In this document: positions 1-64,000 of the stretch, piece after piece
Position numbering within the stretch: the first letter of the stretch is position 1
Layout: each line of letters opens with the position of its first letter
Made by a program: the position numbers and the translations under genes
Notes under the pieces: model-generated
The model's database searches: none
What the model was told of the DNA's origin: nothing
The model's input: only the letters and a program-made list of their open reading frames with translations
Assembly (NCBI GenBank): GCA_964414345.1
Contig: CAYPWF010000005.1
Coordinates: 6,974-70,973, forward strand
Length of the DNA stretch: 64,000 nt
Reading direction: 5' to 3'
Origin: an uncultured Desulfarculaceae bacterium
GTDB taxonomy: Bacteria > Desulfobacterota > Desulfocorpusculales > Desulfocorpusculum

Positions 1-129
1 GTCTGTGGGATCCGGGAAGCTCTCCTCCTCATCGGTCATGTTGGTCATGGTTCGGGCCGCATCATTGAGCAAAGCCTCAAGCCTCTCGTTTAGCAACTTG
101 CGGAAAAATTCTAGCTTCTGGGCATCCAT
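1..129 (-). CDS. DksA/TraR-family RNA polymerase-binding protein, N-terminal part only (gene runs off the window edge)
   Basis: Reverse-strand translation from the ATG at 129..127 reads MDAQKLEFFRKLLNERLEALLNDAARTMTNMTDEEESFPDPTD, which matches the typical DksA N-terminus and coiled-coil start. Not in the ORF track because it is truncated. Confidence 0.45.
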   Translation of the reverse strand, partial: MDAQKLEFFRKLLNERLEALLNDAARTMTNMTDEEESFPDPTD

Positions 130-224
130 GGCAGTCTCCGAAGCACTGGGATCGGCTGTCCGAAGTATTGTATGATAACGCAGAGCTAACAGGCATGTAA
201 ACCCCTTATGGAGGTTCAATTGCC

Positions 225-425
225 TAGCCCGGGTTATGCGGGATGAGAGGATAATGTTGGCTATCTTAATGACATATTTTGAGAAACCGGTGCATACTCA
301 AAAACAGGGTGAGCTTTGGTCTTAGGTTTTGGGTGCGGTTGAGTCAAAATGTGTGGAAGTGTACCCGGGGCTTGGGGGCTTGAGCCCCCAAAGTCAGAGG
401 CTTTGGAGAATAATCCGGGCTGGAG
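225..425 (-). repeat. Copy D of a ~200-bp intergenic repeat family (inverted orientation). It includes a GGGGGCTTGAGCCCCC hairpin at 375-392.
   Basis: The reverse complement starts CCAGCCCGGATTATTCTCCAAAG and contains GACTCAACC, TTTTTGAGTATGCACCGGTTTCTCAAAATATGTCATTAAGATAGCC and a terminal CGCATAACCCGGGCTAGG. All of these align with copy B at 28335-28545. Confidence 0.6.
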
Positions 426-486
426 AAGTTGCTTTGGAAACCACAAATTAGTCTCCCCCCCACAATCAACAAGACCGCAGACACGC

Positions 487-1569
487 TCAGGAAGCCACCT
501 GTGAGACGTACCAGGCGTAAGTGGAAGCCAGGCCTTCCCTGAGCCGGATCTTGGGCCGCCAACCCAGGCTTTCCAAGCGTGACACATCCAAGAGCTTCCT
601 GGGGGTTCCTTCTGGTTTGGAAGGATCGAACCGGATCTGCACATGGCAACCAACCACCTCAGCCACCATTGCGGCCAACTGCTCTATGGTGCAGTCCATG
701 CCGGTGCCTATGTTCAGGAAGCAAGGGTTGGGGGGCTGAAAAAGATCAGAGAGCACCTGATCCGGAAGCTGCATCAAGAAAACGCAGGCGTCCGCCATGT
801 CATCCACATGCATGAACTCCCGGCGGGCCTTGCCTGTGCCCCATATCAGAACAGAAGGCCGGCTTAACTGGTGCTTCTTTTTGAAATTAAAACCATCTTG
901 AACAAGGGGAAGCCCCAGGGAGGAGCGCACATCCCGAGGGATGGGGCCAAAGCGGGACTCGTCCCGGGCTATACCCTCCAGATCTCCCATGGAGGCCAGT
1001 CTGGCCAGATGAAACTTGCGCATCAGGGCCGGGAGCACGTGGGAGCTTTGCAAGTCAAAGTTGTCGTTGGGACCGTAAAGATTGGTAGGCATGACCGAGA
1101 TGAACCTGGTGCCGTACTGCAAGTTATAGGAACGGCACATGAGGATCCCTGCGATCTTGGCCAGGGCATAAGGTTCATTGGTGGGCTCCAGAGGGCCGGC
1201 CAGAAGATACTCTTCTCTTATGGGCTGAGCACACTGCCTCGGATAAATGCATGAAGAGCCTAGAAACAGCAGCCTGTGCACCCCTGTTTTCCAGGCTGCG
1301 TGGATCACATTGGTCTGGATGGCCAGGTTCTCGTAAATAAACTCAGCCGGATACGTGCTGTTGGCCCAAATTCCACCCACCCTGGCTGCAGCCAGATAGA
1401 CTTGTCTTGGCTTCTCAGAAGAAAAGAACTCTTCCACCTGTTCTTGACGAGTCAGGTCCAGCTCCTGGTGCGTGCGCAAGATCAGATCTTCCTGACCCAA
1501 AGACTTGAGTTTTCTAACCAGCGCCGAGCCCACCAGACCTCTGTGACCCGCCACAAAGATCCCCGACAT
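487..1569 (-). CDS. fcl: GDP-L-fucose synthase (GDP-4-keto-6-deoxy-D-mannose 3,5-epimerase/4-reductase)
   Basis: N-terminal [21 protein letters not shown] Rossmann fold; motifs [24 protein letters not shown] and YALAKIAG are typical of Fcl; directly downstream of gmd. At 360 aa it is longer than the ~320-aa norm because of an internal insertion. Confidence 0.85.
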
Positions 1570-1692
1570 CTTTTCCGTCCCGCCCTGGGGGCAAAACCCT
1601 CTTACCCCGGATCATTTGCCAAAAGCCCTCGCCTTGGGGAACCACACCCCAAAACCTCTCAATCATTGTTCTCAACCAGAAGAAAACGGGGG

Positions 1693-2892
1693 CTATAAAC
1701 TCCCTTTCTGATGGGATGAGTGTACGGTATTGGTTCGCAAGGCCAGCTGGCGAACCAGGTCTTGACAATGCCTTAGCTGAAGCAGCTCCTCCATATCAGC
1801 CTTGACCATTATGCTCACCAACTCACGGAATCCCACCTTGGGCTCCCAGCCCAACTTTTTTTGCGCTTTGCTAAAATCCCCGCGCAAGACCTCCACCTCT
1901 GTAGGTCGGAAATACCGCGGGTCTATTCTAACCAGTACCGCGCCGGGCTTCAGCAAGTCATGCTTGAAAGGTATTTCCATGGAGCATGCTTCTGTGGATT
2001 CCAGGCAAGAAAACAATGTAGGCTTATTCTCCACAGAAGCCAAAATCCCCACCTCCTCGGTCCCGGAGCCCTGCCATCTAAGCTCCATGCCAGCCTCAAG
2101 GAAGGCCCTCTCACAGAATTCCCTCACACTGTGGCATTCTCCTGTGGCCACCACAAAGTCCTCAGGCTCATCCAGCTGGAGGATCCGCCACATGACTTCC
2201 ACGTAATCTGGAGCATATCCCCAATCCCTCTTTGCCTCCAGATTCCCCAGATACACGCACCTTTCCAAACCCAGGCGAATGCGTGCCACGGCCCTTGTTA
2301 TTTTTCTGGTCACAAAGGTCTCACCACGACGGGGAGATTCGTGATTGAAGAGAATCCCGTTGGAGGCAAAAAGCCCGTATGCTTCTCTGTAATTGCGAAC
2401 CATGTGGAAAGCGTATACTTTGGCCGCCGCGTAGGGACTCCTGGGCTGGAAAGGTGTCTCCTCGCTCTGGGGGGGAGGAGCCGCCCCAAACATCTCTGAA
2501 GAGGAAGCCTGATAGAAACGGGCCTTGAGCCCGCTTCTCCTCAAGGCTTCCAGCAACCTGGTGGTGCCAAGCCCCACCACGTCCCCTGTGTAGTCAGGCA
2601 TGTCAAAACTGACCCTCACATGACTCTGGGCAGCCAAATGGTAGACCTCATCGGGCATCACATTGTATACCAGGTGGGCAAGCTGACCCGAGTCCGACAA
2701 GTCTCCGTAATGCAGAAAAAGCCTGGCCCCGGGTTCATGAGGATCTGTATAGATGTGCTCTATGCGATCTGTGTTGAAGGTACTTGAGCGCCTGATCAGG
2801 CCGTGCACCCGGTAGCCCTTGGAAAGGAGCAACTCTGCCAGATAAGAGCCATCCTGCCCGGTGATCCCGGTAATAAGAGCCGTCTTGCTCAT
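1693..2892 (-). CDS. gmd: GDP-mannose 4,6-dehydratase
   Basis: [48 protein letters not shown] is a near-canonical Gmd N-terminus; the gene is SDR-extended length (399 aa). Confidence 0.9.
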
Positions 2893-3112
2893 TTGCCCTG
2901 AATCCCAGTTTGAATGAAAAATGTTTGAGCCTTTGCAACCGTATGCTAGCCAAGGAAAGCGGCGGCGTCAATTGAGGAGAAAAGGCAGAATCCAGGGCAA
3001 GCCAGAAGGGGGCAGGCGAACTCATAAAGAGCCCCCTTCGGCCAGGCAAGGTCCCAGGGGAAGGGCTTCAGGGGGAACGGACCTGCCATGGCCGAGAAGG
3101 GATTCTCTTGGA

Positions 3113-4213
3113 TCAAAAATCAGGCTCCAGCACTATCCTGCGGGTAATGTTACCAGAGTGAGCTTCCTCGAAAGCCTCCTTTATCTGGCTCATGGGCCTT
3201 GTCTGGAGGAAAGGCTCTATCTGGATCTTTCCTTTCTGAACCATCTCCAGCACCACCGGATAATACTTGGGCAGGCATCCCCATGTGCCTATTATCTCGG
3301 CGTCAAAGGCCATGAGTCTTGAGATGCTGTACTCGTTTTTGGCCATTCCGAAGCCTACCACCACCAGTTTCCCCACAAAGGACAGAAGGGTCAGGGCTAT
3401 GTCCTGGCCTGCCTTGGTGCCCGTTACCTCGAAGATCTTCCATCCCCAGTTGTGAGGGAGCTTGTTGGCTTTGCATGTTTCACGGAACTCGTTCTGAATC
3501 GTCTTTACGTCTTTGTCCTTGGAGTTGATTATGGCATCAGCCCCAAACTTCAAAGACCTCTCCAACTTCTCCTGGTTGCGCGCTATGGCCACCACATAGC
3601 GGGCACCCAAGGCCTTGACCATTTGAGTCATGTAAACCCCCACCCCGCCGGTTGCTCCTATCACAACAGCCAAATCTCCTTCTTTGAAACCGGCCCTCAT
3701 GGCCGCCTGGTAGGGGGTGGTTACAGCGTCGGCCACAACCGCGTAGTGGGAGAGGGGAATCCCTTTGGTATCCTCTATCACGCACAGATCCTGAGACGGC
3801 ACCGGGATATGACTGGAAAAACCCCCGTAAGGCCCCAGGCTGTTGCCTGGCATTTTCTGGGCCAGACACCTGTTACCCCGGCCGGCCGCGCAAATGGGGC
3901 AGTTATTGCAAGGCATGACGGCTGGGACTATCACCTTCTTTCCCAGAAGATCTCCAGCCACAACAGTGCCGCTGATCTCGTGGCCTAGGGTCAGGGGAGG
4001 CTTCTCCACTGTGGGCACCCCATCATAGAAATAACCCAAATCCGTGTGACAGACCCCGCATCCCGCCACCTCCACCAGGGACTCCCCCGGCTTCAGCTCG
4101 GGCACGTCCAGTTCAGCCCTTTCCAGTACCCCTTGCGTCACTTCGCCGGTCTCCCTGTTCTTGCTCCAGGGAGTCTTCATCTGCCATGTCTGGATCTTCT
4201 GGGGCGCTGCCAT
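3113..4213 (-). CDS. Zn-dependent medium-chain dehydrogenase. Candidate 6-hydroxycyclohex-1-ene-1-carbonyl-CoA dehydrogenase (Had/BamQ-like), judged from context.
   Basis: GVCHTDLGYFYDG with GHEISG zinc/catalytic motifs and a GATGGVG NAD-binding loop. It lies immediately downstream of bamI and is preceded by the same AGACCA leader motif as bamI. Confidence 0.55.
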   Translation of the reverse strand: MAAPQKIQTWQMKTPWSKNRETGEVTQGVLERAELDVPELKPGESLVEVAGCGVCHTDLGYFYDGVPTVEKPPLTLGHEISGTVVAGDLLGKKVIVPAVMPCNNCPICAAGRGNRCLAQKMPGNSLGPYGGFSSHIPVPSQDLCVIEDTKGIPLSHYAVVADAVTTPYQAAMRAGFKEGDLAVVIGATGGVGVYMTQMVKALGARYVVAIARNQEKLERSLKFGADAIINSKDKDVKTIQNEFRETCKANKLPHNWGWKIFEVTGTKAGQDIALTLLSFVGKLVVVGFGMAKNEYSISRLMAFDAEIIGTWGCLPKYYPVVLEMVQKGKIQIEPFLQTRPMSQIKEAFEEAHSGNITRRIVLEPDF

Positions 4214-4232
4214 GGGAACCTCCTTTCTCCTT

Positions 4233-4284
4233 CCTCTGGTCGGTCTCGCCTATCTGGTCTGTTCTGTCTGTCTGGTCTATTTCG
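4233..4284 (-). promoter_or_regulatory. AGACCA-repeat leader element immediately 5' of the RBS of the had candidate
   Basis: The mRNA strand reads CGAAATAGACCAGACAGACAGAACAGACCAGATAGGCGAGACCGACCAGAGG-AAGGAGAAAGGAGG-N5-ATG. It shares CGAAATAGAC, AACAGACCAGATAG and ACCAGAGG with the element at 5252-5285. Confidence 0.5.
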
Positions 4285-4350
4285 TGGGTTAGCAGCCTTG
4301 GGTTGGCTGAGTCAGGGAGACAGGGGGTCAAAGGCCCCCATCTTTGCGAC

Positions 4351-4575
4351 TCACCCCTCCCTTGCCGGCCTGGTATAGATGACCTTGAACCGCTCAAGGT
4401 TCGCTTCAAGACATGAGCGGCACTCCCCTTCCTCTGCAGGGGGGAGGGGCTCCAAACGCACCTCCAAACCTAGGGAGCGGTAGAGCTCCACAGCCTCGCT
4501 CAGCCTGGGCTCTGCTGCTACAAACTGCTTGGTCCAACCATCTTCCATGCTGATTTTCCCTATCGGAGCTGCCAA
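4351..4575 (-). CDS. Hypothetical small protein (74 aa) between bamI and the had candidate
   Basis: Intact ORF in the operon orientation that fills the bamI-had gap; no recognisable motif; coding status uncertain. Confidence 0.25.
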   Translation of the reverse strand: MAAPIGKISMEDGWTKQFVAAEPRLSEAVELYRSLGLEVRLEPLPPAEEGECRSCLEANLERFKVIYTRPAREG

Positions 4576-4627
4576 GTCCTACCCGGCCTGTTGCTCAAGG
4601 CTAAAAGCCTACAACTTCCCCCCATAT

Positions 4628-5242
4628 CTATTTCACCCTTTCCCCTCCCCCTCCGAGAGAGGGAGATGCCATGGCCTCGATCAAGACAAAGGCCGCCTGC
4701 AAGGCCGAAGTGGGGCAAAGCGGGAAACACTCCCTGCACTCCCAGCAGACCTTGGAAGCTATCTCAGGTATGAAACTGATCTCCCGCCTGGTCCCCCGGT
4801 CTATGAACCCCACGGCGTTCAACTTCTTTATCTCCGCACAGTACCTAACACAAAGCCCGCAAAGGATACAGAAAGAAGCCTCTTTTTCGAACCGATCGGG
4901 GTCGGCTCCATATTCCCGACCCAACTCCACCAGAACCGGTGAATGAGGTGCGTGGGCCAAAAGCAGCTCCAGGATACTTTTTCGAATCATGTCGATTTTG
5001 GGCGACCTTGTCTTAACCACCAAATCCTCTTCCACCTGATATAGACATGCCGCCACCAACCTTGACCTGCCTCGACTCTCCACCTCCACCGTGCAGATCC
5101 TACAGGCCCCGTAAGGCTCCAGTTTTTCATGATGGCAAAGGGTGGGGATACTTATCCCTTGCTTCTCAGATGCCTGAAGAATGGTCATCCCTTCTTTTGC
5201 CGCAACCTCCTTGCCGTCTATCTCCAGCCTTATGTCACTCAT
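4628..5242 (-). CDS. bamI: BamI-like: NuoG N-terminal-type 2Fe-2S plus 4Fe-4S ferredoxin subunit
   Basis: Start chosen at MSDIRLEIDGKEV, which has an RBS, rather than the ORF-track start. 2Fe-2S motif CHHEKLEPYGACRICTVEV plus cysteine clusters CILCGLCVRYC and CWECRECFPLCP. Last gene of the NuoE/F/G-like module. Confidence 0.75.
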   Translation of the reverse strand: MSDIRLEIDGKEVAAKEGMTILQASEKQGISIPTLCHHEKLEPYGACRICTVEVESRGRSRLVAACLYQVEEDLVVKTRSPKIDMIRKSILELLLAHAPHSPVLVELGREYGADPDRFEKEASFCILCGLCVRYCAEIKKLNAVGFIDRGTRREISFIPEIASKVCWECRECFPLCPTSALQAAFVLIEAMASPSLGGGGERVK

Positions 5243-5251
5243 CTCGGGGTT

Positions 5252-5285
5252 CCTCTGGTCTATCTGGTCTGTTCCGTCTATTTCG
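5252..5285 (-). promoter_or_regulatory. AGACCA-repeat leader element immediately 5' of the bamI RBS
   Basis: The mRNA strand reads CGAAATAGACGGAACAGACCAGATAGACCAGAGG-AACCCCGAG-ATG. It is a shorter version of the element at 4233-4284. Confidence 0.5.
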
Positions 5286-5345
5286 ACTGTTTGGCCCATG
5301 GGGCGCAACGGCCCTTGGAATCGTCTTCTTTCCGTGTCCGCGCCT

Positions 5346-7262
5346 TTATCCCTTAACCTCGGGTGCGGCCCCCTGCTGCACTCCGACGGGCACGGGCTGC
5401 CCGGAGATCTTCTTCACAGCATTGAAGCGGGACGGACACACCTCGAAACAGGTCCCACACTTGGTACATTTTTCCTGGTCGATGACGTGCACCACTTTTT
5501 TCCCACCGGTTACAGCCCCGGCTGGACATTTCCTAAGGCAATTCATGCAGGCCTTGCATTTCTCAGGGTCTATATAGTAGGAGATCAAATTCTTGCAGGA
5601 AAGGGCCGGGCATCTTTTCTCGCGCACATGGGCCTCGTACTCTTCCCTGAAGTATTGCAAAGTGCTGAGGAAAGGATTGGGGGCGGTCCTGCCCAGGGCG
5701 CAAAGGGAGGCCTCCTTGGCAACTACAGCCAATTCCTCCAGGAGCTGTATATCCCCTTCTTTGCCCTCCCCTCGGGTTATGCGGGTGAGCAGTTTCAACA
5801 TCTGTCTGACCCCCTCCCGACAGGGCACGCATTTCCCGCAGGACTCGTCTGTGAGGAATTCCAGGAAATACCTGGCCACATCAACCATGCAGGTATCCTC
5901 GTCCATGACGATCATCCCGCCTGAGCCCATCATGGATCCGGCCTGGGAAAGCTCGTCGAAACCCACTTGCATATCCAGCAGGCTCTCAGGAAGGCAGCCC
6001 CCTGAAGGGCCTCCGGTCTGCACTGCCTTGAAGGCCTTCCCGCCTGGGATACCGCCGCCGATGTTGTAAATGATCTGCCTCAGGGTGGTTCCCATGGGCA
6101 CTTCCACAAGGCCTGTGTTGGTTATCTTCCCCACCAGGGAAAAGATCTTAGTTCCTTTGCTGGTGTCCGTTCCAAATTCACAGAACCAATCAGCCCCTTT
6201 GTTTATGATGAGGGGCACATTGGCCCAGGTCTCCACATTGTTAAGGACGCTGGGCCGGTCCCATACCCCTTTTATGGCCGTATGAATATACTTGGGCCTG
6301 GGCTCCCCAACCTTCCCCTCCAGGGCGGTCATGAGGGCGCTGGATTCCCCGGACACAAAAGCCCCTGCCCCTCTGTGCACCTTTACCTCAAAATCAAAAC
6401 CCGAGCCCAATATGTTCTTGCCCAAAAGGCCTTTTTCCATAGCCGTTTCTATGGCATGGCCGACATTTTCCACAGCAAGAGGATACTCCTGCCTCACATA
6501 GATAAATCCCTGGTGGGCCCCCACTGCGTAGCCCCCTATGACCAGACCCTCCAGAACCGAGTGCGGATTCCCCTCGAGCAGGCTCCTGTCCATGTAGGCC
6601 CCGGGGTCTCCCTCGTCGGCATTCACAATCACATATTTGGTATCGCCTGGAGCCTTTCTGGATTCCTCCCATTTTCGGCCTGTAGGGAATCCCCCGCCCC
6701 CTCTTCCCCTTAAATTGGATCTCTTGACCTCTTCCACCACCTGTTCGGGGCTCATCTGAAAAAGCACCTTGGCAAGAGCAGAGTATCCCCCCAGGGCCAA
6801 ATAATCCTCCAGGCTCTTGGGATCAATGCTGCCGTTTGAGCCAAGCACAACTCGCTGTTGGTTCTTGTAAAAGGGGATATCTGATTCATGCACTATCTTC
6901 TGTCCGGTTCCGGGCTCCTCGTACAGAAGCCTCTCCAGGAGCTTGTTTTGCTTTACGGTCTCCGAGACTATTTCAGGCACATCTTCGGGCTGCACCTTCA
7001 GGTAGCATATGCCTTCAGGATGGATGACTATGATGGGACCTCTTTCGCAGAAGCCGTGACAGCCCGTCCTCCTAAGCTCAACATCCCCTTCCAGGCCTTG
7101 TTTCTTGAGCTCCTCCTGGATGGCCACAGCCACTTCCCTGCTTCTGGCAGCATGACAAGCCGATCCAGAACACAAGGAAATACAGCGTCTGTGAGGGTCT
7201 CTTCTGGAAAGAATCTCCTTCCTTAGCTCTTCCAGTTCAGCGGGTGAATTTATCCTGGGCAT
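5346..7262 (-). CDS. bamH: BamH-like: NuoF/HydB-type NAD(P)H-binding flavoprotein with N-terminal thioredoxin-like 2Fe-2S and C-terminal 2x[4Fe-4S] domains
   Basis: GGGFPTGRKWE (NuoF FMN/NADH motif), SCGKCVPCREG, and C-terminal CKACMNCLRKCP...CTKCGTCFEVCP; 638 aa (~69 kDa). Confidence 0.85.
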   Translation of the reverse strand: MPRINSPAELEELRKEILSRRDPHRRCISLCSGSACHAARSREVAVAIQEELKKQGLEGDVELRRTGCHGFCERGPIIVIHPEGICYLKVQPEDVPEIVSETVKQNKLLERLLYEEPGTGQKIVHESDIPFYKNQQRVVLGSNGSIDPKSLEDYLALGGYSALAKVLFQMSPEQVVEEVKRSNLRGRGGGGFPTGRKWEESRKAPGDTKYVIVNADEGDPGAYMDRSLLEGNPHSVLEGLVIGGYAVGAHQGFIYVRQEYPLAVENVGHAIETAMEKGLLGKNILGSGFDFEVKVHRGAGAFVSGESSALMTALEGKVGEPRPKYIHTAIKGVWDRPSVLNNVETWANVPLIINKGADWFCEFGTDTSKGTKIFSLVGKITNTGLVEVPMGTTLRQIIYNIGGGIPGGKAFKAVQTGGPSGGCLPESLLDMQVGFDELSQAGSMMGSGGMIVMDEDTCMVDVARYFLEFLTDESCGKCVPCREGVRQMLKLLTRITRGEGKEGDIQLLEELAVVAKEASLCALGRTAPNPFLSTLQYFREEYEAHVREKRCPALSCKNLISYYIDPEKCKACMNCLRKCPAGAVTGGKKVVHVIDQEKCTKCGTCFEVCPSRFNAVKKISGQPVPVGVQQGAAPEVKG

Positions 7263-7271
7263 TGTCCCGTC

Positions 7272-7739
7272 CTACTCGTATTGATTGAGCACTTCTGATG
7301 TTTTGGAGGGCGCCATGGCCCCGTAAGTTTTCCCGTCTATTTCCATGACCGGCCCCAGAGCGCAGCATCCCAGACAATTCACTGTTTCCAGGCTGAACTT
7401 AAGATTTGCATCGGTCTCTCCGGCCCTTATCCCGGTCAAACCCTCCACGGACTCCAGGACCCTCTGGGCCCCCCGCACATGACAAGCGGTACCCATGCAG
7501 ATATGGATCTCGTGACGGCCTTTGGGCACCAAACTGAAGGCCTTGTAAAAAGTGGCTATGTGCTGAATGCGGCTAAGGGGCACATCCAGCCTTTGGCTGA
7601 CCCTCTCCAAGGCCTCTTTGGGGAGCCAGTGGATTTCCCTTTGAATCTCCAGCAGCACCTGGATAAGAGAGCTGGCATCTCCGTCATACTTGTCTAGGAT
7701 TTCATCCAGTTTGCCCCTGTCCATGGCCTCCTCGTCCAT
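7272..7739 (-). CDS. bamG: BamG-like: NuoE/HoxE-type 2Fe-2S thioredoxin-like subunit
   Basis: CMGTACHVRGAQ...CLGCCALGPV, the canonical NuoE cysteine pattern; 155 aa. Confidence 0.85.
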   Translation of the reverse strand: MDEEAMDRGKLDEILDKYDGDASSLIQVLLEIQREIHWLPKEALERVSQRLDVPLSRIQHIATFYKAFSLVPKGRHEIHICMGTACHVRGAQRVLESVEGLTGIRAGETDANLKFSLETVNCLGCCALGPVMEIDGKTYGAMAPSKTSEVLNQYE

Positions 7740-7841
7740 ACGGTTTCTCTTTTAGTGATTTTTTTATCATCCAATCCGCATTGAATTTATGCCTGTCAGA
7801 CGGACCAAGCAATTTACCTCCCCGGTCCCCCAGGACTGCCT

Positions 7842-8606
7842 TCAAGCCAAGGCAAAGCTCTTGGCCTCTCCGTCATACCTTATAAGACCTTTTCTGGAAA
7901 GGCCTATGAGCTGCTTGGATACTTGAGAGCCGCTAAGCCCCAGTCGCTCGGCTATCTGCCCTGTGGAAAGAGGGGTTCTTGCAAGCAGAAGAGCTATCTC
8001 CTGTTTTTCCAATTCCTCCAGGATGGTCTGGCGAATCAGAGCCTTGCCCTCCTGGCTCCCGAAAAACCTCACATATTCTTGCTCAGACCTTGAAAGCTTG
8101 AGCCTTTCCGCCATGGCAAGCCTTATGTAGGGAACCAGCCTTGCAGCAGCCTCCAGGCCGATTCCAACTCTAGCCTGGTCGGCCCCCTCTCCTGTACCCA
8201 GGGGCCCGAGCTTGGTCAGCTTCTTGGCAAAGTCATTCATTACCTCGGCGAACCTAATCCCTTCGGAAGCGCTCACCCACTCCAATCTGAGCCTCTCAGG
8301 ACTCAGGCCTATGTGTTCCAGGATTGCTTTCCCCACATATACCATGCCCAAGGCGTCATAATTCCCCTCTGTAATGTAATGGCACTCTCCGGGCCAACAT
8401 CCGCCTATGAAGACCCCGTCCGCCCCACCTGTGAAGGCCTTCAGTACGAAAGAGATATCTACCCTGCCGGAGCACATTAAACGCACCAGCCTCACGTAAG
8501 GAGGGTACTGATAACGGGAAACCCCTGCCAAATCCGCCCCTGCGTAACAACACCAGTTGCAGGAAAACCCTATTATCCTGGGCTTGAATTGAAAACCAGC
8601 GCTCAT
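7842..8606 (-). CDS. bamF: BamF-like: MvhD (methyl-viologen-reducing hydrogenase delta)-type domain with a C-terminal winged-helix-like extension
   Basis: Start at MSAGFQFKP with a GGAGG RBS, 4 nt after the bamE stop. MvhD motifs FSCNWCCYAGADLAG, RLMCSGRVD and FIGGCWPGECHY. The C-terminal ~110 aa contains TGQIAERLGLSGSQVSKQLIGLSRKGLIRYDGE, which is wHTH-like. Confidence 0.8.
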   Translation of the reverse strand: MSAGFQFKPRIIGFSCNWCCYAGADLAGVSRYQYPPYVRLVRLMCSGRVDISFVLKAFTGGADGVFIGGCWPGECHYITEGNYDALGMVYVGKAILEHIGLSPERLRLEWVSASEGIRFAEVMNDFAKKLTKLGPLGTGEGADQARVGIGLEAAARLVPYIRLAMAERLKLSRSEQEYVRFFGSQEGKALIRQTILEELEKQEIALLLARTPLSTGQIAERLGLSGSQVSKQLIGLSRKGLIRYDGEAKSFALA

Positions 8607-8610
8607 GATC

Positions 8611-11600
8611 TTAACGTCCTCCGGTTCCCGTGGCCTTTTTTTCCTCTTCCAGGTTTTGCTCCAGATCAAAAAGCAGTCCTTCTATCTGTGCGTACACTTG
8701 CTCGTCCTTGTAATGCTTGAGGAAAATGGCCCCTGTGGGACACTTGGTGTTGCAAAGCCCGTCCCCTTTGCAAAGCACAGGATTCACGCTGGCCTTTCGG
8801 CCCTGGGGGGTGTCGCGGAACTCTATGGCCCCATAAGTACAGCAGGAGATACAGGCCCCACAGCCCACACACCTCTGCTCCTCCACATCACAGACGGATC
8901 CAGAGGCCACTATTCTGTCCTGGGAAAGCAGGGTTAGGACTCGGCCGGCAGCGCCATAGGCCTGGGAGACAGCCTCTGGAATATGCTTTGGATAGTGGGC
9001 AATGCCGCAAAGATAAACCCCGTCAGCTCCGAAATCCACAGGCCTGAGCTTTACATGAGCCTCCTGGAAAAATCCGTCCGGGTTTAGGTTCACCTTGAAC
9101 AACTGGGCCAACTCCCTGGTTTTGGCCGAGGGGATAACTGCCGCCGCCAAGGCCACTAGATCAACACTTAGTTCCAGTTTCTTGCCCAGCACATAGTCCG
9201 GACAGCTCACTTTAAGGACACTTCTGCCTTCCTCTGTGGCCGCCTCAACCTCGGGCATACTCTGGGGTTCATACCTTATGAATCTAACACCTTTTTCGGC
9301 CGCTTCTCTGTAAGAGTCCTCCCTGAAGCCATAGGTCCTCATGTCCCTGAAAAGAACGTAGACGTCCAAAGCGGGGTTCAGCTCCTTGAGCAGAAGGGCG
9401 TTTTTCACCGAATGGCTACAGCATATTCTGGAGCAGTAATTCCTCTCCTGATTCCTGCAGCCCACACACTGGATCATGGCAATGCTTTGGGCTCCCAGAA
9501 TCCTTTCATCCTTCTTGGCTATGAGCTCTTCCAGCTCTATGTTGGTAAGCACCCTGGGATCTTGCCCGTAGAGATATTCGGTGGGCTTGTACTCCTCTGC
9601 TCCTGTGGCTATCACAGCCGCCCCATGCCGGATCTCCTGCATTCTCCCCTGCGACCTGACACTCGTTGTGAAATTGCCCACATAGCCCTTGCAGCCCAGG
9701 ATGGAGGCCCCAAGGAGCACGTGTATCAGGGGATGCCGGTTGACCTTTTCAATGAGATGTCCCAAATAGTTCTGGACGTCTATTCCCTCCAGGGTGTAAT
9801 GGAGCCTTCGCGCTATCCCTCCCAGCTCATCCTCCTTCTCCAGCAGGTACACTTCATGGCCCTGCTCCGCTATGCTGAGGGCGCAGGTCATACCCGCAAT
9901 CCCACCTCCCACAACCAGGGCCCTCTTGTCCACAGGAAGGTAGAATTCTTCCAGAGGCTCCAGCATCGTGCTTCTGGCCACAGACATTCTGACTATGTCC
10001 TTGGCCTTCTCTGTGGCCTCCTCTTTCTCCCTGGAGTGGACCCAGGAACAATGCTCCCTGATGTTAGCCATGTCAAAGAAATACTGGTTGATGCCGGCCA
10101 TGCGCAGGGTGTCCCTAAACAAGGGCTCGTGTGTCCTTGGAGTGCATGCAGCCACTATCACTCTGTTGAGGCCCTTCTCCTGTATGGTGTCCGCTATGGC
10201 CTTGGCAGAATCGCTGGAGCAGGAGAAAAGCTGCTCCTGGGCATGGGCCACATGGGGTAGGCTTAGGGCGTAATCCACCACAGAGGGGACATCCACCACA
10301 CGTCCTATATTGGCCCCACAGTGGCAAACAAAAACTCCCACTCTGGGTTCCTCTTGGGATACATCTCTCTCAGCAGGGTAAACCCGCTCAGTGGCCAGCT
10401 TTCCTCGCCTTCGCCTCAAGAGCTCCCCGCATTTTGAGCCGGCTCCGCTTGCACTCACAACGCTCTCTGGTATGTCCACTGGCCCCTGGAAGGCGCCGCT
10501 TACATAGATGCCGGGACGGGTTGTCTCTATGGGATTGCCTGGGTTTGTTTTGCAGAAACCGTGCTCATTCAGCTCTATGCCGAATATCTTAGCCAGATCC
10601 TCTGCCCCCGCGGGCGGCCTCAGGCCCACGGACAAGACCACCATGTCAAACTCCTCTTCCTTGACCCCCTCCTCGAAGGTGGAATACCTTATTCTTACCC
10701 CTTTGGTCTCAGGGTTCTCCCCAACCACCGAGACGTAGCTTCTCACAAACCTGATACCCGGCAAGCGCTCTGTTCTTTGGTAAAACCTCTCGAAATCCTT
10801 CCCGTAGGATCGGATGTCGTTGTGGAATATGGTGCATTGGGCCTCGGCGTCATGATCCTTGGTAAGGATCACCTGTTTTTGGGTGTATGTGCAGCAGACC
10901 GCCGAACAGTAGCTGTTCCCCCCCGGCAAAACGGTCCTGGAGCCCACGCAATGGATCCAAGCCAGCTTCCTGGGATGTTTTAGATCCGAAGCCCTTCTTA
11001 TCTCCCCCTCATAGGGACCAGTGGAGCAAAGTATCCTCTCGTACTCCAGGCTGGTGACCACATTGTGGAAACGGCCGTAACCGTACCGCTCCAACATCTG
11101 CCGGTCCACTATTTTGTAGCCTGGAGACAGTATGACAGCCCCCACCTTCACTTCCACCCTCTCTGGTTTCTGGGTGAAATCTATGGCCTTGTTCTTACAT
11201 ACGGTCTGGCAGATCCTACATTTCTTTTCCTTGAGATAAAGGCAGTTCTCGTCGATGTATGTGACCAGGGGGATGGCCTGTGAAAAGTATATGTGGATGG
11301 CCTTGTTCTTGGATATGTCCTGGTTGAAGGGATCGGGGACTTTCACAGGGCAATATTCCACGCAGGTTGTACAGCCGGTGCACACATCCTCCAACACATA
11401 CCTGGGCTTTTTCACCAGGGTCACTCTAAAGTCCCCGGGTTCTCCCTCAAGCCTCTCCACCTCCGTATAGGTCATGATCTCTATGTTCTGGTGCCTGCTG
11501 CATTCGATGAACTTGGGAGACTCTATGCACATGGAGCAATCATTGGTGGGAAAGGTCTTGTCCAGAAGAGCCATGTGTCCGCCTATGGCCGGAGACTCCT

Positions 11601-11745
11601 CTACAAGAAAGACCTTGAAGCCTGCTGTGCCCAAATCCAGGCAAGCTTGGATGCCGCTTATCCCGGCCCCCACCACCATCACATCTGCACAATTGGCGGT
11701 GGAAAGTTTCTCCAGCAACTTCATCATCTCAGAACGGATTTCCAT
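8611..11745 (-). CDS. bamE: BamE-like: tandem double-FAD HdrA-like flavoprotein with multiple 4Fe-4S clusters (1044 aa)
   Basis: Two dinucleotide-binding motifs (VVGAGISGIQACLDLGTAGFKVFLVEE and VVGGGIAGMTCALSIAEQGHEVYLLEKE), the HdrA-type CSMCIESPKF, and a C-terminal ferredoxin CVGCGACISCC...CKGDGLCNTKCP. The size matches the ~110-kDa BamE. Confidence 0.85.
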   Translation of the reverse strand: MEIRSEMMKLLEKLSTANCADVMVVGAGISGIQACLDLGTAGFKVFLVEESPAIGGHMALLDKTFPTNDCSMCIESPKFIECSRHQNIEIMTYTEVERLEGEPGDFRVTLVKKPRYVLEDVCTGCTTCVEYCPVKVPDPFNQDISKNKAIHIYFSQAIPLVTYIDENCLYLKEKKCRICQTVCKNKAIDFTQKPERVEVKVGAVILSPGYKIVDRQMLERYGYGRFHNVVTSLEYERILCSTGPYEGEIRRASDLKHPRKLAWIHCVGSRTVLPGGNSYCSAVCCTYTQKQVILTKDHDAEAQCTIFHNDIRSYGKDFERFYQRTERLPGIRFVRSYVSVVGENPETKGVRIRYSTFEEGVKEEEFDMVVLSVGLRPPAGAEDLAKIFGIELNEHGFCKTNPGNPIETTRPGIYVSGAFQGPVDIPESVVSASGAGSKCGELLRRRRGKLATERVYPAERDVSQEEPRVGVFVCHCGANIGRVVDVPSVVDYALSLPHVAHAQEQLFSCSSDSAKAIADTIQEKGLNRVIVAACTPRTHEPLFRDTLRMAGINQYFFDMANIREHCSWVHSREKEEATEKAKDIVRMSVARSTMLEPLEEFYLPVDKRALVVGGGIAGMTCALSIAEQGHEVYLLEKEDELGGIARRLHYTLEGIDVQNYLGHLIEKVNRHPLIHVLLGASILGCKGYVGNFTTSVRSQGRMQEIRHGAAVIATGAEEYKPTEYLYGQDPRVLTNIELEELIAKKDERILGAQSIAMIQCVGCRNQERNYCSRICCSHSVKNALLLKELNPALDVYVLFRDMRTYGFREDSYREAAEKGVRFIRYEPQSMPEVEAATEEGRSVLKVSCPDYVLGKKLELSVDLVALAAAVIPSAKTRELAQLFKVNLNPDGFFQEAHVKLRPVDFGADGVYLCGIAHYPKHIPEAVSQAYGAAGRVLTLLSQDRIVASGSVCDVEEQRCVGCGACISCCTYGAIEFRDTPQGRKASVNPVLCKGDGLCNTKCPTGAIFLKHYKDEQVYAQIEGLLFDLEQNLEEEKKATGTGGR

Positions 11746-11968
11746 ATCTCATCCCCTCATGGTTGAAAACCTAGGCCAGAACCATCCAAACCATACCATA
11801 CGCCAAAGTCCCTCATCGGGGGTTAAACCCCAGGCCCTTGTAAGAGCTTCACATTTTCCGACTCAAGCCCAAGCAGAACCGGAAATAAAGCTACCTATGA
11901 GCATGGACCATTTTTCATCTTGCCGTGACCCCCAAGAAGGCCCAAATCAGGCTCCTGAGCAACACAAT

Positions 11969-13129
11969 CTAAACCACCTCAGCCAAAACTTCGCTGATCT
12001 CCTTGATCTCTATCACTTCGCTGTCAGGCCTGTTGAGCCTGCTGTCTTCGAAATTGGTTATGCAGTAAGGGCAGGAGGTGACCAAGACCCTGGCCCCTGT
12101 CTCCACAGCCTGCTGGAGCCTGAGGTCAGAGAACCTCTCGTTCCTGGGGGTTTCCATCCAGATGCGCCCGCCTCCTCCCCCGCAACACAGGCTGCTTTCC
12201 CGCTGGTCGGGCATTTCCAGGAGCTCCAGCCCTGGTATGCTCTTGAGGATCTGACGGGGCTCCTCGAATACGTTGTTGTGCCTGCCCAGGTAGCATGGGT
12301 CATGGTAGGTCACGGATTTAGGGAACTCCCCTTTTACCTCCAGCCTGCCCTCCTTTATAAGCTCCCAGAGGTACTGGGAAATGTGCACCACCTCCAGGTT
12401 CATGCCCAGAGCTGGGTATTCGTTCTTGAAGGTGTGGTAACAATGTGGGGAGGAAACCAGTATTTTTCTTACTCCATGGTCTACGAAACTCTTGATGTTT
12501 TCCCTGGCCAGCCGTTTGAAAAGCTGCTCGTCGCCTGTTTTTCGGATGCTCTCCCCGCAGCAGTTCTCCTTGGGGCCCAAAATCCCGAAGTCCACCCCGG
12601 CCTTGCTGAGGATAGTGGCGGTTGCCTTGGCCACCTTTTTCAGCCTGGCATCGTAGCTTGGGTAGCAGCAAGCAAAATAGAGGATTTCGGTGCCTTCCTC
12701 GTAGCTCTTGACCGGGAGCCCATCTGCCCAGCGGGCCCTGTTGGCCCTTTCCTCGTTTAGGGGATTGCCCTGTCCAACCAGGCTTGCGCTAACCGTACGA
12801 ATGGGTTTCACCGGATTAGGGAATATGCCGTAATCCGTGGCTATCTTGCGAAGCGCCACTCCTGCCTCTATCTGATTAACACCCCTGGGACAGCGCTGGG
12901 GACAGGTCCCACAGGTGGTACAGCGCCAGATCTCCTCCCCCTCTATTTCCGTGAGACCGAAGACCCCTTCGCGGATTATCCTTCGCATGCTGAAACTGGT
13001 GACCCGGTTCCAAGGGCATACGGCATCACAAAGACCGCATTGATAGCAAAGCCTGAAGGATTCCCCCCCGGATTGCTCTACCAGCTCTATGATCTCCTTG
13101 TAAGGCGCCACGGTCTCCACTTCACTCAT
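11969..13129 (-). CDS. bamD: BamD-like: HdrD/GlcF-type Fe-S protein with 2x[4Fe-4S] and two CCG cysteine-rich domains
   Basis: CYQCGLCDAVCP and CTTCGTCPQRCP ferredoxin motifs, followed by CCG-type motifs (CCYPSYDA..., CCGESIRK, CCGGGGG). Confidence 0.8.
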   Translation of the reverse strand: MSEVETVAPYKEIIELVEQSGGESFRLCYQCGLCDAVCPWNRVTSFSMRRIIREGVFGLTEIEGEEIWRCTTCGTCPQRCPRGVNQIEAGVALRKIATDYGIFPNPVKPIRTVSASLVGQGNPLNEERANRARWADGLPVKSYEEGTEILYFACCYPSYDARLKKVAKATATILSKAGVDFGILGPKENCCGESIRKTGDEQLFKRLARENIKSFVDHGVRKILVSSPHCYHTFKNEYPALGMNLEVVHISQYLWELIKEGRLEVKGEFPKSVTYHDPCYLGRHNNVFEEPRQILKSIPGLELLEMPDQRESSLCCGGGGGRIWMETPRNERFSDLRLQQAVETGARVLVTSCPYCITNFEDSRLNRPDSEVIEIKEISEVLAEVV

Positions 13130-13240
13130 CTCCTTCCAAGGCAGGCTTCTCGATCAAGAAGCACAGGGGCTCCAGGCCCAAAGAAGCCTTGGCCCTTGTT
13201 GCGTGCCCCTCCAGGGTTCAAGGTCACTTCCCAGCCACCC

Positions 13241-13789
13241 TCATTCTTTCTTGGAAACTTTCTCACCCGAAACTCTAGCTATGGTCTCTATGACCTTCTC
13301 CATACCATATTTTTCCAAGAGGGCTTCAACACCCATCTCCAGATCCTCGGGCTTGGCATCTTCTTGCCCTTCCTCTTCCCTCTCCTCGTAGGTCAAGGCA
13401 TCCACCAAACACCACTTCACGCACATGGGCTCTTTGAGCTCCGGGTCGTCCTCGCACATGTCGCACTTGAGGGGCAGTCCTGAGTCGGGCTCCTTGAAAA
13501 GATCCCTGGAAGAGCAGGAGGCGTTACAGAAGTTGCATTCCCCGTAGTCCCTTCCGTCTATCACATAAGAATGTCTTCCGGCGCACTCGGCCTCGGCATG
13601 ATACCCGGCCCTGATAGGCAGAAAAACATTGTCCAGTTCGTCCCTAATCACCCTTATCCTGGATCTGGAAGGGTTGTTGCTGGCGTACTTTGGCGAGGAA
13701 TGAAAGGCTGAGCAGGCAACCTCGCAAGCCCTGCAGCCGTTACACTTGTCCACATCAACCTTTATGGATTTTATCTTCTTTTTTTGCAC
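13241..13789 (-). CDS. bamC: BamC-like: small poly-ferredoxin (4Fe-4S) electron-transfer subunit
   Basis: CNGCRACEVAC, CNFCNASC and CDMCEDDP...CVKWC cluster-binding motifs; 182 aa (~20 kDa); directly downstream of the AOR-family gene. Confidence 0.75.
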   Translation of the reverse strand: MQKKKIKSIKVDVDKCNGCRACEVACSAFHSSPKYASNNPSRSRIRVIRDELDNVFLPIRAGYHAEAECAGRHSYVIDGRDYGECNFCNASCSSRDLFKEPDSGLPLKCDMCEDDPELKEPMCVKWCLVDALTYEEREEEGQEDAKPEDLEMGVEALLEKYGMEKVIETIARVSGEKVSKKE

Positions 13790-13925
13790 CGTCGACTCCT
13801 TTCCCGCGGCCCGAGTCTTCCTACAAGGCCCAAAACTAATCTAAGAGTCTTCCCAGACTTCAGAACCAAGACCCCCTCACGCTGCTTCCAAACTCCTTAG
13901 ACCCAGCTTCCAAGTCTCACCCCGC

Positions 13926-15890
13926 CTACCCCTCCAGAATGCCCCTTTCCACAAAGTCCTGGTAAACATAATCCAAGCCCAGGTTCTGCAAGGTCTCCTT
14001 GGTGGGTATACCCTGGCTGTTCCAGCCCTTGTATCTGTAATATTCCTCCAAGAGCTGGTTCTCATATTCCGGGAATCTCTTTTTCCAGTGATCATCCGGG
14101 GGGCGCTCGTCCTGCCTTCTCATGCCTTTCCTTATGTTTATGGATCTGACCATGTTCCTGACCCTGCTGGCTGCGCTCCAGAGGGAATCCTCGTCCATGT
14201 CCAGACCTGTGGCATAAGAGATTAAGGGCGCCAGGTTGTGGATGTGGTATGGAGGCTTTAGAGGGAAGGAAGAAAGCCCCGCGCAAATCCCTGTGGAATC
14301 ATCTATATAGTGCATTATCTCCTGCCAGTCCACCAGGTCGCAGATCACATCCACTGAGGGATAGAAGGGAAACACCTTGCCCTCCTCACCCCACTCCAGG
14401 ATAAACTCCTTGAATTTCTCCTCTTTCCCGCTGGGCACATGCACCCAATCCCTCACGAACTCCTCCCTCACGTCCTTGGGCAGAGGGGTCTGGGGTATCT
14501 GGCCTTCGATCTGGGTGATATTTATCTTTTCCCCCGTGGACCACATGAGGAAGTAAATGGGATTCAACATGCCCAGTTTGATGGGGATCTGTTCATGCTT
14601 TTTTATGGTGTTGTGGTCAAAGGCTTCGGCCCCTTTTCCTATGCGGCGGGCCGCCCAATAAACCCCGTCGGCCAGCACATCCCCTATACCCTCTCTTCTC
14701 ACGATCCTGTCCAGGAGCCAGTTGAACTTGCCTTCGGTGTCGGAGGGCATGCCTTCTAGGTCCTTGTCGGTCAAAATCCCCGCCTCGTGAAGCTCCAGGG
14801 CAAAGGCCATGACCTGCGGGGTGGAGAACCCGTCGACCCCGTACTCCTGGGCACGGCCCGCTATTCTGAGGCCGAAGTCCAGATCGTCAGCCATGGCTGC
14901 CATCACGTAGGTCAGCTTGGAGAAGCACTTCATGGTGTAAGTGGGATAGCCTGGTATGGAGATGATGCCAGCGCAGCGCACCGGACAGTTGTAACAGCTT
15001 ATGAGCCTCTTTCTGGCCGACTCCAGAGTCTCGGTCCATTTTTTCTCCACGTCCTTGTTCCAGAAGTCCTTCCTCCTGTGCCTGGCATTCCCCCAAGCAA
15101 AGGCTATGGTGTGCCACTCCTCGTCGTGCACGGCCATTTCCTGGGGAGAGCCTATCCTGGCCAGAATCGGAGGTACACCCTTCAAGGGATTGTTAGCCCG
15201 GTGCTGTATGTATTCCAGTATCTGGTTGCATATCTCCATAAACTCGGCGGACTTGGCGATGTTAAGATCCTTGGTGCCCCGCACAGCTATGGCCTTTAGG
15301 TTCTTGTCCCCCATGATGGCCCCAAGGCCCAACCTGCTGGCGCTTCCCCTATGACTCTCTATGGAGGAGAAGAAAACCCTGTTCTCCCCAGCCAGGCCTA
15401 TGGCCATGACCTGGGCTTTGGGCTCCTTGAGCTCCTCCCTGAGCAGCTCTGCGGTCTCGTAGGTGCTCTTCCCCCTGAGGTGACTAGCATCCCTTATCTC
15501 CACCTTGTCGTTGTTTATCCAGATGTACACCAGCTCAGGCGACTTGCCCCTGATGACAACCTTGTCATACCCGGCGTACTTCAGCTCTGGAGCCCAAAAT
15601 CCACCCATCATGGAGTAACCCATGAGCTGGGTCTGGGGTGAAATGGAGGAAATTATGGTCCGGTTGGCTCCAGGGGCCGGGGTGCCACAGAGGAGCCCTG
15701 AGCTGAATATGAGGAGGTTTTCGGGGGAGAAAGGCTCTACCTCCGGAGGTACCCTGTCCCACAACATCTTGGAATTGGTTCCAAGCCCACCCAGGTAAAG
15801 CGGAGTAAGCCTCGGGTCGGTCTCCACCCTCTCTATGCTTCCTCTGGACAGATCAATTTCCAGGTTGAACCCTGTCTCGGCATACCTCAT
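13926..15890 (-). CDS. bamB: BamB-like: aldehyde:ferredoxin oxidoreductase (AOR)-family tungsten/molybdenum-pterin enzyme. Candidate active-site subunit of class II benzoyl-CoA reductase.
   Basis: 654 aa; AOR-family N-terminal domain (MRYAETGFNLEIDLSRGSIERVETDP...LGGLG...) and an AOR-type C-terminal domain; sits at the head of the bamBCDEFGHI-ordered operon. Confidence 0.8.
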   Translation of the reverse strand: MRYAETGFNLEIDLSRGSIERVETDPRLTPLYLGGLGTNSKMLWDRVPPEVEPFSPENLLIFSSGLLCGTPAPGANRTIISSISPQTQLMGYSMMGGFWAPELKYAGYDKVVIRGKSPELVYIWINNDKVEIRDASHLRGKSTYETAELLREELKEPKAQVMAIGLAGENRVFFSSIESHRGSASRLGLGAIMGDKNLKAIAVRGTKDLNIAKSAEFMEICNQILEYIQHRANNPLKGVPPILARIGSPQEMAVHDEEWHTIAFAWGNARHRRKDFWNKDVEKKWTETLESARKRLISCYNCPVRCAGIISIPGYPTYTMKCFSKLTYVMAAMADDLDFGLRIAGRAQEYGVDGFSTPQVMAFALELHEAGILTDKDLEGMPSDTEGKFNWLLDRIVRREGIGDVLADGVYWAARRIGKGAEAFDHNTIKKHEQIPIKLGMLNPIYFLMWSTGEKINITQIEGQIPQTPLPKDVREEFVRDWVHVPSGKEEKFKEFILEWGEEGKVFPFYPSVDVICDLVDWQEIMHYIDDSTGICAGLSSFPLKPPYHIHNLAPLISYATGLDMDEDSLWSAASRVRNMVRSINIRKGMRRQDERPPDDHWKKRFPEYENQLLEEYYRYKGWNSQGIPTKETLQNLGLDYVYQDFVERGILEG

Positions 15891-16031
15891 TTCGTCCCCC
15901 CACTGTCGAGCTTAGCGCTTTTGCTTCTTGGAACCTAGGAGCCCCCCGAAAGCAGCTGTTTCAAGCTGTCTTGCGAACCCCTAGGCAGGGCCTCGAACCG
16001 GAAAGGCCTGAGACCTCATCACTAAATTCAT

Positions 16032-16052
16032 ACTAGTCTCTTTGCGACTAGT
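16032..16052. promoter_or_regulatory. Operator-like site ACTAGTCTCTTTGCGACTAGT (two ACTAGT palindromes, 15-bp centre spacing) upstream of bamB, with an adjacent ACCAGATAG motif at 16058-16068
   Basis: Near-identical to the site upstream of padR at 21506-21528. Located in the 220-bp gap between the activase-gene stop (16110) and the bamB start (15890). Confidence 0.55.
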
Positions 16053-16109
16053 ATCAATCTATCTGGTCCCTGAAAGCTTGTCAACACTTTTTTTGATTCC
16101 GGAGATGGT

Positions 16110-17006
16110 TCAGGAAGAAAGCTGGACCCCATGGGTCTTTTCAAACCTTGGGTTTTTTTCTAAGAGGGACTTGGCAAACACAGCAGCTCCAATGGCCCCG
16201 GCCAGCTGCGTGTCGTATCTGGGTTGAAGGCTCTTGAGTCCCAACTCCCTCTCCACCCGCGCCACAACCCCTGAGTTCTTGGCTATGCCCCCTGTGATGG
16301 CGAACTCCCTCTCTACCCCGATCCGTTCCAGCAGCAGAACCACCCTGCGAGCCATGGCCAAGCAGTAAGCTGCAGCGACCTTTTCCCTGGACCAACCAGA
16401 TCTAAGGAGCCTTGAGGCCTCGCTCTTGGCGAACACCACACAAGTGCTGCTCACAGCAGGAGGCTCCTGTTCCACCTTCAGGGAAAGCTCTCCCATCTCC
16501 TCAAGGGGAAGGCCCATTAATTCAGCCAGGACCTCGATCCCCCGGCCAGTGCCGGCGGCACACTTGTCGTTCATGATAAAAGACAGGACCTTTCCTTCCT
16601 GGTCACAACGGATTGCTTTACAGTCCTGCCCTCCCATGTCCAGAATCGTGCGCACCGAAGAGCCGTAAATGAAATTAGCTCCTTTGGCGTGACAGGCTAT
16701 TTCGGTTACCGTGCGATTCGCAAAGGGTATGTTGACCCTTCCGTATCCGGTCCCAACGATGTAATGAATCTCTCCTAGGGTTAGGCCTGTGTTCTCCAAG
16801 GCCCACTCCATGGCCCTTGTGGCGCTCTTGGCGCTTTGGGAGCCTGTATGGATGTTGGAGTAACAGTAGAGTTGCCCGTCAAGCATTACTACGGCTTGGG
16901 TGCTCACAGAGCCTACATCCACTCCGGCGGTTATTAGCTTGGCTTTTCTCCAGTCCAGATCAGGGGAGTTCCATCTGACCTCAGCCCATGTTGAAAACCC
17001 TGACAT
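16110..17006 (-). CDS. BadF/BadG/BcrA/BcrD-family ATPase (HgdC-type CoA-substrate-specific enzyme activase), copy 2
   Basis: ITAGVDVGSVSTQAVVML ASKHA-fold phosphate-1 motif; NDKCAAGTG cluster-bridging motif; 298 aa. Confidence 0.75.
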   Translation of the reverse strand: MSGFSTWAEVRWNSPDLDWRKAKLITAGVDVGSVSTQAVVMLDGQLYCYSNIHTGSQSAKSATRAMEWALENTGLTLGEIHYIVGTGYGRVNIPFANRTVTEIACHAKGANFIYGSSVRTILDMGGQDCKAIRCDQEGKVLSFIMNDKCAAGTGRGIEVLAELMGLPLEEMGELSLKVEQEPPAVSSTCVVFAKSEASRLLRSGWSREKVAAAYCLAMARRVVLLLERIGVEREFAITGGIAKNSGVVARVERELGLKSLQPRYDTQLAGAIGAAVFAKSLLEKNPRFEKTHGVQLSS

Positions 17007-17094
17007 GCCTCGCTCCTGCCTTATGCCTTGCAGCCTGTCTGAGAACCGGCCTTTCTCCCAAGCCGTAATTGGTCACCTGTGGGGATGGCTTACC

Positions 17095-17865
17095 TCAAAC
17101 CTTCTCAGCCCCGAGGAGCGCTGCCCCCAAGGCACCTACCAGCTCGGGCTGCTCGGGAACCTTCACCTCAACTCCCAAAAGCCTGCTTAGGGCCTGCACC
17201 ACCCCAATATTTCTTCCCACACCCCCCACCAGCAGCACCTCGGGTTCCACCCCGACCCGCCTCACCATGGAGGCTATCCGCTCGGCAATGGCGTCATGCA
17301 CGGCCCGAGCCATGTCGGGTTTGGGGGTGTTGGCGTGCACCAGAGAAATAACCTCGCTTTCTGCGAAAACAGTACACTGGGCATTGATGCAAACCTGCTT
17401 TGTGGCCTCCAAGGCCAAAGGGCCCATCTCTTCCAGCTTCACCTCCAGGGCCCTGGCCATGGTTTCCAAAAAAACTCCGGCTCCAGCAGCACATCTGTCG
17501 TTTATGACAAAATCAACCAGCCTCCCACGGCTGTCGGTCCTAAGAGCCCTGGCCTCCTCTGCCCCCACATCTATGACCGTTCTGGCATTGGGGGAAAAAT
17601 ACACGGCTCCTCTGGCATCCGCGCTCACCTCGGTTACGGTGTCGTGGTGAAAGCCCACCTGTTGCTTGCCGCATCCAGTGGCCACAACCCTTTGCACCTT
17701 TTCCTTTGGGACTCCGGCTACATCCAGGGCTTCCCCATAAGCCTTTTCCACTGCAGCAGCTGTATCCCCTCCGGCCACAACCAGACTCCAGCCAAGTATC
17801 CCAGACTCTCCCAGAATCACAACCTTCACAGTTTTGGCTCCGCAGTCCACCCCTGCTGTTATCAT
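17095..17865 (-). CDS. BadF/BadG/BcrA/BcrD-family ATPase (HgdC-type activase), copy 1
   Basis: Start at MITAGVDCGAKTVKVVILGESG; NDRCAAGAG motif; 257 aa. Confidence 0.75.
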   Translation of the reverse strand: MITAGVDCGAKTVKVVILGESGILGWSLVVAGGDTAAAVEKAYGEALDVAGVPKEKVQRVVATGCGKQQVGFHHDTVTEVSADARGAVYFSPNARTVIDVGAEEARALRTDSRGRLVDFVINDRCAAGAGVFLETMARALEVKLEEMGPLALEATKQVCINAQCTVFAESEVISLVHANTPKPDMARAVHDAIAERIASMVRRVGVEPEVLLVGGVGRNIGVVQALSRLLGVEVKVPEQPELVGALGAALLGAEKV

Positions 17866-18130
17866 CCCAGCGCTCCTGAATCCAAGCCTAACCCCCCCAA
17901 GCCCCATCCGCAAAGAAAGAGAAAAACCCGGTCATCCCAAAAAGAAATTATCACCGGCCCAGGTTCCTGCACAAGCTAAGAGGTCACATTTTTTCACCTA
18001 CAGATAATCAGGCTCCATTCTCCTGGGGAGGCACGGCCCCCATTTCAGGGGGCTTGAGCGACCTGTATCTTTTTTTCCGAAAAGAAAACCTGTCAAGGGA
18101 ATCGGCCGGGCCTAAGAACACAGGTACCCA

Positions 18131-18622
18131 CTAGTCCAGATCCACCTGAGTCTTGCACTTGTTGCACCTCATGGCCCCACGGAAAAGCTTCTGGCCGCAT
18201 TGGGGGCAAAGGTACCTGGCTTCCTCATCCTGGACCCACTTCTCGGTTCCTACTTCCCGCCAATAAGGAATGGCCCTCAAGATCACCCTCTTGCCCACGC
18301 TCATGGGGAAATTCTCTATGTGCGTGCAGGGGAACTCATCACATTGGTGGCAGCCCTGGTAACCTTTCTTCTGGGTGCAGGACCTGATCTCACACTTTTT
18401 GCAGTATATGAACTGATCCTGGGAAAGGCACCCCTGGCATCTGATCTCATCTGGGGTTAGCCTCTCGCTGTTGGGGAGGGTGCCCTTTCCAGGGGAGTTA
18501 CCCTTGTAAAGCTCAACCAGTTTCTCTTTGAGCTTCTGGTTATTGTCCCTATGTGCAATGTAGATGGCACAGACCCCACAGTAGAGCCCGCACGGAGCCA
18601 GAAAATTCGGGTTCACTTCCAT
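18131..18622 (-). CDS. DUF3795-like cysteine-rich protein (putative metal/Fe-S-binding)
   Basis: Start at MEVNPNFLAPCGLYCGVCAIY. CxxC pairs: CGLYCGVC, CQGC, CKKCEIRSC, CHQCDEFPC, CPQC and CNKC. Confidence 0.55.
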   Translation of the reverse strand: MEVNPNFLAPCGLYCGVCAIYIAHRDNNQKLKEKLVELYKGNSPGKGTLPNSERLTPDEIRCQGCLSQDQFIYCKKCEIRSCTQKKGYQGCHQCDEFPCTHIENFPMSVGKRVILRAIPYWREVGTEKWVQDEEARYLCPQCGQKLFRGAMRCNKCKTQVDLD

Positions 18623-18743
18623 GGCATGCCCCCCTTGCTGTTCCTTTTTCTGGAACTGACTGGGTCCTTTTGGCACTGGGCTGCGAGCCGAAGGCCTGAG
18701 GCCCGAGGGCTGAATCAGATGCTCCCCATTGCCTCGGCCTATC

Positions 18744-19514
18744 TCAGCTCTCTTTCCAGACAGGCTCCCGCTTATCCAAAAAAGCCTGGAGCCCTTCGCG
18801 GGCATCCTGGGTACTCATGAGCTCCTTGAGATAGATCTCCTCGATACGGCCGAGTCCCTTTTCCCCCTGGGTGTCCCAGCCCTCTACCATTGCCTTTCGG
18901 GCCAGTCTGAGCACGACCCCGCTTAGCTTCCCGAAGCGGGAAACCCAAGCCTGGGCCTCTGCCTGGAGTTGATCCTGTGGGACTACCTTGTTCACAAGCC
19001 CTATCTGAAGGGCCTCCTGGGCTGTGACCGTCTCCCCTGATAAAACAAGCTCCATGGCCTTTTTCCTGCCGATGATCCTGGGGAAGGCCAGCGCAGCTAT
19101 GGGGGGGAAGACACCGACTTGGATCTCTGGCTGGCCGAAACGCGCCTTGTCGCTGGCCAGCACCATGTCGCAATAAGTGGCCAGCTCGCATCCTCCACCC
19201 AGGGCCGCCCCTTGCACCACGGCCAGGCTGGGCACCCCCAGGGAGTCCAGACGGCGAAAGATCCCGTGGAAGACACGAATCATGTGCTCGGCCTTGTCCC
19301 CCAGATGGTCCGCCACTTCCACACCCACAGAGAAGGCCTTCCCCTCGGCTTGGAAAACCAGCAGATTGGGGGGAGAACTCACGAGGCTATCCAAGGCTCG
19401 GATTATCTCCTCCATCATCTGGATGTTCATCCAGTTAAGAGGGGGCCTCTTCAAGGTAATCCAGGCCGCCTTTTCCTTAAGCTCCACTCCGATGAACTCG
19501 AACCCCTCCTTCAC
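18744..19514 (-). CDS. Enoyl-CoA hydratase/isomerase (crotonase) family. Candidate cyclohexa-1,5-diene-1-carbonyl-CoA hydratase (Dch/BamR-like).
   Basis: 256 aa crotonase fold with an AALGGGCELA oxyanion-hole motif; located between the oah candidate and bamB. Confidence 0.6.
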   Translation of the reverse strand: MKEGFEFIGVELKEKAAWITLKRPPLNWMNIQMMEEIIRALDSLVSSPPNLLVFQAEGKAFSVGVEVADHLGDKAEHMIRVFHGIFRRLDSLGVPSLAVVQGAALGGGCELATYCDMVLASDKARFGQPEIQVGVFPPIAALAFPRIIGRKKAMELVLSGETVTAQEALQIGLVNKVVPQDQLQAEAQAWVSRFGKLSGVVLRLARKAMVEGWDTQGEKGLGRIEEIYLKELMSTQDAREGLQAFLDKREPVWKES

Positions 19515-19597
19515 CCTTGCACCTCCTGTCCCTGAAGAGAAACCAGCACCGGAAAACCAAGGCGGGACCCAAGAGGCCCCGCCCGATTTGAATTCTC

Positions 19598-20728
19598 CTA
19601 GGCCTGCGGCTTGCCCAGAACCGCCTCTTTTAGTTCCTCGTCAAAGGGATGGGCTTGGGCCAGAAGCTGCCTGTACTTGATGAAGTCTATCAGGTCCTTG
19701 CCTGTGATCTTCTTGGTGTTGAAGGCGTGAAAGCCTAGGAAAGCCTCTGTCATCATGTTCACAGAGAGCCAGTGGCGGTTGGCCAGCTTGGTCATGTCCC
19801 AGAAGAACTTTTTCTTCATGCGGATACCGTCTATGGACTTGATAAGACAGCCTGGGAAAAGATTGGTGAAGGTCCATAGAATCTCTCCCACACACTGGTC
19901 CAGGAGGGCTAGATCCTTCTTGGCCTCCTTGACGTAAGCCCTGGCCTTGGCCAGCTCCTCCCCTTTCTTGAACTCCCCGTAGACGATCTCCCCATCCTCC
20001 ACGTACTTGTCTGTTATGACCTGGGGGTTGCGTACCCACTTGTCCCCGTCCTTGATGACCGGAACCACCTTTGAGATGAGCCCCAGTCGCTTCATCTTAT
20101 AAGCACTCCACATCTCGCAGGAGACGCAGTTCCACATGGCATCCTCCATGCTGAGGAACCATGGGAGGAAATCCGTGGAGCCCCCATCCGGCGCAGAGCC
20201 GTGGCGGGGACCGGCCTGCCCGAAAATTGCTAGGTCAGAGGCCACAGTCAGATCACAGGCCATTCCTATCTCCTGTCCGCCTGCCACCCGCATGCCGTTT
20301 ACCCTGCAAATGACGGGTTTCTTGCAATTCAAAATGGCATCCACCATGCCGTTGAACAAATCCATGTACAGGCCGTATTCCTGGGGATTGCCCCCGTAGT
20401 ACTCTGCATACTCCTTGGTGTTGCCCCCGGTGCAGAAGGCATCTGTTCCCACAGCAGTAAAAACAACGGCCACCACGCTTCTGTCCATGGAAGCCTTGTG
20501 AAACCCGGAGATGACCCCCTTTACCATCTCAGTGGTGTAGGAGTTGTATTGCCTCGGGTTGTTCAATATGACCCAGGCCGAATAAAGCCCCTCCACGGGC
20601 CGGCCTTTGGGGTCCAAAATGGGCCTTTTCTCGTAAATGGTGCAGGGGGCTTCTTTCCCAAAATGCTCATCCCCCCAAAGGTCGTGGTCTTTCATGCCTT
20701 TCTCTTTGGGCAGCCAATCCAGGGACAT
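19598..20728 (-). CDS. bamA: Crotonase-family ring-cleaving hydrolase. Candidate 6-oxocyclohex-1-ene-1-carbonyl-CoA hydrolase (Oah/BamA-like).
   Basis: 376 aa, unusually long for a crotonase (the Oah size class), with FCTGGNTKEY and MRVAGGQEIGMACD motifs; sits next to dch and the bam operon. Confidence 0.65.
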   Translation of the reverse strand: MSLDWLPKEKGMKDHDLWGDEHFGKEAPCTIYEKRPILDPKGRPVEGLYSAWVILNNPRQYNSYTTEMVKGVISGFHKASMDRSVVAVVFTAVGTDAFCTGGNTKEYAEYYGGNPQEYGLYMDLFNGMVDAILNCKKPVICRVNGMRVAGGQEIGMACDLTVASDLAIFGQAGPRHGSAPDGGSTDFLPWFLSMEDAMWNCVSCEMWSAYKMKRLGLISKVVPVIKDGDKWVRNPQVITDKYVEDGEIVYGEFKKGEELAKARAYVKEAKKDLALLDQCVGEILWTFTNLFPGCLIKSIDGIRMKKKFFWDMTKLANRHWLSVNMMTEAFLGFHAFNTKKITGKDLIDFIKYRQLLAQAHPFDEELKEAVLGKPQA

Positions 20729-20838
20729 CGCAACCTCCTTATTCTCTTGTTTCGTTATTTGCTGACTTGGATTTCTGATATCAACCAGCCGGCACCTGCT
20801 CGCAGCTTCTTATCTAAGCCCTTTCCTGTCCCCCTCCA

Positions 20839-21444
20839 TCACCCCCTCTCGGCTATCTTTCTTTGTCCCCCGAAGGCCTTCTCCCCGCCTTCCAAAAAAG
20901 CCACCTGGGACCACTCCTGACAACGCTCCACCCTATCCAACATGACGTTGAGATGGTGCAGCTCGCTTCTGAATCTATCATGATCCTTTTCCAGCACCAG
21001 GAAGCGGTTAACAGGGGTCTTCCCCCTGTACTCCTCCATCCTCTTCCTTAGGCTTCGAATGGTCTTTTCCAGCAGCACCTTTTTCTGCTTGAGGCAATCC
21101 AGAGCTTTTTCTTTATCCAAGGCGAAAATAAAAAAATATCCCAGATTGGAAAGGTCATAGGTGATGTTCTTGTCCAGGAGGGACTTCTCAACAAGCCTGG
21201 CCAGACGTTCCCGGCCCTTGGAGGTAAGGCTGTAAACACGCCTCTCTGGCATGAGCCCTTCCCTCTCCCTGCGGGAACTCACCATCCCTTGATCTTCAAG
21301 GGACCCCAGGGTCTTGTAAATCATGGGAGGGCTTATCTTGGCCCAGGAGTCCATGCGGTGGACCTTGACCAGCTGGTTGATCTGGTAGCCGTGCATGGGC
21401 TCATCCAGGAGAAAACCCATTACCACCAGCTCATACTTGGACAT
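20839..21444 (-). CDS. PadR-family transcriptional regulator with a C-terminal coiled-coil extension
   Basis: MSKYELVVMGFLLDEPMHGYQINQLVKV...YKTLGSLEDQGMV...RRVYSLTSKGRERL is a canonical PadR wHTH. Confidence 0.8.
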   Translation of the reverse strand: MSKYELVVMGFLLDEPMHGYQINQLVKVHRMDSWAKISPPMIYKTLGSLEDQGMVSSRREREGLMPERRVYSLTSKGRERLARLVEKSLLDKNITYDLSNLGYFFIFALDKEKALDCLKQKKVLLEKTIRSLRKRMEEYRGKTPVNRFLVLEKDHDRFRSELHHLNVMLDRVERCQEWSQVAFLEGGEKAFGGQRKIAERG

Positions 21445-21505
21445 CCCGGGCCTCCTCTAACGGGGCCTCCGAAATCTGCCGGAAGCCGTAAGCTAATCTA
21501 CTTCT

Positions 21506-21528
21506 GACTAGTCTCTTTGAAACTAGTC
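21506..21528. promoter_or_regulatory. Operator-like site GACTAGTCTCTTTGAAACTAGTC about 60 bp upstream of the padR start
   Basis: Same ACTAGT-N9-ACTAGT architecture and TCTCTTTG spacer as 16032-16052. Confidence 0.55.
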
Positions 21529-21694
21529 TTAGTTACCCTACATGGAATGGGATGTCAAGAGAATTTTTAGGTCTGTTTGGCACCAATGGGGGCAGGCAGC
21601 CGGGCGAATGGTATTTGATCCCAAACATCGGACTCCTCAAACCAAGCTCTCCGGCCTGGAGGCTTGACTTTGAACCCTGAACTCTCCCGGCCTC

Positions 21695-22477
21695 TTACTC
21701 CTTGCCCGGAGCAGACCAAAGAAGCCCTCCTGCCTCGTCCAGAAGCAGGATGGAGGAAACAGGGGTGAAGAGCTTCTCCCCAGGGGCTTCTCCCTTAAGC
21801 CTTATTGAGCCAAGTGTGAGCCTGAGATTCCCTCGGGCGTCTCCCATCTGCAGGGTTGGCTCCCCCTGCTCCAGCACTCCGAGACCTGCCCTGGGCTCTC
21901 CTGTTTGGTCATAGAAATTGAGGAGCACATCCTCCTCCTCGCTGAAGCCCATATGTGCCCTGACTGTCTGCCGCCCATCCATAAGAAGAAGGGACGGGTC
22001 CCCCTGCAAACCTACCTTGGCAGCCAGTCTTGTGTGCCCTGTCTTGTCTCGAAGCTCTAGGCCAGGATCATTCCCTTGCCCCAGGCGCAGGCTGGCCCTG
22101 CCCTCTGCCGAGTCGTCCAAGAGGGTTACCTGCGGTGTACCTTCCATCCAGGTTCCCAGGATCACCCTGAATTCTCCCTGGCTGTCATGCAGGGAAAGAA
22201 AAGACTCCCCTAAGGGATCCAACCCGGCCATGAGTCTCACCCGGCCTGCCCGATCGTACAGCACGAGTCTGGCACCGCCTTCTCGATGCGCCCCAATCCT
22301 CCCCATGACTCTGCCCGAAGCGTCTATCACCCTGAACTCCTCTGCGGCTACAACCTTTTCCTTTAACACGGCCCTCTGAGCCGATACCCCCTGGACCTCC
22401 AGAAGGGTCCCACCTATCATGCCACCCAGCACACCCCCACCCAGGATACCCAGCAACTGAATCCACGATGCCTTCAC
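21695..22477 (-). CDS. Membrane-anchored hypothetical protein with ~35-aa internal repeats
   Basis: N-terminal hydrophobic segment WIQLLGILGGGVLGGMIGG. Repeated G-x-R/L-R-L...D...G units, for example GRVRLMAGLDPLGESFLSLHDSQGEFRVIL, GHTRLAAKVGLQGDPSLLLMDGRQTVRAHM and GNLRLTLGSIRLKGE. Confidence 0.4.
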   Translation of the reverse strand: MKASWIQLLGILGGGVLGGMIGGTLLEVQGVSAQRAVLKEKVVAAEEFRVIDASGRVMGRIGAHREGGARLVLYDRAGRVRLMAGLDPLGESFLSLHDSQGEFRVILGTWMEGTPQVTLLDDSAEGRASLRLGQGNDPGLELRDKTGHTRLAAKVGLQGDPSLLLMDGRQTVRAHMGFSEEEDVLLNFYDQTGEPRAGLGVLEQGEPTLQMGDARGNLRLTLGSIRLKGEAPGEKLFTPVSSILLLDEAGGLLWSAPGKE

Positions 22478-22562
22478 TTACATGACCTCCTGTCAAGTTA
22501 AGTTTTCTCCATTCCCGGGGGACGGGATCGGGAAAAGGGTCTGCACCCTTAGTACTTGAAAA

Positions 22563-22856
22563 TCAAACCTCATGGTATTGCGGATTCCCCCAATCGGAAA
22601 AACTAAAGTTCTGTAGCACGCTGTGCCCGTTGAAGTCCAGCACGCGGCAGTCGTCGGTCTGCTTCAGATCCTCCAAGACCAGTCGGTAATGCTCCCCATA
22701 CCGTTGCATCACCTTTTCCAGGGGAAGCTCGTAGGCTACGAACTTTCGTATCCCTTTGGAGGCAAGTTTCTCCACCAATTTTGGATCAGTGAGGGACTCA
22801 AAGTTTGTAAGTATCACTATGGGCCCTGTTCCTGTGAGGAAGATCCCGGCTTTCAT
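22563..22856 (-). CDS. Hypothetical protein (97 aa)
   Basis: Intact ORF with plausible codon usage; no recognised motif. Confidence 0.3.
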   Translation of the reverse strand: MKAGIFLTGTGPIVILTNFESLTDPKLVEKLASKGIRKFVAYELPLEKVMQRYGEHYRLVLEDLKQTDDCRVLDFNGHSVLQNFSFSDWGNPQYHEV

Positions 22857-23183
22857 GCGGCACCTCCTCCATCGGGTCTCCGATCCGCCATCCCCCTTAA
22901 GAAAGATTCTAACACAAAAGTTTGATACAGGCCTCCAAGGATGGACCTAAACCCACGCCAAACAGATATCTTCTTTAAGCGTTTTCTAAAAAGATTTTCA
23001 TGGGGTTGTAAACCTCCAGGCATGCAAAGTTCGTCAAATTTAGCGAAACCTGAGCTGGAAACGAGGGGGGCAATGGATACAATCTTGGCTCTGGCAGATC
23101 CCTCTGTTGTGGGTGCGCAACTCCTGTGCTATAAGGATCAAGAAGCTTCATGGATCAAGACACAGGAGCAACCTGCGCTTCAT

Positions 23184-23771
23184 ATGGACCTCAGTGATGA
23201 AGAGCTCGTGGAGTTGGCCAAAGGTGGAGATCGAAGGGCCTTCGAGGAGCTGGTGGTGCGCCACCAGGAGCGAGCTTATTCCCTGGCTTTGCACATGTGC
23301 CTGGGGGATACCCTGGAAGCCCAGGATCTCACTCAGGAAGCCTTTCTGCGGGCATTTCGAAATATCGGAAATTTCAGAGGGGACTCAGCGTTCTATACCT
23401 GGCTTTTCAGGATCGTGGTAAATACCTGCCTGGATGGAAGACGAAGAAAACTGCGCTGGGAAAACCTGTTTTCTTTTTGGAGATCCAGGTCCGAGGAGCA
23501 GGAGGAAAGCGACGAGCTGGAGGCGCAAGCAGATCCCAAGCCCGGTTCCGACCCTTTGGCCATGTTAAGCAACAAGGAGCTTTCCAGACAGGTGCGAAAA
23601 GCCCTTGAGGGACTTCCTCCAAGGCAAAGGATGGCCCTTCAGCTGAAAGTCATCCACGGTATGAGCCTCAAGGAGATCTCCGAACTAATGGGAGCTGCCG
23701 AGGGGACTGTGAAGAGCCATCTTTTCAGGGCCACCCACAGGCTTCAGCAGGAGCTGAAGGACTGGCTGTGA
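23184..23771 (+). CDS. ECF-subfamily RNA polymerase sigma-70 factor
   Basis: Start placed at MDLSDEELVELAKGGDRRAFEELV. Region 2 (FLRAFRNIGNFRGDSAFYTWLFRIVVNTCLDGRRRK) and region 4 (LPPRQRMALQLKVIHGMSLKEISELMG...VKSHLFRATHRLQ). Confidence 0.85.
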   Translation: MDLSDEELVELAKGGDRRAFEELVVRHQERAYSLALHMCLGDTLEAQDLTQEAFLRAFRNIGNFRGDSAFYTWLFRIVVNTCLDGRRRKLRWENLFSFWRSRSEEQEESDELEAQADPKPGSDPLAMLSNKELSRQVRKALEGLPPRQRMALQLKVIHGMSLKEISELMGAAEGTVKSHLFRATHRLQQELKDWL

Positions 23772-23790
23772 AGTTAGGGAGGAAAGAACC

Positions 23791-24282
23791 ATGAAAGAAT
23801 GCTCCCGTTTCAAAGAACATCTCCTACTGGATGTGCACCAAGAGCAGCTTCCCGAGCATGATAAGTGGCTGGAACATCTGGCAACATGCTCTGAGTGCCG
23901 GCAGGAGAGGGAGAAACTAGAGGCCATGCTCCTCAAAGTGGAGCAGGCTTGGCGTGTTCCCCAGCCAACTTCCTTTGAGTCGGCCAGGCTTAAGAAATCA
24001 ATTCTCCAAGAATTGGAAAAAAGGCCGAGCAGTATGAGAAACTGGGCCTGGCCGGTTAGGTTGCCGGTTCCTGCTTTAGCCGGGGCAGTGATGATAATGG
24101 TGGCGGGATGGTTGGGCTGGCAGCATTTTGCACCCCACAGGATGGAGAGCAACAATCCTGAGAGCGAAGAGAGGCTTTTGGTTCAGGAAAAGGATCTCTT
24201 GGAGGACATGGAGCTTTTGGAAGACATGGACGTAATCCAGAGACTGGTTCAAATCCTGGACAAGAAGGAGGCCGTGCTCTGA
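23791..24282 (+). CDS. Anti-sigma factor (zf-HC2 type) with a single transmembrane helix
   Basis: HLATCSECRQE zinc-finger-like motif; TM segment LPVPALAGAVMIMVAGWLGW; immediately downstream of the ECF sigma gene. Confidence 0.7.
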   Translation: MKECSRFKEHLLLDVHQEQLPEHDKWLEHLATCSECRQEREKLEAMLLKVEQAWRVPQPTSFESARLKKSILQELEKRPSSMRNWAWPVRLPVPALAGAVMIMVAGWLGWQHFAPHRMESNNPESEERLLVQEKDLLEDMELLEDMDVIQRLVQILDKKEAVL

Positions 24283-24314
24283 GCAAAAGCGCGGTTTGAG
24301 GCAAGCCTGGGGAA

Positions 24315-24839
24315 GTGATGAAAAAGACTAGCCTATTGGACATCTCCTGGATTAGGTCTTTGAGCTTGGGGTGGGGTATCATATTTCGGCTGGGGCTAGG
24401 TTCCTTATTTTGGGCTGCTGTTGGGCTGGCTGGGCCAGGCATATCAGTTGCTTTAGATACCGCCTACGATCAGGACCCGATTCAGAGACTCAAACCACCC
24501 CCTTCAGTGGAACGGAGGCTTCCACCTCCCCCCACTGAGAAGCGAAGAGCTCCTTCTGAAGCCCCAAGCAGACTTACACCAGAGGAAAGGGGGAGACTGC
24601 ACCAAAGACTCCAGCAGTTCCGTTCCCTCCCCCCTGAGAAGCGTGAGAACCTGCGGGAGAGATGGCAGAGGTGGAAGAGCCTCCCCCCTCAGGATCAAGA
24701 CCTGTATCGCAAAAGGTTCGAGCAGTGGAGAAGCCTTCCTCCGGATGAACAGTTGCGCTACCGCCAGAAACTCAGAAATCCGGAAAAGCTGAGCCCTCAA
24801 GAACGAGACGAAATCCGCCAAAGGTTCTTGGGACGCTGA
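24315..24839 (+). CDS. DUF3106-like repeat protein (signal/TM anchor plus RxxxxxWxxLPPxx repeats)
   Basis: Repeats RERWQRWKSLPPQDQ, RKRFEQWRSLPPDEQ and RLQQFRSLPPEKREN; third gene of the sigma/anti-sigma module. Confidence 0.55.
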   Translation: MMKKTSLLDISWIRSLSLGWGIIFRLGLGSLFWAAVGLAGPGISVALDTAYDQDPIQRLKPPPSVERRLPPPPTEKRRAPSEAPSRLTPEERGRLHQRLQQFRSLPPEKRENLRERWQRWKSLPPQDQDLYRKRFEQWRSLPPDEQLRYRQKLRNPEKLSPQERDEIRQRFLGR

Positions 24840-24889
24840 GCATCAGGGCCCAGACTCTGGCACAAGCCGAGCAGCATCTTTCACCAACA

Positions 24890-25095
24890 GCACTAACCCG
24901 GATTATACTGCAAGGCCTGTGACTTTGGGGGCCACGCCCCCCCAAGCCCCAGGCACTCTCTAGCATATCCCGACTCTGACCAGGGCCGAATCTGAAACCG
25001 AGGATCAGGGTGTCTTTGAGCATGGCCCGGTTTGTCCGAACAATCCATTGAGATAACCCGCATTATTTACTTATGGTGAATGATGTGGGCCGCGT
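24890..25095 (+). repeat. Copy A of the ~200-bp intergenic repeat family
   Basis: Starts CTAACCCGGATTATACTGC; contains CCAGGGCCGAATCTGAAACCGAGGATCAGG and TTTGAGCATGGCCCGGTTTGTCCGAAC. Its terminal TAACCCGCATTATTTAC is in direct rather than inverted orientation. Confidence 0.6.
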
Positions 25096-25263
25096 GCGGG
25101 TTGGCTTTTCCATGTGATAGGCCGAGTTGAACCATACTCGAGAACATGCTGATTTCAGGTTCTGGGGGGTATGTGAGAAAATGTGGAAATTTGGCTGGGG
25201 CTTGAGGGTTTCCCTTAGGTCCAAATCCTGCAAAATCAAAGCCCATCCGCCCTGCAATGCGGG

Positions 25264-25923
25264 CTAGTTTGTCTCTAGAATCCCGAACAAGAGCTTTCTG
25301 AACCGACGGATATCCAGCTCTGAGACCCTTGAGCCTATTCGGGCTAAGAACACATTTTCCTCTCTTATGGCTACGTTGGGCTCGTTGGTTGGGTACTCCT
25401 TGAAACCATATGGTTTCATCAAGTTGATCATCATCTGGCGATACTGGGCCAGGGTAAAGCCGGTCCCCTCCAAATCCCAATGCCAGGAAAATCCGTTCAT
25501 ATAAGCTATCTTCTCCTCATAGAAGTCCCTGTCCATGGCCATGTGTACCAGTTTTTGGGCGATCCCCAGGTTTCTCCAGTTCCGGCTTACCTCGATGGCT
25601 CCCATTTCATACATGAGTTTTCCCAAGGCAGCCCACCTTTCCCCTGGGGAGGGGTAATAGCAGCAGGCATATCCCACCACCATATTTCCATCTGCCAGTG
25701 CCAAGATCACATTCCCATCCTCCCCGGAAGCTATTCGTTGGAACAGCTCCAGCTTCTGTATCATGGAGGAGTAATGAGCGAATCTTCCCAACCCCGGGTC
25801 CAATTTAAGTCCGAGAAAGGACTCTGGTGGGCAAAGTGCCCTGAAAAGCAGCTCCCCCCTGGGGGTCTCAACCCTTTGCTCATTGATCTGACCGGGCTTG
25901 GGGCACATCAGAAGTCGCTCCAA
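25264..25923 (-). CDS. GNAT-fold acetyltransferase-like protein (AcuA-like)
   Basis: 219 aa with a GNAT-like core (RNLGIAQKLVHMAM); tandem with a second GNAT gene. Confidence 0.45.
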   Translation of the reverse strand: MERLLMCPKPGQINEQRVETPRGELLFRALCPPESFLGLKLDPGLGRFAHYSSMIQKLELFQRIASGEDGNVILALADGNMVVGYACCYYPSPGERWAALGKLMYEMGAIEVSRNWRNLGIAQKLVHMAMDRDFYEEKIAYMNGFSWHWDLEGTGFTLAQYRQMMINLMKPYGFKEYPTNEPNVAIREENVFLARIGSRVSELDIRRFRKLLFGILETN

Positions 25924-26495
25924 TCCCGATGAAGATTCTTCACCATAATTACCAGGTCGTGGTAACCTCCCTGGGGATCCTTCACATAGTCTTCAAGAAC
26001 AGCCGCCTTGAAGAAGTCCAGCTTCTGGACCCCTCTCATGGCCGCATCCTCCACCCCTGCTACGAACTCCGCCACAAGCTTCTCTACCCCCATTCCCATG
26101 GCCAATTTAACCAAATCCAGAAGCATCCAGGTGCCAAGTCTTTGGCCCCTGTAAACCGGATCAACCATTATACGGATATGTCCCACATGGCTAAGGCAGC
26201 CCCAAGATCTCCTGTGGAGGCTCAAGTTAGCCACTATCAAACCATCGGACTCCCTGACAGCAACCATGGGGAGGACCCTTTGGTAATCCATCTGCTGGAA
26301 CCAACTTCTTATAACCTGAGGATCTGAAACGTTTTCTCGTCTGAACCATCTTTCCCTCTCAGGAATACGAGAAAAGAAATGGTTCAGCCCCTCCTCGTCT
26401 TCCAACACCATGGGGCGAAGTAACACGGGAGTCCCATCCTTGAGCACCACCAGCTTGGGGTAAGCATCGAACATGCCGCATCTCTCCTTTCCCAT
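25908..26495 (-). CDS. GNAT-family N-acetyltransferase
   Basis: Motif A IRIMVDPVYRGQRLGTWML (R/Q-x-x-G-x-G/A). Confidence 0.7.
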   Translation of the reverse strand: MGKERCGMFDAYPKLVVLKDGTPVLLRPMVLEDEEGLNHFFSRIPERERWFRRENVSDPQVIRSWFQQMDYQRVLPMVAVRESDGLIVANLSLHRRSWGCLSHVGHIRIMVDPVYRGQRLGTWMLLDLVKLAMGMGVEKLVAEFVAGVEDAAMRGVQKLDFFKAAVLEDYVKDPQGGYHDLVIMVKNLHRDWSDF

Positions 26496-26541
26496 AGCCT
26501 CAATGACTCCTACCGCCTCAACTGCAGCTGCCTCCCAATTT

Positions 26542-27246
26542 TCATCGAGGCCCCCTGATTTTTCGAATGTGTTCCATTATCCTGGAAGCCACCTTTGAGG
26601 AGTCCAACCCGAGCACCTTTGCTATTTGGGTTAAGAAACCTTTCACGTAAACATCCGGAGGCAAGAAGTCATACGAATCCTCTTCAATAGACCGAAGATG
26701 GCCTCGTCCTATCTTGGTTCTTTGGGCTATTTCCTCCAGGCTTACAGAGCGGATCTCTCGCACCTGACGAAGCAATGCCCCGGTCCATTCTCCCCTTTGC
26801 TCTGCTGCTGCGAGGAGTTCCCTAACACGCTGTTCCATTTCTTCTCGCAGCTTTGGATCTTGCACAGAATGCGTTTCCAAACCTCTTGGCTTGGGCGGTA
26901 TGGGAAGCACTGGGTCAGCAGCCGCAAGCCTCAAGTGCTGCTCTGCCTCAAGGGGATAAAATCCCTTTTGCCTCAGAATCTCATCCCAATGGCCCCTCCG
27001 CTCCGGATCCATCAGGACGTTATAAGCCTCATGCACCTTGTTTAGGATTTCCTCACGTTGCTCCTCTGTGAAAAGTCCTGCTGTAGCCATGTGGCCGGGC
27101 CCGTAAGTCTTGAGAGCTATCTGAAAAGCCCTCTTGATCTCTGCCACCGTAGCCCTTGGATCCACATCTAGGACCTCGTAAGGATTCAGGGTTCCTAGCT
27201 CTATCATGGAATCTCCCAGCCTCTTATCAGAAGAAGTCAAAGGCAA
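26542..27246 (-). CDS. J-domain protein fused to a RodZ/XRE-type HTH domain
   Basis: N-terminal J-domain-like YEVLDVDPRATVAEIKRAFQIALKTYGP. The HPD tripeptide is not obvious (GPGH is present). C-terminal HTH_25-like LRQVREIRSVSLEEIAQRTKIGRGHLRSIEEDSYDFLPPDVYVKGFLTQIAKVLGLD. Confidence 0.5.
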   Translation of the reverse strand: MPLTSSDKRLGDSMIELGTLNPYEVLDVDPRATVAEIKRAFQIALKTYGPGHMATAGLFTEEQREEILNKVHEAYNVLMDPERRGHWDEILRQKGFYPLEAEQHLRLAAADPVLPIPPKPRGLETHSVQDPKLREEMEQRVRELLAAAEQRGEWTGALLRQVREIRSVSLEEIAQRTKIGRGHLRSIEEDSYDFLPPDVYVKGFLTQIAKVLGLDSSKVASRIMEHIRKIRGPR

Positions 27247-28162
27247 GCTGCCCTTGGCTCAGTAGCCTTTGGGTCAGGTTCTCTATACACTTGGCAGCAT
27301 TTGATTCAGGATAGCTCTGCAAGAGGGACTGACGGGAACGAACACATTGGATCACCCTCTCGTCAAAGTTTATATACCCGCTGTAATCAACCTTTAGTCC
27401 GAAATACTTGTGCACAGCGCTCCTGACTGAGAAGCCCACCTCCACATCCTCGTAGCGCCGCACCTGGTTCAGGACCAGCCTCACCTGAAAACTCTCCAGA
27501 TTTGACCTAAGAATCCGGCTCACCAATGGCTCTGTGCGCCCCAGATGTTTCAACAGCTCAGGCACGGGCTGAAAATCCTCTATTTTCCCAACATGAAATG
27601 CCCTATTCAGCGCGCTCTTCACGGAGCGTTTCCTGGTGCTTTTCACCAAGGTCCAGTAAATGGCCTCTTTGAGAAATCTGTATGTGTTCTCTATGGAGGT
27701 GGGCTCAGGCACTATCACATAGACCCCAAGAGTGGCCATCAAGAAAAGCTCCATAGTGGTCTGAGCACTTCCTGAGCCTATATCCAGTATTACGTAATCC
27801 ACCTGGGCGCGCCTCAAGGCATTGCGCAGCCTGTTCATGTCCCTGACTTTGGGGCCCCTCACAGGGTAATCCAGGGTGCCGCTCACAAGGAGCAGATTCG
27901 CCACCCCGGTTTCCTCCATATAATCGTTTAGATCGCCGTGATTTCCCTGAAAAAAAGCCCCTAAAGTATACTTGGGCCTTTCTATACCTAAGCAAGTGTG
28001 CAGATTTGCCCCTCCCACATCCGCATCCACCAAAAGAACTTTGTGACCCCTTTTGGCGAGACATATGGCCATGTTGCTGGCAATGAGGGTCTTGCCGGTG
28101 CCCCCCTTACCACCTCCCACTGCCCACACGGCCCTCGGACCCCTTCGAGACTCGCCCATCAC
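27227..28162 (-). CDS. MinD/ParA-family P-loop ATPase
   Basis: Deviant Walker A VGGGKGGTGKT; Walker B VILDIGSG; 311 aa. Confidence 0.8.
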   Translation of the reverse strand: MMGESRRGPRAVWAVGGGKGGTGKTLIASNMAICLAKRGHKVLLVDADVGGANLHTCLGIERPKYTLGAFFQGNHGDLNDYMEETGVANLLLVSGTLDYPVRGPKVRDMNRLRNALRRAQVDYVILDIGSGSAQTTMELFLMATLGVYVIVPEPTSIENTYRFLKEAIYWTLVKSTRKRSVKSALNRAFHVGKIEDFQPVPELLKHLGRTEPLVSRILRSNLESFQVRLVLNQVRRYEDVEVGFSVRSAVHKYFGLKVDYSGYINFDERVIQCVRSRQSLLQSYPESNAAKCIENLTQRLLSQGQLAFDFF

Positions 28163-28334
28163 ACCTCCAAATGCTGTTCCAATCCAGATACCTTTTCATT
28201 CAGCTCAAATTCCAAAGCAAAATAGCATGTTAGAGGCTGTAGCGCAACCCGCGCCCCCAAAAGGGAGAAGGTGGCTTCTTAAGCAATGTTTAAGCGCAGG
28301 ATTTCCTTTTCAGAAGGGGGCAAAGCTGCTTGCG

Positions 28335-28545
28335 AGTTAGCCCGGATTATTCTCAAAAGACCTTGGGCTTTAGGGCTATGCCCCCAAACCCCCAACTAAG
28401 CCTAAGCCTGGTTCGACTCAAACCAGGGCCAAACCTGAAACCGGGAATCAAGCTTTTTTTGAGCATGGACAAGTTTATCCAAATATGTCAATAAGATAGC
28501 CTGTATTGTTCACTCATCGTGAATAATGCGGGTTAGGTCTCCTTA
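28335..28545 (+). repeat. Copy B of the ~200-bp intergenic repeat family, with imperfect terminal inverted repeats
   Basis: 5' TTAGCCCGGATTATTCTC ... 3' GTGAATAATGCGGGTTAGG, whose reverse complement is CCTAACCCGCATTATTCAC (13/15 match to the 5' end). Interior shares CCAGGGCCAAACCTGAAACCGGGAATCAAG, TTTTTGAGCATGGACAAGTTTATCCAAATATGTCAATAAGATAGCC with copies A and D. Confidence 0.65.
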
Positions 28546-28555
28546 GCTTTTCCCC

Positions 28556-29326
28556 TCAGAGCACCCTGGCAAAAGTGATCACGTGCACCTGCTTTGCGCC
28601 TTTTCTGAGCAACTCCCGGGAGGCTTCCTTAAGGGTGGCCCCTGTTGTGTAAACATCATCCACGAGCAAGATGGTTCTTCTTTTCAAGAGGCTCGGCTCC
28701 CTCACGCAGAAGGCTCCCTTTACATTGTCTCGCCGCTGAGGCTTGCTGAGGCCTACTTGCGGAGGAGTTGCCTTGGGTCGCTCCAAGAGCCCAAGCTGGA
28801 GGGGAACACCTAGACCCTTTGCCACTGCCTTTCCCATTATTGCCGCCTGGTTGAACCCTCTGTGTCTTAGTCTTGAGACATGCAGTGGAATCGGTACCAC
28901 AAGATCCAAACCCAAGGCTTCAAGTTCTTTCCCAAGCTTAGAGAGAAGAAGCTCGCCCATAAAACGGGCCAGGGAAGCATTAGGTCCGTACTTCATCTTG
29001 TGTAAAAGCGGAAAGACCTCTTGATCGTAAACCACCAGGGCCCGGGCCGAGCGAAAAGGAGGCGGATTTTCCATACACTCCCCGCAAATATGGGAGGACA
29101 CCACAGCGGAGTGGATAGGCAAGGCGCAGGAGGGACAAAAAGGGGGTACCAACCATGATATCTCCTTGGCACACCGGCTGCAGATACCATGACCCCGCCA
29201 AACCAATAGAGCTTGGGGATCCTCAGGGCAGGTTTTCAACTCCCCTTCACAAAGCGCGCACACCCTTGGGAAGACCAGATCAACTATGGAGTTGAGTAAA
29301 TCAACCGAACGCTGGATCAGGGCCAT
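28556..29326 (-). CDS. comF: ComF-family protein (phosphoribosyltransferase domain with N-terminal zinc ribbons)
   Basis: PRTase motif LLVDDVYTTGATLKEA; N-terminal CxxC pairs (CALCEG...CSRC, CPSC...CGEC). Confidence 0.75.
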   Translation of the reverse strand: MALIQRSVDLLNSIVDLVFPRVCALCEGELKTCPEDPQALLVWRGHGICSRCAKEISWLVPPFCPSCALPIHSAVVSSHICGECMENPPPFRSARALVVYDQEVFPLLHKMKYGPNASLARFMGELLLSKLGKELEALGLDLVVPIPLHVSRLRHRGFNQAAIMGKAVAKGLGVPLQLGLLERPKATPPQVGLSKPQRRDNVKGAFCVREPSLLKRRTILLVDDVYTTGATLKEASRELLRKGAKQVHVITFARVL

Positions 29327-29408
29327 GTCCTGGTGTCGTTGGAATGGGAATTTCCCCCCAGGCTATGAACTAGACTCATGCCCCATCCTGCGGGGAGCTG
29401 ATGAGGCG

Positions 29409-29831
29409 CTATGATTCCTGTTCTGTTTCGGCCTGCGCGGGTTGCTCTGCTTGAGACAGCTCCAGCCTGGGTGCATCCGACCATAGCCCTTCCAAGTCGT
29501 AGAATTCCCTGATTTGCTTTTGAAATATGTGTGCGACCACATCACCGAAATCCATGAGAACCCAGCGGGCAGCAGCCATTCCCTCCACCGAGGTGGGTCT
29601 CCACTTCAAAGCCTTTAACTCCCTTTCAAGGTGTTCTGCTATGGCTTGCACCTGCCTGTCAGACCTGCCCGTACATATGACGAAATAGTCCGTGAAAGAG
29701 GCCACCTTCCTCAAGTCCAAGATCAAGACATCCTGGGCTTTTTTGTCCTGCATGAGATGGGCAATCAACAAGGATTTCTCCTGGGAAACCCTCTTGCTTT
29801 GCACAACATCTCGGCTTTCATCAAGAGCCAT
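29409..29831 (-). CDS. rsfS: Ribosomal silencing factor RsfS (Iojap)
   Basis: DVLILDLRKVASFTDYFVICTGRSDRQVQAIAEHL; 140 aa. Confidence 0.85.
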   Translation of the reverse strand: MALDESRDVVQSKRVSQEKSLLIAHLMQDKKAQDVLILDLRKVASFTDYFVICTGRSDRQVQAIAEHLERELKALKWRPTSVEGMAAARWVLMDFGDVVAHIFQKQIREFYDLEGLWSDAPRLELSQAEQPAQAETEQES

Positions 29832-30504
29832 GTGCTCTCTCCACCGGCCTGGACTCGCCTTTTGCCCCGTAAAGGCCGTGCAGGTTTATGTAATCTGCCA
29901 CTTCCTCGGGTAGGAGGTACTTTACTGATCGGCCGTTTTCCAGGAGATTTCTTATCTCTGTGCCGGAAATCTCCAGTGAGCGGAAACCCCTGAAAAAGAC
30001 CCTGTGCCCGCTTGGGTGAACCCAGGCCCGTTCATTGGGATCATAGTGGAAAACATTGCTCATTTTGGCGGGCAAAGCTCTTTTTCCAGAAGGTCTGAAT
30101 CCGGCTCTTCCCAACACGATCCAGTTGCTGATGGCAAAGAGCTCCCGGTAAGCCTTCCAGGTGTGGATAAAAAGAAAGGCATCCAAGCCCACCAAAAAGA
30201 AAAGCTCCGCCTCCGGAGCCTGCCTCTCCCGTAAAAGGCACAAGCTCTCCAAAGAGTAAGAAGGCCCCGGACGGCTGCATTCCAGGTCAGACACCTGGAA
30301 TGCCGGGTTTCCTGCCACAGCCCTTTTTACCATCTCCAACCTGTGCGCTGCAGGGGCTACCCGCTTTTTTCTCTTGTGAGGGGGCACACAAGCCGGCAGG
30401 AAAATCACCAGCTCCAAGCCAAAACTTTCCCTGGCCTCCTCTGCCAGCCTAAGATGGCCGTAGTGAATGGGATCAAAGGTCCCGCCGAAAACCCCAATGC
30501 GCAC
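29821..30504 (-). CDS. nadD: Nicotinate-nucleotide adenylyltransferase
   Basis: MRIGVFGGTFDPIHYGHL (HxGH nucleotidyltransferase motif). Confidence 0.85.
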   Translation of the reverse strand: MRIGVFGGTFDPIHYGHLRLAEEARESFGLELVIFLPACVPPHKRKKRVAPAAHRLEMVKRAVAGNPAFQVSDLECSRPGPSYSLESLCLLRERQAPEAELFFLVGLDAFLFIHTWKAYRELFAISNWIVLGRAGFRPSGKRALPAKMSNVFHYDPNERAWVHPSGHRVFFRGFRSLEISGTEIRNLLENGRSVKYLLPEEVADYINLHGLYGAKGESRPVERAHGS

Positions 30505-30505
30505 C

Positions 30506-31750
30506 TTATTCCCTTACCTGTCCGTCACCGTAGACCACAAACTTGGTGGTGGTCAACTCTTCCACACCCATGGGCCCGTATGCATGGAGCTTGGTGGTAC
30601 TGATTCCTATCTCAGCCCCCAAACCCAGCTGGTAACCGTCGCTGAAGCGGGTGGAGGCATTGACCAGCACCACCGAGGATTGCACCTCCTGGAGAAAGCG
30701 TTGGGCATTCTTGTAATCCCGTGTCACAATGGATTCCGTGTGGTCAGAGCCGTACCTGGCGATGTGGTCCATGGCCTCCTGGAGCCCTTCCACAACACGC
30801 ACAGCCAGGATAAGGTCATTGTACTCTGCGTACCAGTCCTGCTCTGTAGCTTCCTTGAGATCCGGCAGAATCTCCCTTGTGAGAGTGCAACCGCGAAGCT
30901 CCACTCCCCGCTCCTTGAGCTTGGAGCCTATCCTAGGCAAAAAGGCGGGGGCTATGTTTCGATGCACCAGAAGCGTTTCCATGGCATTACATACTGCCGG
31001 CCTTTGCAGCTTGGCATTCATACAGATCCTCTCGGCCATATCCAAATCCGCCGACTCATCCACAAACACGTGACAGACCCCTTTGTAGTGCTTTATCACC
31101 GGGATCTTGGATTCTGCCACAACCGCCCTGATCAGCTCTTCTCCACCCCTGGGGATGATGACATCAATTATGCCCTCCAACTGAAGCATCTCCCTGACCG
31201 CCTCCCGGTCAGTGGTTGGAATCATGCTCACAGCCCCTTGGGGCAAGCCTTCTGTCTTAAGAGCCTCCCGCAGGATCTCCACTATGGCCTGATTGGAGCG
31301 GAAAGCCTCCGAGCCCCCCCTAAGAACAACTCCGTTCCCTGACTTAATGCAAAGGGCAGCGGCATCGGCTGTCACATTTGGCCTTGCCTCATAAATGATG
31401 CCCACCACACCCAAAGGGATTCTCATACGCCCCACCATAAGCCCGTTGGGGCGCTTCCACATGCGCACAACCTGCCCCACAGGATCCGGCAATGCCGCCA
31501 CCTCCCTGATACCTCGAGCCATCTCCGAGATGATCCGCTCCGTGAGGGTAAGTCTATCCAGCATGGGCCGAGAAAGCCCGGCCTTTTGGGCCAAATCCAG
31601 GTCAAGCCTGTTCTCCTGTAGAAGCTTGGGGGCCTCCTTCTCCAGCGCCGAGGCCATGGCGTGAAGGGCCCTTTCCTTGCGATCCGAAGAGATCCTGGCC
31701 AACTCCCTGGCCGCCTGTTTGGCCTCCAAAGCCACCTCCCGCACACTCAT
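30506..31750 (-). CDS. proA: Gamma-glutamyl phosphate reductase
   Basis: 414 aa aldehyde-dehydrogenase fold with a typical ProA N-terminus; follows proB. Confidence 0.85.
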
Positions 31751-31808
31751 AATTCTTCCTCCTCCCCCAGCTATCCTACAGTCTGTTCTCTCCCTTTATT
31801 CCCTTATC

Positions 31809-32948
31809 TCAAAGGATCACCACCAAATCGTCCCTGTGGATCACCTCGTCGAAGTACCTGTAGCCCAGTATGGACTCTATCTCAGAAGTCCTGCGCCCCT
31901 GGATCCTACGCAGCTCTTCAGAGCTATAGTTCACAAGACCCCGGGCAAATTCAACCCCGTTCTCCCCCACACAGCTCACTGAGTCGCCTGCGCCGAAATT
32001 CCCTCTTACCTCCTTGAGTCCAGAGGGAAGCAGGCTCTTGCCCCTCTCCACCACAGCCTTGCGCGCCCCCTGATCCACCACCAGGGCCCCGCAAACGGTC
32101 CTGGAATAAGCTATCCAGTGTTTCCAGCTATTTATGCGGTTTTCCTTGGGAAGCACCAGGGTCCCCAATTCCTCACCCCCCAGGACTCTCTCTAGAACCC
32201 TCTCCCTGCCGCCGCTGGTAATCACTGTGGGAACTCCGTACACAGAAGCTGTGCGGGAAGCTTGCAGCTTGGAGATCATTCCGCCGGTTCCTACTTGGCT
32301 GGTTGTGAGTTCCACCATGGAGAATATTCTCTCGTCCACATCCTGCACCACTGCTATGCGCCGGGCCTCGGGATGAGCCTTGGGATCCTTGTCGAAAAGT
32401 CCGTCAGTATCCGTGAGGATAAGTAGCAGCTCAGCCTGGACCAGGTTTGTCACCAAGGCGGAGAGGCAGTCATTGTCCCCGAACTGGATCTCCTCTGTGA
32501 CCACCGTGTCATTCTCGTTGATGATGGGTAGGATCCCCCAACGTATCAATGTGAAAAGGGTGTTGCGGGCATTGAGGAATCTTCTGCGCTCGGCTAGGTC
32601 CTCCCTGGTAAGCAGGATCTGGGCCACCTTACGGCCTGTCCTACCGAAGCACCTCTCGTACATCCACATGAGCCTGGCCTGGCCCACTGCAGCAGCAGCC
32701 TGTTTCTCCGGAATACTCTTGGGCTTCCTTCGAAGTCCAATCTTGCGCGTGCCCGCGGCGATGGCCCCCGAGCTGACAAGAACCACCTCGTAGCCTTTCC
32801 CCATAGCTCTTGATATGTCGTCACACATGCTCTGGATGCGTTGTTCATCCAACCCCCCATGGCCGGAGGTAAGCACTGCGCTGCCCACCTTCACAACCAC
32901 CCGCCTGACCTGGCCCAACATATCGGCCCGGTTCACCTGGCCGCTCAC
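31809..32948 (-). CDS. proB: Glutamate 5-kinase (with PUA domain)
   Basis: VVVKVGSAVLTSGHGGLDEQRIQSM...VVLVSSGAIAAG. Confidence 0.85.
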   Translation of the reverse strand: MSGQVNRADMLGQVRRVVVKVGSAVLTSGHGGLDEQRIQSMCDDISRAMGKGYEVVLVSSGAIAAGTRKIGLRRKPKSIPEKQAAAAVGQARLMWMYERCFGRTGRKVAQILLTREDLAERRRFLNARNTLFTLIRWGILPIINENDTVVTEEIQFGDNDCLSALVTNLVQAELLLILTDTDGLFDKDPKAHPEARRIAVVQDVDERIFSMVELTTSQVGTGGMISKLQASRTASVYGVPTVITSGGRERVLERVLGGEELGTLVLPKENRINSWKHWIAYSRTVCGALVVDQGARKAVVERGKSLLPSGLKEVRGNFGAGDSVSCVGENGVEFARGLVNYSSEELRRIQGRRTSEIESILGYRYFDEVIHRDDLVVIL

Positions 32949-33988
32949 CCCCCTAAACCTCCTTCTCTTTCCTCTCCCTTTTCCACAGGCATATTTTTGA
33001 GTCTCATAAAGATCTCCCCAAGGAGTTCCTCGACTCCTTGGCCTGTAAGGGCGCTTATCTGGTAGCAGCTTATGGATTCTTTGCTCAGTAACTTGTGGAT
33101 CTCCCGCTCACGAAGACTGGCCCCCGGTAGATCTACCTTGTTTAGAGCCACCAGGCAAGGCCTCTGTAAAAGGCTGGGTTGGTACATTTGCACTTCGTGA
33201 CGAAGGATCTGAAATTCCTCCACCGGCCCCCTTTCCCGATTGGGATCCAGGTCAAGGACATAAAGAAGAAGCCTTGTACGTTCAACATGCCTGAGGAATC
33301 GAAGACCCAGCCCCACTCCCTTATGCGCCCCCTCCACCAGGCCTGGCAGATCGGCCATCACCATACGCTCTTCATCGCTTAACTCCACAACCCCCAAATG
33401 AGGGTTTAGGGTGGTGAAAGGATAGGAGGCTATCTTGGGGCGGGCAGAAGAGACCCTGGCCAAAAGCGAGGACTTTCCAACATTGGGCAGTCCCACCAGG
33501 CCCACATCGGCCATGAGCTTTAGCTCCAGGAGTACCCACCGCTCCTCACCGGTTCCAGGAGGTGTGGAAAACCTGGGGGCCTGACGCGTGGGGGTGGCAA
33601 ACCTGGCATTACCCTTTCCCCCATGCCCTCCCTTTGCAACCACCACCCGCTGCCCGGCATGGGTTAGGTCTGCCAAGACCTCACCGCTTTGAGCATCCCG
33701 CACAAGGGTACCCACCGGCACCCTCAGCACCAAATCCTCCCCGTCCGCTCCGTGACGGTCGTTTCCCTCCCCGTGCTTACCGGAACCGGCCTGGAAATGC
33801 TTTTTGTAAGAGTAATCCAGCAGACTTTGGACCTGGGAAGAGGCCTCTATCACCACATCTCCGCCGCGGCCGCCGTCTCCGCCGTCAGGTCCGCCCTTGG
33901 GACGGAACTTCTCTCTCCGGAAACTGATACAGCCCCGCCCGCCCGCTCCCGAGCGGACGTGAATCTTGGCCTCATCCAGAAAAGGCAT
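32945..33988 (-). CDS. obg: GTPase Obg/CgtA
   Basis: Start at MPFLDEAKIHVRSGAGGRGCISFRREKF; G-motifs GLPNVGKSS and DLPGL. Confidence 0.85.
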   Translation of the reverse strand: MPFLDEAKIHVRSGAGGRGCISFRREKFRPKGGPDGGDGGRGGDVVIEASSQVQSLLDYSYKKHFQAGSGKHGEGNDRHGADGEDLVLRVPVGTLVRDAQSGEVLADLTHAGQRVVVAKGGHGGKGNARFATPTRQAPRFSTPPGTGEERWVLLELKLMADVGLVGLPNVGKSSLLARVSSARPKIASYPFTTLNPHLGVVELSDEERMVMADLPGLVEGAHKGVGLGLRFLRHVERTRLLLYVLDLDPNRERGPVEEFQILRHEVQMYQPSLLQRPCLVALNKVDLPGASLREREIHKLLSKESISCYQISALTGQGVEELLGEIFMRLKNMPVEKGEEREGGLGG

Positions 33989-34077
33989 GCATCCTGGCTT
34001 TGCCCCCCGGGCCACGGCCCTGGAAGGCCGTTGGTTGGAACCTCCCCGAAAAAGGTTTGGACACCGCCTGGCACACC

Positions 34078-34332
34078 TCAAACTGAGTAAACACTCACCA
34101 CCCTGCGGCGTTGACCCTTTGTTTCAAAGCGCACCACACCGTCTATCTTGGCAAAGAGCGTGAAGTCCCTTCCCATGCCCACATTCAGGCCGGGGTGAAA
34201 TTTGCTCCCCACCTGCCTCACCAAGATATTACCGGCTTTAACGCGCTCCCCGCCGAAGCGCTTCACGCCCCGGCGCTGGCCCTGACTGTCCCTACCGTTT
34301 CTCGAACTCCCCACGGCTTTCTTATGAGCCAC
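34078..34332 (-). CDS. rpmA: 50S ribosomal protein L27
   Basis: [29 protein letters not shown]. Confidence 0.9.
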
Positions 34333-34345
34333 GGCAAAACCTCCC

Positions 34346-34660
34346 TTACTGCAAATGGATCTCTTCTATGCGAAGGCCTGTGAAATCCTGCCTGTGCCCT
34401 TGGGTCTTGCGAAAACGCTTGCGCCTTCTCATCCTGAAGACCCTGATCTTGGGGGATCTGCCCTGCTGCTCTATTTTAGCCACAACGCTGGCCTCCACAA
34501 CATAAGGCTGCCCGACTCTTATTTTTTCCCCCTCCTGCACCAAGAGCACCTGCTCCAGCTTAAGCCTATCACCTACTTCTCCCTCGATGCGCTCCACCCT
34601 CACCAGATCCCCTTGCTTGACCCGGTATTGCTTACCGCCTGACTCGATGATAGCGTACAT
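34346..34660 (-). CDS. rplU: 50S ribosomal protein L21
   Basis: [23 protein letters not shown]. Confidence 0.9.
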
Positions 34661-34885
34661 TTTTCCCTCCTGCCGGCACCCCCCTGGGTTGGAGCCTCTT
34701 GCCCTCGGGGCACTCAGACCCTCTATAATATCCGGCTCGTGGCTTTTCAGTCAAGCTGCTTTGCAGCTAAGCACTGGCGAACTCAGCAGAGGTTTCTTGG
34801 GGTATGCTTTCAGGACAAGCCCTTGTGCCTGCACTCAGGGCATGGTACAAAAAAACTCATTTTCCGGTATGAAAGGAGCAAGGCA

Positions 34886-36955
34886 GTGGCGGATCTGCTT
34901 TTGGAGGTGGGCACAGAGGAGATTCCGGCCTCATATATTCATCCGGCCTTGGAATCCCTGGCCCAATCAGCCCAAACAAGCTTGAAGAACTTGAGGCTTT
35001 CTCACAAGAGAGTTCACACATGGGGAACCCCCAGGAGGCTTGCCCTCATGGTGGAGGAAGTCTCCGATTCACAGCCTGATTTGGATCAGGAGGTGCTAGG
35101 CCCCCCGGAAAGAGTGGCTTTGGACTCTCATGGTAAACCCACCAAGGCTGCTTTAGGCTTTGCCCGAAGCCAGGGAGTCTCAGTGGAGGAGTTGAAGGTT
35201 GTAGAAACCCCCAGGGGCAGGTATGTGGCTGTCAGGAAAAGACAAAGAGGCGGGCTAGCCAAAGATCTCCTGACCCAGGAACTCCCCCGCTGGATAACTC
35301 AGATTCCCTTTCCCAAGTCCATGCGATGGGGAGAGTCCTCCTTGCGCTTTGCCAGACCAATTCATTGGATACTAGCCCTTCTGGACCGGGAAGTTATCCC
35401 ATTTAGGCTGGAATCCTTACAAAGCGGCTGTACCACCCGTGGGCACAGGTTTATGAGCCCGGGGCAGGCAACAGTAAATCACCCTCGGGAATATCTGGAT
35501 GTTTGTCGAAGTCTCCATGTGATTGCGGATCCCAGGGAACGAGCCGAGATGATCCAACAGGAAGCCTCCCAGGCGGCTTCTTCTTTGGGAGGAAGGCTTC
35601 TGGAAGATCAGCAGCTGCTCAAAACCGTGGCCAACCTGGTGGAATATCCGGTGGTGGTGGCAGGAGCTTTCCAGGAGGAATTCCTGCAGCTTCCCCGAGA
35701 AGTCCTCATAACAGCAATGCGTGAGCACCAGAAGTTCTTTTCAGTTCAAGATGGTAGTGGGAACCTGCTTCCCTTTTTTTTGAATATTGCCAACCTGCGT
35801 CCTTCCTCCTTGGAGACGATCCGAAAGGGGAACGAAAGGGTCTTGAGGGCTAGGCTTTCGGATGCAAGATTCTTTTTCCAGGAAGACGCAAAGCGCTCTC
35901 TCCAAGAACGGATTGAGAAGCTCTCGGGGATCATTTTTCACGCAAAGCTCGGAACAGTGATGGAAAAGGTGGAAAGGATAAGGACCCTGGCAGTTGGGTT
36001 AGCTTTGGAACTGGAGCCCGGCTGTGTGCCTCAAGTGGAAAGGGCCGCCTTGCTCTGCAAGGCTGATCTTACCACCGAGATGGTGGGGGAGTTCCCGGCC
36101 CTACAGGGCATAATGGGCATGTACTACGCGCTTCTGCAGGGAGAGGCCAAGGAGGTTGCCGAGGCCATCAGAGAGCACTATCTTCCAGCCTTTGCAGGAG
36201 ACCGAATACCTTCGGGCCCCGTGGGAGCCATGGTGGCCCTGGCAGACAAGCTGGACACGGTGGTGGGCTGCTTTGCGGCAGGCGAGCCCCCCAGCGGGGC
36301 TGGAGATCCTTTAGGGGTCAGAAGGGCCGCCTTGGGGGTGCTGCGAATCCTTCTGGAGCGCAGCTATGCACTGGACCTAGGCTCTGTGGTGGATCGAGCC
36401 TTGGGACTGCTCAGAGCCCAGATGGGGAAAATAAGAGAGGGAACTTCAGAAGAGATCTTGGATTTTTTTAAAGTCAGGCTTGAGAACCTTTGGGTCTCCC
36501 AGGGGCACGACATGGCAGCCATACAGGCTGTGCTTGGAGCCGGGCTCAAAAATCTCCCTGCCACCCTCAAGCGGCTGGAGGCCCTTGAGGAATTCATGGG
36601 GGAGGACGGCTTCTCTGACCTGGCTCTCAGCTTCAAGAGGGTGCTAAACATAGTGGGTGACCACTCACCGGGTGAGGTGGACCCATCCTTGTTCCGCCAA
36701 GACGAAGAGAAGGATCTTCTGGAGCTGGTGAGCTGGCTGGAGACGCGAATTCCCCAACAGACAACCGAGGCTAAGCACTTGGAAGCGCTCCACGAGCTGG
36801 CAGCTCAAAGAAGGAGGCTGGATCTGTTCTTCGATGCCGTCTTGGTAAATGACCCGGACCCGGCCGTGAGGGCGAACCGCTTGAGCATGCTGGCGCGGCT
36901 GGCGCGAGTCTTTCTCAAGCTTGCGGACTTCTCCAAATTGAGCGGGAAGGCCTGA
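34886..36955 (+). CDS. glyS: Glycine--tRNA ligase beta subunit
   Basis: Start assigned to the GTG at 34886, which sits 7 nt after an AAGGAG RBS, giving MADLLLEVGTEEIPASYIHPAL (canonical GlyS N-terminus). The ORF-track N-terminal extension is rejected. Confidence 0.8.
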   Translation: MADLLLEVGTEEIPASYIHPALESLAQSAQTSLKNLRLSHKRVHTWGTPRRLALMVEEVSDSQPDLDQEVLGPPERVALDSHGKPTKAALGFARSQGVSVEELKVVETPRGRYVAVRKRQRGGLAKDLLTQELPRWITQIPFPKSMRWGESSLRFARPIHWILALLDREVIPFRLESLQSGCTTRGHRFMSPGQATVNHPREYLDVCRSLHVIADPRERAEMIQQEASQAASSLGGRLLEDQQLLKTVANLVEYPVVVAGAFQEEFLQLPREVLITAMREHQKFFSVQDGSGNLLPFFLNIANLRPSSLETIRKGNERVLRARLSDARFFFQEDAKRSLQERIEKLSGIIFHAKLGTVMEKVERIRTLAVGLALELEPGCVPQVERAALLCKADLTTEMVGEFPALQGIMGMYYALLQGEAKEVAEAIREHYLPAFAGDRIPSGPVGAMVALADKLDTVVGCFAAGEPPSGAGDPLGVRRAALGVLRILLERSYALDLGSVVDRALGLLRAQMGKIREGTSEEILDFFKVRLENLWVSQGHDMAAIQAVLGAGLKNLPATLKRLEALEEFMGEDGFSDLALSFKRVLNIVGDHSPGEVDPSLFRQDEEKDLLELVSWLETRIPQQTTEAKHLEALHELAAQRRRLDLFFDAVLVNDPDPAVRANRLSMLARLARVFLKLADFSKLSGKA

Positions 36956-37060
36956 GGGGATTGGGGATGCCGCAATAGGAGGCGGATCCACACCGGCTGT
37001 GCGGTCCCACAGAGCCAGCCCTCAGGGGAGGATCCGGCCTGGGTCAAGCCCCAGGGATGC

Positions 37061-37678
37061 TCATGTGGGGGAGTCTTTTATGGCCTTGCTCTGCAAGCGC
37101 ATCTGCTTGATCAAGTAATCGAAGGACTGGGATAATATCACCTGCCTGAACTTGGTCTGGTAGTTCCTTACAATGCTCACCCCGTCTATGATCACGTCCA
37201 CCATGAACCACCCGTTATCCTTCCTCAACAGGGTGTAGTCCACAGGGATGTGCTCGTTGGTGCGAAGGATCTTGGTACGCACCCTCATCCTACCATTTTC
37301 CAGAGCCTCACCCAGATAGTCCACGGTCTCCCTTCTCAGGAAGTTGAGGACCATGCGCGTGTAGGAGTCCTGGAAGAGGTCCGCAAAAAGCTCGCGGAAC
37401 TCCTCTTTCTGCTCTGATTTCAGGCTTTCCCACCGATCCCCCAGGGACTCCTGGGCCATCTCCCTGCTCAGGAAGTTCTCCGAGATGAGCTGGCGGATCA
37501 GCTTGGCCCTCTGTGGCCTGCCGGCCTCCCCCTGCAAATCGGGCCTGCTTTGAATATCCATGGCCTGCTCCAGCACAGAGCGAACCCTCTCGGTAGGGAC
37601 TTCCTGTGGACCTCCCCAGGCCCTACCCAAGAGAAACATCACAAGGAAAACCAAGGCTACAACCCGGCCCTCTCCCAT
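37061..37678 (-). CDS. MlaC/Ttg2D-family periplasmic lipid-binding protein (HpnM-like)
   Basis: Start at MGEGRVVALVFLVMFLLG (signal peptide); 205 aa with toluene-tolerance Ttg2D-like features; stop is 6 nt upstream of the MMPL gene. Confidence 0.55.
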   Translation of the reverse strand: MGEGRVVALVFLVMFLLGRAWGGPQEVPTERVRSVLEQAMDIQSRPDLQGEAGRPQRAKLIRQLISENFLSREMAQESLGDRWESLKSEQKEEFRELFADLFQDSYTRMVLNFLRRETVDYLGEALENGRMRVRTKILRTNEHIPVDYTLLRKDNGWFMVDVIIDGVSIVRNYQTKFRQVILSQSFDYLIKQMRLQSKAIKDSPT

Positions 37679-37683
37679 CTCCT

Positions 37684-40398
37684 TTAATCCTCCCCATGTG
37701 TAATTGGCGGCCGCCTCATGAAGGCCATCACTGCGGGGGGTGTGACCACCGCAGCCAGGAGCACCAGCATGCTCCCCACGAAGGACAGCACCCCGAGGCT
37801 GAAGATCCCCTGGTGACGGCAGATCATGAGGGTACCGAAACCTAGATTTGTGGTCAAGGAGGCGCAGATCACCCCCTTGCCCGTGCTCATGGGTAAATGG
37901 CCCGGGGCCATGCGACCCTCTTTCCAGCGGTGCACTATTATGATGCCGTATTCCACCCCGGCCCCCACGATAAGGGGCAAGAACACGCTGTTGGCAAGAT
38001 TGAACTGGACCCCCAGAGGACCCATTAGCCCCACTGTCCAGAGGGTCCCTGCCAAAAGCGGTAGAAAGGCCACGATGAAAATGGGCCGCCCCCTGAACTC
38101 CAGAATCAGAAGCAGGCATATTCCCAAAAGTGCGTATATGGAAGCCTCAACACAAGCCCTCTGATAAGCCTTGCTGTACACGTGCAAGGTGACCGCATCA
38201 CCCACTGCCTCTGGATCCACGGATCGGATATCGGCCACAAACCTCTCCCTTGGCCCTGGCTCCCATATGCTCTCCAGGGGAAATATCCTGATCAAGTAGT
38301 GGCCCCGTCCTGCAAACCTGTCCCAGAGCACACTTGGGATATCCTCCAGTTCCATGGGCCTGAGGCCCTTTCCTGACTCGAGCATCCGAAAAGCATCCAC
38401 CAGGTCCTCCTGGAATCTGCCCTGATATGCCGCAAGGGGGCGCCAGGAGTCCCCAGAGGACTTGAGCCGCTCCAGGATCTCGCCGCTTAGAAAACGCACA
38501 GCCCCGATCTGCTCCACAACCGGTCTCCTGGCGCCCCAACTCTCGGCCTGGGAGTCGTCCATCTTGAAACGGATCCGCTCCAGTAGATCCACAAGGGCCG
38601 AGACTTCAGGGGGCTTCCCATCCATTGCCTGGGAGTTCAACGGGGGGACGCTTCCCGAGATGCTCCTGACCACCGGGATCTTCTCCGGCTGGTTCTCTGG
38701 GAGCAGGCTCAGCACGCTTTGCACTTTCCATACAGTGGGGAGGGCCTCCAGGCGGCTTGTCTTTTCCCGTAACTCCTCCAAAGAGGCCGCAGTGGATGTG
38801 GCAAAGAGCACCGATCGTTTGCTGTTCTCACGAAGTCTCTCCTCCCAGACCACGGACTCGGTGCCCTTGGCTTGCAGCCTCAAGGGATTGAGATCAAAGC
38901 CCACCTGACTGGCCCCTAGAAGACTCATGGCAGACACAGCACACACACCCACCAGGACCCAACCGGCCTTTCTCCGATTGAGGGCTATGAGATCCCTTCC
39001 CCCTTGAACTTCCTGGGTCTTGATCCTGGGGATCTTTCCGTAAAGGCTGAGCACCGGGAGCACCGCAAAGTCCACCAATACTTGGAGCAGGATCCCCATC
39101 CCGGAGATGAGCCCCAGCTCCACCAGTCCCTTGAAACCTGTGAGCACCAGGGGAAGAAATGAGAGGGCACCGCTCATGCCCGCTGTTAGGATGGCCGGCC
39201 CAGAGCGCTCTGTCACCCTCAGGATGGCCTCCTTCCTGGATACGCCCGCCACCCGCTCCTCCTCCTCCTCCATCCTGGCGAACCAGTGTACGGCATAGTC
39301 ATCCCCCAGGCCCACCAGCATGGGGGCGAAGACCATGGAGATAATGTTCAAATGCCCCACAAAGAGAGTAAGGCAGCCAAAGGTCCAGCACATGCCCATG
39401 GACAAGACCGCCATGCGCATGAAGGTGCGGCCGTGGCTGCGGAAGAAGAGCACATTCAGGATCCACACCCCCGCAAGGGAGATCCAGGTGGCCCAGGACA
39501 TGTCCTTGAGGGCAACGCTCATCTCGTCTGTCTTGAGAGCCTCCTGGCCAGTGACGCCCACCTCTACATCCGGGAATCCAGTCTTCACCTCCTCCACAAG
39601 AGCTCGAAGATACTCCAGAGAGACCCTGGCCTTGTTGAAGGTCTCCTTCTCCCTTCTGGGGGTCACGAAGAAAAGCAGGAAGCGCTTATCAGCCACCCAG
39701 AAGTAGCCCTCCAGTTCTTTGTCCCAGGAATCCTCCTTGAAGAATGACGACCAGGGGGATAGATACTCGTTTCCCCCTTGCAGGTAACTCAAGATGCCCC
39801 TCAAGGTATGGATCAGGAACCCTAGGTCCATGGGCTCCTGTTTCCCGCCTCCCTCTGTCTCGGGGGTCTTGAGAAAGTCAGTGAAGAGGGCCTGTACCAT
39901 TCTGGAGGCCATCTCGGAGTTGACCACCTCCAGAAAATTCGTCAGATCAGGCTTCTGCGCCAAGCCCTGGATAAGGACAGGGTATTGGGCCATGCGATCC
40001 TTTATGCGATCCAGATCCTTCTCCCCCAGATACAACAGAGCCCAGGGTCTGAGCAGTTCCGGATCAACCCTGAAAAACGCATCCTTGAAGTGGGAGGGAT
40101 CCTTCTCTATGCGTTCAGCCAGGGCCTGGAGGAACTGTACGGCCCTCCTGGGGGTAGGGGCCTGGATGACTCCGGTGAATGTGTCCTTGTTCTGGAAGGG
40201 CTTGACCTGCTCGGTGAGGCGGATCAAGGGGTCGTTGGGGGAGATGAGATCCAGCTGCCCGGTCTGAAAATCCAGCTCGCTCACTGTGTACAGGACACTG
40301 ACCACGCACAAGGCCAGGGCGGTCCCCAAAACGAGATATGGCCTGGGCAGTGCCCAGGCCACCCATGCGACCAGAAAACGAGCTCTAAGTCCATTCAA
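37684..40398 (-). CDS. MMPL/RND-superfamily exporter (HpnN-like) with two 6-TM bundles and large periplasmic loops
   Basis: 904 aa with two hydrophobic blocks (for example FMRMAVLSMGMCWTFGCLTLFVGHLNIISMVFAPMLVGLGDDYAVHWF; C-terminal LGICLLLILEF...LIVGAGVEYGIIIV). Confidence 0.65.
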   Translation of the reverse strand: MNGLRARFLVAWVAWALPRPYLVLGTALALCVVSVLYTVSELDFQTGQLDLISPNDPLIRLTEQVKPFQNKDTFTGVIQAPTPRRAVQFLQALAERIEKDPSHFKDAFFRVDPELLRPWALLYLGEKDLDRIKDRMAQYPVLIQGLAQKPDLTNFLEVVNSEMASRMVQALFTDFLKTPETEGGGKQEPMDLGFLIHTLRGILSYLQGGNEYLSPWSSFFKEDSWDKELEGYFWVADKRFLLFFVTPRREKETFNKARVSLEYLRALVEEVKTGFPDVEVGVTGQEALKTDEMSVALKDMSWATWISLAGVWILNVLFFRSHGRTFMRMAVLSMGMCWTFGCLTLFVGHLNIISMVFAPMLVGLGDDYAVHWFARMEEEEERVAGVSRKEAILRVTERSGPAILTAGMSGALSFLPLVLTGFKGLVELGLISGMGILLQVLVDFAVLPVLSLYGKIPRIKTQEVQGGRDLIALNRRKAGWVLVGVCAVSAMSLLGASQVGFDLNPLRLQAKGTESVVWEERLRENSKRSVLFATSTAASLEELREKTSRLEALPTVWKVQSVLSLLPENQPEKIPVVRSISGSVPPLNSQAMDGKPPEVSALVDLLERIRFKMDDSQAESWGARRPVVEQIGAVRFLSGEILERLKSSGDSWRPLAAYQGRFQEDLVDAFRMLESGKGLRPMELEDIPSVLWDRFAGRGHYLIRIFPLESIWEPGPRERFVADIRSVDPEAVGDAVTLHVYSKAYQRACVEASIYALLGICLLLILEFRGRPIFIVAFLPLLAGTLWTVGLMGPLGVQFNLANSVFLPLIVGAGVEYGIIIVHRWKEGRMAPGHLPMSTGKGVICASLTTNLGFGTLMICRHQGIFSLGVLSFVGSMLVLLAAVVTPPAVMAFMRRPPITHGED

Positions 40399-40449
40399 AA
40401 CACAGATCCCGGTTCTTCGTTCGCTTTTTCCAGGAGCTCCACTCCCAGG

Positions 40450-41871
40450 CTAGCGGACCCCTCCCCTATACTCGGCCACCGCGTTGCTCAGCCTTGCCAA
40501 GGCCAAGTGGTAGTTCAGCAGGGAAAGCAGAAAATCCCCCTGGTTTTTCCCGTAGCGCTCAACCGCGAAGAAGATATCCCGGGCCTGGCCCACCCCCATG
40601 TCGAAATTGGCGAAGGCCACCACCACCCACTTGCGGGAGGCAGAAGCGGCCTGCTCGGAGGCCTGGAAAGCGTGGAGGTGTTCCAGCGCATCTTGGTAAT
40701 GCTTGGCCACCTCCAGGGGGATGTTTCTCATGGCGTATTCCCGGGTGTGGAGCAGCTTCTCGTACTCGGCCCTCGCCTTGCTCACCTTGGCCTGCTGGAT
40801 CCCGAGGTCGAAGTGCCACTTGGCCCCCAAGACCACTCCGCCGTTGGCATGATTGAAATCGTCCCCAATGTATGAGACATCCATGTGCTCCCGATTGGGT
40901 GCTCCGGCCAGGGAGGCCACTCCGGCAAGGAAAATGGAGGGGTACATGTCTGCCTTGGCGGCCTCAACCAGGCTCTTTCGGGCTTCCAGGCCATTGTCTA
41001 TCTGTTCCAGCTCCGGCCTCTGCCTGAGGGCTTGCTGGATGTAATCCCTCTGATCTCCCAGGGCCCTTGTGTCCTTGGGAAGCTCCTTCACGTCCAGGTC
41101 GAAGTCCTTCTCGGCCGGGAATCCTATGGCCTGTTTTAAGGCCAAATAGGCCAACTTGGAGCCTGAATCGGCCTTGGCCTTAAATCGCTTGGCCTCAGCG
41201 GCATAGGCCTCCAGGCGGTAAAGGTCGCTCTCATCCACGGATGTGGATCCCAGAGATATGAGTTTCTGGATCCGCTTCCTGGCATCATCCACAAAGGACT
41301 CAACGTCGGCGGCAGCCTCCTTGCCCTGCTGTGCCAGAAGCATCGCAAAGTAAAGCTCCTTCACCCTCAGGATTACATCACCCCTGTTTTTCTCCATTGC
41401 GGCCTTCTGCACGTTGACTCCCCGCAAGGCAGCATCGATCCTGTGGGAGATCTTCCCGAAGGTGTAAAGGGGCTGCACCACTGTGATCTCCAATTTGCCG
41501 AATGGGCCAGGGTCCCCAGGGTCCCAATCAGGATTCTCGATCCTACCCCTCAGGTACCTGTCCCCCGGACCTGGTCTGGGAGAAACCACCACTATGGGCC
41601 TGTCCGCTGCATCCACCACACCCCCGATGGCCAGGGCATCCAGCTGAGGCCAACGGGCCGCCTTGGCCTGTTCAAGATCGCTTTCAGCCATGACCAGGTC
41701 TTGTTGCGCTTGGCCCAGTTCAGGGCTCTTCTCCAAGGCCATCTGGATGAGCTGATCCAAGTTGAGGGTGACCCTTTCCTGGGAACCGGCTCTGTCCAAC
41801 GGTATAAGAAGGAGACCAAAGGCAGCCAGGAGTGTCAAAATACCTTGGAGCCATCCATTTTCTCTCGTCAT
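40450..41871 (-). CDS. TolC-family outer-membrane efflux protein
   Basis: Start at MTRENGWLQ; signal peptide; ~470 aa with two repeat halves rich in coiled-coil character; upstream of the MMPL gene. Confidence 0.6.
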   Translation of the reverse strand: MTRENGWLQGILTLLAAFGLLLIPLDRAGSQERVTLNLDQLIQMALEKSPELGQAQQDLVMAESDLEQAKAARWPQLDALAIGGVVDAADRPIVVVSPRPGPGDRYLRGRIENPDWDPGDPGPFGKLEITVVQPLYTFGKISHRIDAALRGVNVQKAAMEKNRGDVILRVKELYFAMLLAQQGKEAAADVESFVDDARKRIQKLISLGSTSVDESDLYRLEAYAAEAKRFKAKADSGSKLAYLALKQAIGFPAEKDFDLDVKELPKDTRALGDQRDYIQQALRQRPELEQIDNGLEARKSLVEAAKADMYPSIFLAGVASLAGAPNREHMDVSYIGDDFNHANGGVVLGAKWHFDLGIQQAKVSKARAEYEKLLHTREYAMRNIPLEVAKHYQDALEHLHAFQASEQAASASRKWVVVAFANFDMGVGQARDIFFAVERYGKNQGDFLLSLLNYHLALARLSNAVAEYRGGVR

Positions 41872-42004
41872 CCCCTCACCTCCCTCACGAGGATAGAACC
41901 CATAAGTTCCAGCAAGCATAGCGTACTTGTAACAGTATGCAAAGACGGAAATCCTTCTCCCAAAGAATTGGAAGGCAAAACCTCGGCCTTTCAGCCCGCA
42001 TCAC

Positions 42005-42046
42005 TGACGATGATTGAATAATCGGGTTAGATCCCAGCATGCCCGC
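42005..42046 (-). repeat. Partial copy (terminal motif only) of the intergenic repeat family
   Basis: The reverse complement, TCTAACCCGATTATTCAATCATCG, matches the TAACCCGCATTATTCACGATGAGTG end of copy B. Confidence 0.4.
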
Positions 42047-43021
42047 TCAAGAGCTCTTTTGCCCTCTTAGGAGCAGGAAATAACAACCCAATCCCACCAA
42101 GGCCCAGAACCCTTTTGTGCCCCTGAGCACAAGCCCCAACGCCAGTCCTGAGACTCCGCTCATGCCCAGCAGGTCGAATATTAGAGCCCTGGAACCCTCC
42201 TGAACCCCCAGGCCGGCCGGAACCAGGAAACCCACCAGATCCATCCACGCCCCAAGGAACCAAATCACCGCCCCGGTCCCCAAAACCCCCTCTTGAGAGG
42301 CCGAAGCCAGGAATATCCAAACCTGAAGGATCCCGCAGGAAAAACCGGCCACATGCCAAAGCATGGCTTTGAGAAGATCCCCGGGCCTCTCCCGGTGAAA
42401 GCTCTCCAGGTGCCCATCCACCACGCTAAGCCATCGGGCTGCCTTCCTAACCGGAGTTCCTCCCAGGCCCCTTCTTTCCAGAACCCTGGCCACCCCTCCC
42501 AGCTTTCCCCTTTTCTGGAGCCAGAAGAAGACACCTATACCAAGAAAAAACATTGCTGTGCTGAGAGCCCACGCCAGCATCACGGCCGGAGGGATGGGAA
42601 CACTCCAAAGGGCTAAAACTGAGCCTGTGGAGACAAAAAGAAGCTGGGACAGAACCAAGGCCAGCTTACCCACTATGACGCTGGCAGCTGCACTAACGCC
42701 ATCTCCCAGACTCCCCAATAGCATTCCTTTTATCACCTCTCCCCCCATGTGGGCGGTGGGGGTCAGGTAATTGAAAGCCATCCCAGCCTGCCTTACCATG
42801 CCCACGTGTATCCAGCTCAAACCCTTGTGCCCACGGGCCAGGCACTTGCTCCAAGCAGTTGTGTGCAGGGCCTCGCCGATCCCTTCCAAAAGAATGAGGG
42901 GCCCCCAAAGCCATCCCAAGAGCCTCAGCTGTTCCAAGACCGCCCCTGGCCCCAGCCTAAAAATCAAGGCCAGAAGCAGCGCAGCCCCTGCCCCCAACAT
43001 CAACCTGTTCAGCCATCTCAT
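42047..43021 (-). CDS. Flippase-like domain membrane protein (UPF0104, lysyl-PG-synthase TM-region family)
   Basis: 324 aa, polytopic; MRWLNRLMLGAGAALLLALIFRLGPGAVLEQL is a typical start for this family. Confidence 0.55.
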   Translation of the reverse strand: MRWLNRLMLGAGAALLLALIFRLGPGAVLEQLRLLGWLWGPLILLEGIGEALHTTAWSKCLARGHKGLSWIHVGMVRQAGMAFNYLTPTAHMGGEVIKGMLLGSLGDGVSAAASVIVGKLALVLSQLLFVSTGSVLALWSVPIPPAVMLAWALSTAMFFLGIGVFFWLQKRGKLGGVARVLERRGLGGTPVRKAARWLSVVDGHLESFHRERPGDLLKAMLWHVAGFSCGILQVWIFLASASQEGVLGTGAVIWFLGAWMDLVGFLVPAGLGVQEGSRALIFDLLGMSGVSGLALGLVLRGTKGFWALVGLGCYFLLLRGQKSS

Positions 43022-43125
43022 GGGAAGAGCCCCTCAGAAAAGCTGCAAGGCATTTTAGGCAGGCCGGCCTGACCCTGTAAAGAAGCCCCTCCCTGTGTCA
43101 AATCCCTCAAGGCCTTAGCCTTGAG

Positions 43126-44241
43126 ATGGCAACTTGCCAGGGCGTCTATCGGATAGTAGACTTCAGGGGTTGCAGGCCACTGAGCCAGGATCGGGCCGCA
43201 ATAAAAACTCAAGCACAAAAGTACGGGAGGCTTATCTTAGTGGGAGACCTGATAGAAGATCTCTTGAACCCTGAGGCCCTTCCTCACCCCACAGCCAATG
43301 TGCAGCTTGTACAGACCCACATTTCCCTTGTGTTTGTGGGTGATGAATTCGTATACAAGATAAAAAAACCTGTGGATTTCGGCTTTCTTAATTTCACCAC
43401 CCCGGAGCTTCGACTCCACTTTTGTCAGGAGGAGGTAAGGCTTAACCGACGGCTCTCTCCTGACATGTACCTGGGTGTGCTGAGCGTTGTTTTTGATGGA
43501 AAGAGCCACACTCTGAGGGAGACTCCAGGGGGCAAGGTGGTGGATTATGCCGTTTGGATGAAAAGAATCCCACAGGACAGGCTCATGAAGTCCTTGCTGG
43601 CCAGGGGGGAGCTTGGGGAAGCACATCTTAGGGAGCTGGCCTTCTTGCTGGCCCGTTTTGCTGCAGAAGCGGAGACTTCTCCAGAAATAGCCAAATTCGG
43701 CGAACCGGACCGATTCAGGGTTAACACTGAGGAGAATTTCGCACAGACAGAACCTTACATAGGCCGCACCATAGAGCCAGGAGAACATCTGGCCCTCAAG
43801 AGATGGACCCATGAGTTCTATGAGCAGAGAGAGGGACTCTTCATGGAGCGTATCCGCCAGGGACGCATAAGGGACTGCCATGGAGACCTCCACATGGAGC
43901 ACATTTGCTTTGCCGAGCAGCTCTGCATTTTCGACTGCATAGAATTCAACGACAGGTTTCGTTATTCAGACACTCTATCAGACATAGCCTTCCTGCTCAT
44001 GGACTTGGAGTTCCACGGAGCCTGGGATATGGCTGCCCGGTTGTGGGATCTTTATGGGGAAATGGCAGGAGAAAGAAATGTGCAGGAGCTGCTGAAGTTC
44101 TACAAGGTATATCGGGCTTTTGTGAGGGGCAAGGTCAACGGCTTCAGGCTGGAGGATCCCCATATCCCAGAGCAACAGAAGGCTGAAGCAGCCCAGGAGG
44201 CCAGAAGATATTTCAAGCTGGCCATGTCCTACATAGGGTAG
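43126..44241 (+). CDS. Aminoglycoside/choline-kinase-like phosphotransferase (APH fold)
   Basis: Catalytic-loop-like DCHGDLHMEHICF (the HGDLHxxN motif of APH/ChoK) and a downstream DxIEF. Confidence 0.55.
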   Translation: MATCQGVYRIVDFRGCRPLSQDRAAIKTQAQKYGRLILVGDLIEDLLNPEALPHPTANVQLVQTHISLVFVGDEFVYKIKKPVDFGFLNFTTPELRLHFCQEEVRLNRRLSPDMYLGVLSVVFDGKSHTLRETPGGKVVDYAVWMKRIPQDRLMKSLLARGELGEAHLRELAFLLARFAAEAETSPEIAKFGEPDRFRVNTEENFAQTEPYIGRTIEPGEHLALKRWTHEFYEQREGLFMERIRQGRIRDCHGDLHMEHICFAEQLCIFDCIEFNDRFRYSDTLSDIAFLLMDLEFHGAWDMAARLWDLYGEMAGERNVQELLKFYKVYRAFVRGKVNGFRLEDPHIPEQQKAEAAQEARRYFKLAMSYIG

Positions 44242-44360
44242 TAACCGGCTGTGGGAAACGATGTTAAGGGCCTTTTTGACACATCCAAGCTGCTTCTAGT
44301 ATGCTGAGTGCTGAGGGTCGAATTCTATAAGGATTTTCTGAAAAGGCGGGAGGTCAACAG

Positions 44361-44963
44361 ATGCGTGAGCCTTTTGTTGAGTTTGTGAAAAGAGAACTGG
44401 GGCCCCGTACTCTTCTAATAGCCTGCGGCTTGCCGGCCTCCTGGAAGTCAGAAACCACGGAGGTCATAGAACAGCTAAAGGGCTACAAGAGACTTCGCAC
44501 GGACATGATCCGCCTAGAGGTACTCAAGGGTGAAGATGTATTTGACGAAAAAGTGGCCTCCAATATGGACAAAAGAAAGATGGTCTACGACACCATGTTT
44601 CGCATGGCTGAGGAGCTGGCCTCCAAAGGGGAAAGTGTGATATTGGATGCCACCTTTGTGACCCAGGCATTGCGCAAGAGGGCGGCCCAGGTGGCAGACC
44701 GGCACAACATGAGCTTTGTGATCCAGCAGACTCAGTGCCCCCAGGAAGTCTCCTTACGGAGAATCGCCAGGCGCACAAAAGAGAACTATGAATCGAACGC
44801 TATAACCGAGCAGGCCTACTTCAACAACGTGAAGAAATTCGAACCAGTGGATCTAGAGGACATCAAGGCAAGTTACCCGAATTTACGCGTAGTCCACCTG
44901 CTGGTGGACACTACTGAAGATCCGCCAGAGGCCTGGTACGTCATCGGAAAGACAGTTAGGTAA
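44361..44963 (+). CDS. P-loop kinase-like ATP-binding protein (AAA_33/zeta-toxin-like)
   Basis: 200 aa with a deviant P-loop ACGLPASWKSE; commonly paired or fused with APH-like phosphotransferases. Confidence 0.45.
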   Translation: MREPFVEFVKRELGPRTLLIACGLPASWKSETTEVIEQLKGYKRLRTDMIRLEVLKGEDVFDEKVASNMDKRKMVYDTMFRMAEELASKGESVILDATFVTQALRKRAAQVADRHNMSFVIQQTQCPQEVSLRRIARRTKENYESNAITEQAYFNNVKKFEPVDLEDIKASYPNLRVVHLLVDTTEDPPEAWYVIGKTVR

Positions 44964-44977
44964 GGGTTTTGCTGCTC

Positions 44978-45310
44978 CTAGCCCTGGGCCGTTATCCCGA
45001 GCCGATCCTCACAGACTCTCATGCGGGCCTTGAGGTCCCCCATCTCATTGGCCAAGACCAGGTAATCCCGGTCGAACCTGGCCACAATGGCCCTGATGTT
45101 CTCCTTGATTTCGGTAAGTTCCGTCTCCATTCGCCCCAGACGCTCCTCCATGCGAGCAAATCTTTGGTCCATCTGGGCAAATCTTTGGTCCATCTGGGCA
45201 AATCTTTGGTCCATCTGGGCGAACCTCTGGTCCATCTCCCTTCTGAGGCCTTTGATCTCTTCCCGAATGTCTATGAGCACTTGCAAGGTGATGTCTTTGA
45301 TCTCATCCAT
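44978..45310 (-). CDS. Small coiled-coil protein containing a perfect tandem heptad repeat (MDQRFAQ)x4
   Basis: Translation ...REMDQRFAQMDQRFAQMDQRFAQMDQRFARMEERL...; encoded by 21-bp tandem repeats. Confidence 0.5.
   Translation of the reverse strand: MDEIKDITLQVLIDIREEIKGLRREMDQRFAQMDQRFAQMDQRFAQMDQRFARMEERLGRMETELTEIKENIRAIVARFDRDYLVLANEMGDLKARMRVCEDRLGITAQG
45155..45238. repeat. 21-bp tandem repeat (GCAAATCTTTGGTCCATCTGG) in four copies (three perfect, one diverged) inside a CDS
   Basis: Directly visible at 45155-45175, 45176-45196, 45197-45217 and 45218-45238. Confidence 0.9.
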
Positions 45311-45623
45311 TGAAACCCGCCTCCTTGCCTTTTGGGCACAGAGCGCAGCTGGGCCAAGGGCTTCTTGAGGACCATTCTAACATGGAAACTGCTAGACCGC
45401 ATTATTCAAGATGAGTTGACAACACAGCCCATCTTCATGATAGATCAGGACACACCCCTCCATGCTCAAAAACACCCTGATCTTCTTTTTCATATTTGGA
45501 ACAGGTTCCAGTCGGCATATCTCAAAGCGCACCGGGGCTTCTTTGCGCAGCCCCAAAAGTCAAAGGTCTTGGAGTATGATCTGGGCCAGCTTTTCTCTTT
45601 GCGCTCCAGCCAAGGCAGACCCT

Positions 45624-46655
45624 TCATTGCCCTGCCACTTTCCAGCAGCGCACCAGGTGCCCTTTCATAGGGTAGAATCTGATCTCACCCTGCCTGCAAC
45701 GCTCCTCCACCAGCCAGCAGCGGGCTTGGAACCTGCAGCCAGGCGGAGGATCCAAAGCGGTTCCCACCTCTCCTTTTAGCAAAGGTGGTTCTTTGCGCAT
45801 CTCAGGATCGGGCGCCGGCAGTGCTGCCCAAAGCCCCTTTGAGTAGGGATGAAAGACGCGGCTTTCCAGTGCCTCTGCAGGGGCGTACTCCATTATTTGC
45901 CCCCCATACATTATGGCAACTCGGTGGCTCACATACCTTACCAGATGCAGGTCATGGCTGATGAAGAGATAACTGAGGCCCATGTCTCTTTGCAGTTCCA
46001 GGAGCAAATTGATGATCTGAGCCTGCACTGAGACATCCAGAGCAGAAACCGGCTCATCGCACACCAACAAAGAGGGCTCCACTGTGAGAGCCCTTGCAAT
46101 ACATATTCTCTGACGCTGGCCCCCTGAGAACTCATGAGGGTATTTTGCCGCTGCCCCCCTGGGAAGCCCAACCCTCTCCAGGAGCTCTCCCACCCTCTTC
46201 CTCCTTTCCCATCGGCTTTTGAGTCCCCTTTGCATGAATCCCTCTTCCAGCATCTGGCCCACGGTCATCCTAGGATTCAAAGAGCCGTAAGGATCCTGGA
46301 AAACTATCTGCACTTTGCTTCTAAAAACCTTGAGAGCTTGGCCTTCAAGTGAGGCCACATCCTGCCCCTCGAACCTGATGACACCTTTGTCCAGCTCCAA
46401 GAGCCGCAAGACCAGCCTTCCCAATGTTGACTTTCCGCAGCCCGACTCTCCCACAAGCCCTAAAATCCCGCTCCTTGGCACATCCAGATCTATCCCGTCC
46501 ACAGCATGAACCCAGGCAACGGGTCTCTGGAAAAAACCCCGTCGTATTGGGAACCACTTGTAAAGATCACGCACCTGAAGGATGGAGCCTCCCTGCTGGG
46601 AAAAGTCCTCTTTTGCCTGATCCAGAAGTTCCATTGCCCAAGCCCTGCCTACCAT
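45624..46655 (-). CDS. Peptide/nickel ABC transporter ATP-binding protein (DppF/OppF-like)
   Basis: Walker A GESGCGKST; signature LSGGQRQRICIARAL; C-terminal oligopeptide-transporter extension. Confidence 0.8.
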   Translation of the reverse strand: MVGRAWAMELLDQAKEDFSQQGGSILQVRDLYKWFPIRRGFFQRPVAWVHAVDGIDLDVPRSGILGLVGESGCGKSTLGRLVLRLLELDKGVIRFEGQDVASLEGQALKVFRSKVQIVFQDPYGSLNPRMTVGQMLEEGFMQRGLKSRWERRKRVGELLERVGLPRGAAAKYPHEFSGGQRQRICIARALTVEPSLLVCDEPVSALDVSVQAQIINLLLELQRDMGLSYLFISHDLHLVRYVSHRVAIMYGGQIMEYAPAEALESRVFHPYSKGLWAALPAPDPEMRKEPPLLKGEVGTALDPPPGCRFQARCWLVEERCRQGEIRFYPMKGHLVRCWKVAGQ

Positions 46656-46661
46656 GTTGCC

Positions 46662-47720
46662 TTACCAGCTTCCATGAACCACAGGACATCTGGCTTTATG
46701 GTTTTGCGCGAAGTGGCACATCTCTGGAAGCTCCTCCCTGCAACGTTTGATGGCCAAGGCACACCTGGGGTGGAAAGGGCATCCTCGGGGCCTCTTTGCC
46801 GGATCCGGCACACTGCCGGGGATTGCCGGCAGAAGCTCACCCTTCTTGGCCCTGGCTGGGAGCGATGCCATGAGGCCCCGTGTATAGGGATGGGCCGGCG
46901 CCTTGAAGATCTCACCTACGCTTGATTCCTCCAGCACCATTCCCGAATACATCACCACGGCCCTGTGAGCTATCTGGGCCACCACGGCCAAATCGTGGGT
47001 GATGTATAACAAGGCCATGGAGCGCGTCTCCAGAAGCTCCTTGAAAAGCCTCAGGATCTGAGCCTGGATGGTCACATCCAGGGCTGTTGTAGGCTCATCG
47101 GCTATGAGCAGCTTTGGCTGACAAGCCAGAGCCATGGCTATCACGACCCTTTGCCTCTGGCCTCCGCTCAATTGATGGGGATAGTCCTGAGCCCTCCTGT
47201 CCGGATCCGGCATTCCCACGGCCCTCAGAAGCTCCATAACTCTCTGGGCCGCTTTCTGGCCCGAAATCCCCTCGTGCACAGCCAGCACCTCTTGGATCTG
47301 GTGACCCACCGTAAAGACCGGGTTGAGGGAAGTCATGGGTTCCTGAAATATCATGGATATTTCTTTGCCCCTTATGCGCTGGAGCTCCCGCTCCCCCAGT
47401 TCCAAGAGCTCCTGACCCATGAATCGTATGCTGCCGCCCTCCACCTTGGCCGGCGGCGAGGGCAAAAGCCCCATCACACTCAAAGCGGTGAGGGTCTTGC
47501 CGCAACCTGACTCCCCTACCAGGGAGACAACCTCCCCGTTTCCGAGCCGGAGGTCCACCCCGGCTAGAGCCAGCACAGGCTCCTCACCATCTTCCCCCTG
47601 GAAAGAGACCTTGAGATCTCTGATTTCCAGAAGAGGCTGCTTTGAATCTGAGAATTCCCCCGGTTCACCCATGGAGTCTCCCGCCCAAGCCGAGCCAGCC
47701 TTTGGGGACCGATCAGCCAT
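46662..47720 (-). CDS. Peptide/nickel ABC transporter ATP-binding protein (DppD/OppD-like)
   Basis: Walker A GESGCGKT; signature LSGGQRQRVVIAMAL. Confidence 0.8.
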   Translation of the reverse strand: MADRSPKAGSAWAGDSMGEPGEFSDSKQPLLEIRDLKVSFQGEDGEEPVLALAGVDLRLGNGEVVSLVGESGCGKTLTALSVMGLLPSPPAKVEGGSIRFMGQELLELGERELQRIRGKEISMIFQEPMTSLNPVFTVGHQIQEVLAVHEGISGQKAAQRVMELLRAVGMPDPDRRAQDYPHQLSGGQRQRVVIAMALACQPKLLIADEPTTALDVTIQAQILRLFKELLETRSMALLYITHDLAVVAQIAHRAVVMYSGMVLEESSVGEIFKAPAHPYTRGLMASLPARAKKGELLPAIPGSVPDPAKRPRGCPFHPRCALAIKRCREELPEMCHFAQNHKARCPVVHGSW

Positions 47721-47723
47721 TTG

Positions 47724-48854
47724 TTAGGCCTTTCTCTGCCTCAACCTGGGATTCAAGGCTTCTCTCAGTCCCTCTCCGAAGAGGTTGAAGGCCAGCACCA
47801 CCAGGAGCACTGCACATCCAGGAATAAGGGTCAGCCACGGGGCGTCGAACAGGAACCTTTTCCCGTCCGAAAGGATGTTCCCCCAGGTGGCATGGGGGGG
47901 CGGCACCCCAAAGCCCAAAAAACTCAAACCCGCCTCGGTTAAGATCGCCCCTGCTATGCCCAGGGTTGCCGAAACCAGCACAGGAGCTATTCCATTGGGC
48001 ACCAGATGGCGGAAGATGATCCTTGCGTCCGATAGGCCTAAGGCCTTTGCTGCGGCCACAAAGTCCTGCTCCCTCAAAGCCAGGAATTCAGCCCTCACGA
48101 ACCTGGCCGTGCCCATCCAGCTTGTAAGACCTATTACCGCCATGATGTTGTAGATGCTGGCCGGCAACAGGGCCACCACGGTCAGGATCAAAAAAAAGCT
48201 GGGAAAGCAAAGCATCACGTCCACAAGCCTCATTATGAGTGTGTCTACGGAAATGCAAGGCAGTGTCAGAGCACGGGCCAAGACTCCCTTTTTCCCTCCC
48301 GCCAGCCTGGCCCCCCAAAACAGCAAAACTGATGTAAGACCAAACGCCAGGCCCAGTCCATAGGCCCCTTTCCAGAGGGCCCCAAAAGCCCCAGCAAACC
48401 CCAGGCATCCCCCTAGAGAGCTCAAACCCAAGGCCTTTGGTCCGTAGTAACCGGCCAGACCTCCCAAGAAAATTCCGATTCCCACGGCTATTCCCACGGC
48501 CACAAATCCCACTGTCAGTGAAACCCATGCCCCCTGCATCATTCGCGAGAACACATCCCTGCCCAGGTCATCCGTGCCTAGAATATAGATTCCCAAAGGG
48601 GGAAGCTCGTGAGGTTTGAGAAGCTCCACCCTGGCCTTGGAAAGAGGAGGACGCAGCTTCTCGGGCAGCCGCACCAGGGAGGGGTCAAGCACGGGTCGCT
48701 CCCCAGTGGTGAGGCCTACCCCCAAGACAGCCACGCCTAAAAAAAGCAGGAATACCAAAAGACCGGCAACGGCCATCTTACGCCTTCGAAACTGCTTCCA
48801 GAAATCACTCCACAGGGATTCTGCCTGCTCCTTCTCCTGTTCCCCTACGTCCAC
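47724..48854 (-). CDS. ABC transporter permease (DppC/OppC-like) with a long N-terminal extension
   Basis: Polytopic, with a BPD-transporter EAA-like region (AAKALGLSDARIIFRHLVPN). Confidence 0.75.
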   Translation of the reverse strand: MDVGEQEKEQAESLWSDFWKQFRRRKMAVAGLLVFLLFLGVAVLGVGLTTGERPVLDPSLVRLPEKLRPPLSKARVELLKPHELPPLGIYILGTDDLGRDVFSRMMQGAWVSLTVGFVAVGIAVGIGIFLGGLAGYYGPKALGLSSLGGCLGFAGAFGALWKGAYGLGLAFGLTSVLLFWGARLAGGKKGVLARALTLPCISVDTLIMRLVDVMLCFPSFFLILTVVALLPASIYNIMAVIGLTSWMGTARFVRAEFLALREQDFVAAAKALGLSDARIIFRHLVPNGIAPVLVSATLGIAGAILTEAGLSFLGFGVPPPHATWGNILSDGKRFLFDAPWLTLIPGCAVLLVVLAFNLFGEGLREALNPRLRQRKA

Positions 48855-48882
48855 AGCCAGTCCCTCATGATTTTGTAGTCTT

Positions 48883-49842
48883 TCACAGCCTTATCCTAGG
48901 ATCCACCAACATGTACAGGACGTCCGAAACCAAGGTACCCAACAAAACAAGCACTGCCGAGATAAAGTTGAGAGTAAGTATCACGGGGTAATCCCTGGCC
49001 AAAATGGCCTCGTAGGCCATTCTACCCATGCCGGGCCAGGAGAAAATGGACTCTATGATGACCGAACCCCCTATAAGGCCTGGGATCATAAGCCCGAACA
49101 TGGTCACAAAGGGCAAAAGTGCGTTTCTTAAAGCATGCTTGTAATGCACCATGTCTGAGGGAAGTCCCTTGGCTTTGGCTGTGCGCACATAATCTTGGGA
49201 CTCCACCTCCAGCATCTGGCCTCTCACATACCTGGAAAGCTCTGCAATCCCCACAGTGGCCCCCAGCACCGAGGGTATGACCAGGTGCCAAAGCCGGTCC
49301 ATCCATCTGGCCAGGCCCTTTGTCTCTCCCAATCCGAAGGTTTCCATACCTATGACAGGAACCTGCAAAAGACTCACCACCCCGATGATAAGCAGGTAAG
49401 CGAAGAAAAAACCCGGGATGGAAATCAGGAAATAGGCCACGAAAGTCATCGTCCTGTCGAACCGCCCTCCCCTTCTCACAGCAGCAGTTATTCCCAAGGG
49501 AAAGGAGATGGTCCAGGTCAAAAGAGAGCCCACCAGAAAAAGAGGCAGGCTGTTGAGGAATCTCTCCCAGATCTTTCCCAGCACAGGTTGGTGATCTTTC
49601 CAAGATACCGTGTTTCCTCCCAGGAGATCCTGATAAAAAAGAAGGTATTGCACATGGAGGGGCTGGTCCAGGTGGAAGGCTTTGCGGAACCTCTCTACCA
49701 TCTCGGGTGTAAACTTGGGGTTTAGGGGATCCACCTGACTTGGCTCACCAGGAGCCATGTGCACCACTGCAAAGGAAATCACCGAGACGAAAAAGAGAGT
49801 CACTATCTTCTGTAGAAAGCTCCTAGCAAGAAACGAGATCAT
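48883..49842 (-). CDS. ABC transporter permease (DppB/OppB-like)
   Basis: 319 aa, polytopic; typical DppB N-terminus MISFLARSFLQKIVTLFFVSVISF; EAA-like YVRTAKAKGL. Confidence 0.8.
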   Translation of the reverse strand: MISFLARSFLQKIVTLFFVSVISFAVVHMAPGEPSQVDPLNPKFTPEMVERFRKAFHLDQPLHVQYLLFYQDLLGGNTVSWKDHQPVLGKIWERFLNSLPLFLVGSLLTWTISFPLGITAAVRRGGRFDRTMTFVAYFLISIPGFFFAYLLIIGVVSLLQVPVIGMETFGLGETKGLARWMDRLWHLVIPSVLGATVGIAELSRYVRGQMLEVESQDYVRTAKAKGLPSDMVHYKHALRNALLPFVTMFGLMIPGLIGGSVIIESIFSWPGMGRMAYEAILARDYPVILTLNFISAVLVLLGTLVSDVLYMLVDPRIRL

Positions 49843-49860
49843 GGGCCTATCCTGCCTCCC

Positions 49861-50062
49861 TCATCCTTCCTCCCCTTCTCCCTGCCCTTTCACCCTTCAC
49901 CCTTCACTCTTCATTCTTCACTCTTAATTCTTCATTCTTCACTCTTAATTCTTCATTCTTCACTCTCACTCTTCACTCTTCATTCTTCATTCTTCATTTC
50001 TCCCCCTCTCCCCTTCCCCGCGTCTCCGCCTCTCCGAGTCTCCCCCTCCCCCTCCTTCTCAT
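49861..50062. repeat. Pyrimidine-rich (plus strand) / purine-rich (mRNA strand) microsatellite made of CTTCA(C/T)T- and TTCATTC-type units, followed by a (CTCCC)n-like tract
   Basis: ...cacccttcacccttcactcttcattcttcactcttaattcttcattcttcactcttaattc...ctccccctctccccttccccgcgtctccgcctctccgag... Lies in the intergenic space between the SBP stop and the permease start. Confidence 0.85.
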
Positions 50063-52143
50063 TCCTTATCAAACACCGGGGCCTGCGGGAGTTTCACCCA
50101 TTTGTTGAAGTGAAAAGCGTAATTGCCTGTCCGGGTGGGCGTAATCCTCTTGTAAACAGGATTCCCTTCAGGGTCCTTATCCATTATGACTATTCTCCTG
50201 TCCAGAACCGCCGTCCAACGGGTAACGTACAGGAAGGTGTAGGGCTGCTGTGCTGCTATGATCTCGTGAAGGCGTCTGCAGAGCCTTACCTGTTCTTCAT
50301 GCCTGTATTCCTGTCTTATCCTCACTATGAGCTCATCCGCCTCTGGGTCCTGAAAGCCCACAAAGTTCAGCTGGTGGGGACCAGTCTGGCTGGAATGCCA
50401 TATCTGGTAAAGGTCCGGATCAATTCCCATGGACCAGCCCAACACAACCGCATCAAAATCCCTCTTGTTTATGCGCTCGTTGATGAAAACAGCCCACTCC
50501 ACCATGTCGGTGCGCACCTCTATACCCAACTGCCGCCAGGAGTCTTGGGCTATGGCCAGGATGGCTTTGCGAAGCTCATTCCCGCTATTGGTGATGAGGG
50601 TAAAGCGCATGGGCTGACCGTTTTTGGAAAGCCGGCCTGAGCCGTCCTTGCGCCAGCCCGCTTCTTCCAAGAGCCGCAGTGCCCCCTCTGGGTCATAAGC
50701 AAGAGCTGGAATCCCGGGGTCGTAGTAATCGGTTTGTTTTGGAAAGGGGCCAGTGATCCTCTCTGCCTGGCCGTGAAGCACGTAATCCAGGATCTTTTCC
50801 ACGTCTATTGCCATGCCCAGGGCTTTCCTGACCCGCACATCGTTGAAGGGCTCTCTTCTTAGGTTGTAGCCGATGTAGGTGTACCCGAAGGAGATGCCCG
50901 AGAAGGCCTGGAACCTGGGGTCATGCTGTAGCCTCTCCACCTGGTGAGGCTGCACCGCATAGGAGTCCAAGGTGCCTGCATAGAACTCCATTTCCTGGGT
51001 GACAAGGTCAGGCACAACCCTGAATATGTATTCCTGGTAATTGGGGGGACCCTCCCAGTAATGCTCGAAGCGGGCAAGGCTTACAAACTGGTCGGTCTTC
51101 CATTCTTTGAACTTGAACGGCCCGCAGCCTACCGGATTTCTGTTGAAATTGCTTTGTCTTATTCCGAAGTTGGATGGATCCATGGATCTTTTTTGAGCCT
51201 CTTTTCTCAAAGCCTCCTTGTTAAGAAGGTGCTGGGGCAGGATCCCCATGCTCCATGTACCTAAGGCCGGGGAGTAAAGCCTTTTATACACGACCCTCAC
51301 GGTTCTCTCGTCCGGGGTCTCCACTCTCAGGACCGGTTCGAAGTCAGAGATCCTAGGTGAGAGGTTGGCTGGATCCATTATGGCCTGATAAGTAAATTGC
51401 ACATCCTTGGAAGTTACAGGCACTCCATCATGAAAGAGCACCCCTTCTCTCATGTGGAAAACTATCACTGGGTTGTGCTCCACAGCTGGAAGAATCTCCC
51501 TGGCTATGTGAACCTGCGCCCCCGGATCCACCTCTTGCGGGAAAAGGCAATAATTCTCTGGCTTGAAGGAGTCGAAGTAGCCTTCCCCCAGAAGGGGCTC
51601 CAGCTTTAGAAAAAAATCCTGGTCCACCTCCTTGAGAGTGATCTTCACGAGGGGAGGCGCCTGGACCTGCACCTGTGCGGCCCGCGATTCCGGCTGGCCC
51701 GGCACCTTCACAGAGAGAAAGCGGGGTGGCTCTGCAATTAGCTCCACCCCGCTCACCTGAGGCCATCGGCCGAGCTCCTGCCTCAGCCAAGCCAGGATTT
51801 CTTCCTCTGAACCGCCTTGCATCCCAAGGGGAGGCTTGTAAAGCCTGAAGTAGGCTTCTTCGCTGATTTCCCAGTGGCTTGCCACACGTCCCCTGAATCT
51901 CAAATCCTCGTCCCTGTCCAAAAGCCCCTCAAAGATCAGGCCGGCCAGTTCCACGCTGGAGCTGTCTGCTGCCAGAATCGGATTCAGGAGGCTTGCATCC
52001 CCTATGGAGCCCGTGATGTACTGGGTAAGTCTTCTGGGATTCCCCCTTGTCTGCTCCTCGTAAGTGGGCACCCATAGCAGGGACTGAAGCAGCATCCCCA
52101 CAACCAGCAAAGGTGTCACCATCAGGATTTTTTTTACAAGCAT
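50059..52143 (-). CDS. ABC transporter substrate-binding protein, family 5 (DppA/OppA-like), unusually long at 694 aa
   Basis: Signal peptide MLVKKILMVTPLLVVGMLL; SBP_bac_5-like core; first gene of the Dpp/Opp operon. Confidence 0.7.
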   Translation of the reverse strand: MLVKKILMVTPLLVVGMLLQSLLWVPTYEEQTRGNPRRLTQYITGSIGDASLLNPILAADSSSVELAGLIFEGLLDRDEDLRFRGRVASHWEISEEAYFRLYKPPLGMQGGSEEEILAWLRQELGRWPQVSGVELIAEPPRFLSVKVPGQPESRAAQVQVQAPPLVKITLKEVDQDFFLKLEPLLGEGYFDSFKPENYCLFPQEVDPGAQVHIAREILPAVEHNPVIVFHMREGVLFHDGVPVTSKDVQFTYQAIMDPANLSPRISDFEPVLRVETPDERTVRVVYKRLYSPALGTWSMGILPQHLLNKEALRKEAQKRSMDPSNFGIRQSNFNRNPVGCGPFKFKEWKTDQFVSLARFEHYWEGPPNYQEYIFRVVPDLVTQEMEFYAGTLDSYAVQPHQVERLQHDPRFQAFSGISFGYTYIGYNLRREPFNDVRVRKALGMAIDVEKILDYVLHGQAERITGPFPKQTDYYDPGIPALAYDPEGALRLLEEAGWRKDGSGRLSKNGQPMRFTLITNSGNELRKAILAIAQDSWRQLGIEVRTDMVEWAVFINERINKRDFDAVVLGWSMGIDPDLYQIWHSSQTGPHQLNFVGFQDPEADELIVRIRQEYRHEEQVRLCRRLHEIIAAQQPYTFLYVTRWTAVLDRRIVIMDKDPEGNPVYKRITPTRTGNYAFHFNKWVKLPQAPVFDKE

Positions 52144-52145
52144 CG

Positions 52146-52350
52146 CTTAGCCCGGATTATTCTCGAGGACCGGGGGTATTTGGGGCTGAGCCCAAATCCC
52201 ACGTTGCTGTTTGCTCTGTTCAGGTTTCAATCAGGGCCGGACCCGCAACAAAGAAATGCGGTGTTCTTGACCGTGATTCAGTTCACATCTAGACATAATG
52301 GTGTCAGCCAGCATTATCCACCCCTGGGTGAAAAACGCGAGGCAAGTGAT
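52146..52350 (+). repeat. Copy C (diverged) of the ~200-bp intergenic repeat family
   Basis: Starts TTAGCCCGGATTATTCTCGAGGACC; contains the TTTGGGGCTGAGCCCAAAT hairpin and a CAGGGCCGGACCCGCAAC segment. Confidence 0.5.
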
Positions 52351-52355
52351 GAGTT

Positions 52356-53645
52356 TCACATAAGGCTCCTGGCCACCCCTACCGTGAGTTCTCCCAACAT
52401 GTGAGTATAAGAACCCAGTTCATTGTCATACCAGCCGTACACCACCACCTGGGTGATGGGGACCTCAAGAATCCCCTCTCGAATCCCTTTGAGAGAGTCT
52501 TGAGCCACAGCACAAAGCCTTGCCAGATTCACCCGGAGATTGGCCGTGCGGGTGTGAGTTTCCTTTCCCTCTATGATGGCCGCCGCAGCCGTGCCTATGA
52601 CATCCGCCGAGACGTTCTGTTTCTCCGTGTATGAAAGGTAGGGGCTCAGGTAGCCTTCCGCAGCCTTTTTGTAAATGGAGTTGATCAAGTCCCTCCTGAT
52701 GGGGGTTGAGGGATCCTCCTCTTGGATGTTTAAGACCAAAATCACCAAGGAGCCTGTGCTGGTGGGGATGCGCACCGACTCTGCCATGAAGCCCACTTCC
52801 CTCATCTCCGGGATAACCAATCTCAAAGCCTCTGCCGCCCCTGTTGTAGTAAGTATGATGTTGTTGAAGGTGCTCCTGTTTTTGCGCAGATCCTTGGCTT
52901 TGGGGTCAGGCAGCCTGTCCAGCACTTCCTGGCTGCCGGTTGCTGCATGCACCGTCACCATGGAGGCGGTCAAAAGAGGTCCTTGTCCAAAATGATCCAA
53001 GATGGGCCTCATCATGAAAGCCAGGCAGGTGGTAGTGCACGAGGCTGCAGAGATGATCCGGTGGCGGCCGGGTAGGTAATCATGCTCATTTATACCCTGT
53101 ATGGCGGTCACTGCATCCTCGGGCATAGAAGCGGACTTGTCCTTGATTTTGAAAGGTGCGGAAAGAATAACCTTCTGTGCTCCTGCCTCCAGATGTGCCC
53201 TCAAGCTTCCTTTGGGGGCATCCCCAGGGGCCGTTGGGTCGGTGAAGGCCCCTGTACAGTCCACCACCAACGAAACGTTCTGTTCCCTCCAAGGGATCTC
53301 CCTGGGATTGCGGCTCTGGCGAAGCACCTTCACCTTGACACCATTCACCTTCATGCTGGATCGGTCCTCATCCAGTTCCTCTATGACGCGCCCCCCCTTG
53401 TATCCAAACAAGAACCTATCCAGGCTTCCATACGTGCTGTCTCTGAGCACATAATCGGCTATGTCCTCCAGCCCCTTCCCCACATCCCTACCTACGTTCA
53501 CCACCAGCTCCTGGAAGGAGCGCCTGGCAACATGATGCCATAAGGTGAGCTTCCCTATCCTGCCCAGCCCGTTTATGCCTAGAGGCATGGGCAGCGTCGA
53601 CTCCTCCGAGCACAGAAAAGGATGATCCTTTGCTGTGAGACTCAT
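52356..53645 (-). CDS. Divergent glyceraldehyde-3-phosphate-dehydrogenase-family paralog (429 aa)
   Basis: N-terminal LGINGLGRIGK (compare INGFGRIGR) and active-site-like SAASCTTTCLAF (compare [12 protein letters not shown]); about 95 aa longer than canonical GAPDH; immediately downstream of the 1422-aa gene. Confidence 0.6.
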   Translation of the reverse strand: MSLTAKDHPFLCSEESTLPMPLGINGLGRIGKLTLWHHVARRSFQELVVNVGRDVGKGLEDIADYVLRDSTYGSLDRFLFGYKGGRVIEELDEDRSSMKVNGVKVKVLRQSRNPREIPWREQNVSLVVDCTGAFTDPTAPGDAPKGSLRAHLEAGAQKVILSAPFKIKDKSASMPEDAVTAIQGINEHDYLPGRHRIISAASCTTTCLAFMMRPILDHFGQGPLLTASMVTVHAATGSQEVLDRLPDPKAKDLRKNRSTFNNIILTTTGAAEALRLVIPEMREVGFMAESVRIPTSTGSLVILVLNIQEEDPSTPIRRDLINSIYKKAAEGYLSPYLSYTEKQNVSADVIGTAAAAIIEGKETHTRTANLRVNLARLCAVAQDSLKGIREGILEVPITQVVVYGWYDNELGSYTHMLGELTVGVARSLM

Positions 53646-53649
53646 GTTC

Positions 53650-56600
53650 TCACCTCCCCATGTGCATTACTTCCCCTGCCGCCCTCAGGGTCTTGTGCTC
53701 CACAGGATGGCGTCCCAAGTAGATGGAGCCGCCCCTGCCGTCCATGCTCAGAAAGTCCCCCTCTCGAATCACCACATCATGGATCCGACAAGGACCTCTT
53801 TCGCTCAGCAAGCGCAGCCCTCCGGTGCCCACAACACAGGTCTTCCCAAGCCTCAGAGCCACTATGGCAGCATGGGAGGTCTGGCCCCCCTTGGCGGTGA
53901 GAAGCCCGTCGCTGAGCGATATCTCCTTGATGTCGTCCGGCACAGTATCCGAACGTATAAGAATCAAAGGTGTCTCAGGCTCCTTCTCCCTCCATCTCTG
54001 GATCTCCTCCAGGGTGAAGACCGCCCTTCCCGACAAAGCGCCGCCGCTCACCCCAGTCCCTTTTCCCAGGTAATGCTCATGAAGATCGCTAGAGGCCACG
54101 AAGACCGGCATTGTCTCCGTGCGCCTCATGGTGACCATGTCCCTTGTCTGCAAAACATAAAGACTGTCCGGATCAGGTCCTTCGAAAGTAAACTCTATTT
54201 CCTGGGGGTTCCATCCCTTGTCGTAAACCAGCATCTTGCAGACCCCCTCCAGAGCCCTGTAAACCCCTGGGAACTCCTCTTCCAGGGTAGGCTCCCCATG
54301 ACGGCCAGACTCCTCCCTCTGCTCCCTGGAGATGGGGTAGGTTGTCACTAGGCCGGCCACTATGTCCTCGCCCTGGTTCATGGCCGTGTAGTCCCCCCAA
54401 AGCACCACACGACGCATGCGCTTGGCTGGATTTGCAGTAAATAGGACTCCGCTTCCAGAGTTGGGACCAATATTTCCAAAGACCATTGCCTGCACGATCA
54501 CGGCAGTGCCCCAGTCATCGGAGATCCCCATTATTTCCCTGTAATCCCTTGCCTTGCTTGAGTCCCAGGAGTAGATGACTCTATGAATCGCTGTCTCCAA
54601 CTGTTCCCAAGGATCCTCCTCGATCCTGATGTGGCGTTCCTCCAGGGCTCTCTTATAGGCCAGGGCCATTTCCCGCATCTGCTCTCCGGTGAACTGGCGC
54701 TTCTTTTCAACAGCGTGTCTGGCCTTCCATTCCCTCATGATCTCGTTGAAGGCCTCTCTCTCCATTCCGAAAGACATTCCCCAAGATTGCAGGAAGCGCC
54801 GGTAGTTGTCCCATGCAAACCAGGGGTTCCCAGAGGAGGCGGCCAAGCCCTGGGCCACCTCTTCATTGATGCCCACATTGAGCAGGGTGTCCATCATTCC
54901 GGGCATGGATATGGTGGCCCCGCTTCGCACGGACACCAGAAGAGGCCTATGGGGATCCCCGAAACGGTTCCCTGTGGCCTCCTCCATTTCCCTAATCTCC
55001 GAGCTTATCTGATCCAGAAAGTCCTCGTGGGCCTGCGGAAACCTCAGCACTATGTGGTGGCAGCGGGAAACTTCCGTGGTAATTATGAAGCCTGGTGGGA
55101 CCTTCACACCCGCCTCTGCCAAGACCACCAGATTGTATCCTTTGGAACCCAGGTGGATGGAGTCCCGGGTGAGCTCTTTGGCCTGGTGGATGGGGGAGAC
55201 CACCTTGTCCGGATCGTAGGTCATGAGCAGATCCAGATCCTCCTCCGATAGGGTCTCTTTCTGAAGGGCTAGGGTCTGATGTATCTTGGTCAGAAAATTG
55301 TCCAGATATTGGAGTCCAAAGGTGCTGGAGACCAGGTCCCTCAGGAAGCGCTCCGAGATGCGGTGCACGAAGGCCTCATCGTCCTGGTCCGCGGCGTATC
55401 CCACGTAAGTGGGAAGGATGTGTTTTCGGCCCAAAGAGCTTATGACCATTGTCAGGTTGTCTTTGTGCACGTCCGCATAGTAAACATTGAGGATGTCTTT
55501 TACGCCTTCAGAAAGGCCCCTCAGGATGTCCAAGTACTGGGTGTAAGTGAATCTTCTGATCTCCAGCGACTTCTCCAAGAGTTTGAACTGGGCGTCCAGG
55601 CGCTGGGAGGATATGCCGTCTATCTGCATGGCCCGGATAAAAAGCCTGATGCAACGCACGATTCTGAAGAAAACGGCACGGGTTATGAGGGAGAGGTTTA
55701 CGGAGCCTATGAGCCGTTCAAAATAGAGATTTGCCAGGTTCTCCAGCCTGAAAGAAAGCCCCAAGGCATCGAACTTTCTCTCGTGGTAGCGCCCGTACAT
55801 GGAAGGAATGTCTGCAGCTATGTGCCTCTTATGGTAAATGTCTTCGGTGACCTCATAGGTCTCAGGGGAGAGAATGACCTCTTTTAGCTTCTCCAGATAA
55901 CTTAGAAGCACATCCAGACATTCTTCGGGATCATCACGATCCAGGACTGCCTGTAGCTTCTCCAGACCCGTAAATCCGTGTGCAGCCGCCTGGGAGAGGT
56001 GATACCTGATTTCCTGGAAACCAAGGTAGTATTTTTGGTAAACCAGCCTGTACATTCTGACCAGGAGACGCACTCTTTCCCGCTCAATATCGCTGACCCC
56101 CTGAACTTTGGAAACCGCCCGGCTGAGTTCTTCCTCGGGGAGATCCAGCAGATCCTTCACTCCTTTGAGGTTGTAATCCCGAAAAACTTGGCTCATCACC
56201 TTGTGGGGTTCCAAAACCAGTGGGCTTTCAGGATCCAACTGTTGGAAGACTTCCTCGGGGAGAAAATGGGAAAGCCCTGACTTGTCCAAGCTGATCCAAA
56301 ATCGGAAAATCTCCTCCACGAATTCCACGATTAGGTTGCTGCTCTCCACATGACTTTGCTTTCTGAGAAAGTGGATCAGGGGATCGCGCCTTCTGTGGAT
56401 TTCGTCCATGTCAGTGGAGACGTCCCTTAACAGGCCCTCTGCACCTATCTCGTTGAAGAAAGCCGGGATCAACTTGGTGAGCTGTTTGACCAAGTTGTAA
56501 AGGGGAGCTATGTCGCTATTCAGCAGCTTGCTTATGTCCTTCTGGAAGAGGTCCGTGTCTCTTATGCAGGTGCCTGCCAGTTTCAGATTTATGATAAGGG

Positions 56601-57918
56601 CCGAGAGCAAAGTGGTGCACCACTTAGGCTGAATACAAATCAGGTCCAGCCAGATGCGGATGTTCAGTAGGTGGTTGGGGTTGCAAAGCCATTGCCATTC
56701 TGTGTCAACCCCTGTCACCTCCGGAGGCTGGAACCCGAAGCGCACCACCTGCTCCAAAAATACCTCCACCAGCCTGGACTGCCCCTTCTTAAAGACCTCC
56801 TGACCTATGGCGTTAATGCACTGAAGGGCAGTACGGGGATAGTGCACCACATTTTCTTTTAGCAAAGAAAAGGTCCTGAGCAGGAAGGACTCCAGCCTCT
56901 GGGGTAGCTCGCTCCTGATCATCTCTGTTAGAGAGCGCTGGATGTCCCTCAAGGTCTCCTCGTAGATCTCAGAGAGCCTAGAGGTGTTCATTATCTTAAA
57001 GAGGAGCAGAATCTTTCCGTCCCTGAGCAGATCCTCACCTGCCCCTTTGGAGGTAAGATTCAGGGCTGACATGCGCTCTGGGAGTTCACGGTACATCCGA
57101 ACCAGTTCCAGATGGCCGGGCATCTGCAAGAGCTTTTTTGCTGTCTCCACCGGGGTGAAGCCTCCATCCAAGCCCTCCAGGAACTTGAGGTGGCCCTTCA
57201 ACCTGTGGTGGGAAAGTTCCGCAAGCAGATCGCTCAACGGGCCGGAAGGGGGCTCCTGTGCGAACTCCTTTCTAAACCAGGCCACAGGATCTTCCTCTTG
57301 CAGCCATTCCAGATAAGTTATGTGCAACAGCTCCTTTAGGAGCTCATTGAGAGGGACCAAGCCTGCTCCGTCGGACTCCATGGAGAGAAGATTCAAACCC
57401 ATTCTCTTAAGGGGATGGTAGCTCCTGGCCAATAGCTCTTTTTGAGGCTGGGGAAGCCCTTTTAGCCGCTCCAGAGCCTCCCCCAGGACTTCAATATAGG
57501 GCTTTGGATCCTCTGAGAGGCATGTTTGAACCACCTTCTCCATGTAACTCAGGGCACACTCCAAGGCCTGGGACTGGATCTCCTTGCGCTTGGCAAGGCT
57601 CATGGCCTCCAGGAAGACCTCCAAGATAAGGCCCACCGCCTCATGCCCCTTGGGGTGGCGCCTGTAAGAGTCCAGGTTCTTGAGGGCAAAACCTCTCAAC
57701 TCCGAAAGTATCAGCTTCCAGTTGCGGAATGGGTGATGAAGCTCGAAGAGCAAGGAGTCCACGGTCTTGCGAAGACCTCTGTATTCAGAGACCACCTCCT
57801 GGAGCACCCTGAACCTGGGATGGATGTGCACGCTGGAGACCGCCGTCTCCTCAAGGTTACGGCGAAGCGCCTCTGATTCTTCCAGGAGTGCCCTTGAATC
57901 CATACCATCCGAGCTCAT
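53650..57918 (-). CDS. Large multidomain phosphotransferase-like protein: novel ~880-aa N-terminal region, then a PEP-synthase/PPDK-type nucleotide-binding domain, then a PEP-utilizer phosphohistidine swivel domain
   Basis: PPDK_N-like HLGSKGYNLVVLAEAGVKVPPGFIITTE around aa 900; C-terminal mobile domain KGGQTSHAAIVALRLGKTCVVGTGG. No PEP/pyruvate-binding TIM barrel follows. Confidence 0.6.
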   Translation of the reverse strand: MSSDGMDSRALLEESEALRRNLEETAVSSVHIHPRFRVLQEVVSEYRGLRKTVDSLLFELHHPFRNWKLILSELRGFALKNLDSYRRHPKGHEAVGLILEVFLEAMSLAKRKEIQSQALECALSYMEKVVQTCLSEDPKPYIEVLGEALERLKGLPQPQKELLARSYHPLKRMGLNLLSMESDGAGLVPLNELLKELLHITYLEWLQEEDPVAWFRKEFAQEPPSGPLSDLLAELSHHRLKGHLKFLEGLDGGFTPVETAKKLLQMPGHLELVRMYRELPERMSALNLTSKGAGEDLLRDGKILLLFKIMNTSRLSEIYEETLRDIQRSLTEMIRSELPQRLESFLLRTFSLLKENVVHYPRTALQCINAIGQEVFKKGQSRLVEVFLEQVVRFGFQPPEVTGVDTEWQWLCNPNHLLNIRIWLDLICIQPKWCTTLLSALIINLKLAGTCIRDTDLFQKDISKLLNSDIAPLYNLVKQLTKLIPAFFNEIGAEGLLRDVSTDMDEIHRRRDPLIHFLRKQSHVESSNLIVEFVEEIFRFWISLDKSGLSHFLPEEVFQQLDPESPLVLEPHKVMSQVFRDYNLKGVKDLLDLPEEELSRAVSKVQGVSDIERERVRLLVRMYRLVYQKYYLGFQEIRYHLSQAAAHGFTGLEKLQAVLDRDDPEECLDVLLSYLEKLKEVILSPETYEVTEDIYHKRHIAADIPSMYGRYHERKFDALGLSFRLENLANLYFERLIGSVNLSLITRAVFFRIVRCIRLFIRAMQIDGISSQRLDAQFKLLEKSLEIRRFTYTQYLDILRGLSEGVKDILNVYYADVHKDNLTMVISSLGRKHILPTYVGYAADQDDEAFVHRISERFLRDLVSSTFGLQYLDNFLTKIHQTLALQKETLSEEDLDLLMTYDPDKVVSPIHQAKELTRDSIHLGSKGYNLVVLAEAGVKVPPGFIITTEVSRCHHIVLRFPQAHEDFLDQISSEIREMEEATGNRFGDPHRPLLVSVRSGATISMPGMMDTLLNVGINEEVAQGLAASSGNPWFAWDNYRRFLQSWGMSFGMEREAFNEIMREWKARHAVEKKRQFTGEQMREMALAYKRALEERHIRIEEDPWEQLETAIHRVIYSWDSSKARDYREIMGISDDWGTAVIVQAMVFGNIGPNSGSGVLFTANPAKRMRRVVLWGDYTAMNQGEDIVAGLVTTYPISREQREESGRHGEPTLEEEFPGVYRALEGVCKMLVYDKGWNPQEIEFTFEGPDPDSLYVLQTRDMVTMRRTETMPVFVASSDLHEHYLGKGTGVSGGALSGRAVFTLEEIQRWREKEPETPLILIRSDTVPDDIKEISLSDGLLTAKGGQTSHAAIVALRLGKTCVVGTGGLRLLSERGPCRIHDVVIREGDFLSMDGRGGSIYLGRHPVEHKTLRAAGEVMHMGR

Positions 57919-57972
57919 GACATGCTCATCCCCTTGTTGAGGCCTTCAAAAAATGTCCCGCTGACTCCAGGA

Positions 57973-59019
<1,047 letters not shown>

Positions 59020-59254
59020 TTAAGTGCTCGGGCTCCAGCGGTTCAAGCTCTGATAGCCGAATGGAAATCCGTTTCCCCTAAGTTTGAGCAGCACCATGCT
59101 CTGATATCAACCGATTCAGGCTCAATATAGCATCAGGGTCGGAGGGCTGCAACAAGGCCTCTGTTGATTCAATGAGAATGGCTTGACGGGTTGGGGAACA
59201 ACTCATAGCATCTTGAGGGGTTGACCAATCCTTTGGCGGGAGGAGGTATGAGTC

Positions 59255-60463
59255 ATGAGATTCCGAAGCATCGACCAGATGGAACTTCGGGGAAAACGCG
59301 TGCTTGTCCGGGTGGACTTCAATGTGCCTTTGGACTCAGAGGGTAAAATAACCGATGACACCCGCATCAAGAGCGCCCTTCCCACCCTCCAACATGCCTT
59401 AAGAAAAGGGGCCAGGGTGATTTTGGCCTCTCATCTGGGGAGGCCCAAAGGGAAGCCCGACCCCAAATATTCCATGGCTCCCTGTGCCAAACGCTTGGCC
59501 GAGCTCCTTAATCGAAGGGTGGATCTGGCTCCTAACTGTGTGGGTCCTCAGGTGGAAGAAATGGTGGCAAAAATGGCCGAAGGGGATCTACTGATGTTGG
59601 AAAACCTGCGATTCCACCCCGAAGAGGAGGCCAATGATGAGGGCTTCGCAAAGGCTTTGGCAAGACTGGCCGATGTGTTCATAAACGACGGGTTTGCAGT
59701 AGCGCACAGGGCCAACGCCTCGGTGGAGGCCATCACCCGCTTCTGCCCGGAATGTGGCGCAGGGCTTCTCATGAAAAAGGAGTTGGAGTCCTTCTCGAGG
59801 GCCTTGGAAAACCCGGCCAGACCCTTGGTGGCCATATTGGGGGGCGGGAAGGTGGCCGACAAGCTGGGGGCTGTGCGCAGGCTCCTAACTGTGGCGGACA
59901 AGGTCATCATCGGGGGGGCTCTGGCTTACACTTTTCTGAAGGCCGGCGGCCTGGACACTGGGGCTTCTTTGGTGGAGACAGATCTGCTCTCCCATGCCGG
60001 CCAGCTCATGAGAAGAGCCAGAAAAAAGGGGCTCAAACTCTATCTACCTGTGGACTGCGTAATGGCCCAGGAACGCTCTGCCCAGGCCAAGCTCCTCATT
60101 AGGCCTGTTCAGGAAATGCCGGCAGGTTGGATGGGGCTTGATATAGGACCTGCATCAGTGGCTCTTTTTAAAGAGGTCTTGGAGGATGCCAAGACCATAA
60201 TCTGGAACGGTCCCATGGGGGTTTACGAGTTGGAACCCTTCAGCAAAGGCACCAGAGAGCTGGTCAAGGCAGTGGCAAGAAGCAATGCCTTCAGTATCCT
60301 GGGCGGAGGAGACCTGGACGCGGCTGTGCACCAATCCGGCCAGACCAAGGGTATCTCTTACATATCCACGGGAGGTGGGGCCTTTGTGGAGCTTGTGGAG
60401 GGGAGAAAACTCCCAGGCGTGGAAGCTCTCATCCGCTGCTCCAAAACTAAAAGGAGGCGTTGA
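59255..60463 (+). CDS. pgk: Phosphoglycerate kinase
   Basis: LRGKRVLVRVDFNVPL; GGGAFVELVEGRKLPGVEAL; 402 aa. Confidence 0.9.
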   Translation: MRFRSIDQMELRGKRVLVRVDFNVPLDSEGKITDDTRIKSALPTLQHALRKGARVILASHLGRPKGKPDPKYSMAPCAKRLAELLNRRVDLAPNCVGPQVEEMVAKMAEGDLLMLENLRFHPEEEANDEGFAKALARLADVFINDGFAVAHRANASVEAITRFCPECGAGLLMKKELESFSRALENPARPLVAILGGGKVADKLGAVRRLLTVADKVIIGGALAYTFLKAGGLDTGASLVETDLLSHAGQLMRRARKKGLKLYLPVDCVMAQERSAQAKLLIRPVQEMPAGWMGLDIGPASVALFKEVLEDAKTIIWNGPMGVYELEPFSKGTRELVKAVARSNAFSILGGGDLDAAVHQSGQTKGISYISTGGGAFVELVEGRKLPGVEALIRCSKTKRRR

Positions 60464-60466
60464 TCC

Positions 60467-61228
60467 ATGCGAAAAGCGCTTGTGGCCGGTAACTGGAAGA
60501 TGTACATGACCCGCATCCAGGCAATAGAACTGCTCAAGGGGCTCAGGCAGGAGCTGGGAGGCAAGACTTACCAAACCCAGGTGGTCTTGGCTCCTCCTTT
60601 CACAGCCTTGGAAACGGTGGCAAGGGAGATTCAAGGCTCCGGATGGGGCCTGGCTGCACAAAACGGGTTCTGGGAAAAGGAGGGGGCTTTCACAGGGGAG
60701 ATCTCCTTCCCCATGTTGGCCGAGCTTGGATGTTCCATGGTCATCTTGGGACATTCGGAGAGGAGACATTTCTTCGGGGAGAAAGATGAGTGGGTGCGCA
60801 GGAAGCTGGAGGCAGCCTTGGCCTTCGGTCTAACCCCCATACTCTGTGTAGGGGAGACCCTGGAACAAAGGGATCAGGCACAGACCCTTGAGGTTGTAAG
60901 AAGGCAGCTCCAAGAGGCCTTGGGGGGGCTGCAGGAGGAGGGGGCCAAGGAGTTCGTGGTGGCTTATGAGCCTGTTTGGGCCATAGGCACGGGTAGGACG
61001 GCTACTCCTTCCCAAGCCCAGGAAGTGCATGCCATGATAAGGCAATGGCTAGGGGAACGCTTCTCCTTAGCGCGGGCCGATGCAACCAGGATCCTCTACG
61101 GGGGGAGCGTAAAACCCGAGAACATAGCTGACCTCATGGCATGCCCCGACATAGACGGCGCGCTGGTGGGAGGTGCGAGTCTCAAGGCGGATTCCTTTGC
61201 AGCAATAGTCAGGCTTGGGAAAGACTGA
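60467..61228 (+). CDS. tpiA: Triosephosphate isomerase
   Basis: LVAGNWKM; AYEPVWAIGTGRTAT; IVLGHSERR. Confidence 0.9.
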   Translation: MRKALVAGNWKMYMTRIQAIELLKGLRQELGGKTYQTQVVLAPPFTALETVAREIQGSGWGLAAQNGFWEKEGAFTGEISFPMLAELGCSMVILGHSERRHFFGEKDEWVRRKLEAALAFGLTPILCVGETLEQRDQAQTLEVVRRQLQEALGGLQEEGAKEFVVAYEPVWAIGTGRTATPSQAQEVHAMIRQWLGERFSLARADATRILYGGSVKPENIADLMACPDIDGALVGGASLKADSFAAIVRLGKD

Positions 61229-61483
61229 GTCTTTCCTCTCGGGATAGAACAGGGTTCACTCCCTGGGCAAATTCCCAAGAGACTTGAAGGCAGATCTCAA
61301 AGGCCTCCAATACTATCTGGCGCGGTTGGACGCATGGGTGTAAAATTCATAGGAGTGTGCGCTCAAGGCCTTGATATTTGTGTTGCGGGAAGCCGCAATT
61401 AGAAAAGAGGCCGGCCGGAGAGGCCGGATTTCAACCCCTTAAAACCAGTAGGCCTGGAAAAGCCAAAGGGCCGGGGAGGATAG

Positions 61484-61822
61484 ATGTTCACCGCTGTAGC
61501 CATCATCCATGTCCTTGTGTGTGTTTTTCTTATCTTGGTCGTGCTCCTGCAGACCGGTAAGGGATCCGACATCGGGGCTGTCTTTGGGGGCGGGGGGTCC
61601 CAGGCCCTTTTTGGAAGCGCAGGCCCTGGCACCTTTTTGGGAAAGCTCACGGCTGTCATGGCTGGTATCTTCATGCTGACTTCAGTCCTTATAGCAGGGA
61701 ATTTCTTTGCCCGGCCTTCCAAGTCAGTGATAGAAGAGCCGCCTCCTGCGGCCCAGGCGCCTGCCCAGGAAACTCAGGAGAACAGAGCACCGGCCGTACC
61801 TGAGAAAGCTCCAGAAAAATAA
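61484..61822 (+). CDS. secG: Preprotein translocase subunit SecG
   Basis: VLLQTGKGSDIGAVFGGGGSQALFGSAG is the canonical SecG core. Confidence 0.8.
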   Translation: MFTAVAIIHVLVCVFLILVVLLQTGKGSDIGAVFGGGGSQALFGSAGPGTFLGKLTAVMAGIFMLTSVLIAGNFFARPSKSVIEEPPPAAQAPAQETQENRAPAVPEKAPEK

Positions 61823-61923
61823 TGAGGGACTGCTTTGCCTGGGCTGAGGCTCTGAAAAGCCAGCAAGTGGGTCTCGTGAACTTGAAGTTAGGGGCCGTCC
61901 TTTGATATGATTAGGAGCGAGTT

Positions 61924-62010
61924 GCCGAAGTGGTGGAAACTGGTAGACACGCCATCTTGAGGGGGTGGTGGGCTACGCCCGTAGGGGTTCGAGTCCCCTC
62001 TTCGGCACCA
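61924..62010 (+). tRNA. tRNA-Leu (anticodon GAG), long variable arm, CCA encoded
   Basis: GCCGAAG/CTTCGGC acceptor stem; anticodon arm CCATC-TTGAGGG-GGTGG; T-arm GGGGTTCGAGTCCCC; aligns with bacterial tRNA-Leu architecture. Confidence 0.85.
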
Positions 62011-62021
62011 GATGAAGCACA

Positions 62022-62050
62022 CGCCCGGAGCAAGAGACCCGGGCGTTTTT
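62022..62050 (+). terminator. Rho-independent terminator downstream of tRNA-Leu
   Basis: CGCCCGG-agcaagagac-CCGGGCG stem-loop followed by TTTTT. Confidence 0.7.
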
Positions 62051-62080
62051 GATTTGATCCCATACTCAAAGGAAGGCTCA

Positions 62081-62947
62081 ATGGGTTCAGAGCTAAGGGA
62101 GGGGGAGCACGTTCTGTTGATCGACCAGAAGCGCCGAGAGTTTTTGGTGCGCCTGGCCAGAGGGACACGGTTCCACTCTCACCATGGATTTGTGGAACAC
62201 GACCATATAATAGGCCTTGAAGAGGGCTCCAGGGTTCGATCCTCAAGAGGGAGCCCCCTTTTGGTTTTGAGACCCACCCTGGCCCAGATTATCATGAACA
62301 TGCCCAGAAAAGCCCAAGTGATATACCCAAAGGACATAGGACTCATACTCATGTGGGCTGATCTTTTCCCCGGGGCCAGGGTCGTGGAGGTGGGCACGGG
62401 GTACGGGGCCTTGACAATGGCGTTGCTGAGGGCAGTGGGGCCCACAGGGCAGCTAGTCTCTTATGAGATCCGGGAGGATTTTTGTCTGGCCGCTCGCAGA
62501 AGCGTGGAGACGTACCTGGGGCCATGTCCTCAGTGGACCATAAAGTTAGCAGATGCCTTGGAGGGGATCCAGGAAAGGGAAGTGGACAGAATGACCATGG
62601 ACGTACCTGAGCCCTGGTTGTTTCTTTCTTCGGCCAAGGAGGCCCTCAGGCCCGGGGGGATCCTGCTGTGCTTTACGGCCAACGCAATACAAGTAAAGAG
62701 CCTTTACGACGGTTTCCTGGAGGTGGGGGGCTTCGCACACATGGAGACCATGGAGAACCTGCTCAGGCCCTGGTATGTGAAGGGTTTGAGCGTAAGACCC
62801 GTGCATCGCATGACGGCCCACACCGGGTTCATAACAGTGGCCAGGAGAGTACTGGAGGATTGCCAGCAAGAGGCCGGGGGCTCCTCCTGCCTGGAGTCAC
62901 ATCAAGACGCCCCCCCTGAAGCCCCAGATCCCAAAGAGGATCATTGA
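62081..62947 (+). CDS. trmI: tRNA (adenine-N1)-methyltransferase (TrmI/Gcd14-like, SAM-dependent)
   Basis: Start at MGSELREGEHVLLID with an RBS; SAM motif VVEVGTGYGALTMAL. Confidence 0.7.
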   Translation: MGSELREGEHVLLIDQKRREFLVRLARGTRFHSHHGFVEHDHIIGLEEGSRVRSSRGSPLLVLRPTLAQIIMNMPRKAQVIYPKDIGLILMWADLFPGARVVEVGTGYGALTMALLRAVGPTGQLVSYEIREDFCLAARRSVETYLGPCPQWTIKLADALEGIQEREVDRMTMDVPEPWLFLSSAKEALRPGGILLCFTANAIQVKSLYDGFLEVGGFAHMETMENLLRPWYVKGLSVRPVHRMTAHTGFITVARRVLEDCQQEAGGSSCLESHQDAPPEAPDPKEDH

Positions 62948-62951
62948 AGTC

Positions 62952-63932
62952 ATGGAGCCCGCAAGGGAAAGCACGGAGTTGGGTTTTCCACAGGTGCTGG
63001 AGGCTGCAAGTCGCATAGCCCCCTATGTCCATCGCACCCCGGTTCTCACCTGCAAGAGTCTGGACCGCATGTATGGAGCCAGGCTCTTTTTTAAGTGCGA
63101 GAATCTTCAAAAGGTTGGGGCCTTCAAGATACGGGGGGCCACAAACGCTGTCTTCTCTCTGGAGGACAACAAAGCATCACGAGGGGTGGCCACCCATTCC
63201 TCTGGGAACCACGCGGCAGCGCTTGCCCAGGCAGCTGCATGGAGAGGGATTCCCTGTGAGGTGGTCATGCCGCGCAACGCCCCTGAGGTAAAAAAGAGGG
63301 CAGTGGCCGGATACAGAGCCCGTATAACCTTCTGCGAGCCCACACTAGAGGCTCGCGAAAGGGTCCTGGAGGAGTTGGTTAGGGCCAGTGGCGCCACCTT
63401 CATCCACCCGTATAACGATCCCAGGGTCATTGCGGGCCAGGGCACGGCAGCCTTGGAGCTCTTGGAAGAGGTGCCTGAGCTGGAGGCGGTTATGGTCCCG
63501 GTTGGGGGAGGGGGGCTTTTGAGCGGCACAGCCCTGGCGGTGTCAGCCAGGAGCCCGAGAACCATGGTCCTGGCAGGTGAGCCTGAAAGGGCGGATGATG
63601 CCATCCGCTCCTTGAGAGAAGGCCGCATCCTGCCCCCTCAAAACCTCGACACCGTGGCCGACGGGCTTCGCACCTGCTTGGGAACCCTTACCTTCCCCAT
63701 AATCCAGAAGCTGGTGCACGCCATATTCCCGGTGAGCGAAGAGGCCATACTGGAGGCCATGAGGGACATATGGGAAAGGATGAAGCTGGTGGTGGAACCC
63801 TCAGGGGCGGTCCCCCTGGCGGCGGTGAAGGTCTCGGGGAGGCTCTTGGAGGGGAAAAGGGTCGGCATAATCTTATCGGGTGGGAACGTGGATCTGGACA
63901 GGCTCCCCTTCAGGCCGGCCGCCACCTGGTAA
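62952..63932 (+). CDS. PLP-dependent threonine/serine dehydratase family enzyme (threonine ammonia-lyase-like, no regulatory ACT domain)
   Basis: FKCENLQKVGAFKIRGATNAV (PLP lysine motif), SSGNHAAALA and GGGGLLSG. Confidence 0.75.
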   Translation: MEPARESTELGFPQVLEAASRIAPYVHRTPVLTCKSLDRMYGARLFFKCENLQKVGAFKIRGATNAVFSLEDNKASRGVATHSSGNHAAALAQAAAWRGIPCEVVMPRNAPEVKKRAVAGYRARITFCEPTLEARERVLEELVRASGATFIHPYNDPRVIAGQGTAALELLEEVPELEAVMVPVGGGGLLSGTALAVSARSPRTMVLAGEPERADDAIRSLREGRILPPQNLDTVADGLRTCLGTLTFPIIQKLVHAIFPVSEEAILEAMRDIWERMKLVVEPSGAVPLAAVKVSGRLLEGKRVGIILSGGNVDLDRLPFRPAATW

Positions 63933-64000
63933 GGCTCAGAGACGCACGGAAAGGGCCACCAGCATGCCTGTCTCGGTAATCTCCCCCAGGGCGCCTGCCA

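What the first reader, a model, noticed from the sequence alone, without database searches (positions are those of the whole stretch)
16110..18622. Two tandem HgdC/BcrAD-type activase ATPases plus a DUF3795 Cys-rich protein embedded inside a class II (ATP-independent) BCR locus
BcrA/BcrD-type ATPases are the hallmark of ATP-dependent class I benzoyl-CoA reductases and of 2-hydroxyacyl-CoA dehydratase activators. Here two such genes (NDRCAAGAG and NDKCAAGTG cluster-bridging motifs) sit between dch and bamB without any BcrB/BcrC- or HgdAB-like partner in the window. A Cys-rich DUF3795 protein (CxxC x6) lies directly upstream. This suggests an ATP-driven low-potential electron 'archerase' feeding an unknown acceptor. 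The acceptor could be the Bam complex itself, or a partner encoded elsewhere. It would be an undescribed accessory module for class II BCR.
Basis: inference. Interest (0 to 1): 0.75.

Follow-up and report, generated by a model that had tools for sequence, protein, structure and literature searches.

The report
Class I ATPase pair inside class II operon
Two genes for the ATP-driven "electron booster" of one kind of benzene-ring-reducing enzyme sit, without that enzyme's catalytic genes, inside the operon for the other, supposedly ATP-independent kind, and the arrangement recurs in several sulfate-reducer-like lineages, hinting at an undescribed hybrid or helper system.

Summary
16110-17006(-) is a BzdQ orthologue and 17095-17865(-) is a BzdP-like partner. 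[quoted passage not shown] 18131-18622(-) is a 163-aa DUF3795 protein with 15 invariant Cys. They lie between oah-dch and a complete bamBCDEFGHI-had class II set. No bzdN/bzdO or any HGD-D gene, or remnant, occurs anywhere in the 64 kb.

Of the 80 closest loci from species-representative genomes, 60 are canonical bzdNOPQ. Ten are N/O-less, and seven of those have bam genes within 10 kb, in about three gene orders. A close relative (L173) differs from a canonical Desulfarculaceae operon (L009) only by bzdNO→DUF3795 and bzdV→bamBCDEF.

P, Q and DUF3795 are under purifying selection (dN/dS 0.06-0.10). One operator-like palindrome precedes both padR and bamB, which predicts a single regulon.

My best reading (about 0.4) is an ATP-driven low-potential electron injector or re-activator serving class II BCR. 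The main rival (about 0.3) is a split class I BCR with bzdNO encoded elsewhere. I could not exclude it, and outside the window's own clade the N/O-less P-Q keep nearly all canonical residues. DUF3795 orthologues also occur in unrelated contexts. I found no paper describing this arrangement.

The parts
21506..21528 (-). Operator-like palindrome (ACTAGT-N9-ACTAGT) just downstream of a TTGACA hexamer, about 60-85 bp upstream of padR
   Evidence: Conserved at the same place in L005, L007, L173, L174, L171 and in the canonical class I operons L009, L087 and L175.
20839..21444 (-). PadR-family regulator, first gene of the unit
   Evidence: PF03551. It is 79-93% identical to the PadR that heads the related operons.
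19598..20728 (-). [quoted passage not shown]
   Evidence: TIGR03200, 582 bits against a cutoff of 464.
18744..19514 (-). dch-like enoyl-CoA hydratase. It is the presumed dienoyl-CoA hydratase but scores below the equivalog cutoff.
   Evidence: PF00378. TIGR03189 scores 158 bits against a cutoff of 292. The position is syntenic with dch in L009 and L173.
18131..18622 (-). DUF3795 protein of 163 aa. It has 11 Cys in the DUF3795 domain plus a C-terminal 4-Cys zinc-ribbon-like motif. It occupies the position that bzdN-bzdO hold in canonical operons.
   Evidence: AF2 model pLDDT 74.8 with no PDB fold match. dN/dS about 0.10.
17095..17865 (-). BzdP-like ATPase (delta subunit type), 256 aa, with both cluster-ligating Cys
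   Evidence: PDB 9gai_C MbdP appeared only in a search made with Q, not with this gene. dN/dS 0.055-0.071.
16110..17006 (-). BzdQ orthologue (alpha subunit type), 298 aa, with both cluster-ligating Cys and the N-terminal extension typical of BzdQ
   Evidence: TIGR03192, 387 against 380. 9gai_D MbdQ, 207 bits.. dN/dS 0.07-0.085.
16031..16084 (-). Promoter-like site TTGACA-17-TAGATT (16084-16056) followed at once by the second copy of the operator-like palindrome (16031-16053), upstream of bamB
   Evidence: Conserved upstream of bamB in L005, L007, L173, L174 and L050.
13926..15890 (-). bamB, tungsten-pterin catalytic subunit of class II BCR
   Evidence: PF02730 and PF01314. 4z3w_A, 1041 bits, residues 1-653.
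3113..13789 (-). bamC (13241-13789), bamD (11969-13129), bamE (8611-11745), bamF (7842-8669), bamG (7272-7739), bamH (5346-7262), bamI (4628-5242), a small conserved ORF (4351-4575) and had (3113-4213)
   Evidence: The small ORF is 77% identical to the one upstream of had in L173.

Best explanation
The two ATPases are orthologues of BzdQ and BzdP. They form the heterodimeric, [4Fe-4S]-bridged, ATP-hydrolysing electron-activating module of Azoarcus-type class I benzoyl-CoA reductase. In this lineage a padR-oah-dch-bzdNOPQ-fd-bzdV-had operon was remodelled. The catalytic genes bzdN-bzdO were replaced by a 163-aa, 15-Cys DUF3795 gene, and the ferredoxin-reducing bzdV was replaced by the class II genes bamB-I. 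bzdP-bzdQ were kept and stayed under purifying selection.

I propose that P-Q still accept an electron from a ferredoxin and use ATP to lower the potential of their bridging cluster. They would then deliver that electron not to BzdNO but into the class II enzyme. The entry point would be the BamC/BamB iron-sulfur chain, reached directly or through the DUF3795 protein. This could be a stoichiometric alternative to flavin-based bifurcation, or an occasional reductive re-activation like HgdC for dehydratases.

**Shown:** identity of the genes, intact motifs, absence of bzdNO in the window, recurrence next to bam genes, selection, and shared operator sequences.

**Inferred:** the heterodimer and its cluster, co-regulation, the direction of the gene exchange, and above all the acceptor.
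For: 1. **Identity.** Q passes TIGR03192. Its best solved relatives are MbdQ and MbdP of a class I BCR. The cluster Cys are conserved.
2. **No bzdNO.** No HGD-D gene or remnant occurs in the 64 kb.
3. **Association with bam.** Of the 80 closest GTDB-species loci, 60 are N/O-linked and 10 are N/O-less. Seven of those 10 have bam genes within 10 kb, against 1 of 60 (Fisher p = 8e-7).
4. **Several gene orders.** These are dch-DUF3795-P-Q-bamB (window, L005, L007, L173/174), bamI-P-Q-fd (L017, L018, L036, L060, L068) and bamF-DUF3795-P-Q-fd (L055).
5. **Cassette exchange.** L173 and the canonical L009 share padR, oah, dch, P, Q, fd, a small ORF and had at 57-89% identity. They differ only by bzdNO versus DUF3795 and bzdV versus bamBCDEF.
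6. **DUF3795 and bzdNO are mutually exclusive upstream of P.** DUF3795 is absent from all 119 N-O-P-Q loci and present in 3 of the 10 GTDB N/O-less loci. It is also present in L005, L171 and L173/174.
7. **Purifying selection.** dN/dS is 0.055-0.071 for P, 0.073-0.085 for Q and about 0.10 for DUF3795, similar to BamD and BamF.
8. **Shared operator.** The same palindrome, ACTAGT-N9-ACTAGT, lies upstream of padR and of bamB. Chance expectation is 0.07. It is conserved in relatives, and the canonical operon has only the padR copy.
9. **No orphan bzdN-O among close relatives.** All loci in the O-tree clade holding the Desulfarculaceae/Deltaproteobacteria-labelled loci that had enough flank are N-O-P-Q (about 10). 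The three orphan bzdN-O loci belong to another clade.
10. **Changed constraint on Q in the window's clade.** dN(Q)/dN(P) is 1.0-1.2, against 0.29-0.72 in 18 canonical pairs. Several residues invariant or nearly so in 57 canonical Q are replaced: W5, R6, R53, P59, R108 and L164.
11. **Transient complex.** Published work states that BzdPQ and BzdNO probably form only a transient complex, and BzdNO was purified alone (PMC11971306). A change of partner is therefore conceivable.
Against: - No direct evidence identifies the acceptor.
- Clade B (bamI-P-Q), L171, L173 and L055 keep essentially all residues conserved in N/O-linked P-Q. Only 0-1 of 132 Q columns and 0 of 61 P columns are changed in clade B, and L173 Q is 84% identical to a canonical Q. 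That is what one expects if they still dock on BzdNO.
- Split bzd clusters exist. In L010, bzdO lies 8 kb upstream of P-Q. In D. gibsoniae the genes are not in one transcription unit.
- Orphan bzdN-O loci exist.
- L091 has bamBCDEF directly next to a complete bzdNOPQ. The two systems therefore simply cluster in catabolic islands.
- L171 has DUF3795-P-Q-fd with neither bam nor bzdNO nearby.
- L022, L030 and L042 have P-Q with no complete bam set; L030 shows only a BamF-like fragment at the locus edge.
- DUF3795 orthologues (71-76% identical) sit in unrelated contexts in Desulfosarcina variabilis and three other lineages.
- The association statistics count related genomes. Independent events number about three.
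- The Geobacter class II complex works without any such module (Butler 2007).
Confidence: 0.4

Rival explanations
1. Split class I benzoyl-CoA reductase. P-Q work with ordinary BzdN-BzdO encoded elsewhere in the genome. The organism then has both a class I and a class II enzyme, and the ATPase genes merely sit in the common benzoyl-CoA catabolic operon.
For: - N/O-less P-Q outside the window's clade keep nearly all canonical residues and the canonical dN(Q)/dN(P) ratio.
- A BzdM-type ferredoxin gene follows Q in L055, L060, L030, L171 and L173, as in class I operons.
- L010 has bzdO 8 kb from P-Q.
- In D. gibsoniae the bzd genes are not in one unit.
- Orphan bzdN-O loci L133, L149 and L155 exist.
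- BzdNO and BzdPQ associate only transiently.
- L091 shows bam and a complete bzd set side by side.
Against: - No bzdN/O lies within 16 kb or 46 kb of the pair.
- The orphan bzdN-O loci form one clade next to L057 (labelled Planctomycetota) and L141, with GC 47%, and not the clade holding the Desulfarculaceae/Deltaproteobacteria-labelled loci.
- All of about 10 close relatives of a Desulfarculaceae BzdO are N-O-P-Q.
- None of the 120 best BzdO homologues lies on a contig whose length matches any N/O-less P-Q contig.
- DUF3795 sits exactly where bzdNO would be.
- In the window's clade, Q has lost residues that are invariant or nearly so in canonical Q and evolves twice as fast relative to P.
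Confidence: 0.3
2. P-Q serve an unrelated acceptor encoded elsewhere, for example a 2-hydroxyacyl-CoA-dehydratase-like or double-cubane-cluster protein, or a reductase for substituted benzoyl-CoA analogues. Their location in the bam operon reflects only shared regulation.
For: - The family (PF01869) activates several different acceptor types. Solved relatives include HadI, HgdC and a 'CoA-substrate-specific enzyme activase'.
- L171, L022, L030 and L042 carry P-Q with no complete bam set nearby; L030 has only a BamF-like fragment at its edge.
- In L022 and L030 an old-yellow-enzyme-type flavoprotein and a phosphotriesterase-family gene follow P-Q.
Against: - Q is an equivalog-level BzdQ.
- The linkage is to benzoyl-CoA pathway genes (oah, dch, had, bam) in most cases.
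- No alternative acceptor gene recurs next to P-Q.
Confidence: 0.12
3. Evolutionary leftover. P-Q are remnants of a class I operon whose catalytic genes were lost when class II genes arrived, and they have little or no present function.
For: - The cassette exchange is inferred from L009 versus L173.
- In the window's clade, Q shows accelerated change and the adjacent ferredoxin gene is missing.
- Q only just passes the BzdQ model.
Against: - The reading frames are intact and all catalytic and cluster motifs are kept.
- dN/dS is 0.055-0.085 at dS of about 1.2-1.4, like BamD and BamF.
- The module persists across lineages that have diverged to 65-73% identity.
Confidence: 0.06

Closest known systems
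BzdPQ, the electron-activating module of Azoarcus/Aromatoleum-type class I benzoyl-CoA reductase (BzdNOPQ)
   Same: Q reaches the NCBIfam equivalog score. P and Q group with BzdP and BzdQ in trees. The gene order P-Q is the same. Both cluster-ligating Cys and the BzdQ N-terminal extension are present. In relatives a BzdM-like ferredoxin gene follows Q.
   Different: No bzdN or bzdO next to them or anywhere in the window. DUF3795 sits in their place and bamB-I follow. In the window's clade several residues invariant or nearly so in canonical Q are replaced, and there is no adjacent ferredoxin gene.
Class II benzoyl-CoA reductase Bam[(BC)2DEFGHI]2 of Geobacter metallireducens
   Same: All eight bam genes are present in the usual order, with oah, dch-like and had. 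BamB matches 4Z3W over its full length.
   Different: The Geobacter enzyme is described as ATP-independent and driven by two flavin-based bifurcation modules. Its genome has no BcrB/C and only one unrelated BcrA-like gene. Here a class I-type ATPase pair and DUF3795 lie in the same predicted regulon.
HgdC and HadI, homodimeric activators of 2-hydroxyacyl-CoA dehydratases, and the reductase of double-cubane cluster proteins
   Same: Same Pfam family and the same helix-cluster-helix Cys pattern (4eht 199 bits, 1hux 165 bits, 7yyl 137 bits). They are the precedent for a catalytic, non-stoichiometric ATP-driven 'activase' role.
   Different: Those are homodimers encoded next to HgdAB, HadBC or DCCP. 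Here there are two different subunits of the BCR type, and no HGD-D or DCCP gene is nearby.
3-methylbenzoyl-CoA reductase MbdONQP (PDB 9GAI)
   Same: It is the best solved relative of Q (207 bits), and its MbdP chain also matches Q (117 bits).
   Different: It is a four-subunit class I enzyme with catalytic MbdO and MbdN, for which there is no counterpart here.

Membership tests
BcrAD_BadFG ATPase family (PF01869; acyl-CoA dehydratase activase domain TIGR00241) | Profile match above the curated cutoff for both proteins | tested here: met
   PF01869 scores 186 bits (Q) and 173 bits (P) against a cutoff of 31.5. TIGR00241 scores 224 and 231 bits against 125.4.
BcrAD_BadFG ATPase family | Two Cys per subunit that ligate the bridging [4Fe-4S] cluster | tested here: met
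   NDKC...SSTC in Q and NDRC...NAQC in P. They align with the Cys conserved in all 57 N/O-linked homologues. Actual cluster binding was not tested.
BzdQ (TIGR03192, equivalog) | Whole-protein score at or above 380.2 bits | tested here: met
   387.0 bits, a narrow pass. Q is 63-73% identical to N/O-linked BzdQ, against 67-100% among those.
BzdP (delta subunit of bzd-type BCR) | Groups with the BzdP encoded directly upstream of BzdQ in bzdNOPQ operons | tested here: met
   In an NJ tree the P clade is sister to P of the canonical L009. P is 44-66% identical to canonical P, against 47-100% among those. No curated equivalog model matched, so this rests on the tree and on synteny.
Class I benzoyl-CoA reductase (complete BzdNOPQ enzyme) | Catalytic subunits BzdN and BzdO (PF06050, HGD-D) encoded with P-Q | tested here: not met
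   No PF06050 hit in any ORF of 180 aa or more. tblastn with four BzdN/O queries gives best E-values of 0.1-2 across the whole window. Presence elsewhere in the genome is not testable here.
Class I benzoyl-CoA reductase | ATP-dependent reduction of benzoyl-CoA | not testable with these tools
   This needs biochemistry.
Class II benzoyl-CoA reductase (BamBCDEFGHI) | BamB of the BCR type plus the BamC-I electron modules in one cluster | tested here: met
   BamB matches 4z3w_A at 1041 bits over its full length. The domains found are:
- BamC: Fer4.
- BamD: CCG plus Fer4.
- BamE: HdrA-like, 1044 aa.
- BamF: FlpD.
- BamG: 2Fe-2S thioredoxin-like.
- BamH: NuoF-like.
- BamI: Fer2_4 plus Fer4.

Class II benzoyl-CoA reductase | P-Q and DUF3795 are subunits or physical partners of the Bam complex | not testable with these tools
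   Only gene linkage and shared operator sequences are available. The purified Geobacter and Desulfosarcina cetonica complexes are described without such subunits.
DUF3795 (PF12675) | Profile match above the cutoff and the conserved Cys pattern | tested here: met
   72.5 bits against 22.6, residues 8-103. The 15 Cys are invariant in 48 homologues. Metal or cluster content is unknown, and there is no solved relative by sequence or by fold.

The most novel reading that the evidence does not exclude
DUF3795-BzdP-BzdQ (with a BzdM-type ferredoxin in relatives) is a self-contained ATP-driven electron 'archerase' cassette. In it the small 15-Cys protein has taken over from BzdNO as the primary acceptor. 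It then passes electrons below about -600 mV to BamBC. The result would be a hybrid benzoyl-CoA reductase that can be driven by ATP as well as by flavin-based electron bifurcation. This would blur the textbook split between class I (ATP) and class II (bifurcation).
Probability: 0.2. Interest if true: 0.85.

Novelty: new variant of a known kind. Interest (0 to 1): 0.62.

Why it matters
Anaerobic ring reduction is taught as a dichotomy. Class I BCR spends ATP, and class II BCR uses electron bifurcation and no ATP.

- **A recurrent exception.** This is a selected arrangement in which the ATP-coupled module of class I, stripped of its catalytic partner, is embedded in and apparently co-regulated with class II genes. 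It suggests that the ATPase module can serve another acceptor, or that class II enzymes in some sulfate-reducer-like lineages have an ATP-driven priming, repair or bypass route.
- **A lead for DUF3795.** The arrangement gives a concrete functional lead for an uncharacterised, very conserved 15-Cys protein.
- **A practical consequence for surveys.** bzdQ is used as a marker for class I BCR in metagenome surveys. PMC10570749 inferred use of both BCR classes in Desulfatiglandales from BzdQ and BamB hits. Among the 80 loci closest to this Q, at least 10 lack bzdNO nearby, so bzdQ alone can overcall class I BCR.

Tried and rejected
**Leads that went nowhere**
- **Hidden partner in the window.** Pfam on all ORFs of 180 aa or more, and tblastn of BzdN/O and BzdM, found nothing.
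- **Divergent N/O-like pairs downstream of P-Q in relatives.** The candidates of 384+461 aa, 333+386 aa and so on proved to be two-component regulators, a phosphotriesterase and an old yellow enzyme.
- **Small ORFs upstream of P in L060, L030 and L042 as cryptic DUF3795.** One is a GNAT protein and the others have no match.
- **The roughly 190-aa ORF after orphan bzdN-O as an alternative electron donor.** It is a Peptidase_M23 protein.
- **bzdO on the same contig as an N/O-less P-Q.** This is weak evidence, because only same-contig cases would show.
- **DUF3795 as a dedicated partner.** Rejected as a general statement, because four sampled orthologues lie in unrelated contexts.
- **Fold of DUF3795.** The model is of moderate confidence, and only the C-terminal zinc ribbon finds weak matches in the PDB.
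- **Sigma-54 promoter search.** Nothing above chance.
- **Generic promoter and terminator scan.** Counts are at chance level. Only the site upstream of bamB, with its operator, is notable.
- **Looking beyond the left edge of the window.** The look-up returned a shorter contig that ends there.
- **Literature.** Eight searches found no description of the arrangement, and no paper for PDB 9GAI. I therefore could not map which Q residues contact the catalytic module.

**Limits of the tools**
- Whole-genome searches of the source bins were not possible.


Full report
**1. What is in the window**

All genes of interest lie on the minus strand. In the direction of transcription the order is:

- padR (20839-21444)
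- oah/bamA (19598-20728)
- a dch-like enoyl-CoA hydratase (18744-19514)
- DUF3795 (18131-18622)
- ATPase P (17095-17865)
- ATPase Q (16110-17006)
- bamB, C, D, E, F, G, H and I (15890 down to 4628)
- a small conserved ORF (4351-4575)
- had (3113-4213)

Q carries NDKCAAGTG and SSTCVVFAKSE, and P carries NDRCAAGAG and NAQCTVFAESE. The DUF3795 protein has six CxxC pairs. BamB matches the G. metallireducens BamB structure 4Z3W over its whole length at 1041 bits. The class II assignment is therefore sound. The window comes from a 668,733-bp JGI metagenome contig. The closest named relative is a MAG labelled Desulfarculaceae, with BamB 96% identical.

**2. What the ATPases are**

They are not generic HgdC-like activators. 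Q passes the NCBIfam equivalog model for BzdQ, narrowly (387 bits against a cutoff of 380.2). Hundreds of proteins about 70% identical to it are named 'bzd-type benzoyl-CoA reductase Q subunit' by their sources. The best solved relatives of Q are MbdQ and MbdP of a class I 3-methylbenzoyl-CoA reductase (9GAI), ahead of HadI and HgdC.

In Desulfotomaculum copahuensis the homologue sits in a canonical cluster: bzdN (HGD-D), bzdO (HGD-D), bzdP, bzdQ, ferredoxin and a bzdV-like gene. The pair in the window is therefore bzdP-bzdQ, the electron-activating half of an Azoarcus-type class I BCR.

**3. The catalytic half is absent**

No ORF of 180 aa or more anywhere in the 64 kb has an HGD-D domain. 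tblastn with BzdN and BzdO from two organisms finds no remnant in any frame; the best E-values are 0.1-2. The window has no BzdM-type ferredoxin gene either. The window extends 16 kb beyond the pair on one side and 46 kb on the other. I could not read the rest of the contig.

**4. The placement recurs**

I fetched the 80 closest loci from species-representative genomes and annotated them by tblastn.

| Category | Loci |
|---|---|
| bzdN/O next to P-Q | 60 |
| Too little upstream sequence to judge | 10 |
| N/O-less P-Q | 10 |
| N/O-less with bam genes within 10 kb | 7 of the 10 |
| N/O-linked with bam genes within 10 kb | 1 of the 60 |

The difference in bam linkage gives Fisher p = 8e-7. These genomes are related, and the independent events number about three. 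All bam-linked cases carry source labels of Desulfarculaceae, Deltaproteobacteria or 'uncultured delta proteobacterium'.

The gene orders differ between groups:

- **Clade A** (window, L005, L007): dch-DUF3795-P-Q-bamB...I.
- **L173/L174**: padR-oah-dch-DUF3795-P-Q-fd-bamBCDEF-had.
- **Clade B** (L017, L018, L036, L060, L068): bamB...I-P-Q-fd.
- **L055**: bamBCD-fdhD-EF-DUF3795-P-Q-fd.
- **L050**: Q-bamBCDE.

L171 has padR-oah-dch-DUF3795-P-Q-fd-had with neither bam nor bzdNO in reach.

**5. A cassette exchange**

L173 (GC 60.6%) and the canonical Desulfarculaceae locus L009 (GC 60%) share the same frame. Amino-acid identities are:

| Gene | Identity (%) |
|---|---|
| padR | 79 |
| oah | 89 |
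| dch | 76 |
| P | 74 |
| Q | 84 |
| fd | 63 |
| small ORF | 57 |
| had | 83 |

The two loci differ in only two places. bzdN-bzdO in L009 corresponds to DUF3795 in L173. bzdV in L009 corresponds to bamBCDEF in L173. The window has the L173 layout, plus bamGHI and minus the ferredoxin gene.

DUF3795 never occurs within 10 kb in 119 N-O-P-Q loci. It sits directly upstream of P in the window, L005, L007, L055, L171 and L173/174.

**6. The genes are maintained**

Between the window and L005 or L007 (dS about 1.2-1.4, so the values are approximate), dN/dS is as follows:

| Gene | dN/dS |
|---|---|
| P | 0.055-0.071 |
| Q | 0.073-0.085 |
| DUF3795 | about 0.10 |
| BamD | about 0.06 |
| BamF | about 0.08 |
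| BamB | 0.02 |

These are not decaying remnants.

**7. Predicted co-regulation**

An operator-like palindrome, ACTAGT-N9-ACTAGT, occurs twice in the window. One copy is at 21506-21528, just downstream of a TTGACA hexamer upstream of padR. The other is at 16031-16053, immediately after a TTGACA-17-TAGATT promoter-like site upstream of bamB. Chance expectation is 0.07.

Both copies are conserved in L005, L007, L173 and L174. The bamB copy is also present in L050. The canonical operons L009, L087 and L175, and L171, have only the padR copy.

This predicts two transcription units, padR-oah-dch-DUF3795-P-Q and bamB...had, under one regulator. The regulator is plausibly the PadR protein. This is inference from sequence only.

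**8. Evidence bearing on the acceptor**

*Against a change of partner.* I took the Q alignment columns that are at least 95% conserved among 57 N/O-linked proteins. Of 132 such columns, clade B changes one and clade A three. Of 61 such P columns, clade B changes none and clade A five. L173 Q is 84% identical to a canonical Q. Split clusters exist: in L010 bzdO lies 8 kb from P-Q, and in D. gibsoniae the genes are not in one unit (PMC4148979). A scan of metagenomes with a Desulfarculaceae BzdO found three orphan bzdN-O loci among 62 assessable. L091 has bamBCDEF directly followed by a complete bzdNOPQ-fd-bzdV. The two systems therefore do co-locate.

*For a change of partner.* The orphan bzdN-O loci form a single clade next to L057 (labelled Planctomycetota) and L141, with GC 47%. 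Each is followed by a Peptidase_M23 gene. All of about ten loci in the O-tree clade holding the Desulfarculaceae/Deltaproteobacteria-labelled loci are N-O-P-Q. Yet in that lineage N/O-less P-Q loci are about as common as canonical ones.

In the window's clade A, Q evolves as fast as P, with dN(Q)/dN(P) of 1.02-1.21. In 18 canonical pairs the ratio is 0.29-0.72, and in clade B and L171/L173 it is 0.30-0.82. Clade A has replaced residues that are invariant or nearly so in the 57 N/O-linked Q. These are W5 and R6 in the BzdQ-specific N-terminal extension, R53, P59, R108 and L164. Clade A has also lost the adjacent ferredoxin gene.

Published work states that BzdPQ and BzdNO probably associate only transiently, and BzdNO was purified alone (PMC11971306).

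**9. DUF3795**

The 163-aa protein belongs to a very uniform family. More than 2,300 homologues were found, and almost all of the 120 best are exactly 163 aa and at least 69% identical. Fifteen Cys are invariant. Eleven lie in the DUF3795 domain (C11, C15, C18, C62, C65, C74, C77, C82, C91, C94 and C99). Four form a C-terminal zinc-ribbon-like motif.

It has no solved relative by sequence. A moderately confident AF2 model (pLDDT 74.8) has no PDB fold match beyond the zinc ribbon.

It is not dedicated to P-Q. Orthologues in Desulfosarcina variabilis str. Montpellier and three other lineages lie in unrelated neighbourhoods. Its repeated position in place of bzdNO makes it a candidate acceptor or adaptor. 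The evidence for that is contextual only.

**10. Interpretation**

Identity is secure: this is a BzdPQ-type ATP-dependent electron-activating module. So are the absence of a local catalytic partner and the recurrent, selected, apparently co-regulated embedding in benzoyl-CoA and class II BCR operons.

My best explanation (about 0.4) is that P-Q inject ATP-energised electrons into the class II system, via BamC/BamB or DUF3795, either as a bypass or as a re-activator. The main rival (about 0.3) is a split class I enzyme with bzdNO elsewhere. An unrelated acceptor (about 0.12) and a functionless leftover (about 0.06) are less likely.

I found no paper that describes the arrangement. The current literature keeps the dichotomy of ATP against bifurcation. 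One survey reads BzdQ hits as class I BCR in Desulfatiglandales.

I rate the finding a new variant of a known kind. It is of solid interest to specialists and testable.

Noticed in passing
window 16031-16053 and 21506-21528: Two copies of an ACTAGT-N9-ACTAGT palindrome, each just after a sigma-70-like promoter, upstream of bamB and of padR. They are conserved in relatives. The canonical class I operon has only the padR copy. This is probably the PadR operator.
   Followed up: yes
window 4351-4575 (-): A small ORF of about 74 aa between bamI and had, with no Pfam match. It is conserved upstream of had in both class I (L009, 57%) and hybrid (L173, 77%) operons.
   Followed up: partly
L133, L149, L155, L157 (metagenome loci): Orphan bzdN-bzdO pairs without bzdP-bzdQ within up to 10 kb. 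Each is followed by a Peptidase_M23 gene of about 190 aa. They form one clade with GC about 47%. It is unknown how these BzdNO receive low-potential electrons.
   Followed up: partly
L091 (Ga0209270_1000228): bamBCDEF is directly followed by a complete bzdN-O-P-Q-fd-bzdV. Class II (without bamGHI) and class I genes lie in one string.
   Followed up: partly
L173/L174, L055, L091: Some bam clusters linked to P-Q lack bamGHI, which a 2026 preprint assigns as the NADH/ferredoxin input module. The window, its two closest relatives (L005, L007) and clade B have it.
   Followed up: no
P subunit, window residue about 108 (motif DVGAEE-A-R): Gly after the DVGAEE motif is invariant in 57 N/O-linked BzdP. 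It is Ala in the window, L005, L007, L171, L018, L022, L036 and L015, which are the N/O-less loci plus one undecided locus.
   Followed up: partly
window 7842-8669 (-): BamF carries a C-terminal winged-helix DNA-binding-like domain (weak HTH_IclR, MarR and ArsR hits) after the FlpD/MvhD domain. A similar FlpD+HTH gene occurs in Desulfosarcina variabilis (L167).
   Followed up: no
window 21695-22477 (-): A 260-aa ORF upstream of padR with no Pfam or NCBIfam match. It is conserved (74-77%) at the same place in L005 and L007.
   Followed up: no
window 53650-57918 (-): A 1422-aa protein with PPDK_N and PEP-utilizer domains only in its last roughly 460 residues. The first roughly 960 residues have no Pfam match. 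It is flanked by two GAPDH-like genes, one atypical at 429 aa.
   Followed up: no
L022 and L030, downstream of P-Q-fd: In the two clade B loci without a complete bam set nearby (L030 has only a BamF-like fragment at its edge), P-Q-fd and a conserved 71-aa ORF are followed by a phosphotriesterase-family gene and a small old-yellow-enzyme-type flavoprotein.
   Followed up: no

What the first reader, a model, noticed from the sequence alone, without database searches (positions are those of the whole stretch)
28335..28545. Family of ~200-bp intergenic repeat elements with a conserved 5' motif, a covarying GC hairpin and (in one copy) terminal inverted repeats: MITE-like or small-RNA candidates
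At least four full copies (225-425 reverse, 24890-25095, 28335-28545, 52146-52350) and one partial copy (42005-42046) share TTAGCCCGGATTATTCTC at one end. A G/C hairpin follows ~15-25 nt later and its stem sequence differs between copies yet remains self-complementary (GGGGGCTCAAGCCCCC, TTTGGGGCTGAGCCCAAA, GGGGGCCACGCCCCC). Conserved blocks CAGGGCC-AA-CTGAAACCG and TTTTTGAGCATGG-C--GTTT-TCCAAATATGTCAATAAGATAGCC also recur. Copy B ends in the inverted complement of its own 5' motif (TIR-like). In copy A the last ~35 bp are flipped relative to B. All copies are strictly intergenic. Compensatory stem changes argue for a structured RNA, and the TIRs for a non-autonomous mobile element. Either is undescribed for this genome.
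Basis: seen in the sequence. Interest (0 to 1): 0.65.

Follow-up and report, generated by a model that had tools for sequence, protein, structure and literature searches.

The report
Small non-coding jumping-DNA repeat (MITE) family
The repeats are copies of a roughly 195-bp non-coding mobile element (a MITE) that has spread to probably hundreds of sites in an uncultured hot-spring bacterium; I found no evidence that they are a family of structured RNA genes, so this is an ordinary kind of element in a newly seen family.

Summary
The repeat family is real. The window holds five full copies, one truncated copy, one degenerate copy and one 40-nt remnant. About 45 further independent copies occur in related hot-spring metagenome contigs.

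Each copy is a 191-bp core with sharp boundaries. It has 12-bp terminal inverted repeats (CCCGGATTATTC / GAATAATGCGGG) and a third, subterminal copy of that motif that forms a long 3' hairpin. A 4-bp direct repeat, YTAR, flanks the core and matches between the two ends of a copy, so it is a target-site duplication.

A sister genome (about 96% identical) lacks the copy named in the finding. It carries an extra copy nested in another element, exactly at a CTAG that is single in the window. A more distant relative has an empty site and no detected copies in 21 kb.

There is no Rfam match, almost no consensus RNA fold, only marginal covariation, no G·U versus A·C strand bias and no orientation bias. 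Orthologous copies diverge faster than third codon positions.

Verdict: a new MITE family. It was probably mobilised by an IS5-like DDE transposase, which I did not find. The structured-RNA half has no support.

The parts
28337..28536 (+). Copy C, the copy named in the finding. It is complete: TSD TTAG (28337-28340), a 191/192-bp core, then TSD TTAG (28533-28536).
   Evidence: nhmmer model positions 2-198, E=2e-50. The ends were read directly. The copy is absent from the orthologous site of the sister genome, L052 about 10618-10632.
28341..28352 (+). 5' terminal inverted repeat of copy C, CCCGGATTATTC.
   Evidence: These columns are more than 90% conserved across 44 copies.
28521..28532 (+). 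3' terminal inverted repeat of copy C, GAATAATGCGGG. It is the reverse complement of the 5' repeat except at one position.
28497..28535 (+). 3' terminal hairpin. A subterminal direct copy of the terminal-repeat motif (GCCTGTATTGTTCAC) pairs with the 3' terminal repeat.
   Evidence: Folds. Pair counts for helix 3.
28369..28388 (+). G/C hairpin of copy C. The family consensus is TTTGGGGGC-TAC-GCCCCCAAA; in this copy it is degenerate.
   Evidence: (helix 1).
224..423 (-). Copy A, full length. Its flanking tetranucleotides are CCAG and CTAG.
   Evidence: nhmmer E=1e-47. The orthologous copy is present in the sister genome, L032/L053.
24893..25090 (+). Copy B, full length, with 5' TSD CTAA. Its 3' end is interrupted, and its original terminus TGCGGGCTAG now lies at 25258-25267.
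   Evidence: nhmmer E=6e-55. Compared with the uninterrupted orthologue in L052 at 13680-13877.
25091..25257 (-). Copy B', a degenerate related copy in inverted orientation, inserted in or abutting the 3' end of B. It is absent from the sister genome.
   Evidence: nhmmer model positions 36-198, E=1e-9. The window has about 165 extra nt relative to L052.
45392..45589 (-). Copy E, full length.
   Evidence: Inverted-repeat pair I1. nhmmer E=3e-43.
52147..52345 (+). Copy D, an old full-length copy only 60% identical to the consensus. It lies between the GAPDH paralogue and the ABC-transporter binding-protein gene.
   Evidence: nhmmer E=4e-33. The site is empty in a more distant relative, where L062 has a 15-nt spacer.
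52289..52292 (+). A single CTAG inside copy D. This is the empty target site; in the sister genome another full copy sits here, flanked by CTAG on both sides.
   Evidence: Window TTCACAT-CTAG-ACATAATGG versus L056 CTAG-[element 9855-9657]-CTAG.
11798..11915 (+). Copy F, truncated and diverged, covering model positions 13-140 only.
   Evidence: nhmmer E=5e-12. An orthologous truncated copy is at L053 9823-9955.
41991..42030 (-). Remnant G, a 'solo hairpin' with TSDs CTAA and CTGA. It arose by internal deletion between the 5' terminal repeat and the subterminal direct repeat of a copy that is still full length in the sister genome.
   Evidence: (L056 20180-20377 is full length).

Best explanation

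Each copy has a 191-bp core bounded by 12-bp terminal inverted repeats (5' CCCGGATTATTC ... GAATAATGCGGG 3'). A third, subterminal copy of the same motif pairs with the 3' repeat to form a hairpin of about 15-17 bp. There is also an internal G/C hairpin.

Insertion goes into the tetranucleotide YTAR (CTAG, CTAA, TTAG, TTAA), which is duplicated on both sides. That is the mark of a staggered 4-nt cut by a DDE-type transposase acting in trans. The three copies of the repeat motif are most simply read as the transposase-binding sites.

Shown here: the anatomy, the duplication, multiple dispersed copies, nested insertions, gain and loss between close relatives, and neutral decay.

Inferred only: the transposase is IS5-like. 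This rests on the fact that YTAR with a 4-bp duplication is the signature of IS5. No autonomous partner was found.

The host is an uncultured hot-spring member of the Thermodesulfobacteriota. By extrapolation the family probably has a few hundred copies per genome. The elements sit in intergenic DNA, often right at a neighbouring gene's stop codon, where the duplication regenerates the TAA/TAG.
For: - Sharp boundaries. Conservation falls from more than 80% to background exactly outside the flanking tetranucleotides in 50 copies.
- Terminal inverted repeats match at 11 of 12 positions, and these columns are over 90% conserved.
- Target-site duplication, in 44 non-orthologous copies. The two flanking tetranucleotides are identical at position 4 in 39 of 44 (shuffle mean 21.2, P<1e-4) and at position 1 in 34 of 44 (shuffle mean 25.7, P=4e-4). 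All four bases match in 23 of 44 (7.8 expected). The alternative inverted-repeat model shows no excess: 19 of 44 against 21.
- Clean empty versus filled pair. The window has a single CTAG at 52289-52292 where the sister genome has CTAG-element-CTAG.
- Copy C is absent from the sister genome.
- The site of copy D is a 15-nt spacer in a more distant relative, which has no detected copies in 21 kb.
- Nested insertions in L018 and L011 restore an intact host copy when removed in silico.
- No coding capacity.
- Density is about one copy per 7-10 kb.
- Copies range from 60% to 94% identity to the consensus, as expected from activity over a long period followed by decay.
- Orthologous copies are 88.3% identical between window and sister genome. 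Third codon positions are 92.3% identical and other intergenic DNA 92.0%, so there is no purifying selection.
- IS5 target-site duplications follow 5'-YTAR-3' (PMC5009759).
Against: - No autonomous element with these terminal repeats, and no multi-copy transposase ORF, turned up in the roughly 0.65 Mb of related sequence held, in PLSDB plasmids or in IMG/VR.
- The terminal repeats do not obviously resemble the E. coli IS5 ends (my recollection of those ends, not a test).
- A 4-bp duplication also occurs in other IS families, for example IS701 (PMC6352166). The IS5-like assignment is therefore tentative.
- The empty site for copy C has a diverged left flank with about 10 nt of length difference. 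That case could be insertion in one lineage or imprecise loss in the other.
- There is a small excess of double compensatory changes in the palindromes: 24 cells against 12.9 in shuffles. This is not fully explained. Subfamily structure, or co-variation of the three protein-binding repeats, would account for it, but I did not show that.
Confidence: 0.9

Rival explanations
1. The copies are a family of structured small-RNA genes or cis-regulatory RNA elements. Their hairpins would be maintained by selection at the RNA level.
For: - Single copies fold well below shuffled controls: z = -3.8 as RNA and z = -5.6 for the consensus folded as DNA.
- There is a slight excess of compensatory double changes and pair types over column shuffles.
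- Individual copies show triple co-variation of the repeat motif, for example L039:9832 (GGATCAT) and L056:9656 (CCTCATTAT/ATAATGAGG).
Against: - No Rfam family matches at gathering score or at E up to 10.
- RNAalifold finds only 7 consensus pairs, at -3.8 kcal/mol.
- Paired cells are 83.1% against 81.4% in shuffles, so the pairing is almost entirely inherited sequence identity.
- G·U versus A·C mismatches are symmetric: 38 vs 30 in the 3' hairpin and 15 vs 17 in the terminal-repeat pairing. Neither strand is favoured as an RNA.
- Elements lie in either orientation relative to flanking genes, about 10 the same way and 13 opposite.
- No consistent promoter- or terminator-like sites.
- Orthologous copies evolve faster than third codon positions.
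- Copies are gained, lost, nested and truncated between close relatives.
Confidence: 0.04
2. The copies are REP/REPIN-like or IS200/IS605-derived palindromic elements (PATEs). A Y1 HUH transposase (a RAYT or TnpA) would mobilise them as single-stranded DNA, recognising the subterminal hairpins.
For: - The 3' end carries a long imperfect palindrome, and there is a second G/C hairpin.
- An IS200-like tnpA is present in the same community, and in L033 it is inserted inside a copy.
Against: - Elements of those kinds have no terminal inverted repeats and make no target-site duplication (established knowledge of IS200/IS605 and REPINs). Here both are present, and the 4-bp flanks match between the two ends of a copy as direct repeats.
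- The empty/filled pair shows a duplicated CTAG.
- The IS200-like gene in L033 is an unrelated insertion that interrupts a copy. The orthologue of that copy, in L007, is intact.
Confidence: 0.03
3. It is a MITE of the IS630/Tc1-mariner type, like Correia, ERIC or RUP. It would insert at TA within CTAG and duplicate only TA, with the outer C/G or T/A bases belonging to the terminal inverted repeats.
For: - TA is the invariant centre of the flanking tetranucleotide, and CTAG is a frequent target.
- I recall IS630 as targeting CTAG and duplicating TA. I did not check this here.
Against: Positions 1 and 4 of the flanks match between the two ends as direct repeats, not inverted ones. Examples are CTAA...CTAA in 9 copies, TTAG...TTAG, TTAA...TTAA, CCAA...CCAA and ACAA...ACAA. 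The inverted model fits in 19 of 44 copies against 21 expected by chance.
Confidence: 0.03

Closest known systems
IS5-family insertion sequences (IS5 group) and MITEs derived from them
   Same: Both have a 4-bp target-site duplication with consensus 5'-YTAR-3' (IS5: PMC5009759; here). Both have short terminal inverted repeats and favour non-coding DNA.
   Different: No transposase gene or full-length parent was found. I see no resemblance between these terminal repeats and the E. coli IS5 ends as I recall them. Other families such as IS701 also make 4-bp duplications.
Correia elements (CREE/NEMIS) of Neisseria
   Same: Both are non-coding elements of about 100-200 bp with terminal inverted repeats. 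Both occur at a hundred or more copies, mostly intergenic, with strain-to-strain presence/absence differences (review PMC10969869).
   Different: As I recall, Correia elements duplicate TA and have 26-bp repeats. They carry demonstrated promoters, an IHF site and RNase III processing sites. Here the duplication is 4 bp (YTAR), and no consistent promoter-like site or functional constraint was detected.
Chunjie MITE of Geobacter uraniireducens Rf4
   Same: The size is similar (178-235 bp). There are many full and partial copies, the elements are intergenic, they fold stably, and the host is a relative in the former Deltaproteobacteria (PMC3184786; PMC10969869).
   Different: Chunjie has 21-bp terminal repeats, 9-bp direct repeats and is A+T-rich. 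The present family has 12-bp repeats plus a subterminal repeat, 4-bp YTAR duplications, and G+C close to that of its host.
REP/BIME and REPIN elements
   Same: They are short intergenic palindromic repeats at high copy number. The 40-nt 'solo hairpin' remnants of this family (for example window 41991-42030) look REP-like.
   Different: REPs and REPINs lack terminal inverted repeats and target-site duplications, and are linked to RAYT transposases (established knowledge). Here the hairpin remnant arose by internal deletion of a full MITE.

Membership tests
Prokaryotic MITE | Short (under about 500 bp) with no coding capacity | tested here: met
   The core is 191 bp. Most reading frames of the consensus contain stops, and the one open 62-codon frame and a 50-residue frame give no Pfam match. 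Indels among copies break any frame.
Prokaryotic MITE | Terminal inverted repeats | tested here: met
   CCCGGATTATTC / GAATAATGCGGG match at 11 of 12 positions, and 83% of cells pair across 44 copies.
Prokaryotic MITE | Flanking target-site duplication | tested here: met
   The 4-bp YTAR flanks are direct repeats. They are identical in 23 of 44 copies against 7.8 expected, and positions 1 and 4 match between the ends with P<=4e-4. The empty/filled pair shows CTAG.
Prokaryotic MITE | Multiple dispersed copies, with presence/absence differences at orthologous loci | tested here: met
   More than 60 copies in about 0.28 Mb of related contigs and the window. Copy C is absent from the sister genome, the sister genome has an extra nested copy, and a more distant relative has an empty site.
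Prokaryotic MITE | A related autonomous IS with the same ends that supplies the transposase | tested here: inconclusive
   None found in the roughly 0.65 Mb held, in PLSDB or in IMG/VR. Complete genomes of the host could not be searched.
IS5 family (as the source of the transposase) | 4-bp duplication of a YTAR target | tested here: met
   with the literature value from PMC5009759. This feature is not unique to IS5: IS701 also makes 4-bp direct repeats.
IS5 family (as the source of the transposase) | An IS5-type DDE transposase gene (DDE_Tnp_1) bounded by the same terminal repeats | tested here: inconclusive
   No such ORF in the held loci. Pfam lists for L048-L063 show no transposase, and there are no multi-copy ORFs.
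Structured non-coding RNA family | Match to a curated RNA family | tested here: not met
   Rfam 15 gives 0 hits at gathering score over the whole window, and only chance-level hits (E>1) on copy C.
Structured non-coding RNA family | A conserved secondary structure supported by covariation and by strand-specific wobble pairs | tested here: not met
   RNAalifold gives -3.8 kcal/mol and 7 pairs. Pairing is 83.1% against 81.4% in shuffles. G·U and A·C mismatches are symmetric.
Structured non-coding RNA family | Purifying selection on orthologous copies | tested here: not met
   Identity is 88.3% in the elements, 92.3% at third codon positions and 92.0% in other intergenic DNA.
Structured non-coding RNA family | A discrete transcript | not testable with these tools
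   No expression data are available.
REP/REPIN or IS200/IS605-derived PATE | No terminal inverted repeats and no target-site duplication; hairpins recognised by a Y1 transposase | tested here: not met
   Terminal repeats and a duplication are both present. The only Y1 transposase gene seen is an independent insertion into one copy.
IS630/Tc1-type MITE (Correia, ERIC, RUP) | Duplication of TA only | tested here: not met
   The outer bases of the tetranucleotide match between the ends as direct repeats; the inverted model shows no excess.

The most novel reading that the evidence does not exclude
Some copies may have been co-opted by the host. Eight of 44 copies sit exactly on a neighbouring gene's stop codon. 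The block TTTTGAG(T/C)ATGG is the most conserved internal segment, and many truncated copies end just after it. Copies might therefore act as 3'-end mRNA stabilisers, processing sites or weak internal promoters. Alternatively, the family may be mobilised by a transposase of a family not yet linked to YTAR targets, given that no parent IS was found.
Probability: 0.1. Interest if true: 0.45.

Novelty: new member of a known kind. Interest (0 to 1): 0.25.

Why it matters
The main value is for annotation. About one element per 7-10 kb means roughly 2-3% of this uncultured thermophile's genome is MITE DNA. That explains why metagenome contigs of this organism break at these sites; for example, L003 ends inside copy D. 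It also warns against calling the repeats small RNAs or regulatory motifs.

The family gives convenient markers for strain typing in hot-spring populations, because insertions differ between genomes about 96% identical. It adds a thermophilic Thermodesulfobacteriota example to the short list of characterised bacterial MITEs, with a clear YTAR duplication. It does not open a new mechanism.

Tried and rejected
- Sigma-54 or sigma-70 promoter inside the conserved TTTGAGCATGG block. I considered this by eye (TTGACA-18-CATGCT on the minus strand). The consensus scan found no site shared by copies B and C, and orientation relative to genes is random, so I dropped it.
- Intrinsic terminator. Neither hairpin is followed by a T-run on either strand.
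- Genome-collection scan with a two-block pattern. It returned only 2 matches, about the number I estimated beforehand for chance, in a Spirochaetales MAG and a Parvibaculum MAG; neither matched the family model. The host genome is therefore not among the species representatives.
- Eight of the 42 metagenome loci were likewise not family members: L028, L029, L036, L037, L040, L041, L045 and L047 have no nhmmer hit.
- Search for the parent IS. I tried terminal-repeat pairs 0.6-3.5 kb apart, multi-copy ORFs, plasmids and viral contigs. Nothing was found.
- Coding remnant. The 62-codon open frame on the minus strand of the consensus has no Pfam match and is broken by indels in real copies.
- The Chunjie primary paper (PMC2516098) is not held, so I used two reviews instead.

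Full report
**Observation**

The sequence at 28335-28545 is one copy of a real repeat family. The 18-nt 5' motif occurs 3 times in the window at up to 3 mismatches, against 0.02 expected by chance. The repeat finder linked 24893-, 28337- and 52147- as direct repeats, and 367-431 and 45392-45514 as inverted partners. Six window copies align over about 200 nt.

A profile search (nhmmer) of the window gave these copies:
- Five full copies: A 224-423(-), B 24893-25090(+), C 28337-28536(+), E 45392-45589(-) and D 52147-52345(+).
- One truncated copy: F 11798-11915(+).
- One degenerate inverted copy abutting B: 25091-25257(-).

**More copies and the host**

The window's proteins are ordinary chromosomal genes: GDP-fucose synthase, HdrA-like, ComF, MinD-like, an Opp-type ABC transporter, GAPDH and PPDK.

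A two-block DNA pattern found nothing credible among species-representative genomes. In JGI metagenomes it found 42 loci. Of these, 34 carry family members, and many hold further copies in their flanks.

Exact-protein look-ups showed three things:
- The window is part of a 91,414-bp NCBI contig.
- The same species, at 99.4% nucleotide identity, occurs in Yellowstone hot-spring metagenomes, including Chocolate Pots (PMC6137239).
- A sister genome at about 96% identity is represented by a 92,090-bp contig.

The nearest named relatives of the PGK protein are 'Thermodesulfobacteriota bacterium' MAGs.

**Anatomy**

In 50 copies, conservation drops abruptly outside a 199-nt unit. The consensus is:

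CTAG-CCCGGATTATTCTCCAAAGCCTGTGACTTTGGGGGCTACGCCCCCAAACCCCCGGTACACTTCGACATATTCCGACTCAAACCAGGGCCAAATCTGAAACCGAAAATCAGGGTGTTTTTGAGTATGGACCGGTTTGTCCAAACATGTCATTAAGATAGCCCGCATTATCCACTGATCGTGAATAATGCGGG-CTAG

The 12-nt ends are inverted repeats. A third copy of the motif (GCCCGCATTATCCAC) lies just inside the 3' end and pairs with it in a long hairpin. A G5/C5 hairpin lies near the 5' end.

**Target-site duplication**

The flanking tetranucleotides are direct repeats, not inverted ones. Examples are CTAA...CTAA (9 copies), CTAG...CTAG, TTAG...TTAG (copy C), TTAA...TTAA, CCAA...CCAA and ACAA...ACAA.

Results in 44 non-orthologous copies:

| Comparison of the two flanks | Observed | Shuffle mean | P |
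|---|---|---|---|
| Position 4 identical | 39 of 44 | 21.2 | <1e-4 |
| Position 1 identical | 34 of 44 | 25.7 | 4e-4 |
| All four bases identical | 23 of 44 | 7.8 | <1e-4 |
| Inverted-repeat model | 19 of 44 | 21 | no excess |

The target consensus is YTAR. This is the motif reported for IS5 duplications (PMC5009759). IS701-family elements also make 4-bp repeats (PMC6352166).

**Mobility**

Comparing the window with the sister genome gave five differences:
1. Copy C is missing from the sister genome. About 13 nt there replace 219 nt of the window, although the left flank is somewhat diverged.
2. The sister genome has an additional full copy nested inside the orthologue of copy D. It is flanked by CTAG on both sides, exactly where the window has one CTAG (52289-52292). 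This is a clean empty/filled pair.
3. Window remnant 41991-42030 corresponds to a full copy in the sister genome (L056 20180-20377). The window version lost everything between the 5' terminal repeat and the subterminal direct repeat.
4. The degenerate copy at 25091-25257 is absent from the sister genome.
5. The sister's orthologue of copy E carries an unrelated 111-nt insert.

Nested insertions in L018 and L011 restore an intact host copy when removed in silico.

In a relative whose PGK is 85% identical, only diverged copies occur. In one at 77%, no copy is detected in 21 kb, and the GAPDH-to-binding-protein spacer that holds copy D is only 15 nt.

Density is 6 copies in the 64-kb window, and 29 extra copies in about 0.2 Mb of flanks. 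By extrapolation that is a few hundred copies per genome. Copies are 60-94% identical to the consensus, and those in the window are among the older ones.

**Is it an RNA?**

Seven lines of evidence bear on this:
- Rfam: nothing at gathering score over the window, and only chance-level hits on copy C.
- RNAalifold on 44 copies: 7 pairs, -3.8 kcal/mol.
- Naming the hairpins explicitly: 83.1% of cells pair against 81.4% after shuffling partners. There are 24 double-change cells against 12.9. The terminal-repeat pairing behaves the same way. This is a small excess. The tool's own caveat says related sequences can produce it without any structure.
- Wobble bias: G·U and A·C mismatches are symmetric, 38 vs 30 in the 3' hairpin and 15 vs 17 in the terminal-repeat pairing. 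Neither strand behaves like an RNA under selection.
- Orientation: about 10 copies lie the same way as flanking co-directional genes and 13 the opposite way. Twelve lie between convergent genes and 3 between divergent ones.
- No shared promoter-like or terminator-like site.
- Selection: orthologous copies are 88.3% identical between the window and the sister genome. Third codon positions are 92.3% identical, other intergenic DNA 92.0% and coding DNA 96.5%. The elements are decaying at least as fast as neutral sites.

The G/C stem is nearly invariant.

**Mechanism**

The best explanation is a non-autonomous cut-and-paste DNA transposon. A DDE transposase supplied in trans binds the three copies of the repeat motif, makes a 4-nt staggered cut at YTAR and integrates the element. 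Repair then duplicates YTAR.

The anatomy, the duplication and the gain and loss of copies are shown. The identity of the enzyme (IS5-like) is inferred from the target motif only. No parent IS was found in the held sequence, in plasmids or in viral contigs.

Because YTAR contains TAA or TAG, insertions at a gene's stop codon regenerate the stop. Eight of 44 copies sit exactly there. This helps explain the strictly intergenic distribution.

**Comparison and novelty**

The family meets every defining feature of a prokaryotic MITE except a demonstrated parent IS. It differs from:
- Correia, ERIC and RUP, which as I recall duplicate TA.
- Chunjie, which has 9-bp direct repeats and 21-bp terminal repeats.
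- REP/REPIN and IS200/IS605 derivatives, which have neither terminal repeats nor a duplication.

It is a new member of a known kind. It is useful for annotation and strain typing, but it is not a new mechanism. Interest is about 0.25.

Noticed in passing
L033:1232-1918 (Ga0209227_1031058): An IS200-like Y1 transposase gene is inserted inside a MITE copy; its translation reads YHFVWIPKYRY...HVHMYLSVPP...GYFVSTVG. The orthologous MITE copy in L007 (1010-1208) is intact. A different mobile element has therefore used the MITE as a landing site.
   Followed up: partly
L056:16645-16755; L016:814-924; window 25091-25257: A second small repeat is present. A 111-nt GC-rich palindromic insert splits the sister-genome orthologue of copy E, and it recurs at 82% identity in L016. 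Pieces of it are shared with the degenerate insert next to window copy B and with L013/L031. This may be another MITE-like family or a variant of this one.
   Followed up: partly
window 49889-49998: A tandem array of a 7-nt unit (TTCACTC, about 15 copies) lies in the spacer between the ABC-transporter binding-protein gene and the permease gene. The spacer length differs among close relatives: 235, 273 and 190 nt in L048, L049 and L056. It looks like a variable-number repeat.
   Followed up: partly
window 45156-45237: A 21-nt in-frame tandem repeat (about 4 copies, 95% matches) lies inside a small ORF with no family assignment (44978-45310, minus strand). The product length differs among relatives: 138, 110 and 103 aa in L048, L049 and L056.
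   Followed up: no
window 52356-57918 (minus strand): A 1422-aa PPDK-like protein (PPDK_N plus PEP-utilizers domains) is followed directly by a long 429-aa GAPDH paralogue. A second, normal 334-aa GAPDH lies upstream. The arrangement is conserved in relatives down to 77% PGK identity. It is an unusual glycolytic or gluconeogenic gene cluster.
   Followed up: no
L030:1589-1710, L042:273-399, L019:517-637, L020:1158-1265, L021:396-511, L023:4351-4479, window 11798-11915: Many truncated copies keep only the first 120-145 nt and end near the highly conserved TTTTGAG block, with unrelated sequence after it. The recurrent break point is unexplained. It could be a deletion hot spot, one-ended events or a distinct short form.
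   Followed up: partly
L003 (SRR10095342 contig, ends at 9776), L024 (ends at 3151): Short-read metagenome contigs of this organism end inside MITE copies (copies D and B respectively). This suggests the repeat breaks up assemblies of this lineage.
   Followed up: no

What the first reader, a model, noticed from the sequence alone, without database searches (positions are those of the whole stretch)
52356..53645. Second, elongated GAPDH-family gene (429 aa) in addition to canonical gap
It retains the Rossmann start (INGLGRIGK) and the catalytic Cys motif (SCTTTC), but carries ~95 extra residues and a divergent substrate-binding region (no obvious S-loop match). Paralogs like this often have altered substrate specificity (erythrose-4-P, aspartate-semialdehyde-like) or non-phosphorylating specificity. 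Its tight linkage to the dikinase-like giant suggests a dedicated pathway role rather than redundancy.
Basis: partly seen in the sequence, partly recalled or inferred. Interest (0 to 1): 0.5.

Follow-up and report, generated by a model that had tools for sequence, protein, structure and literature searches.

The report
Long-form GAPDH paralog in glycolytic operon
This gene encodes a distinct, conserved "long" version of the ordinary sugar-metabolism enzyme GAPDH, found in sulfate-reducing bacteria and their relatives; its full catalytic machinery is intact, so it most likely does the normal reaction, probably with a different cofactor preference, rather than something exotic.

Summary
It is a type I GAPDH with about 95 extra residues spread over several conserved insertions. 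The catalytic Cys/His, both phosphate sites and a recognisable S-loop are all intact, and they are invariant in 88/88 relatives. This argues against a non-phosphorylating enzyme or a changed substrate. The NAD-specifying Asp32 is absent in 88/88 and an invariant Arg sits at position 34, which suggests NADP(H) or dual cofactor use. The co-transcribed canonical GapA keeps Asp32. The protein belongs to an uncharacterised clade present in at least 588 Thermodesulfobacteriota species genomes. It scores below the NCBIfam GAPDH-I cutoff and is about 35% identical to ordinary GapA. Its usual place is beside pgk and tpi. The arrangement gapA - 1422-aa PPDK-derived "giant" - long GAPDH is conserved across all deep branches of the clade, but one derived clade (Desulfobulbia) has split it up. 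The giant's commonest neighbour is canonical gapA, not the long GAPDH. Best reading: a gluconeogenic/glycolytic GAPDH isoenzyme, analogous in function to GapB. The giant is the more intriguing unknown: it has a PPDK ATP/phospho-His module, lacks the TIM barrel, and carries a 900-aa alpha-solenoid.

The parts
52356..53645 (-). Long-form type I GAPDH paralog, 429 aa
   Evidence: ORF. Pfam Gp_dh_N and Gp_dh_C. TIGR01534 328.9 bits, below the 367.2 cutoff. AF2 model pLDDT 82.3 with a GAPDH fold, target-normalised TM about 0.85.
53550..53579 (-). Rossmann dinucleotide-binding motif GINGLGRIGK (aa 23-32)
   Evidence: invariant in the family.
53487..53498 (-). Cofactor-specificity site N50-V51-G52-R53, equivalent to canonical N31-D32-L33-T34. 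Asp32 is lost and an invariant Arg is gained.
   Evidence: Strand beta2 ends at N50 in the model, which agrees with the HMMER register. 0/88 relatives have an acidic residue at position 32 and 88/88 have Arg at position 34. Role of Asp32: PMC9145139.
53382..53417 (-). Insertion 1 (aa 77-88, RFLFGYKGGRVI) in the NAD(P)-binding domain
   Evidence: mean conservation 0.75 against 0.79 for the core.
53202..53225 (-). Insertion 2 (aa 141-148, GDAPKGSL), after the STG-F cofactor loop
   Evidence: conservation 0.69. G146 is invariant.
53112..53138 (-). Insertion 3 (aa 170-178, KSASMPEDA), after the SAP loop
   Evidence: conservation 0.70. P175 is invariant.
53025..53042 (-). Catalytic motif SCTTTC (Ser148, Cys149, Thr150 equivalents; aa 202-207)
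   Evidence: invariant in 88/88.
52875..52949 (-). His176 equivalent (H233), Thr179 (T236) and the S-loop with +4 residues. It includes R254, K255 (the Arg195 position) and R257.
   Evidence: Modelled with low pLDDT (236-262), as expected for a segment that packs at the tetramer interface.
52770..52850 (-). Pi/Ps-site residues T268-G269 (Thr208-Gly209) and R292 (Arg231)
   Evidence: invariant.
52464..52550 (-). Insertion 7 (aa 366-394): a 29-aa protruding beta-arm with two short helices that contains Cys378
   Evidence: It is the least conserved insertion (0.46). It is 30-32 aa in the giant-linked clade and mostly 24-29 aa in the giant-free clade.
53650..57918 (-). 1422-aa 'giant'. The N-terminal ~905 aa form an alpha-solenoid. 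The C-terminal part is a PPDK nucleotide-binding domain plus a phospho-His swivel domain (His1349). There is no PEP/pyruvate TIM barrel.
57973..58977 (-). Canonical NAD-type gapA (334 aa, AIND with Asp32), first gene of the operon
   Evidence: TIGR01534 448.5 bits, above the cutoff. Motifs.
59255..61228 (+). pgk (59255-60463) and tpi (60467-61228), transcribed divergently from gapA
   Evidence: ORFs. TIM Pfam hit. The pgk ORF matches pgk genes across the loci.

Best explanation
The gene encodes a working phosphorylating glyceraldehyde-3-phosphate dehydrogenase that interconverts G3P + Pi + NAD(P)+ and 1,3-bisphosphoglycerate + NAD(P)H. It belongs to a distinct 'long' clade of type I GAPDH that is restricted to Thermodesulfobacteriota. 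It operates in central gluconeogenesis/glycolysis together with PGK and TPI. Because it lacks the NAD-specifying Asp32 and carries an invariant Arg two residues later, it probably accepts NADP(H), either alone or alongside NAD(H). It would then serve as the anabolic partner of the co-transcribed NAD-type GapA, a division of labour analogous to Bacillus GapA/GapB. The ~95 extra residues are conserved surface insertions on the standard fold. Three of them flank the cofactor cleft, and one is a long beta-arm on the catalytic domain. They probably tune cofactor handling and/or oligomer or partner contacts. What is shown: the fold, the residues, the family, and the gene context. What is inferred: the substrate, the cofactor, the physiological direction, and the role of the insertions.
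For: Both GAPDH Pfam domains are present and the best NCBIfam hit is GAPDH-I. The AF2 model superposes on solved GAPDHs with target-normalised TM about 0.85. Cys149, His176, Thr179, Arg231, Ser148, Thr150, Thr208, Gly209, Arg194, Arg197, Tyr311, Asn313 and Glu314 equivalents are invariant in 27/27 and 88/88 family members. Arg195 is conservatively Lys in 81/88 and Arg in 7/88. pgk lies immediately downstream in 57/76 loci. In 29/53 loci the long GAPDH heads pgk with no other gap within 10 kb. In Dissulfurirhabdus the order is gapA-giant-long GAPDH-pgk-tpi-secG. In the window, pgk-tpi are divergent neighbours. Cofactor: position 32 is V/I/L/T/A/M and never acidic (0/88), and position 34 is Arg in 88/88. 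The window's GapA has AIND. PMC9145139 states that Asp at this position strictly prohibits NADP+ binding, that D32A/K and T37K-type changes give dual specificity, and that Bacillus GapA/GapB split NAD-linked glycolysis from NADP-linked gluconeogenesis. The insertions are nearly as conserved as the core (0.69-0.75 against 0.79).
Against: No enzymology exists for any member; five literature searches found nothing specific. The protein scores below the curated TIGR01534 equivalog cutoff. Leu187-Pro188 of the S-loop, which disfavour NADP in canonical enzymes, are retained, so NADP use is not assured. Placing an anabolic and a catabolic isoenzyme in one operon is unlike the differentially regulated Bacillus gapA/gapB genes. 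The fixed changes R195K, D181S, N180G and N152T near the active site could alter kinetics or specificity in ways sequence cannot reveal. The ancestral linkage to the giant hints at a function beyond plain isoenzyme redundancy.
Confidence: 0.6

Rival explanations
1. The long GAPDH is the dedicated reductase of a two-enzyme module with the giant. The giant uses ATP + Pi to charge its swivel His1349 and transfers the phosphoryl group to 3-phosphoglycerate (or another carboxylate), making an acyl phosphate. The flanking GAPDH(s) reduce that acyl phosphate immediately. This would be a PGK bypass that yields AMP + PPi.
For: The giant's stop and the long GAPDH start are 4 nt apart, with a Shine-Dalgarno inside the giant. 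The gapA-giant-long GAPDH trio is conserved across all deep branches of both gene trees and across genera. The giant keeps an intact PPDK-type ATP/Pi module and catalytic His but lacks the pyruvate/PEP barrel, so it must have another acceptor. It lies next to a GAPDH in most loci (51/68 have gapA upstream). The N-terminal region has invariant basic motifs. Phosphohistidine-to-acyl-phosphate transfer has a precedent in succinyl-CoA synthetase (established knowledge).
Against: The long GAPDH occurs without an adjacent giant in 29/53 loci, and the giant occurs without an adjacent long GAPDH in 39/58. pgk is retained in the same clusters. The giant's N-terminus is an alpha-solenoid with no recognisable small-molecule or enzyme fold. 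No biochemical evidence exists.
Confidence: 0.15
2. The long GAPDH has shifted substrate specificity. It would oxidise or reduce a different phosphorylated aldehyde such as erythrose-4-P, or work without phosphate.
For: The clade is deeply divergent (about 35% identity to GapA; below the equivalog cutoff). It has fixed substitutions near the active site (R195K, D181S/T, N180G, N152T, W315L, Y317S). It has conserved insertions around the cofactor/substrate cleft.
Against: The Ps and Pi anion-site residues and the catalytic dyad are invariant. Epd models give 134 and 120 bits against cutoffs of 530 and 539, which is lower than the canonical GapA of the same window scores on them. The ArsJ-type model gives 180 against 450, and there is no ASD hit. 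The genomic partners are pgk and tpi, not pdxB/serC, arsJ or amino-acid genes.
Confidence: 0.1
3. Together with the co-transcribed NAD-type GapA, the long GAPDH mainly forms a G3P/1,3-BPG-mediated NADH/NADPH transhydrogenase cycle. Alternatively it has a regulatory or moonlighting (non-metabolic) role.
For: An Asp32-containing GAPDH and an Asp32-less GAPDH are encoded in one operon. If both are active at once, they necessarily equilibrate the two pyridine-nucleotide pools (inference).
Against: In the Desulfobulbia clade the two genes are unlinked. Cofactor preference is only inferred. Complete conservation of the catalytic residues argues against a purely non-enzymatic role.
Confidence: 0.1

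Closest known systems
Canonical bacterial type I GAPDH (GapA; e.g. Thermus thermophilus 1VC2, Geobacillus stearothermophilus 1GD1, Corynebacterium glutamicum 8HRO)
   Same: Same two-domain fold (Foldseek target-normalised TM about 0.85). Same catalytic Cys/His, Ps and Pi phosphate sites and WYDNE motif. Same genomic association with pgk and tpi.
   Different: Only about 32-35% identical. There are about 95 extra residues in an N-terminal tail plus internal insertions that no solved structure covers (query-normalised TM about 0.67). Asp32 is replaced by a hydrophobic residue and there is an invariant Gly-Arg at positions 33-34. R195K, D181S, N152T, W315L and Y317S are fixed. It scores below the TIGR01534 cutoff.
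Bacillus subtilis GapB (NADP-dependent gluconeogenic GAPDH, 8WWZ), partner of NAD-dependent GapA
   Same: It is a second GAPDH paralog beside an NAD-type GapA. It lacks the Asp32 that excludes NADP+. The presumed role is anabolic (8WWZ is among the structural matches).
   Different: It is not a sequence relative of GapB beyond general GAPDH similarity. GapB has normal length. Leu187-Pro188 are retained here. The two paralogs are co-transcribed here rather than oppositely regulated (what is known about GapB regulation comes from established knowledge, not from tests here).
Long (~480 aa) GAPDH class PRK08289 / NF006139 of Gammaproteobacteria
   Same: It is another GAPDH-family clade that is much longer than 335 aa.
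   Different: The score is 137 bits against a cutoff of 431. In that class the extra length is an N-terminal block of about 130 aa (the match begins at profile position 133), whereas here the extra residues are dispersed internal insertions.
Pyruvate, phosphate dikinase (PPDK; e.g. 1KBL, 5JVN), for the neighbouring giant
   Same: The giant's aa 922-1404 align to PPDK residues 22-512, covering the ATP-grasp nucleotide/Pi domain and the swivelling phospho-His domain with the GG(M/Q)TSHAA motif.
   Different: The PEP/pyruvate TIM-barrel domain is absent. A 905-aa all-alpha solenoid precedes the module. TIGR01828 scores 399 bits against a cutoff of 843. The acceptor substrate is therefore unknown.

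Membership tests
Type I phosphorylating GAPDH (Pfam PF00044 + PF02800; NCBIfam TIGR01534) | N-terminal NAD(P)-binding domain and C-terminal catalytic domain both detected above the Pfam gathering scores | tested here: met
   Gp_dh_N 61.5 bits (cutoff 31.7) and Gp_dh_C 94.6 bits (cutoff 24.4).
Type I phosphorylating GAPDH (Pfam PF00044 + PF02800; NCBIfam TIGR01534) | Score at or above the curated equivalog cutoff of TIGR01534 | tested here: not met
   328.9 bits against a cutoff of 367.2. The canonical GapA of the same operon scores 448.5.
Type I phosphorylating GAPDH (Pfam PF00044 + PF02800; NCBIfam TIGR01534) | Catalytic Cys149 and His176 | tested here: met
   C203 and H233. Invariant in 27/27 and 88/88.
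Type I phosphorylating GAPDH (Pfam PF00044 + PF02800; NCBIfam TIGR01534) | Ps site (Thr179, Arg231) and Pi site (Ser148, Thr150, Thr208, Gly209) | tested here: met
   T236, R292, S202, T204, T268 and G269 are invariant in 88/88.
Type I phosphorylating GAPDH (Pfam PF00044 + PF02800; NCBIfam TIGR01534) | Arg195 of the Pi site | tested here: inconclusive
   The position is Lys in the window protein and in 81/88 relatives, and Arg in 7/88. The positive charge is kept but the residue is changed.
Type I phosphorylating GAPDH (Pfam PF00044 + PF02800; NCBIfam TIGR01534) | GAPDH three-dimensional fold | tested here: met
   AF2 pLDDT 82.3 and pTM 0.83. Foldseek E about 1e-32 and target-normalised TM 0.83-0.87 to many solved GAPDHs.
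Type I phosphorylating GAPDH (Pfam PF00044 + PF02800; NCBIfam TIGR01534) | Pi-dependent G3P oxidation / 1,3-BPG reduction activity | not testable with these tools
   This requires an enzyme assay. No literature on any family member was found.
NAD-specific glycolytic GapA | Asp32 at the end of strand beta2, binding the adenosine ribose and excluding NADP+ | tested here: not met
   The position is V51 in the window protein, and 0/88 family members have an acidic residue there. The role of Asp32 is described in PMC9145139.
NADP-accepting (GapB-like / dual-cofactor) GAPDH | No acidic residue at position 32, plus a basic or small residue at positions 33-34 to accommodate the 2'-phosphate | tested here: met
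   V/I/L/T/A/M at position 32, with invariant G52 and R53. The engineered D32A/K and T37K precedents are in PMC9145139.
NADP-accepting (GapB-like / dual-cofactor) GAPDH | S-loop positions 187/188 changed from Leu-Pro (to N/T/V and K/R/S) | tested here: not met
   The family has L (or V) at 187 and P at 188. The criterion comes from PMC9145139.
Erythrose-4-phosphate dehydrogenase (Epd) | Score at or above the cutoffs of TIGR01532 / NF010058 | tested here: not met
   133.8 bits against 530.55 and 120 against 539. These are lower than the window's canonical GapA scores on the same models (331.8 and 343.7).
ArsJ-associated GAPDH | Score at or above the NF033735 cutoff, and an adjacent arsJ transporter gene | tested here: not met
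   180 bits against 450. The neighbours are the giant and an Opp-type ABC transporter.
PRK08289 long GAPDH | Score at or above the NF006139 cutoff, and an N-terminal extension of about 130 aa | tested here: not met
   137.2 bits against 431. The extra residues here are dispersed insertions.
Pyruvate, phosphate dikinase (for the neighbouring giant) | Three-domain enzyme that includes the C-terminal PEP/pyruvate TIM barrel | tested here: not met
   Only PPDK_N and PEP-utilizers are found. The alignment to PPDK stops at residue 512 and the protein ends 18 aa later. TIGR01828 scores 398.8 against 843.45.

The most novel reading that the evidence does not exclude
The conserved trio gapA - giant - long GAPDH is a previously unrecognised three-protein unit of lower gluconeogenesis/glycolysis in Thermodesulfobacteriota. 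The PPDK-derived giant uses its phospho-His swivel domain to interconvert 3-phosphoglycerate + ATP + Pi and 1,3-bisphosphoglycerate + AMP + PPi. This would be a dikinase-type PGK bypass, attractive for organisms whose sulfate activation produces AMP and PPi. The giant's alpha-solenoid would dock the two GAPDHs so that the labile acyl phosphate is channelled. The clade-specific insertions of the long GAPDH, especially the 29-aa beta-arm, would be the docking surfaces.
Probability: 0.12. Interest if true: 0.8.

Novelty: new variant of a known kind. Interest (0 to 1): 0.4.

Why it matters
GAPDH is among the best-studied enzymes, yet this clade has no biochemical or structural characterisation. 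It is present in at least 588 species genomes of sulfate reducers, sulfur disproportionators, syntrophs and cable bacteria. Databases name it only by automatic annotation, and it falls below the curated equivalog threshold. If it is the NADP(H)-linked anabolic enzyme, that changes how the redox balance of gluconeogenesis should be modelled in these environmentally important autotrophs and acetate or propionate oxidisers. Metabolic reconstructions currently count it as 'just another GAPDH' and count its 1400-aa neighbour as 'PEP synthase' (for example PMC8780430). The latter is almost certainly wrong, because the pyruvate/PEP domain is missing. The conserved linkage gives a concrete, testable entry point to the function of that large orphan dikinase family.

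Full report
OBSERVATION. The minus strand carries an ATG-initiated 429-aa ORF at 52356..53645. It contains GINGLGRIGK at aa 23-32 and SCTTTC at aa 202-207. It matches both Pfam GAPDH domains above gathering: Gp_dh_N 61.5 bits and Gp_dh_C 94.6 bits. It is the last gene of an apparent operon made of canonical gapA (57973..58977, 334 aa), a 1422-aa protein (53650..57918) and this gene. The giant's TGA is followed by 4 nt and then the ATG, and a GGAGG lies inside the giant's last codons. This indicates co-transcription and probably translational coupling. pgk and tpi (59255..61228, + strand) are transcribed divergently from gapA.

The substrate-binding region is not divergent and the S-loop is present. 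I aligned the protein to solved GAPDHs (best match 1VC2, E 1e-43) and to the co-resident GapA. The equivalents of Cys149, His176, Thr179, Arg231, Ser148, Thr150, Thr208, Gly209, Arg194, Arg197, Pro188, Tyr311, Asn313 and Glu314 are all present. They are invariant in a 27-member family alignment and in 88 relatives recovered from genomic loci. The S-loop carries 4 extra residues. Arg195 is conservatively Lys (81/88; Arg in 7/88), and Asp181 is Ser or Thr. The extra length is dispersed: an N-terminal tail of about 19 aa, insertions at aa 77-88, 141-148, 170-178 and 366-394, and a few of 1-5 aa. The three insertions in the nucleotide-binding domain are almost as conserved as the core (0.69-0.75 against 0.79). 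The 29-aa C-terminal insertion is less conserved (0.46). An AlphaFold2 model built on the family alignment is confident (pLDDT 82.3, pTM 0.83). It superposes on many solved GAPDHs with target-normalised TM of about 0.85 but query-normalised TM of about 0.67. This means the fold is standard and no solved structure covers the insertions.

THE FAMILY. The protein belongs to a large, tightly conserved clade of 405-450-aa GAPDH-like proteins. There are more than 120 database clusters at 60% identity or above. Nearly all are Thermodesulfobacteriota: Desulfobulbia including cable bacteria, Thermodesulfatator, Caldimicrobium, Desulfobacterales, Syntrophia, Dissulfurirhabdus and Desulfarculaceae. The closest genomic relative is a Desulfarculaceae MAG at 76% identity. 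The clade is about 32-35% identical to canonical GapA. It scores 328.9 bits on TIGR01534, below the 367.2 cutoff, and fits no specialised NCBIfam model: Epd 134 and 120 bits, ArsJ-type 180, PRK08289 137, all far below their cutoffs. Sources name it only generically. Five literature searches found no characterisation. A recent review of glycolytic enzyme phylogeny treats bacterial GAPDH as a single class.

COFACTOR SITE. In the model, strand beta2 ends at N50. V51, G52 and R53 therefore take the places of canonical Asp32, Leu33 and Thr34. Across 88 relatives, position 32 is never acidic (V/I/L/T/A/M), Gly33 is invariant and Arg34 is invariant. The operon's canonical GapA has AIND with Asp32. 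According to PMC9145139, Asp at this position strictly prohibits NADP+ binding. Replacing it (D32A/G/K), or adding a basic residue as in C. glutamicum T37K, gives dual NAD/NADP use. Bacillus GapA (NAD, glycolysis) and GapB (NADP, gluconeogenesis) divide labour in this way. I therefore infer that the long GAPDH accepts NADP(H). The caveat is that Leu187-Pro188, which disfavour NADP in canonical enzymes, are retained.

GENE CONTEXT. I examined 82 loci carrying the long GAPDH. pgk lies directly downstream in 57 of 76 informative loci. The giant lies directly upstream in 33 of 65. Among the 53 loci informative on both sides, 29 are long GAPDH followed by pgk, with no giant and no canonical gapA within 10 kb. 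Another 21 have the giant, and 14 of those also have gapA ahead of it. In Dissulfurirhabdus thermomarina the order is gapA - giant - long GAPDH - pgk - tpi - secG. The complete Dissulfurimicrobium hydrothermale genome lists consecutive tags for pgk, GAPDH, 'PEP synthase' and GAPDH (PMC8780430). For the reverse test I collected 80 metagenomic loci with the giant's N-terminal region as bait. Only 19 of 58 informative giants have the long GAPDH downstream, whereas 51 of 68 have canonical gapA directly upstream. Where the long GAPDH is missing, the downstream genes are unrelated to each other.

PHYLOGENY OF THE LINKAGE. Neighbour-joining trees resolve the apparent conflict. Giant-linked long GAPDHs occupy all deep branches, and the giant-free ones form one derived clade (Desulfobulbia). 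The giant tree shows the mirror split. A Desulfobulbaceae giant that stands alone in its locus is 70-77% identical to the unlinked clade and only about 55% identical to the linked clade. The simplest reading is an ancestral gapA-giant-long GAPDH(-pgk-tpi) cluster that one lineage broke up.

INTERPRETATION. The invariant catalytic and phosphate-site residues, the standard fold and the habitual position next to pgk and tpi all point the same way. The long GAPDH most likely catalyses the ordinary phosphorylating G3P/1,3-BPG reaction (shown: residues, fold, context; inferred: activity). The remodelled position 32-34 site makes NADP(H) or dual cofactor use likely. This suggests a GapB-like anabolic isoenzyme beside NAD-type GapA (confidence about 0.6 for the whole statement). 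The 'dedicated pathway with the giant' proposal is only partly supported. The linkage is ancient and widespread, but it is dispensable, and the giant is more constantly tied to canonical gapA.

RIVALS. (a) The long GAPDH is a functional module with the giant, in which giant-His~P converts a carboxylate such as 3-PG to its acyl phosphate for immediate reduction (about 0.15). (b) Substrate specificity has shifted (about 0.1). (c) The GapA/long-GAPDH pair acts mainly as a transhydrogenase cycle, or the protein has a regulatory role (about 0.1).

NOVELTY AND SCORE. A second GAPDH paralog with different cofactor preference is a familiar theme, so the finding itself is of moderate interest (0.4). 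What is new is a well-defined, uncharacterised long clade with conserved insertions, plus its ancestral association with an orphan PPDK-derived alpha-solenoid protein. I classify it as a new variant of a known kind. The most novel reading not excluded is a dikinase-type PGK bypass with GAPDH channelling. I give it about 12% probability. It would be of high interest if true.

Noticed in passing
[not shown]
   Followed up: partly
window 55729-55839 (-), giant aa 694-730: The most conserved block of the giant's N-terminus is IYHKRHIAADIPSMYGRYHERKFDALGLSFRLENLAN. It is rich in invariant basic residues and coincides with the only predicted beta-hairpin, which is modelled with low confidence. It could be a ligand-binding or domain-docking site.
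   Followed up: no
window 58978-61228: pgk (59255-60463) and tpi (60467-61228) are transcribed divergently from gapA-giant-long GAPDH across a 277-bp intergenic region. In most relatives pgk-tpi instead follow the long GAPDH on the same strand.
   Followed up: partly
window 52464-52550 (-), long GAPDH aa 366-394; loci L001-L162: The C-terminal beta-arm insertion is 30-32 aa in the giant-linked clade but mostly 24-29 aa in the giant-free Desulfobulbia clade. It contains a Cys (C378) that most family members conserve, and one subgroup has a second Cys about 14 residues later. This may be a partner-contact or redox-regulatory element.
   Followed up: no
loci L083-L163; PMC8780430: In one clade (Desulfobulbia) the trio is split into separate gapA-giant (or solitary giant) and long-GAPDH-pgk loci. 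Dissulfurimicrobium hydrothermale has three GAPDH genes and two pgk genes, one pgk with the trio and one in a second GAPDH-pgk pair. The giant is counted there as 'phosphoenolpyruvate synthase' in the published reconstruction.
   Followed up: partly
window 44978-45310 (-): A 110-aa ORF carries four tandem copies of the heptad MDQRFAQ and gives weak coiled-coil-type Pfam hits. A mirror ORF on the opposite strand shows the same repeat.
   Followed up: no
window 43126-44963 (+): An adjacent pair of predicted small kinases, APH-family (371 aa) and AAA_33 / zeta-toxin-like (200 aa), lies between an LPG-synthase-like membrane protein gene and the Opp-type peptide ABC transporter operon (45624-52143, -).
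   Followed up: no
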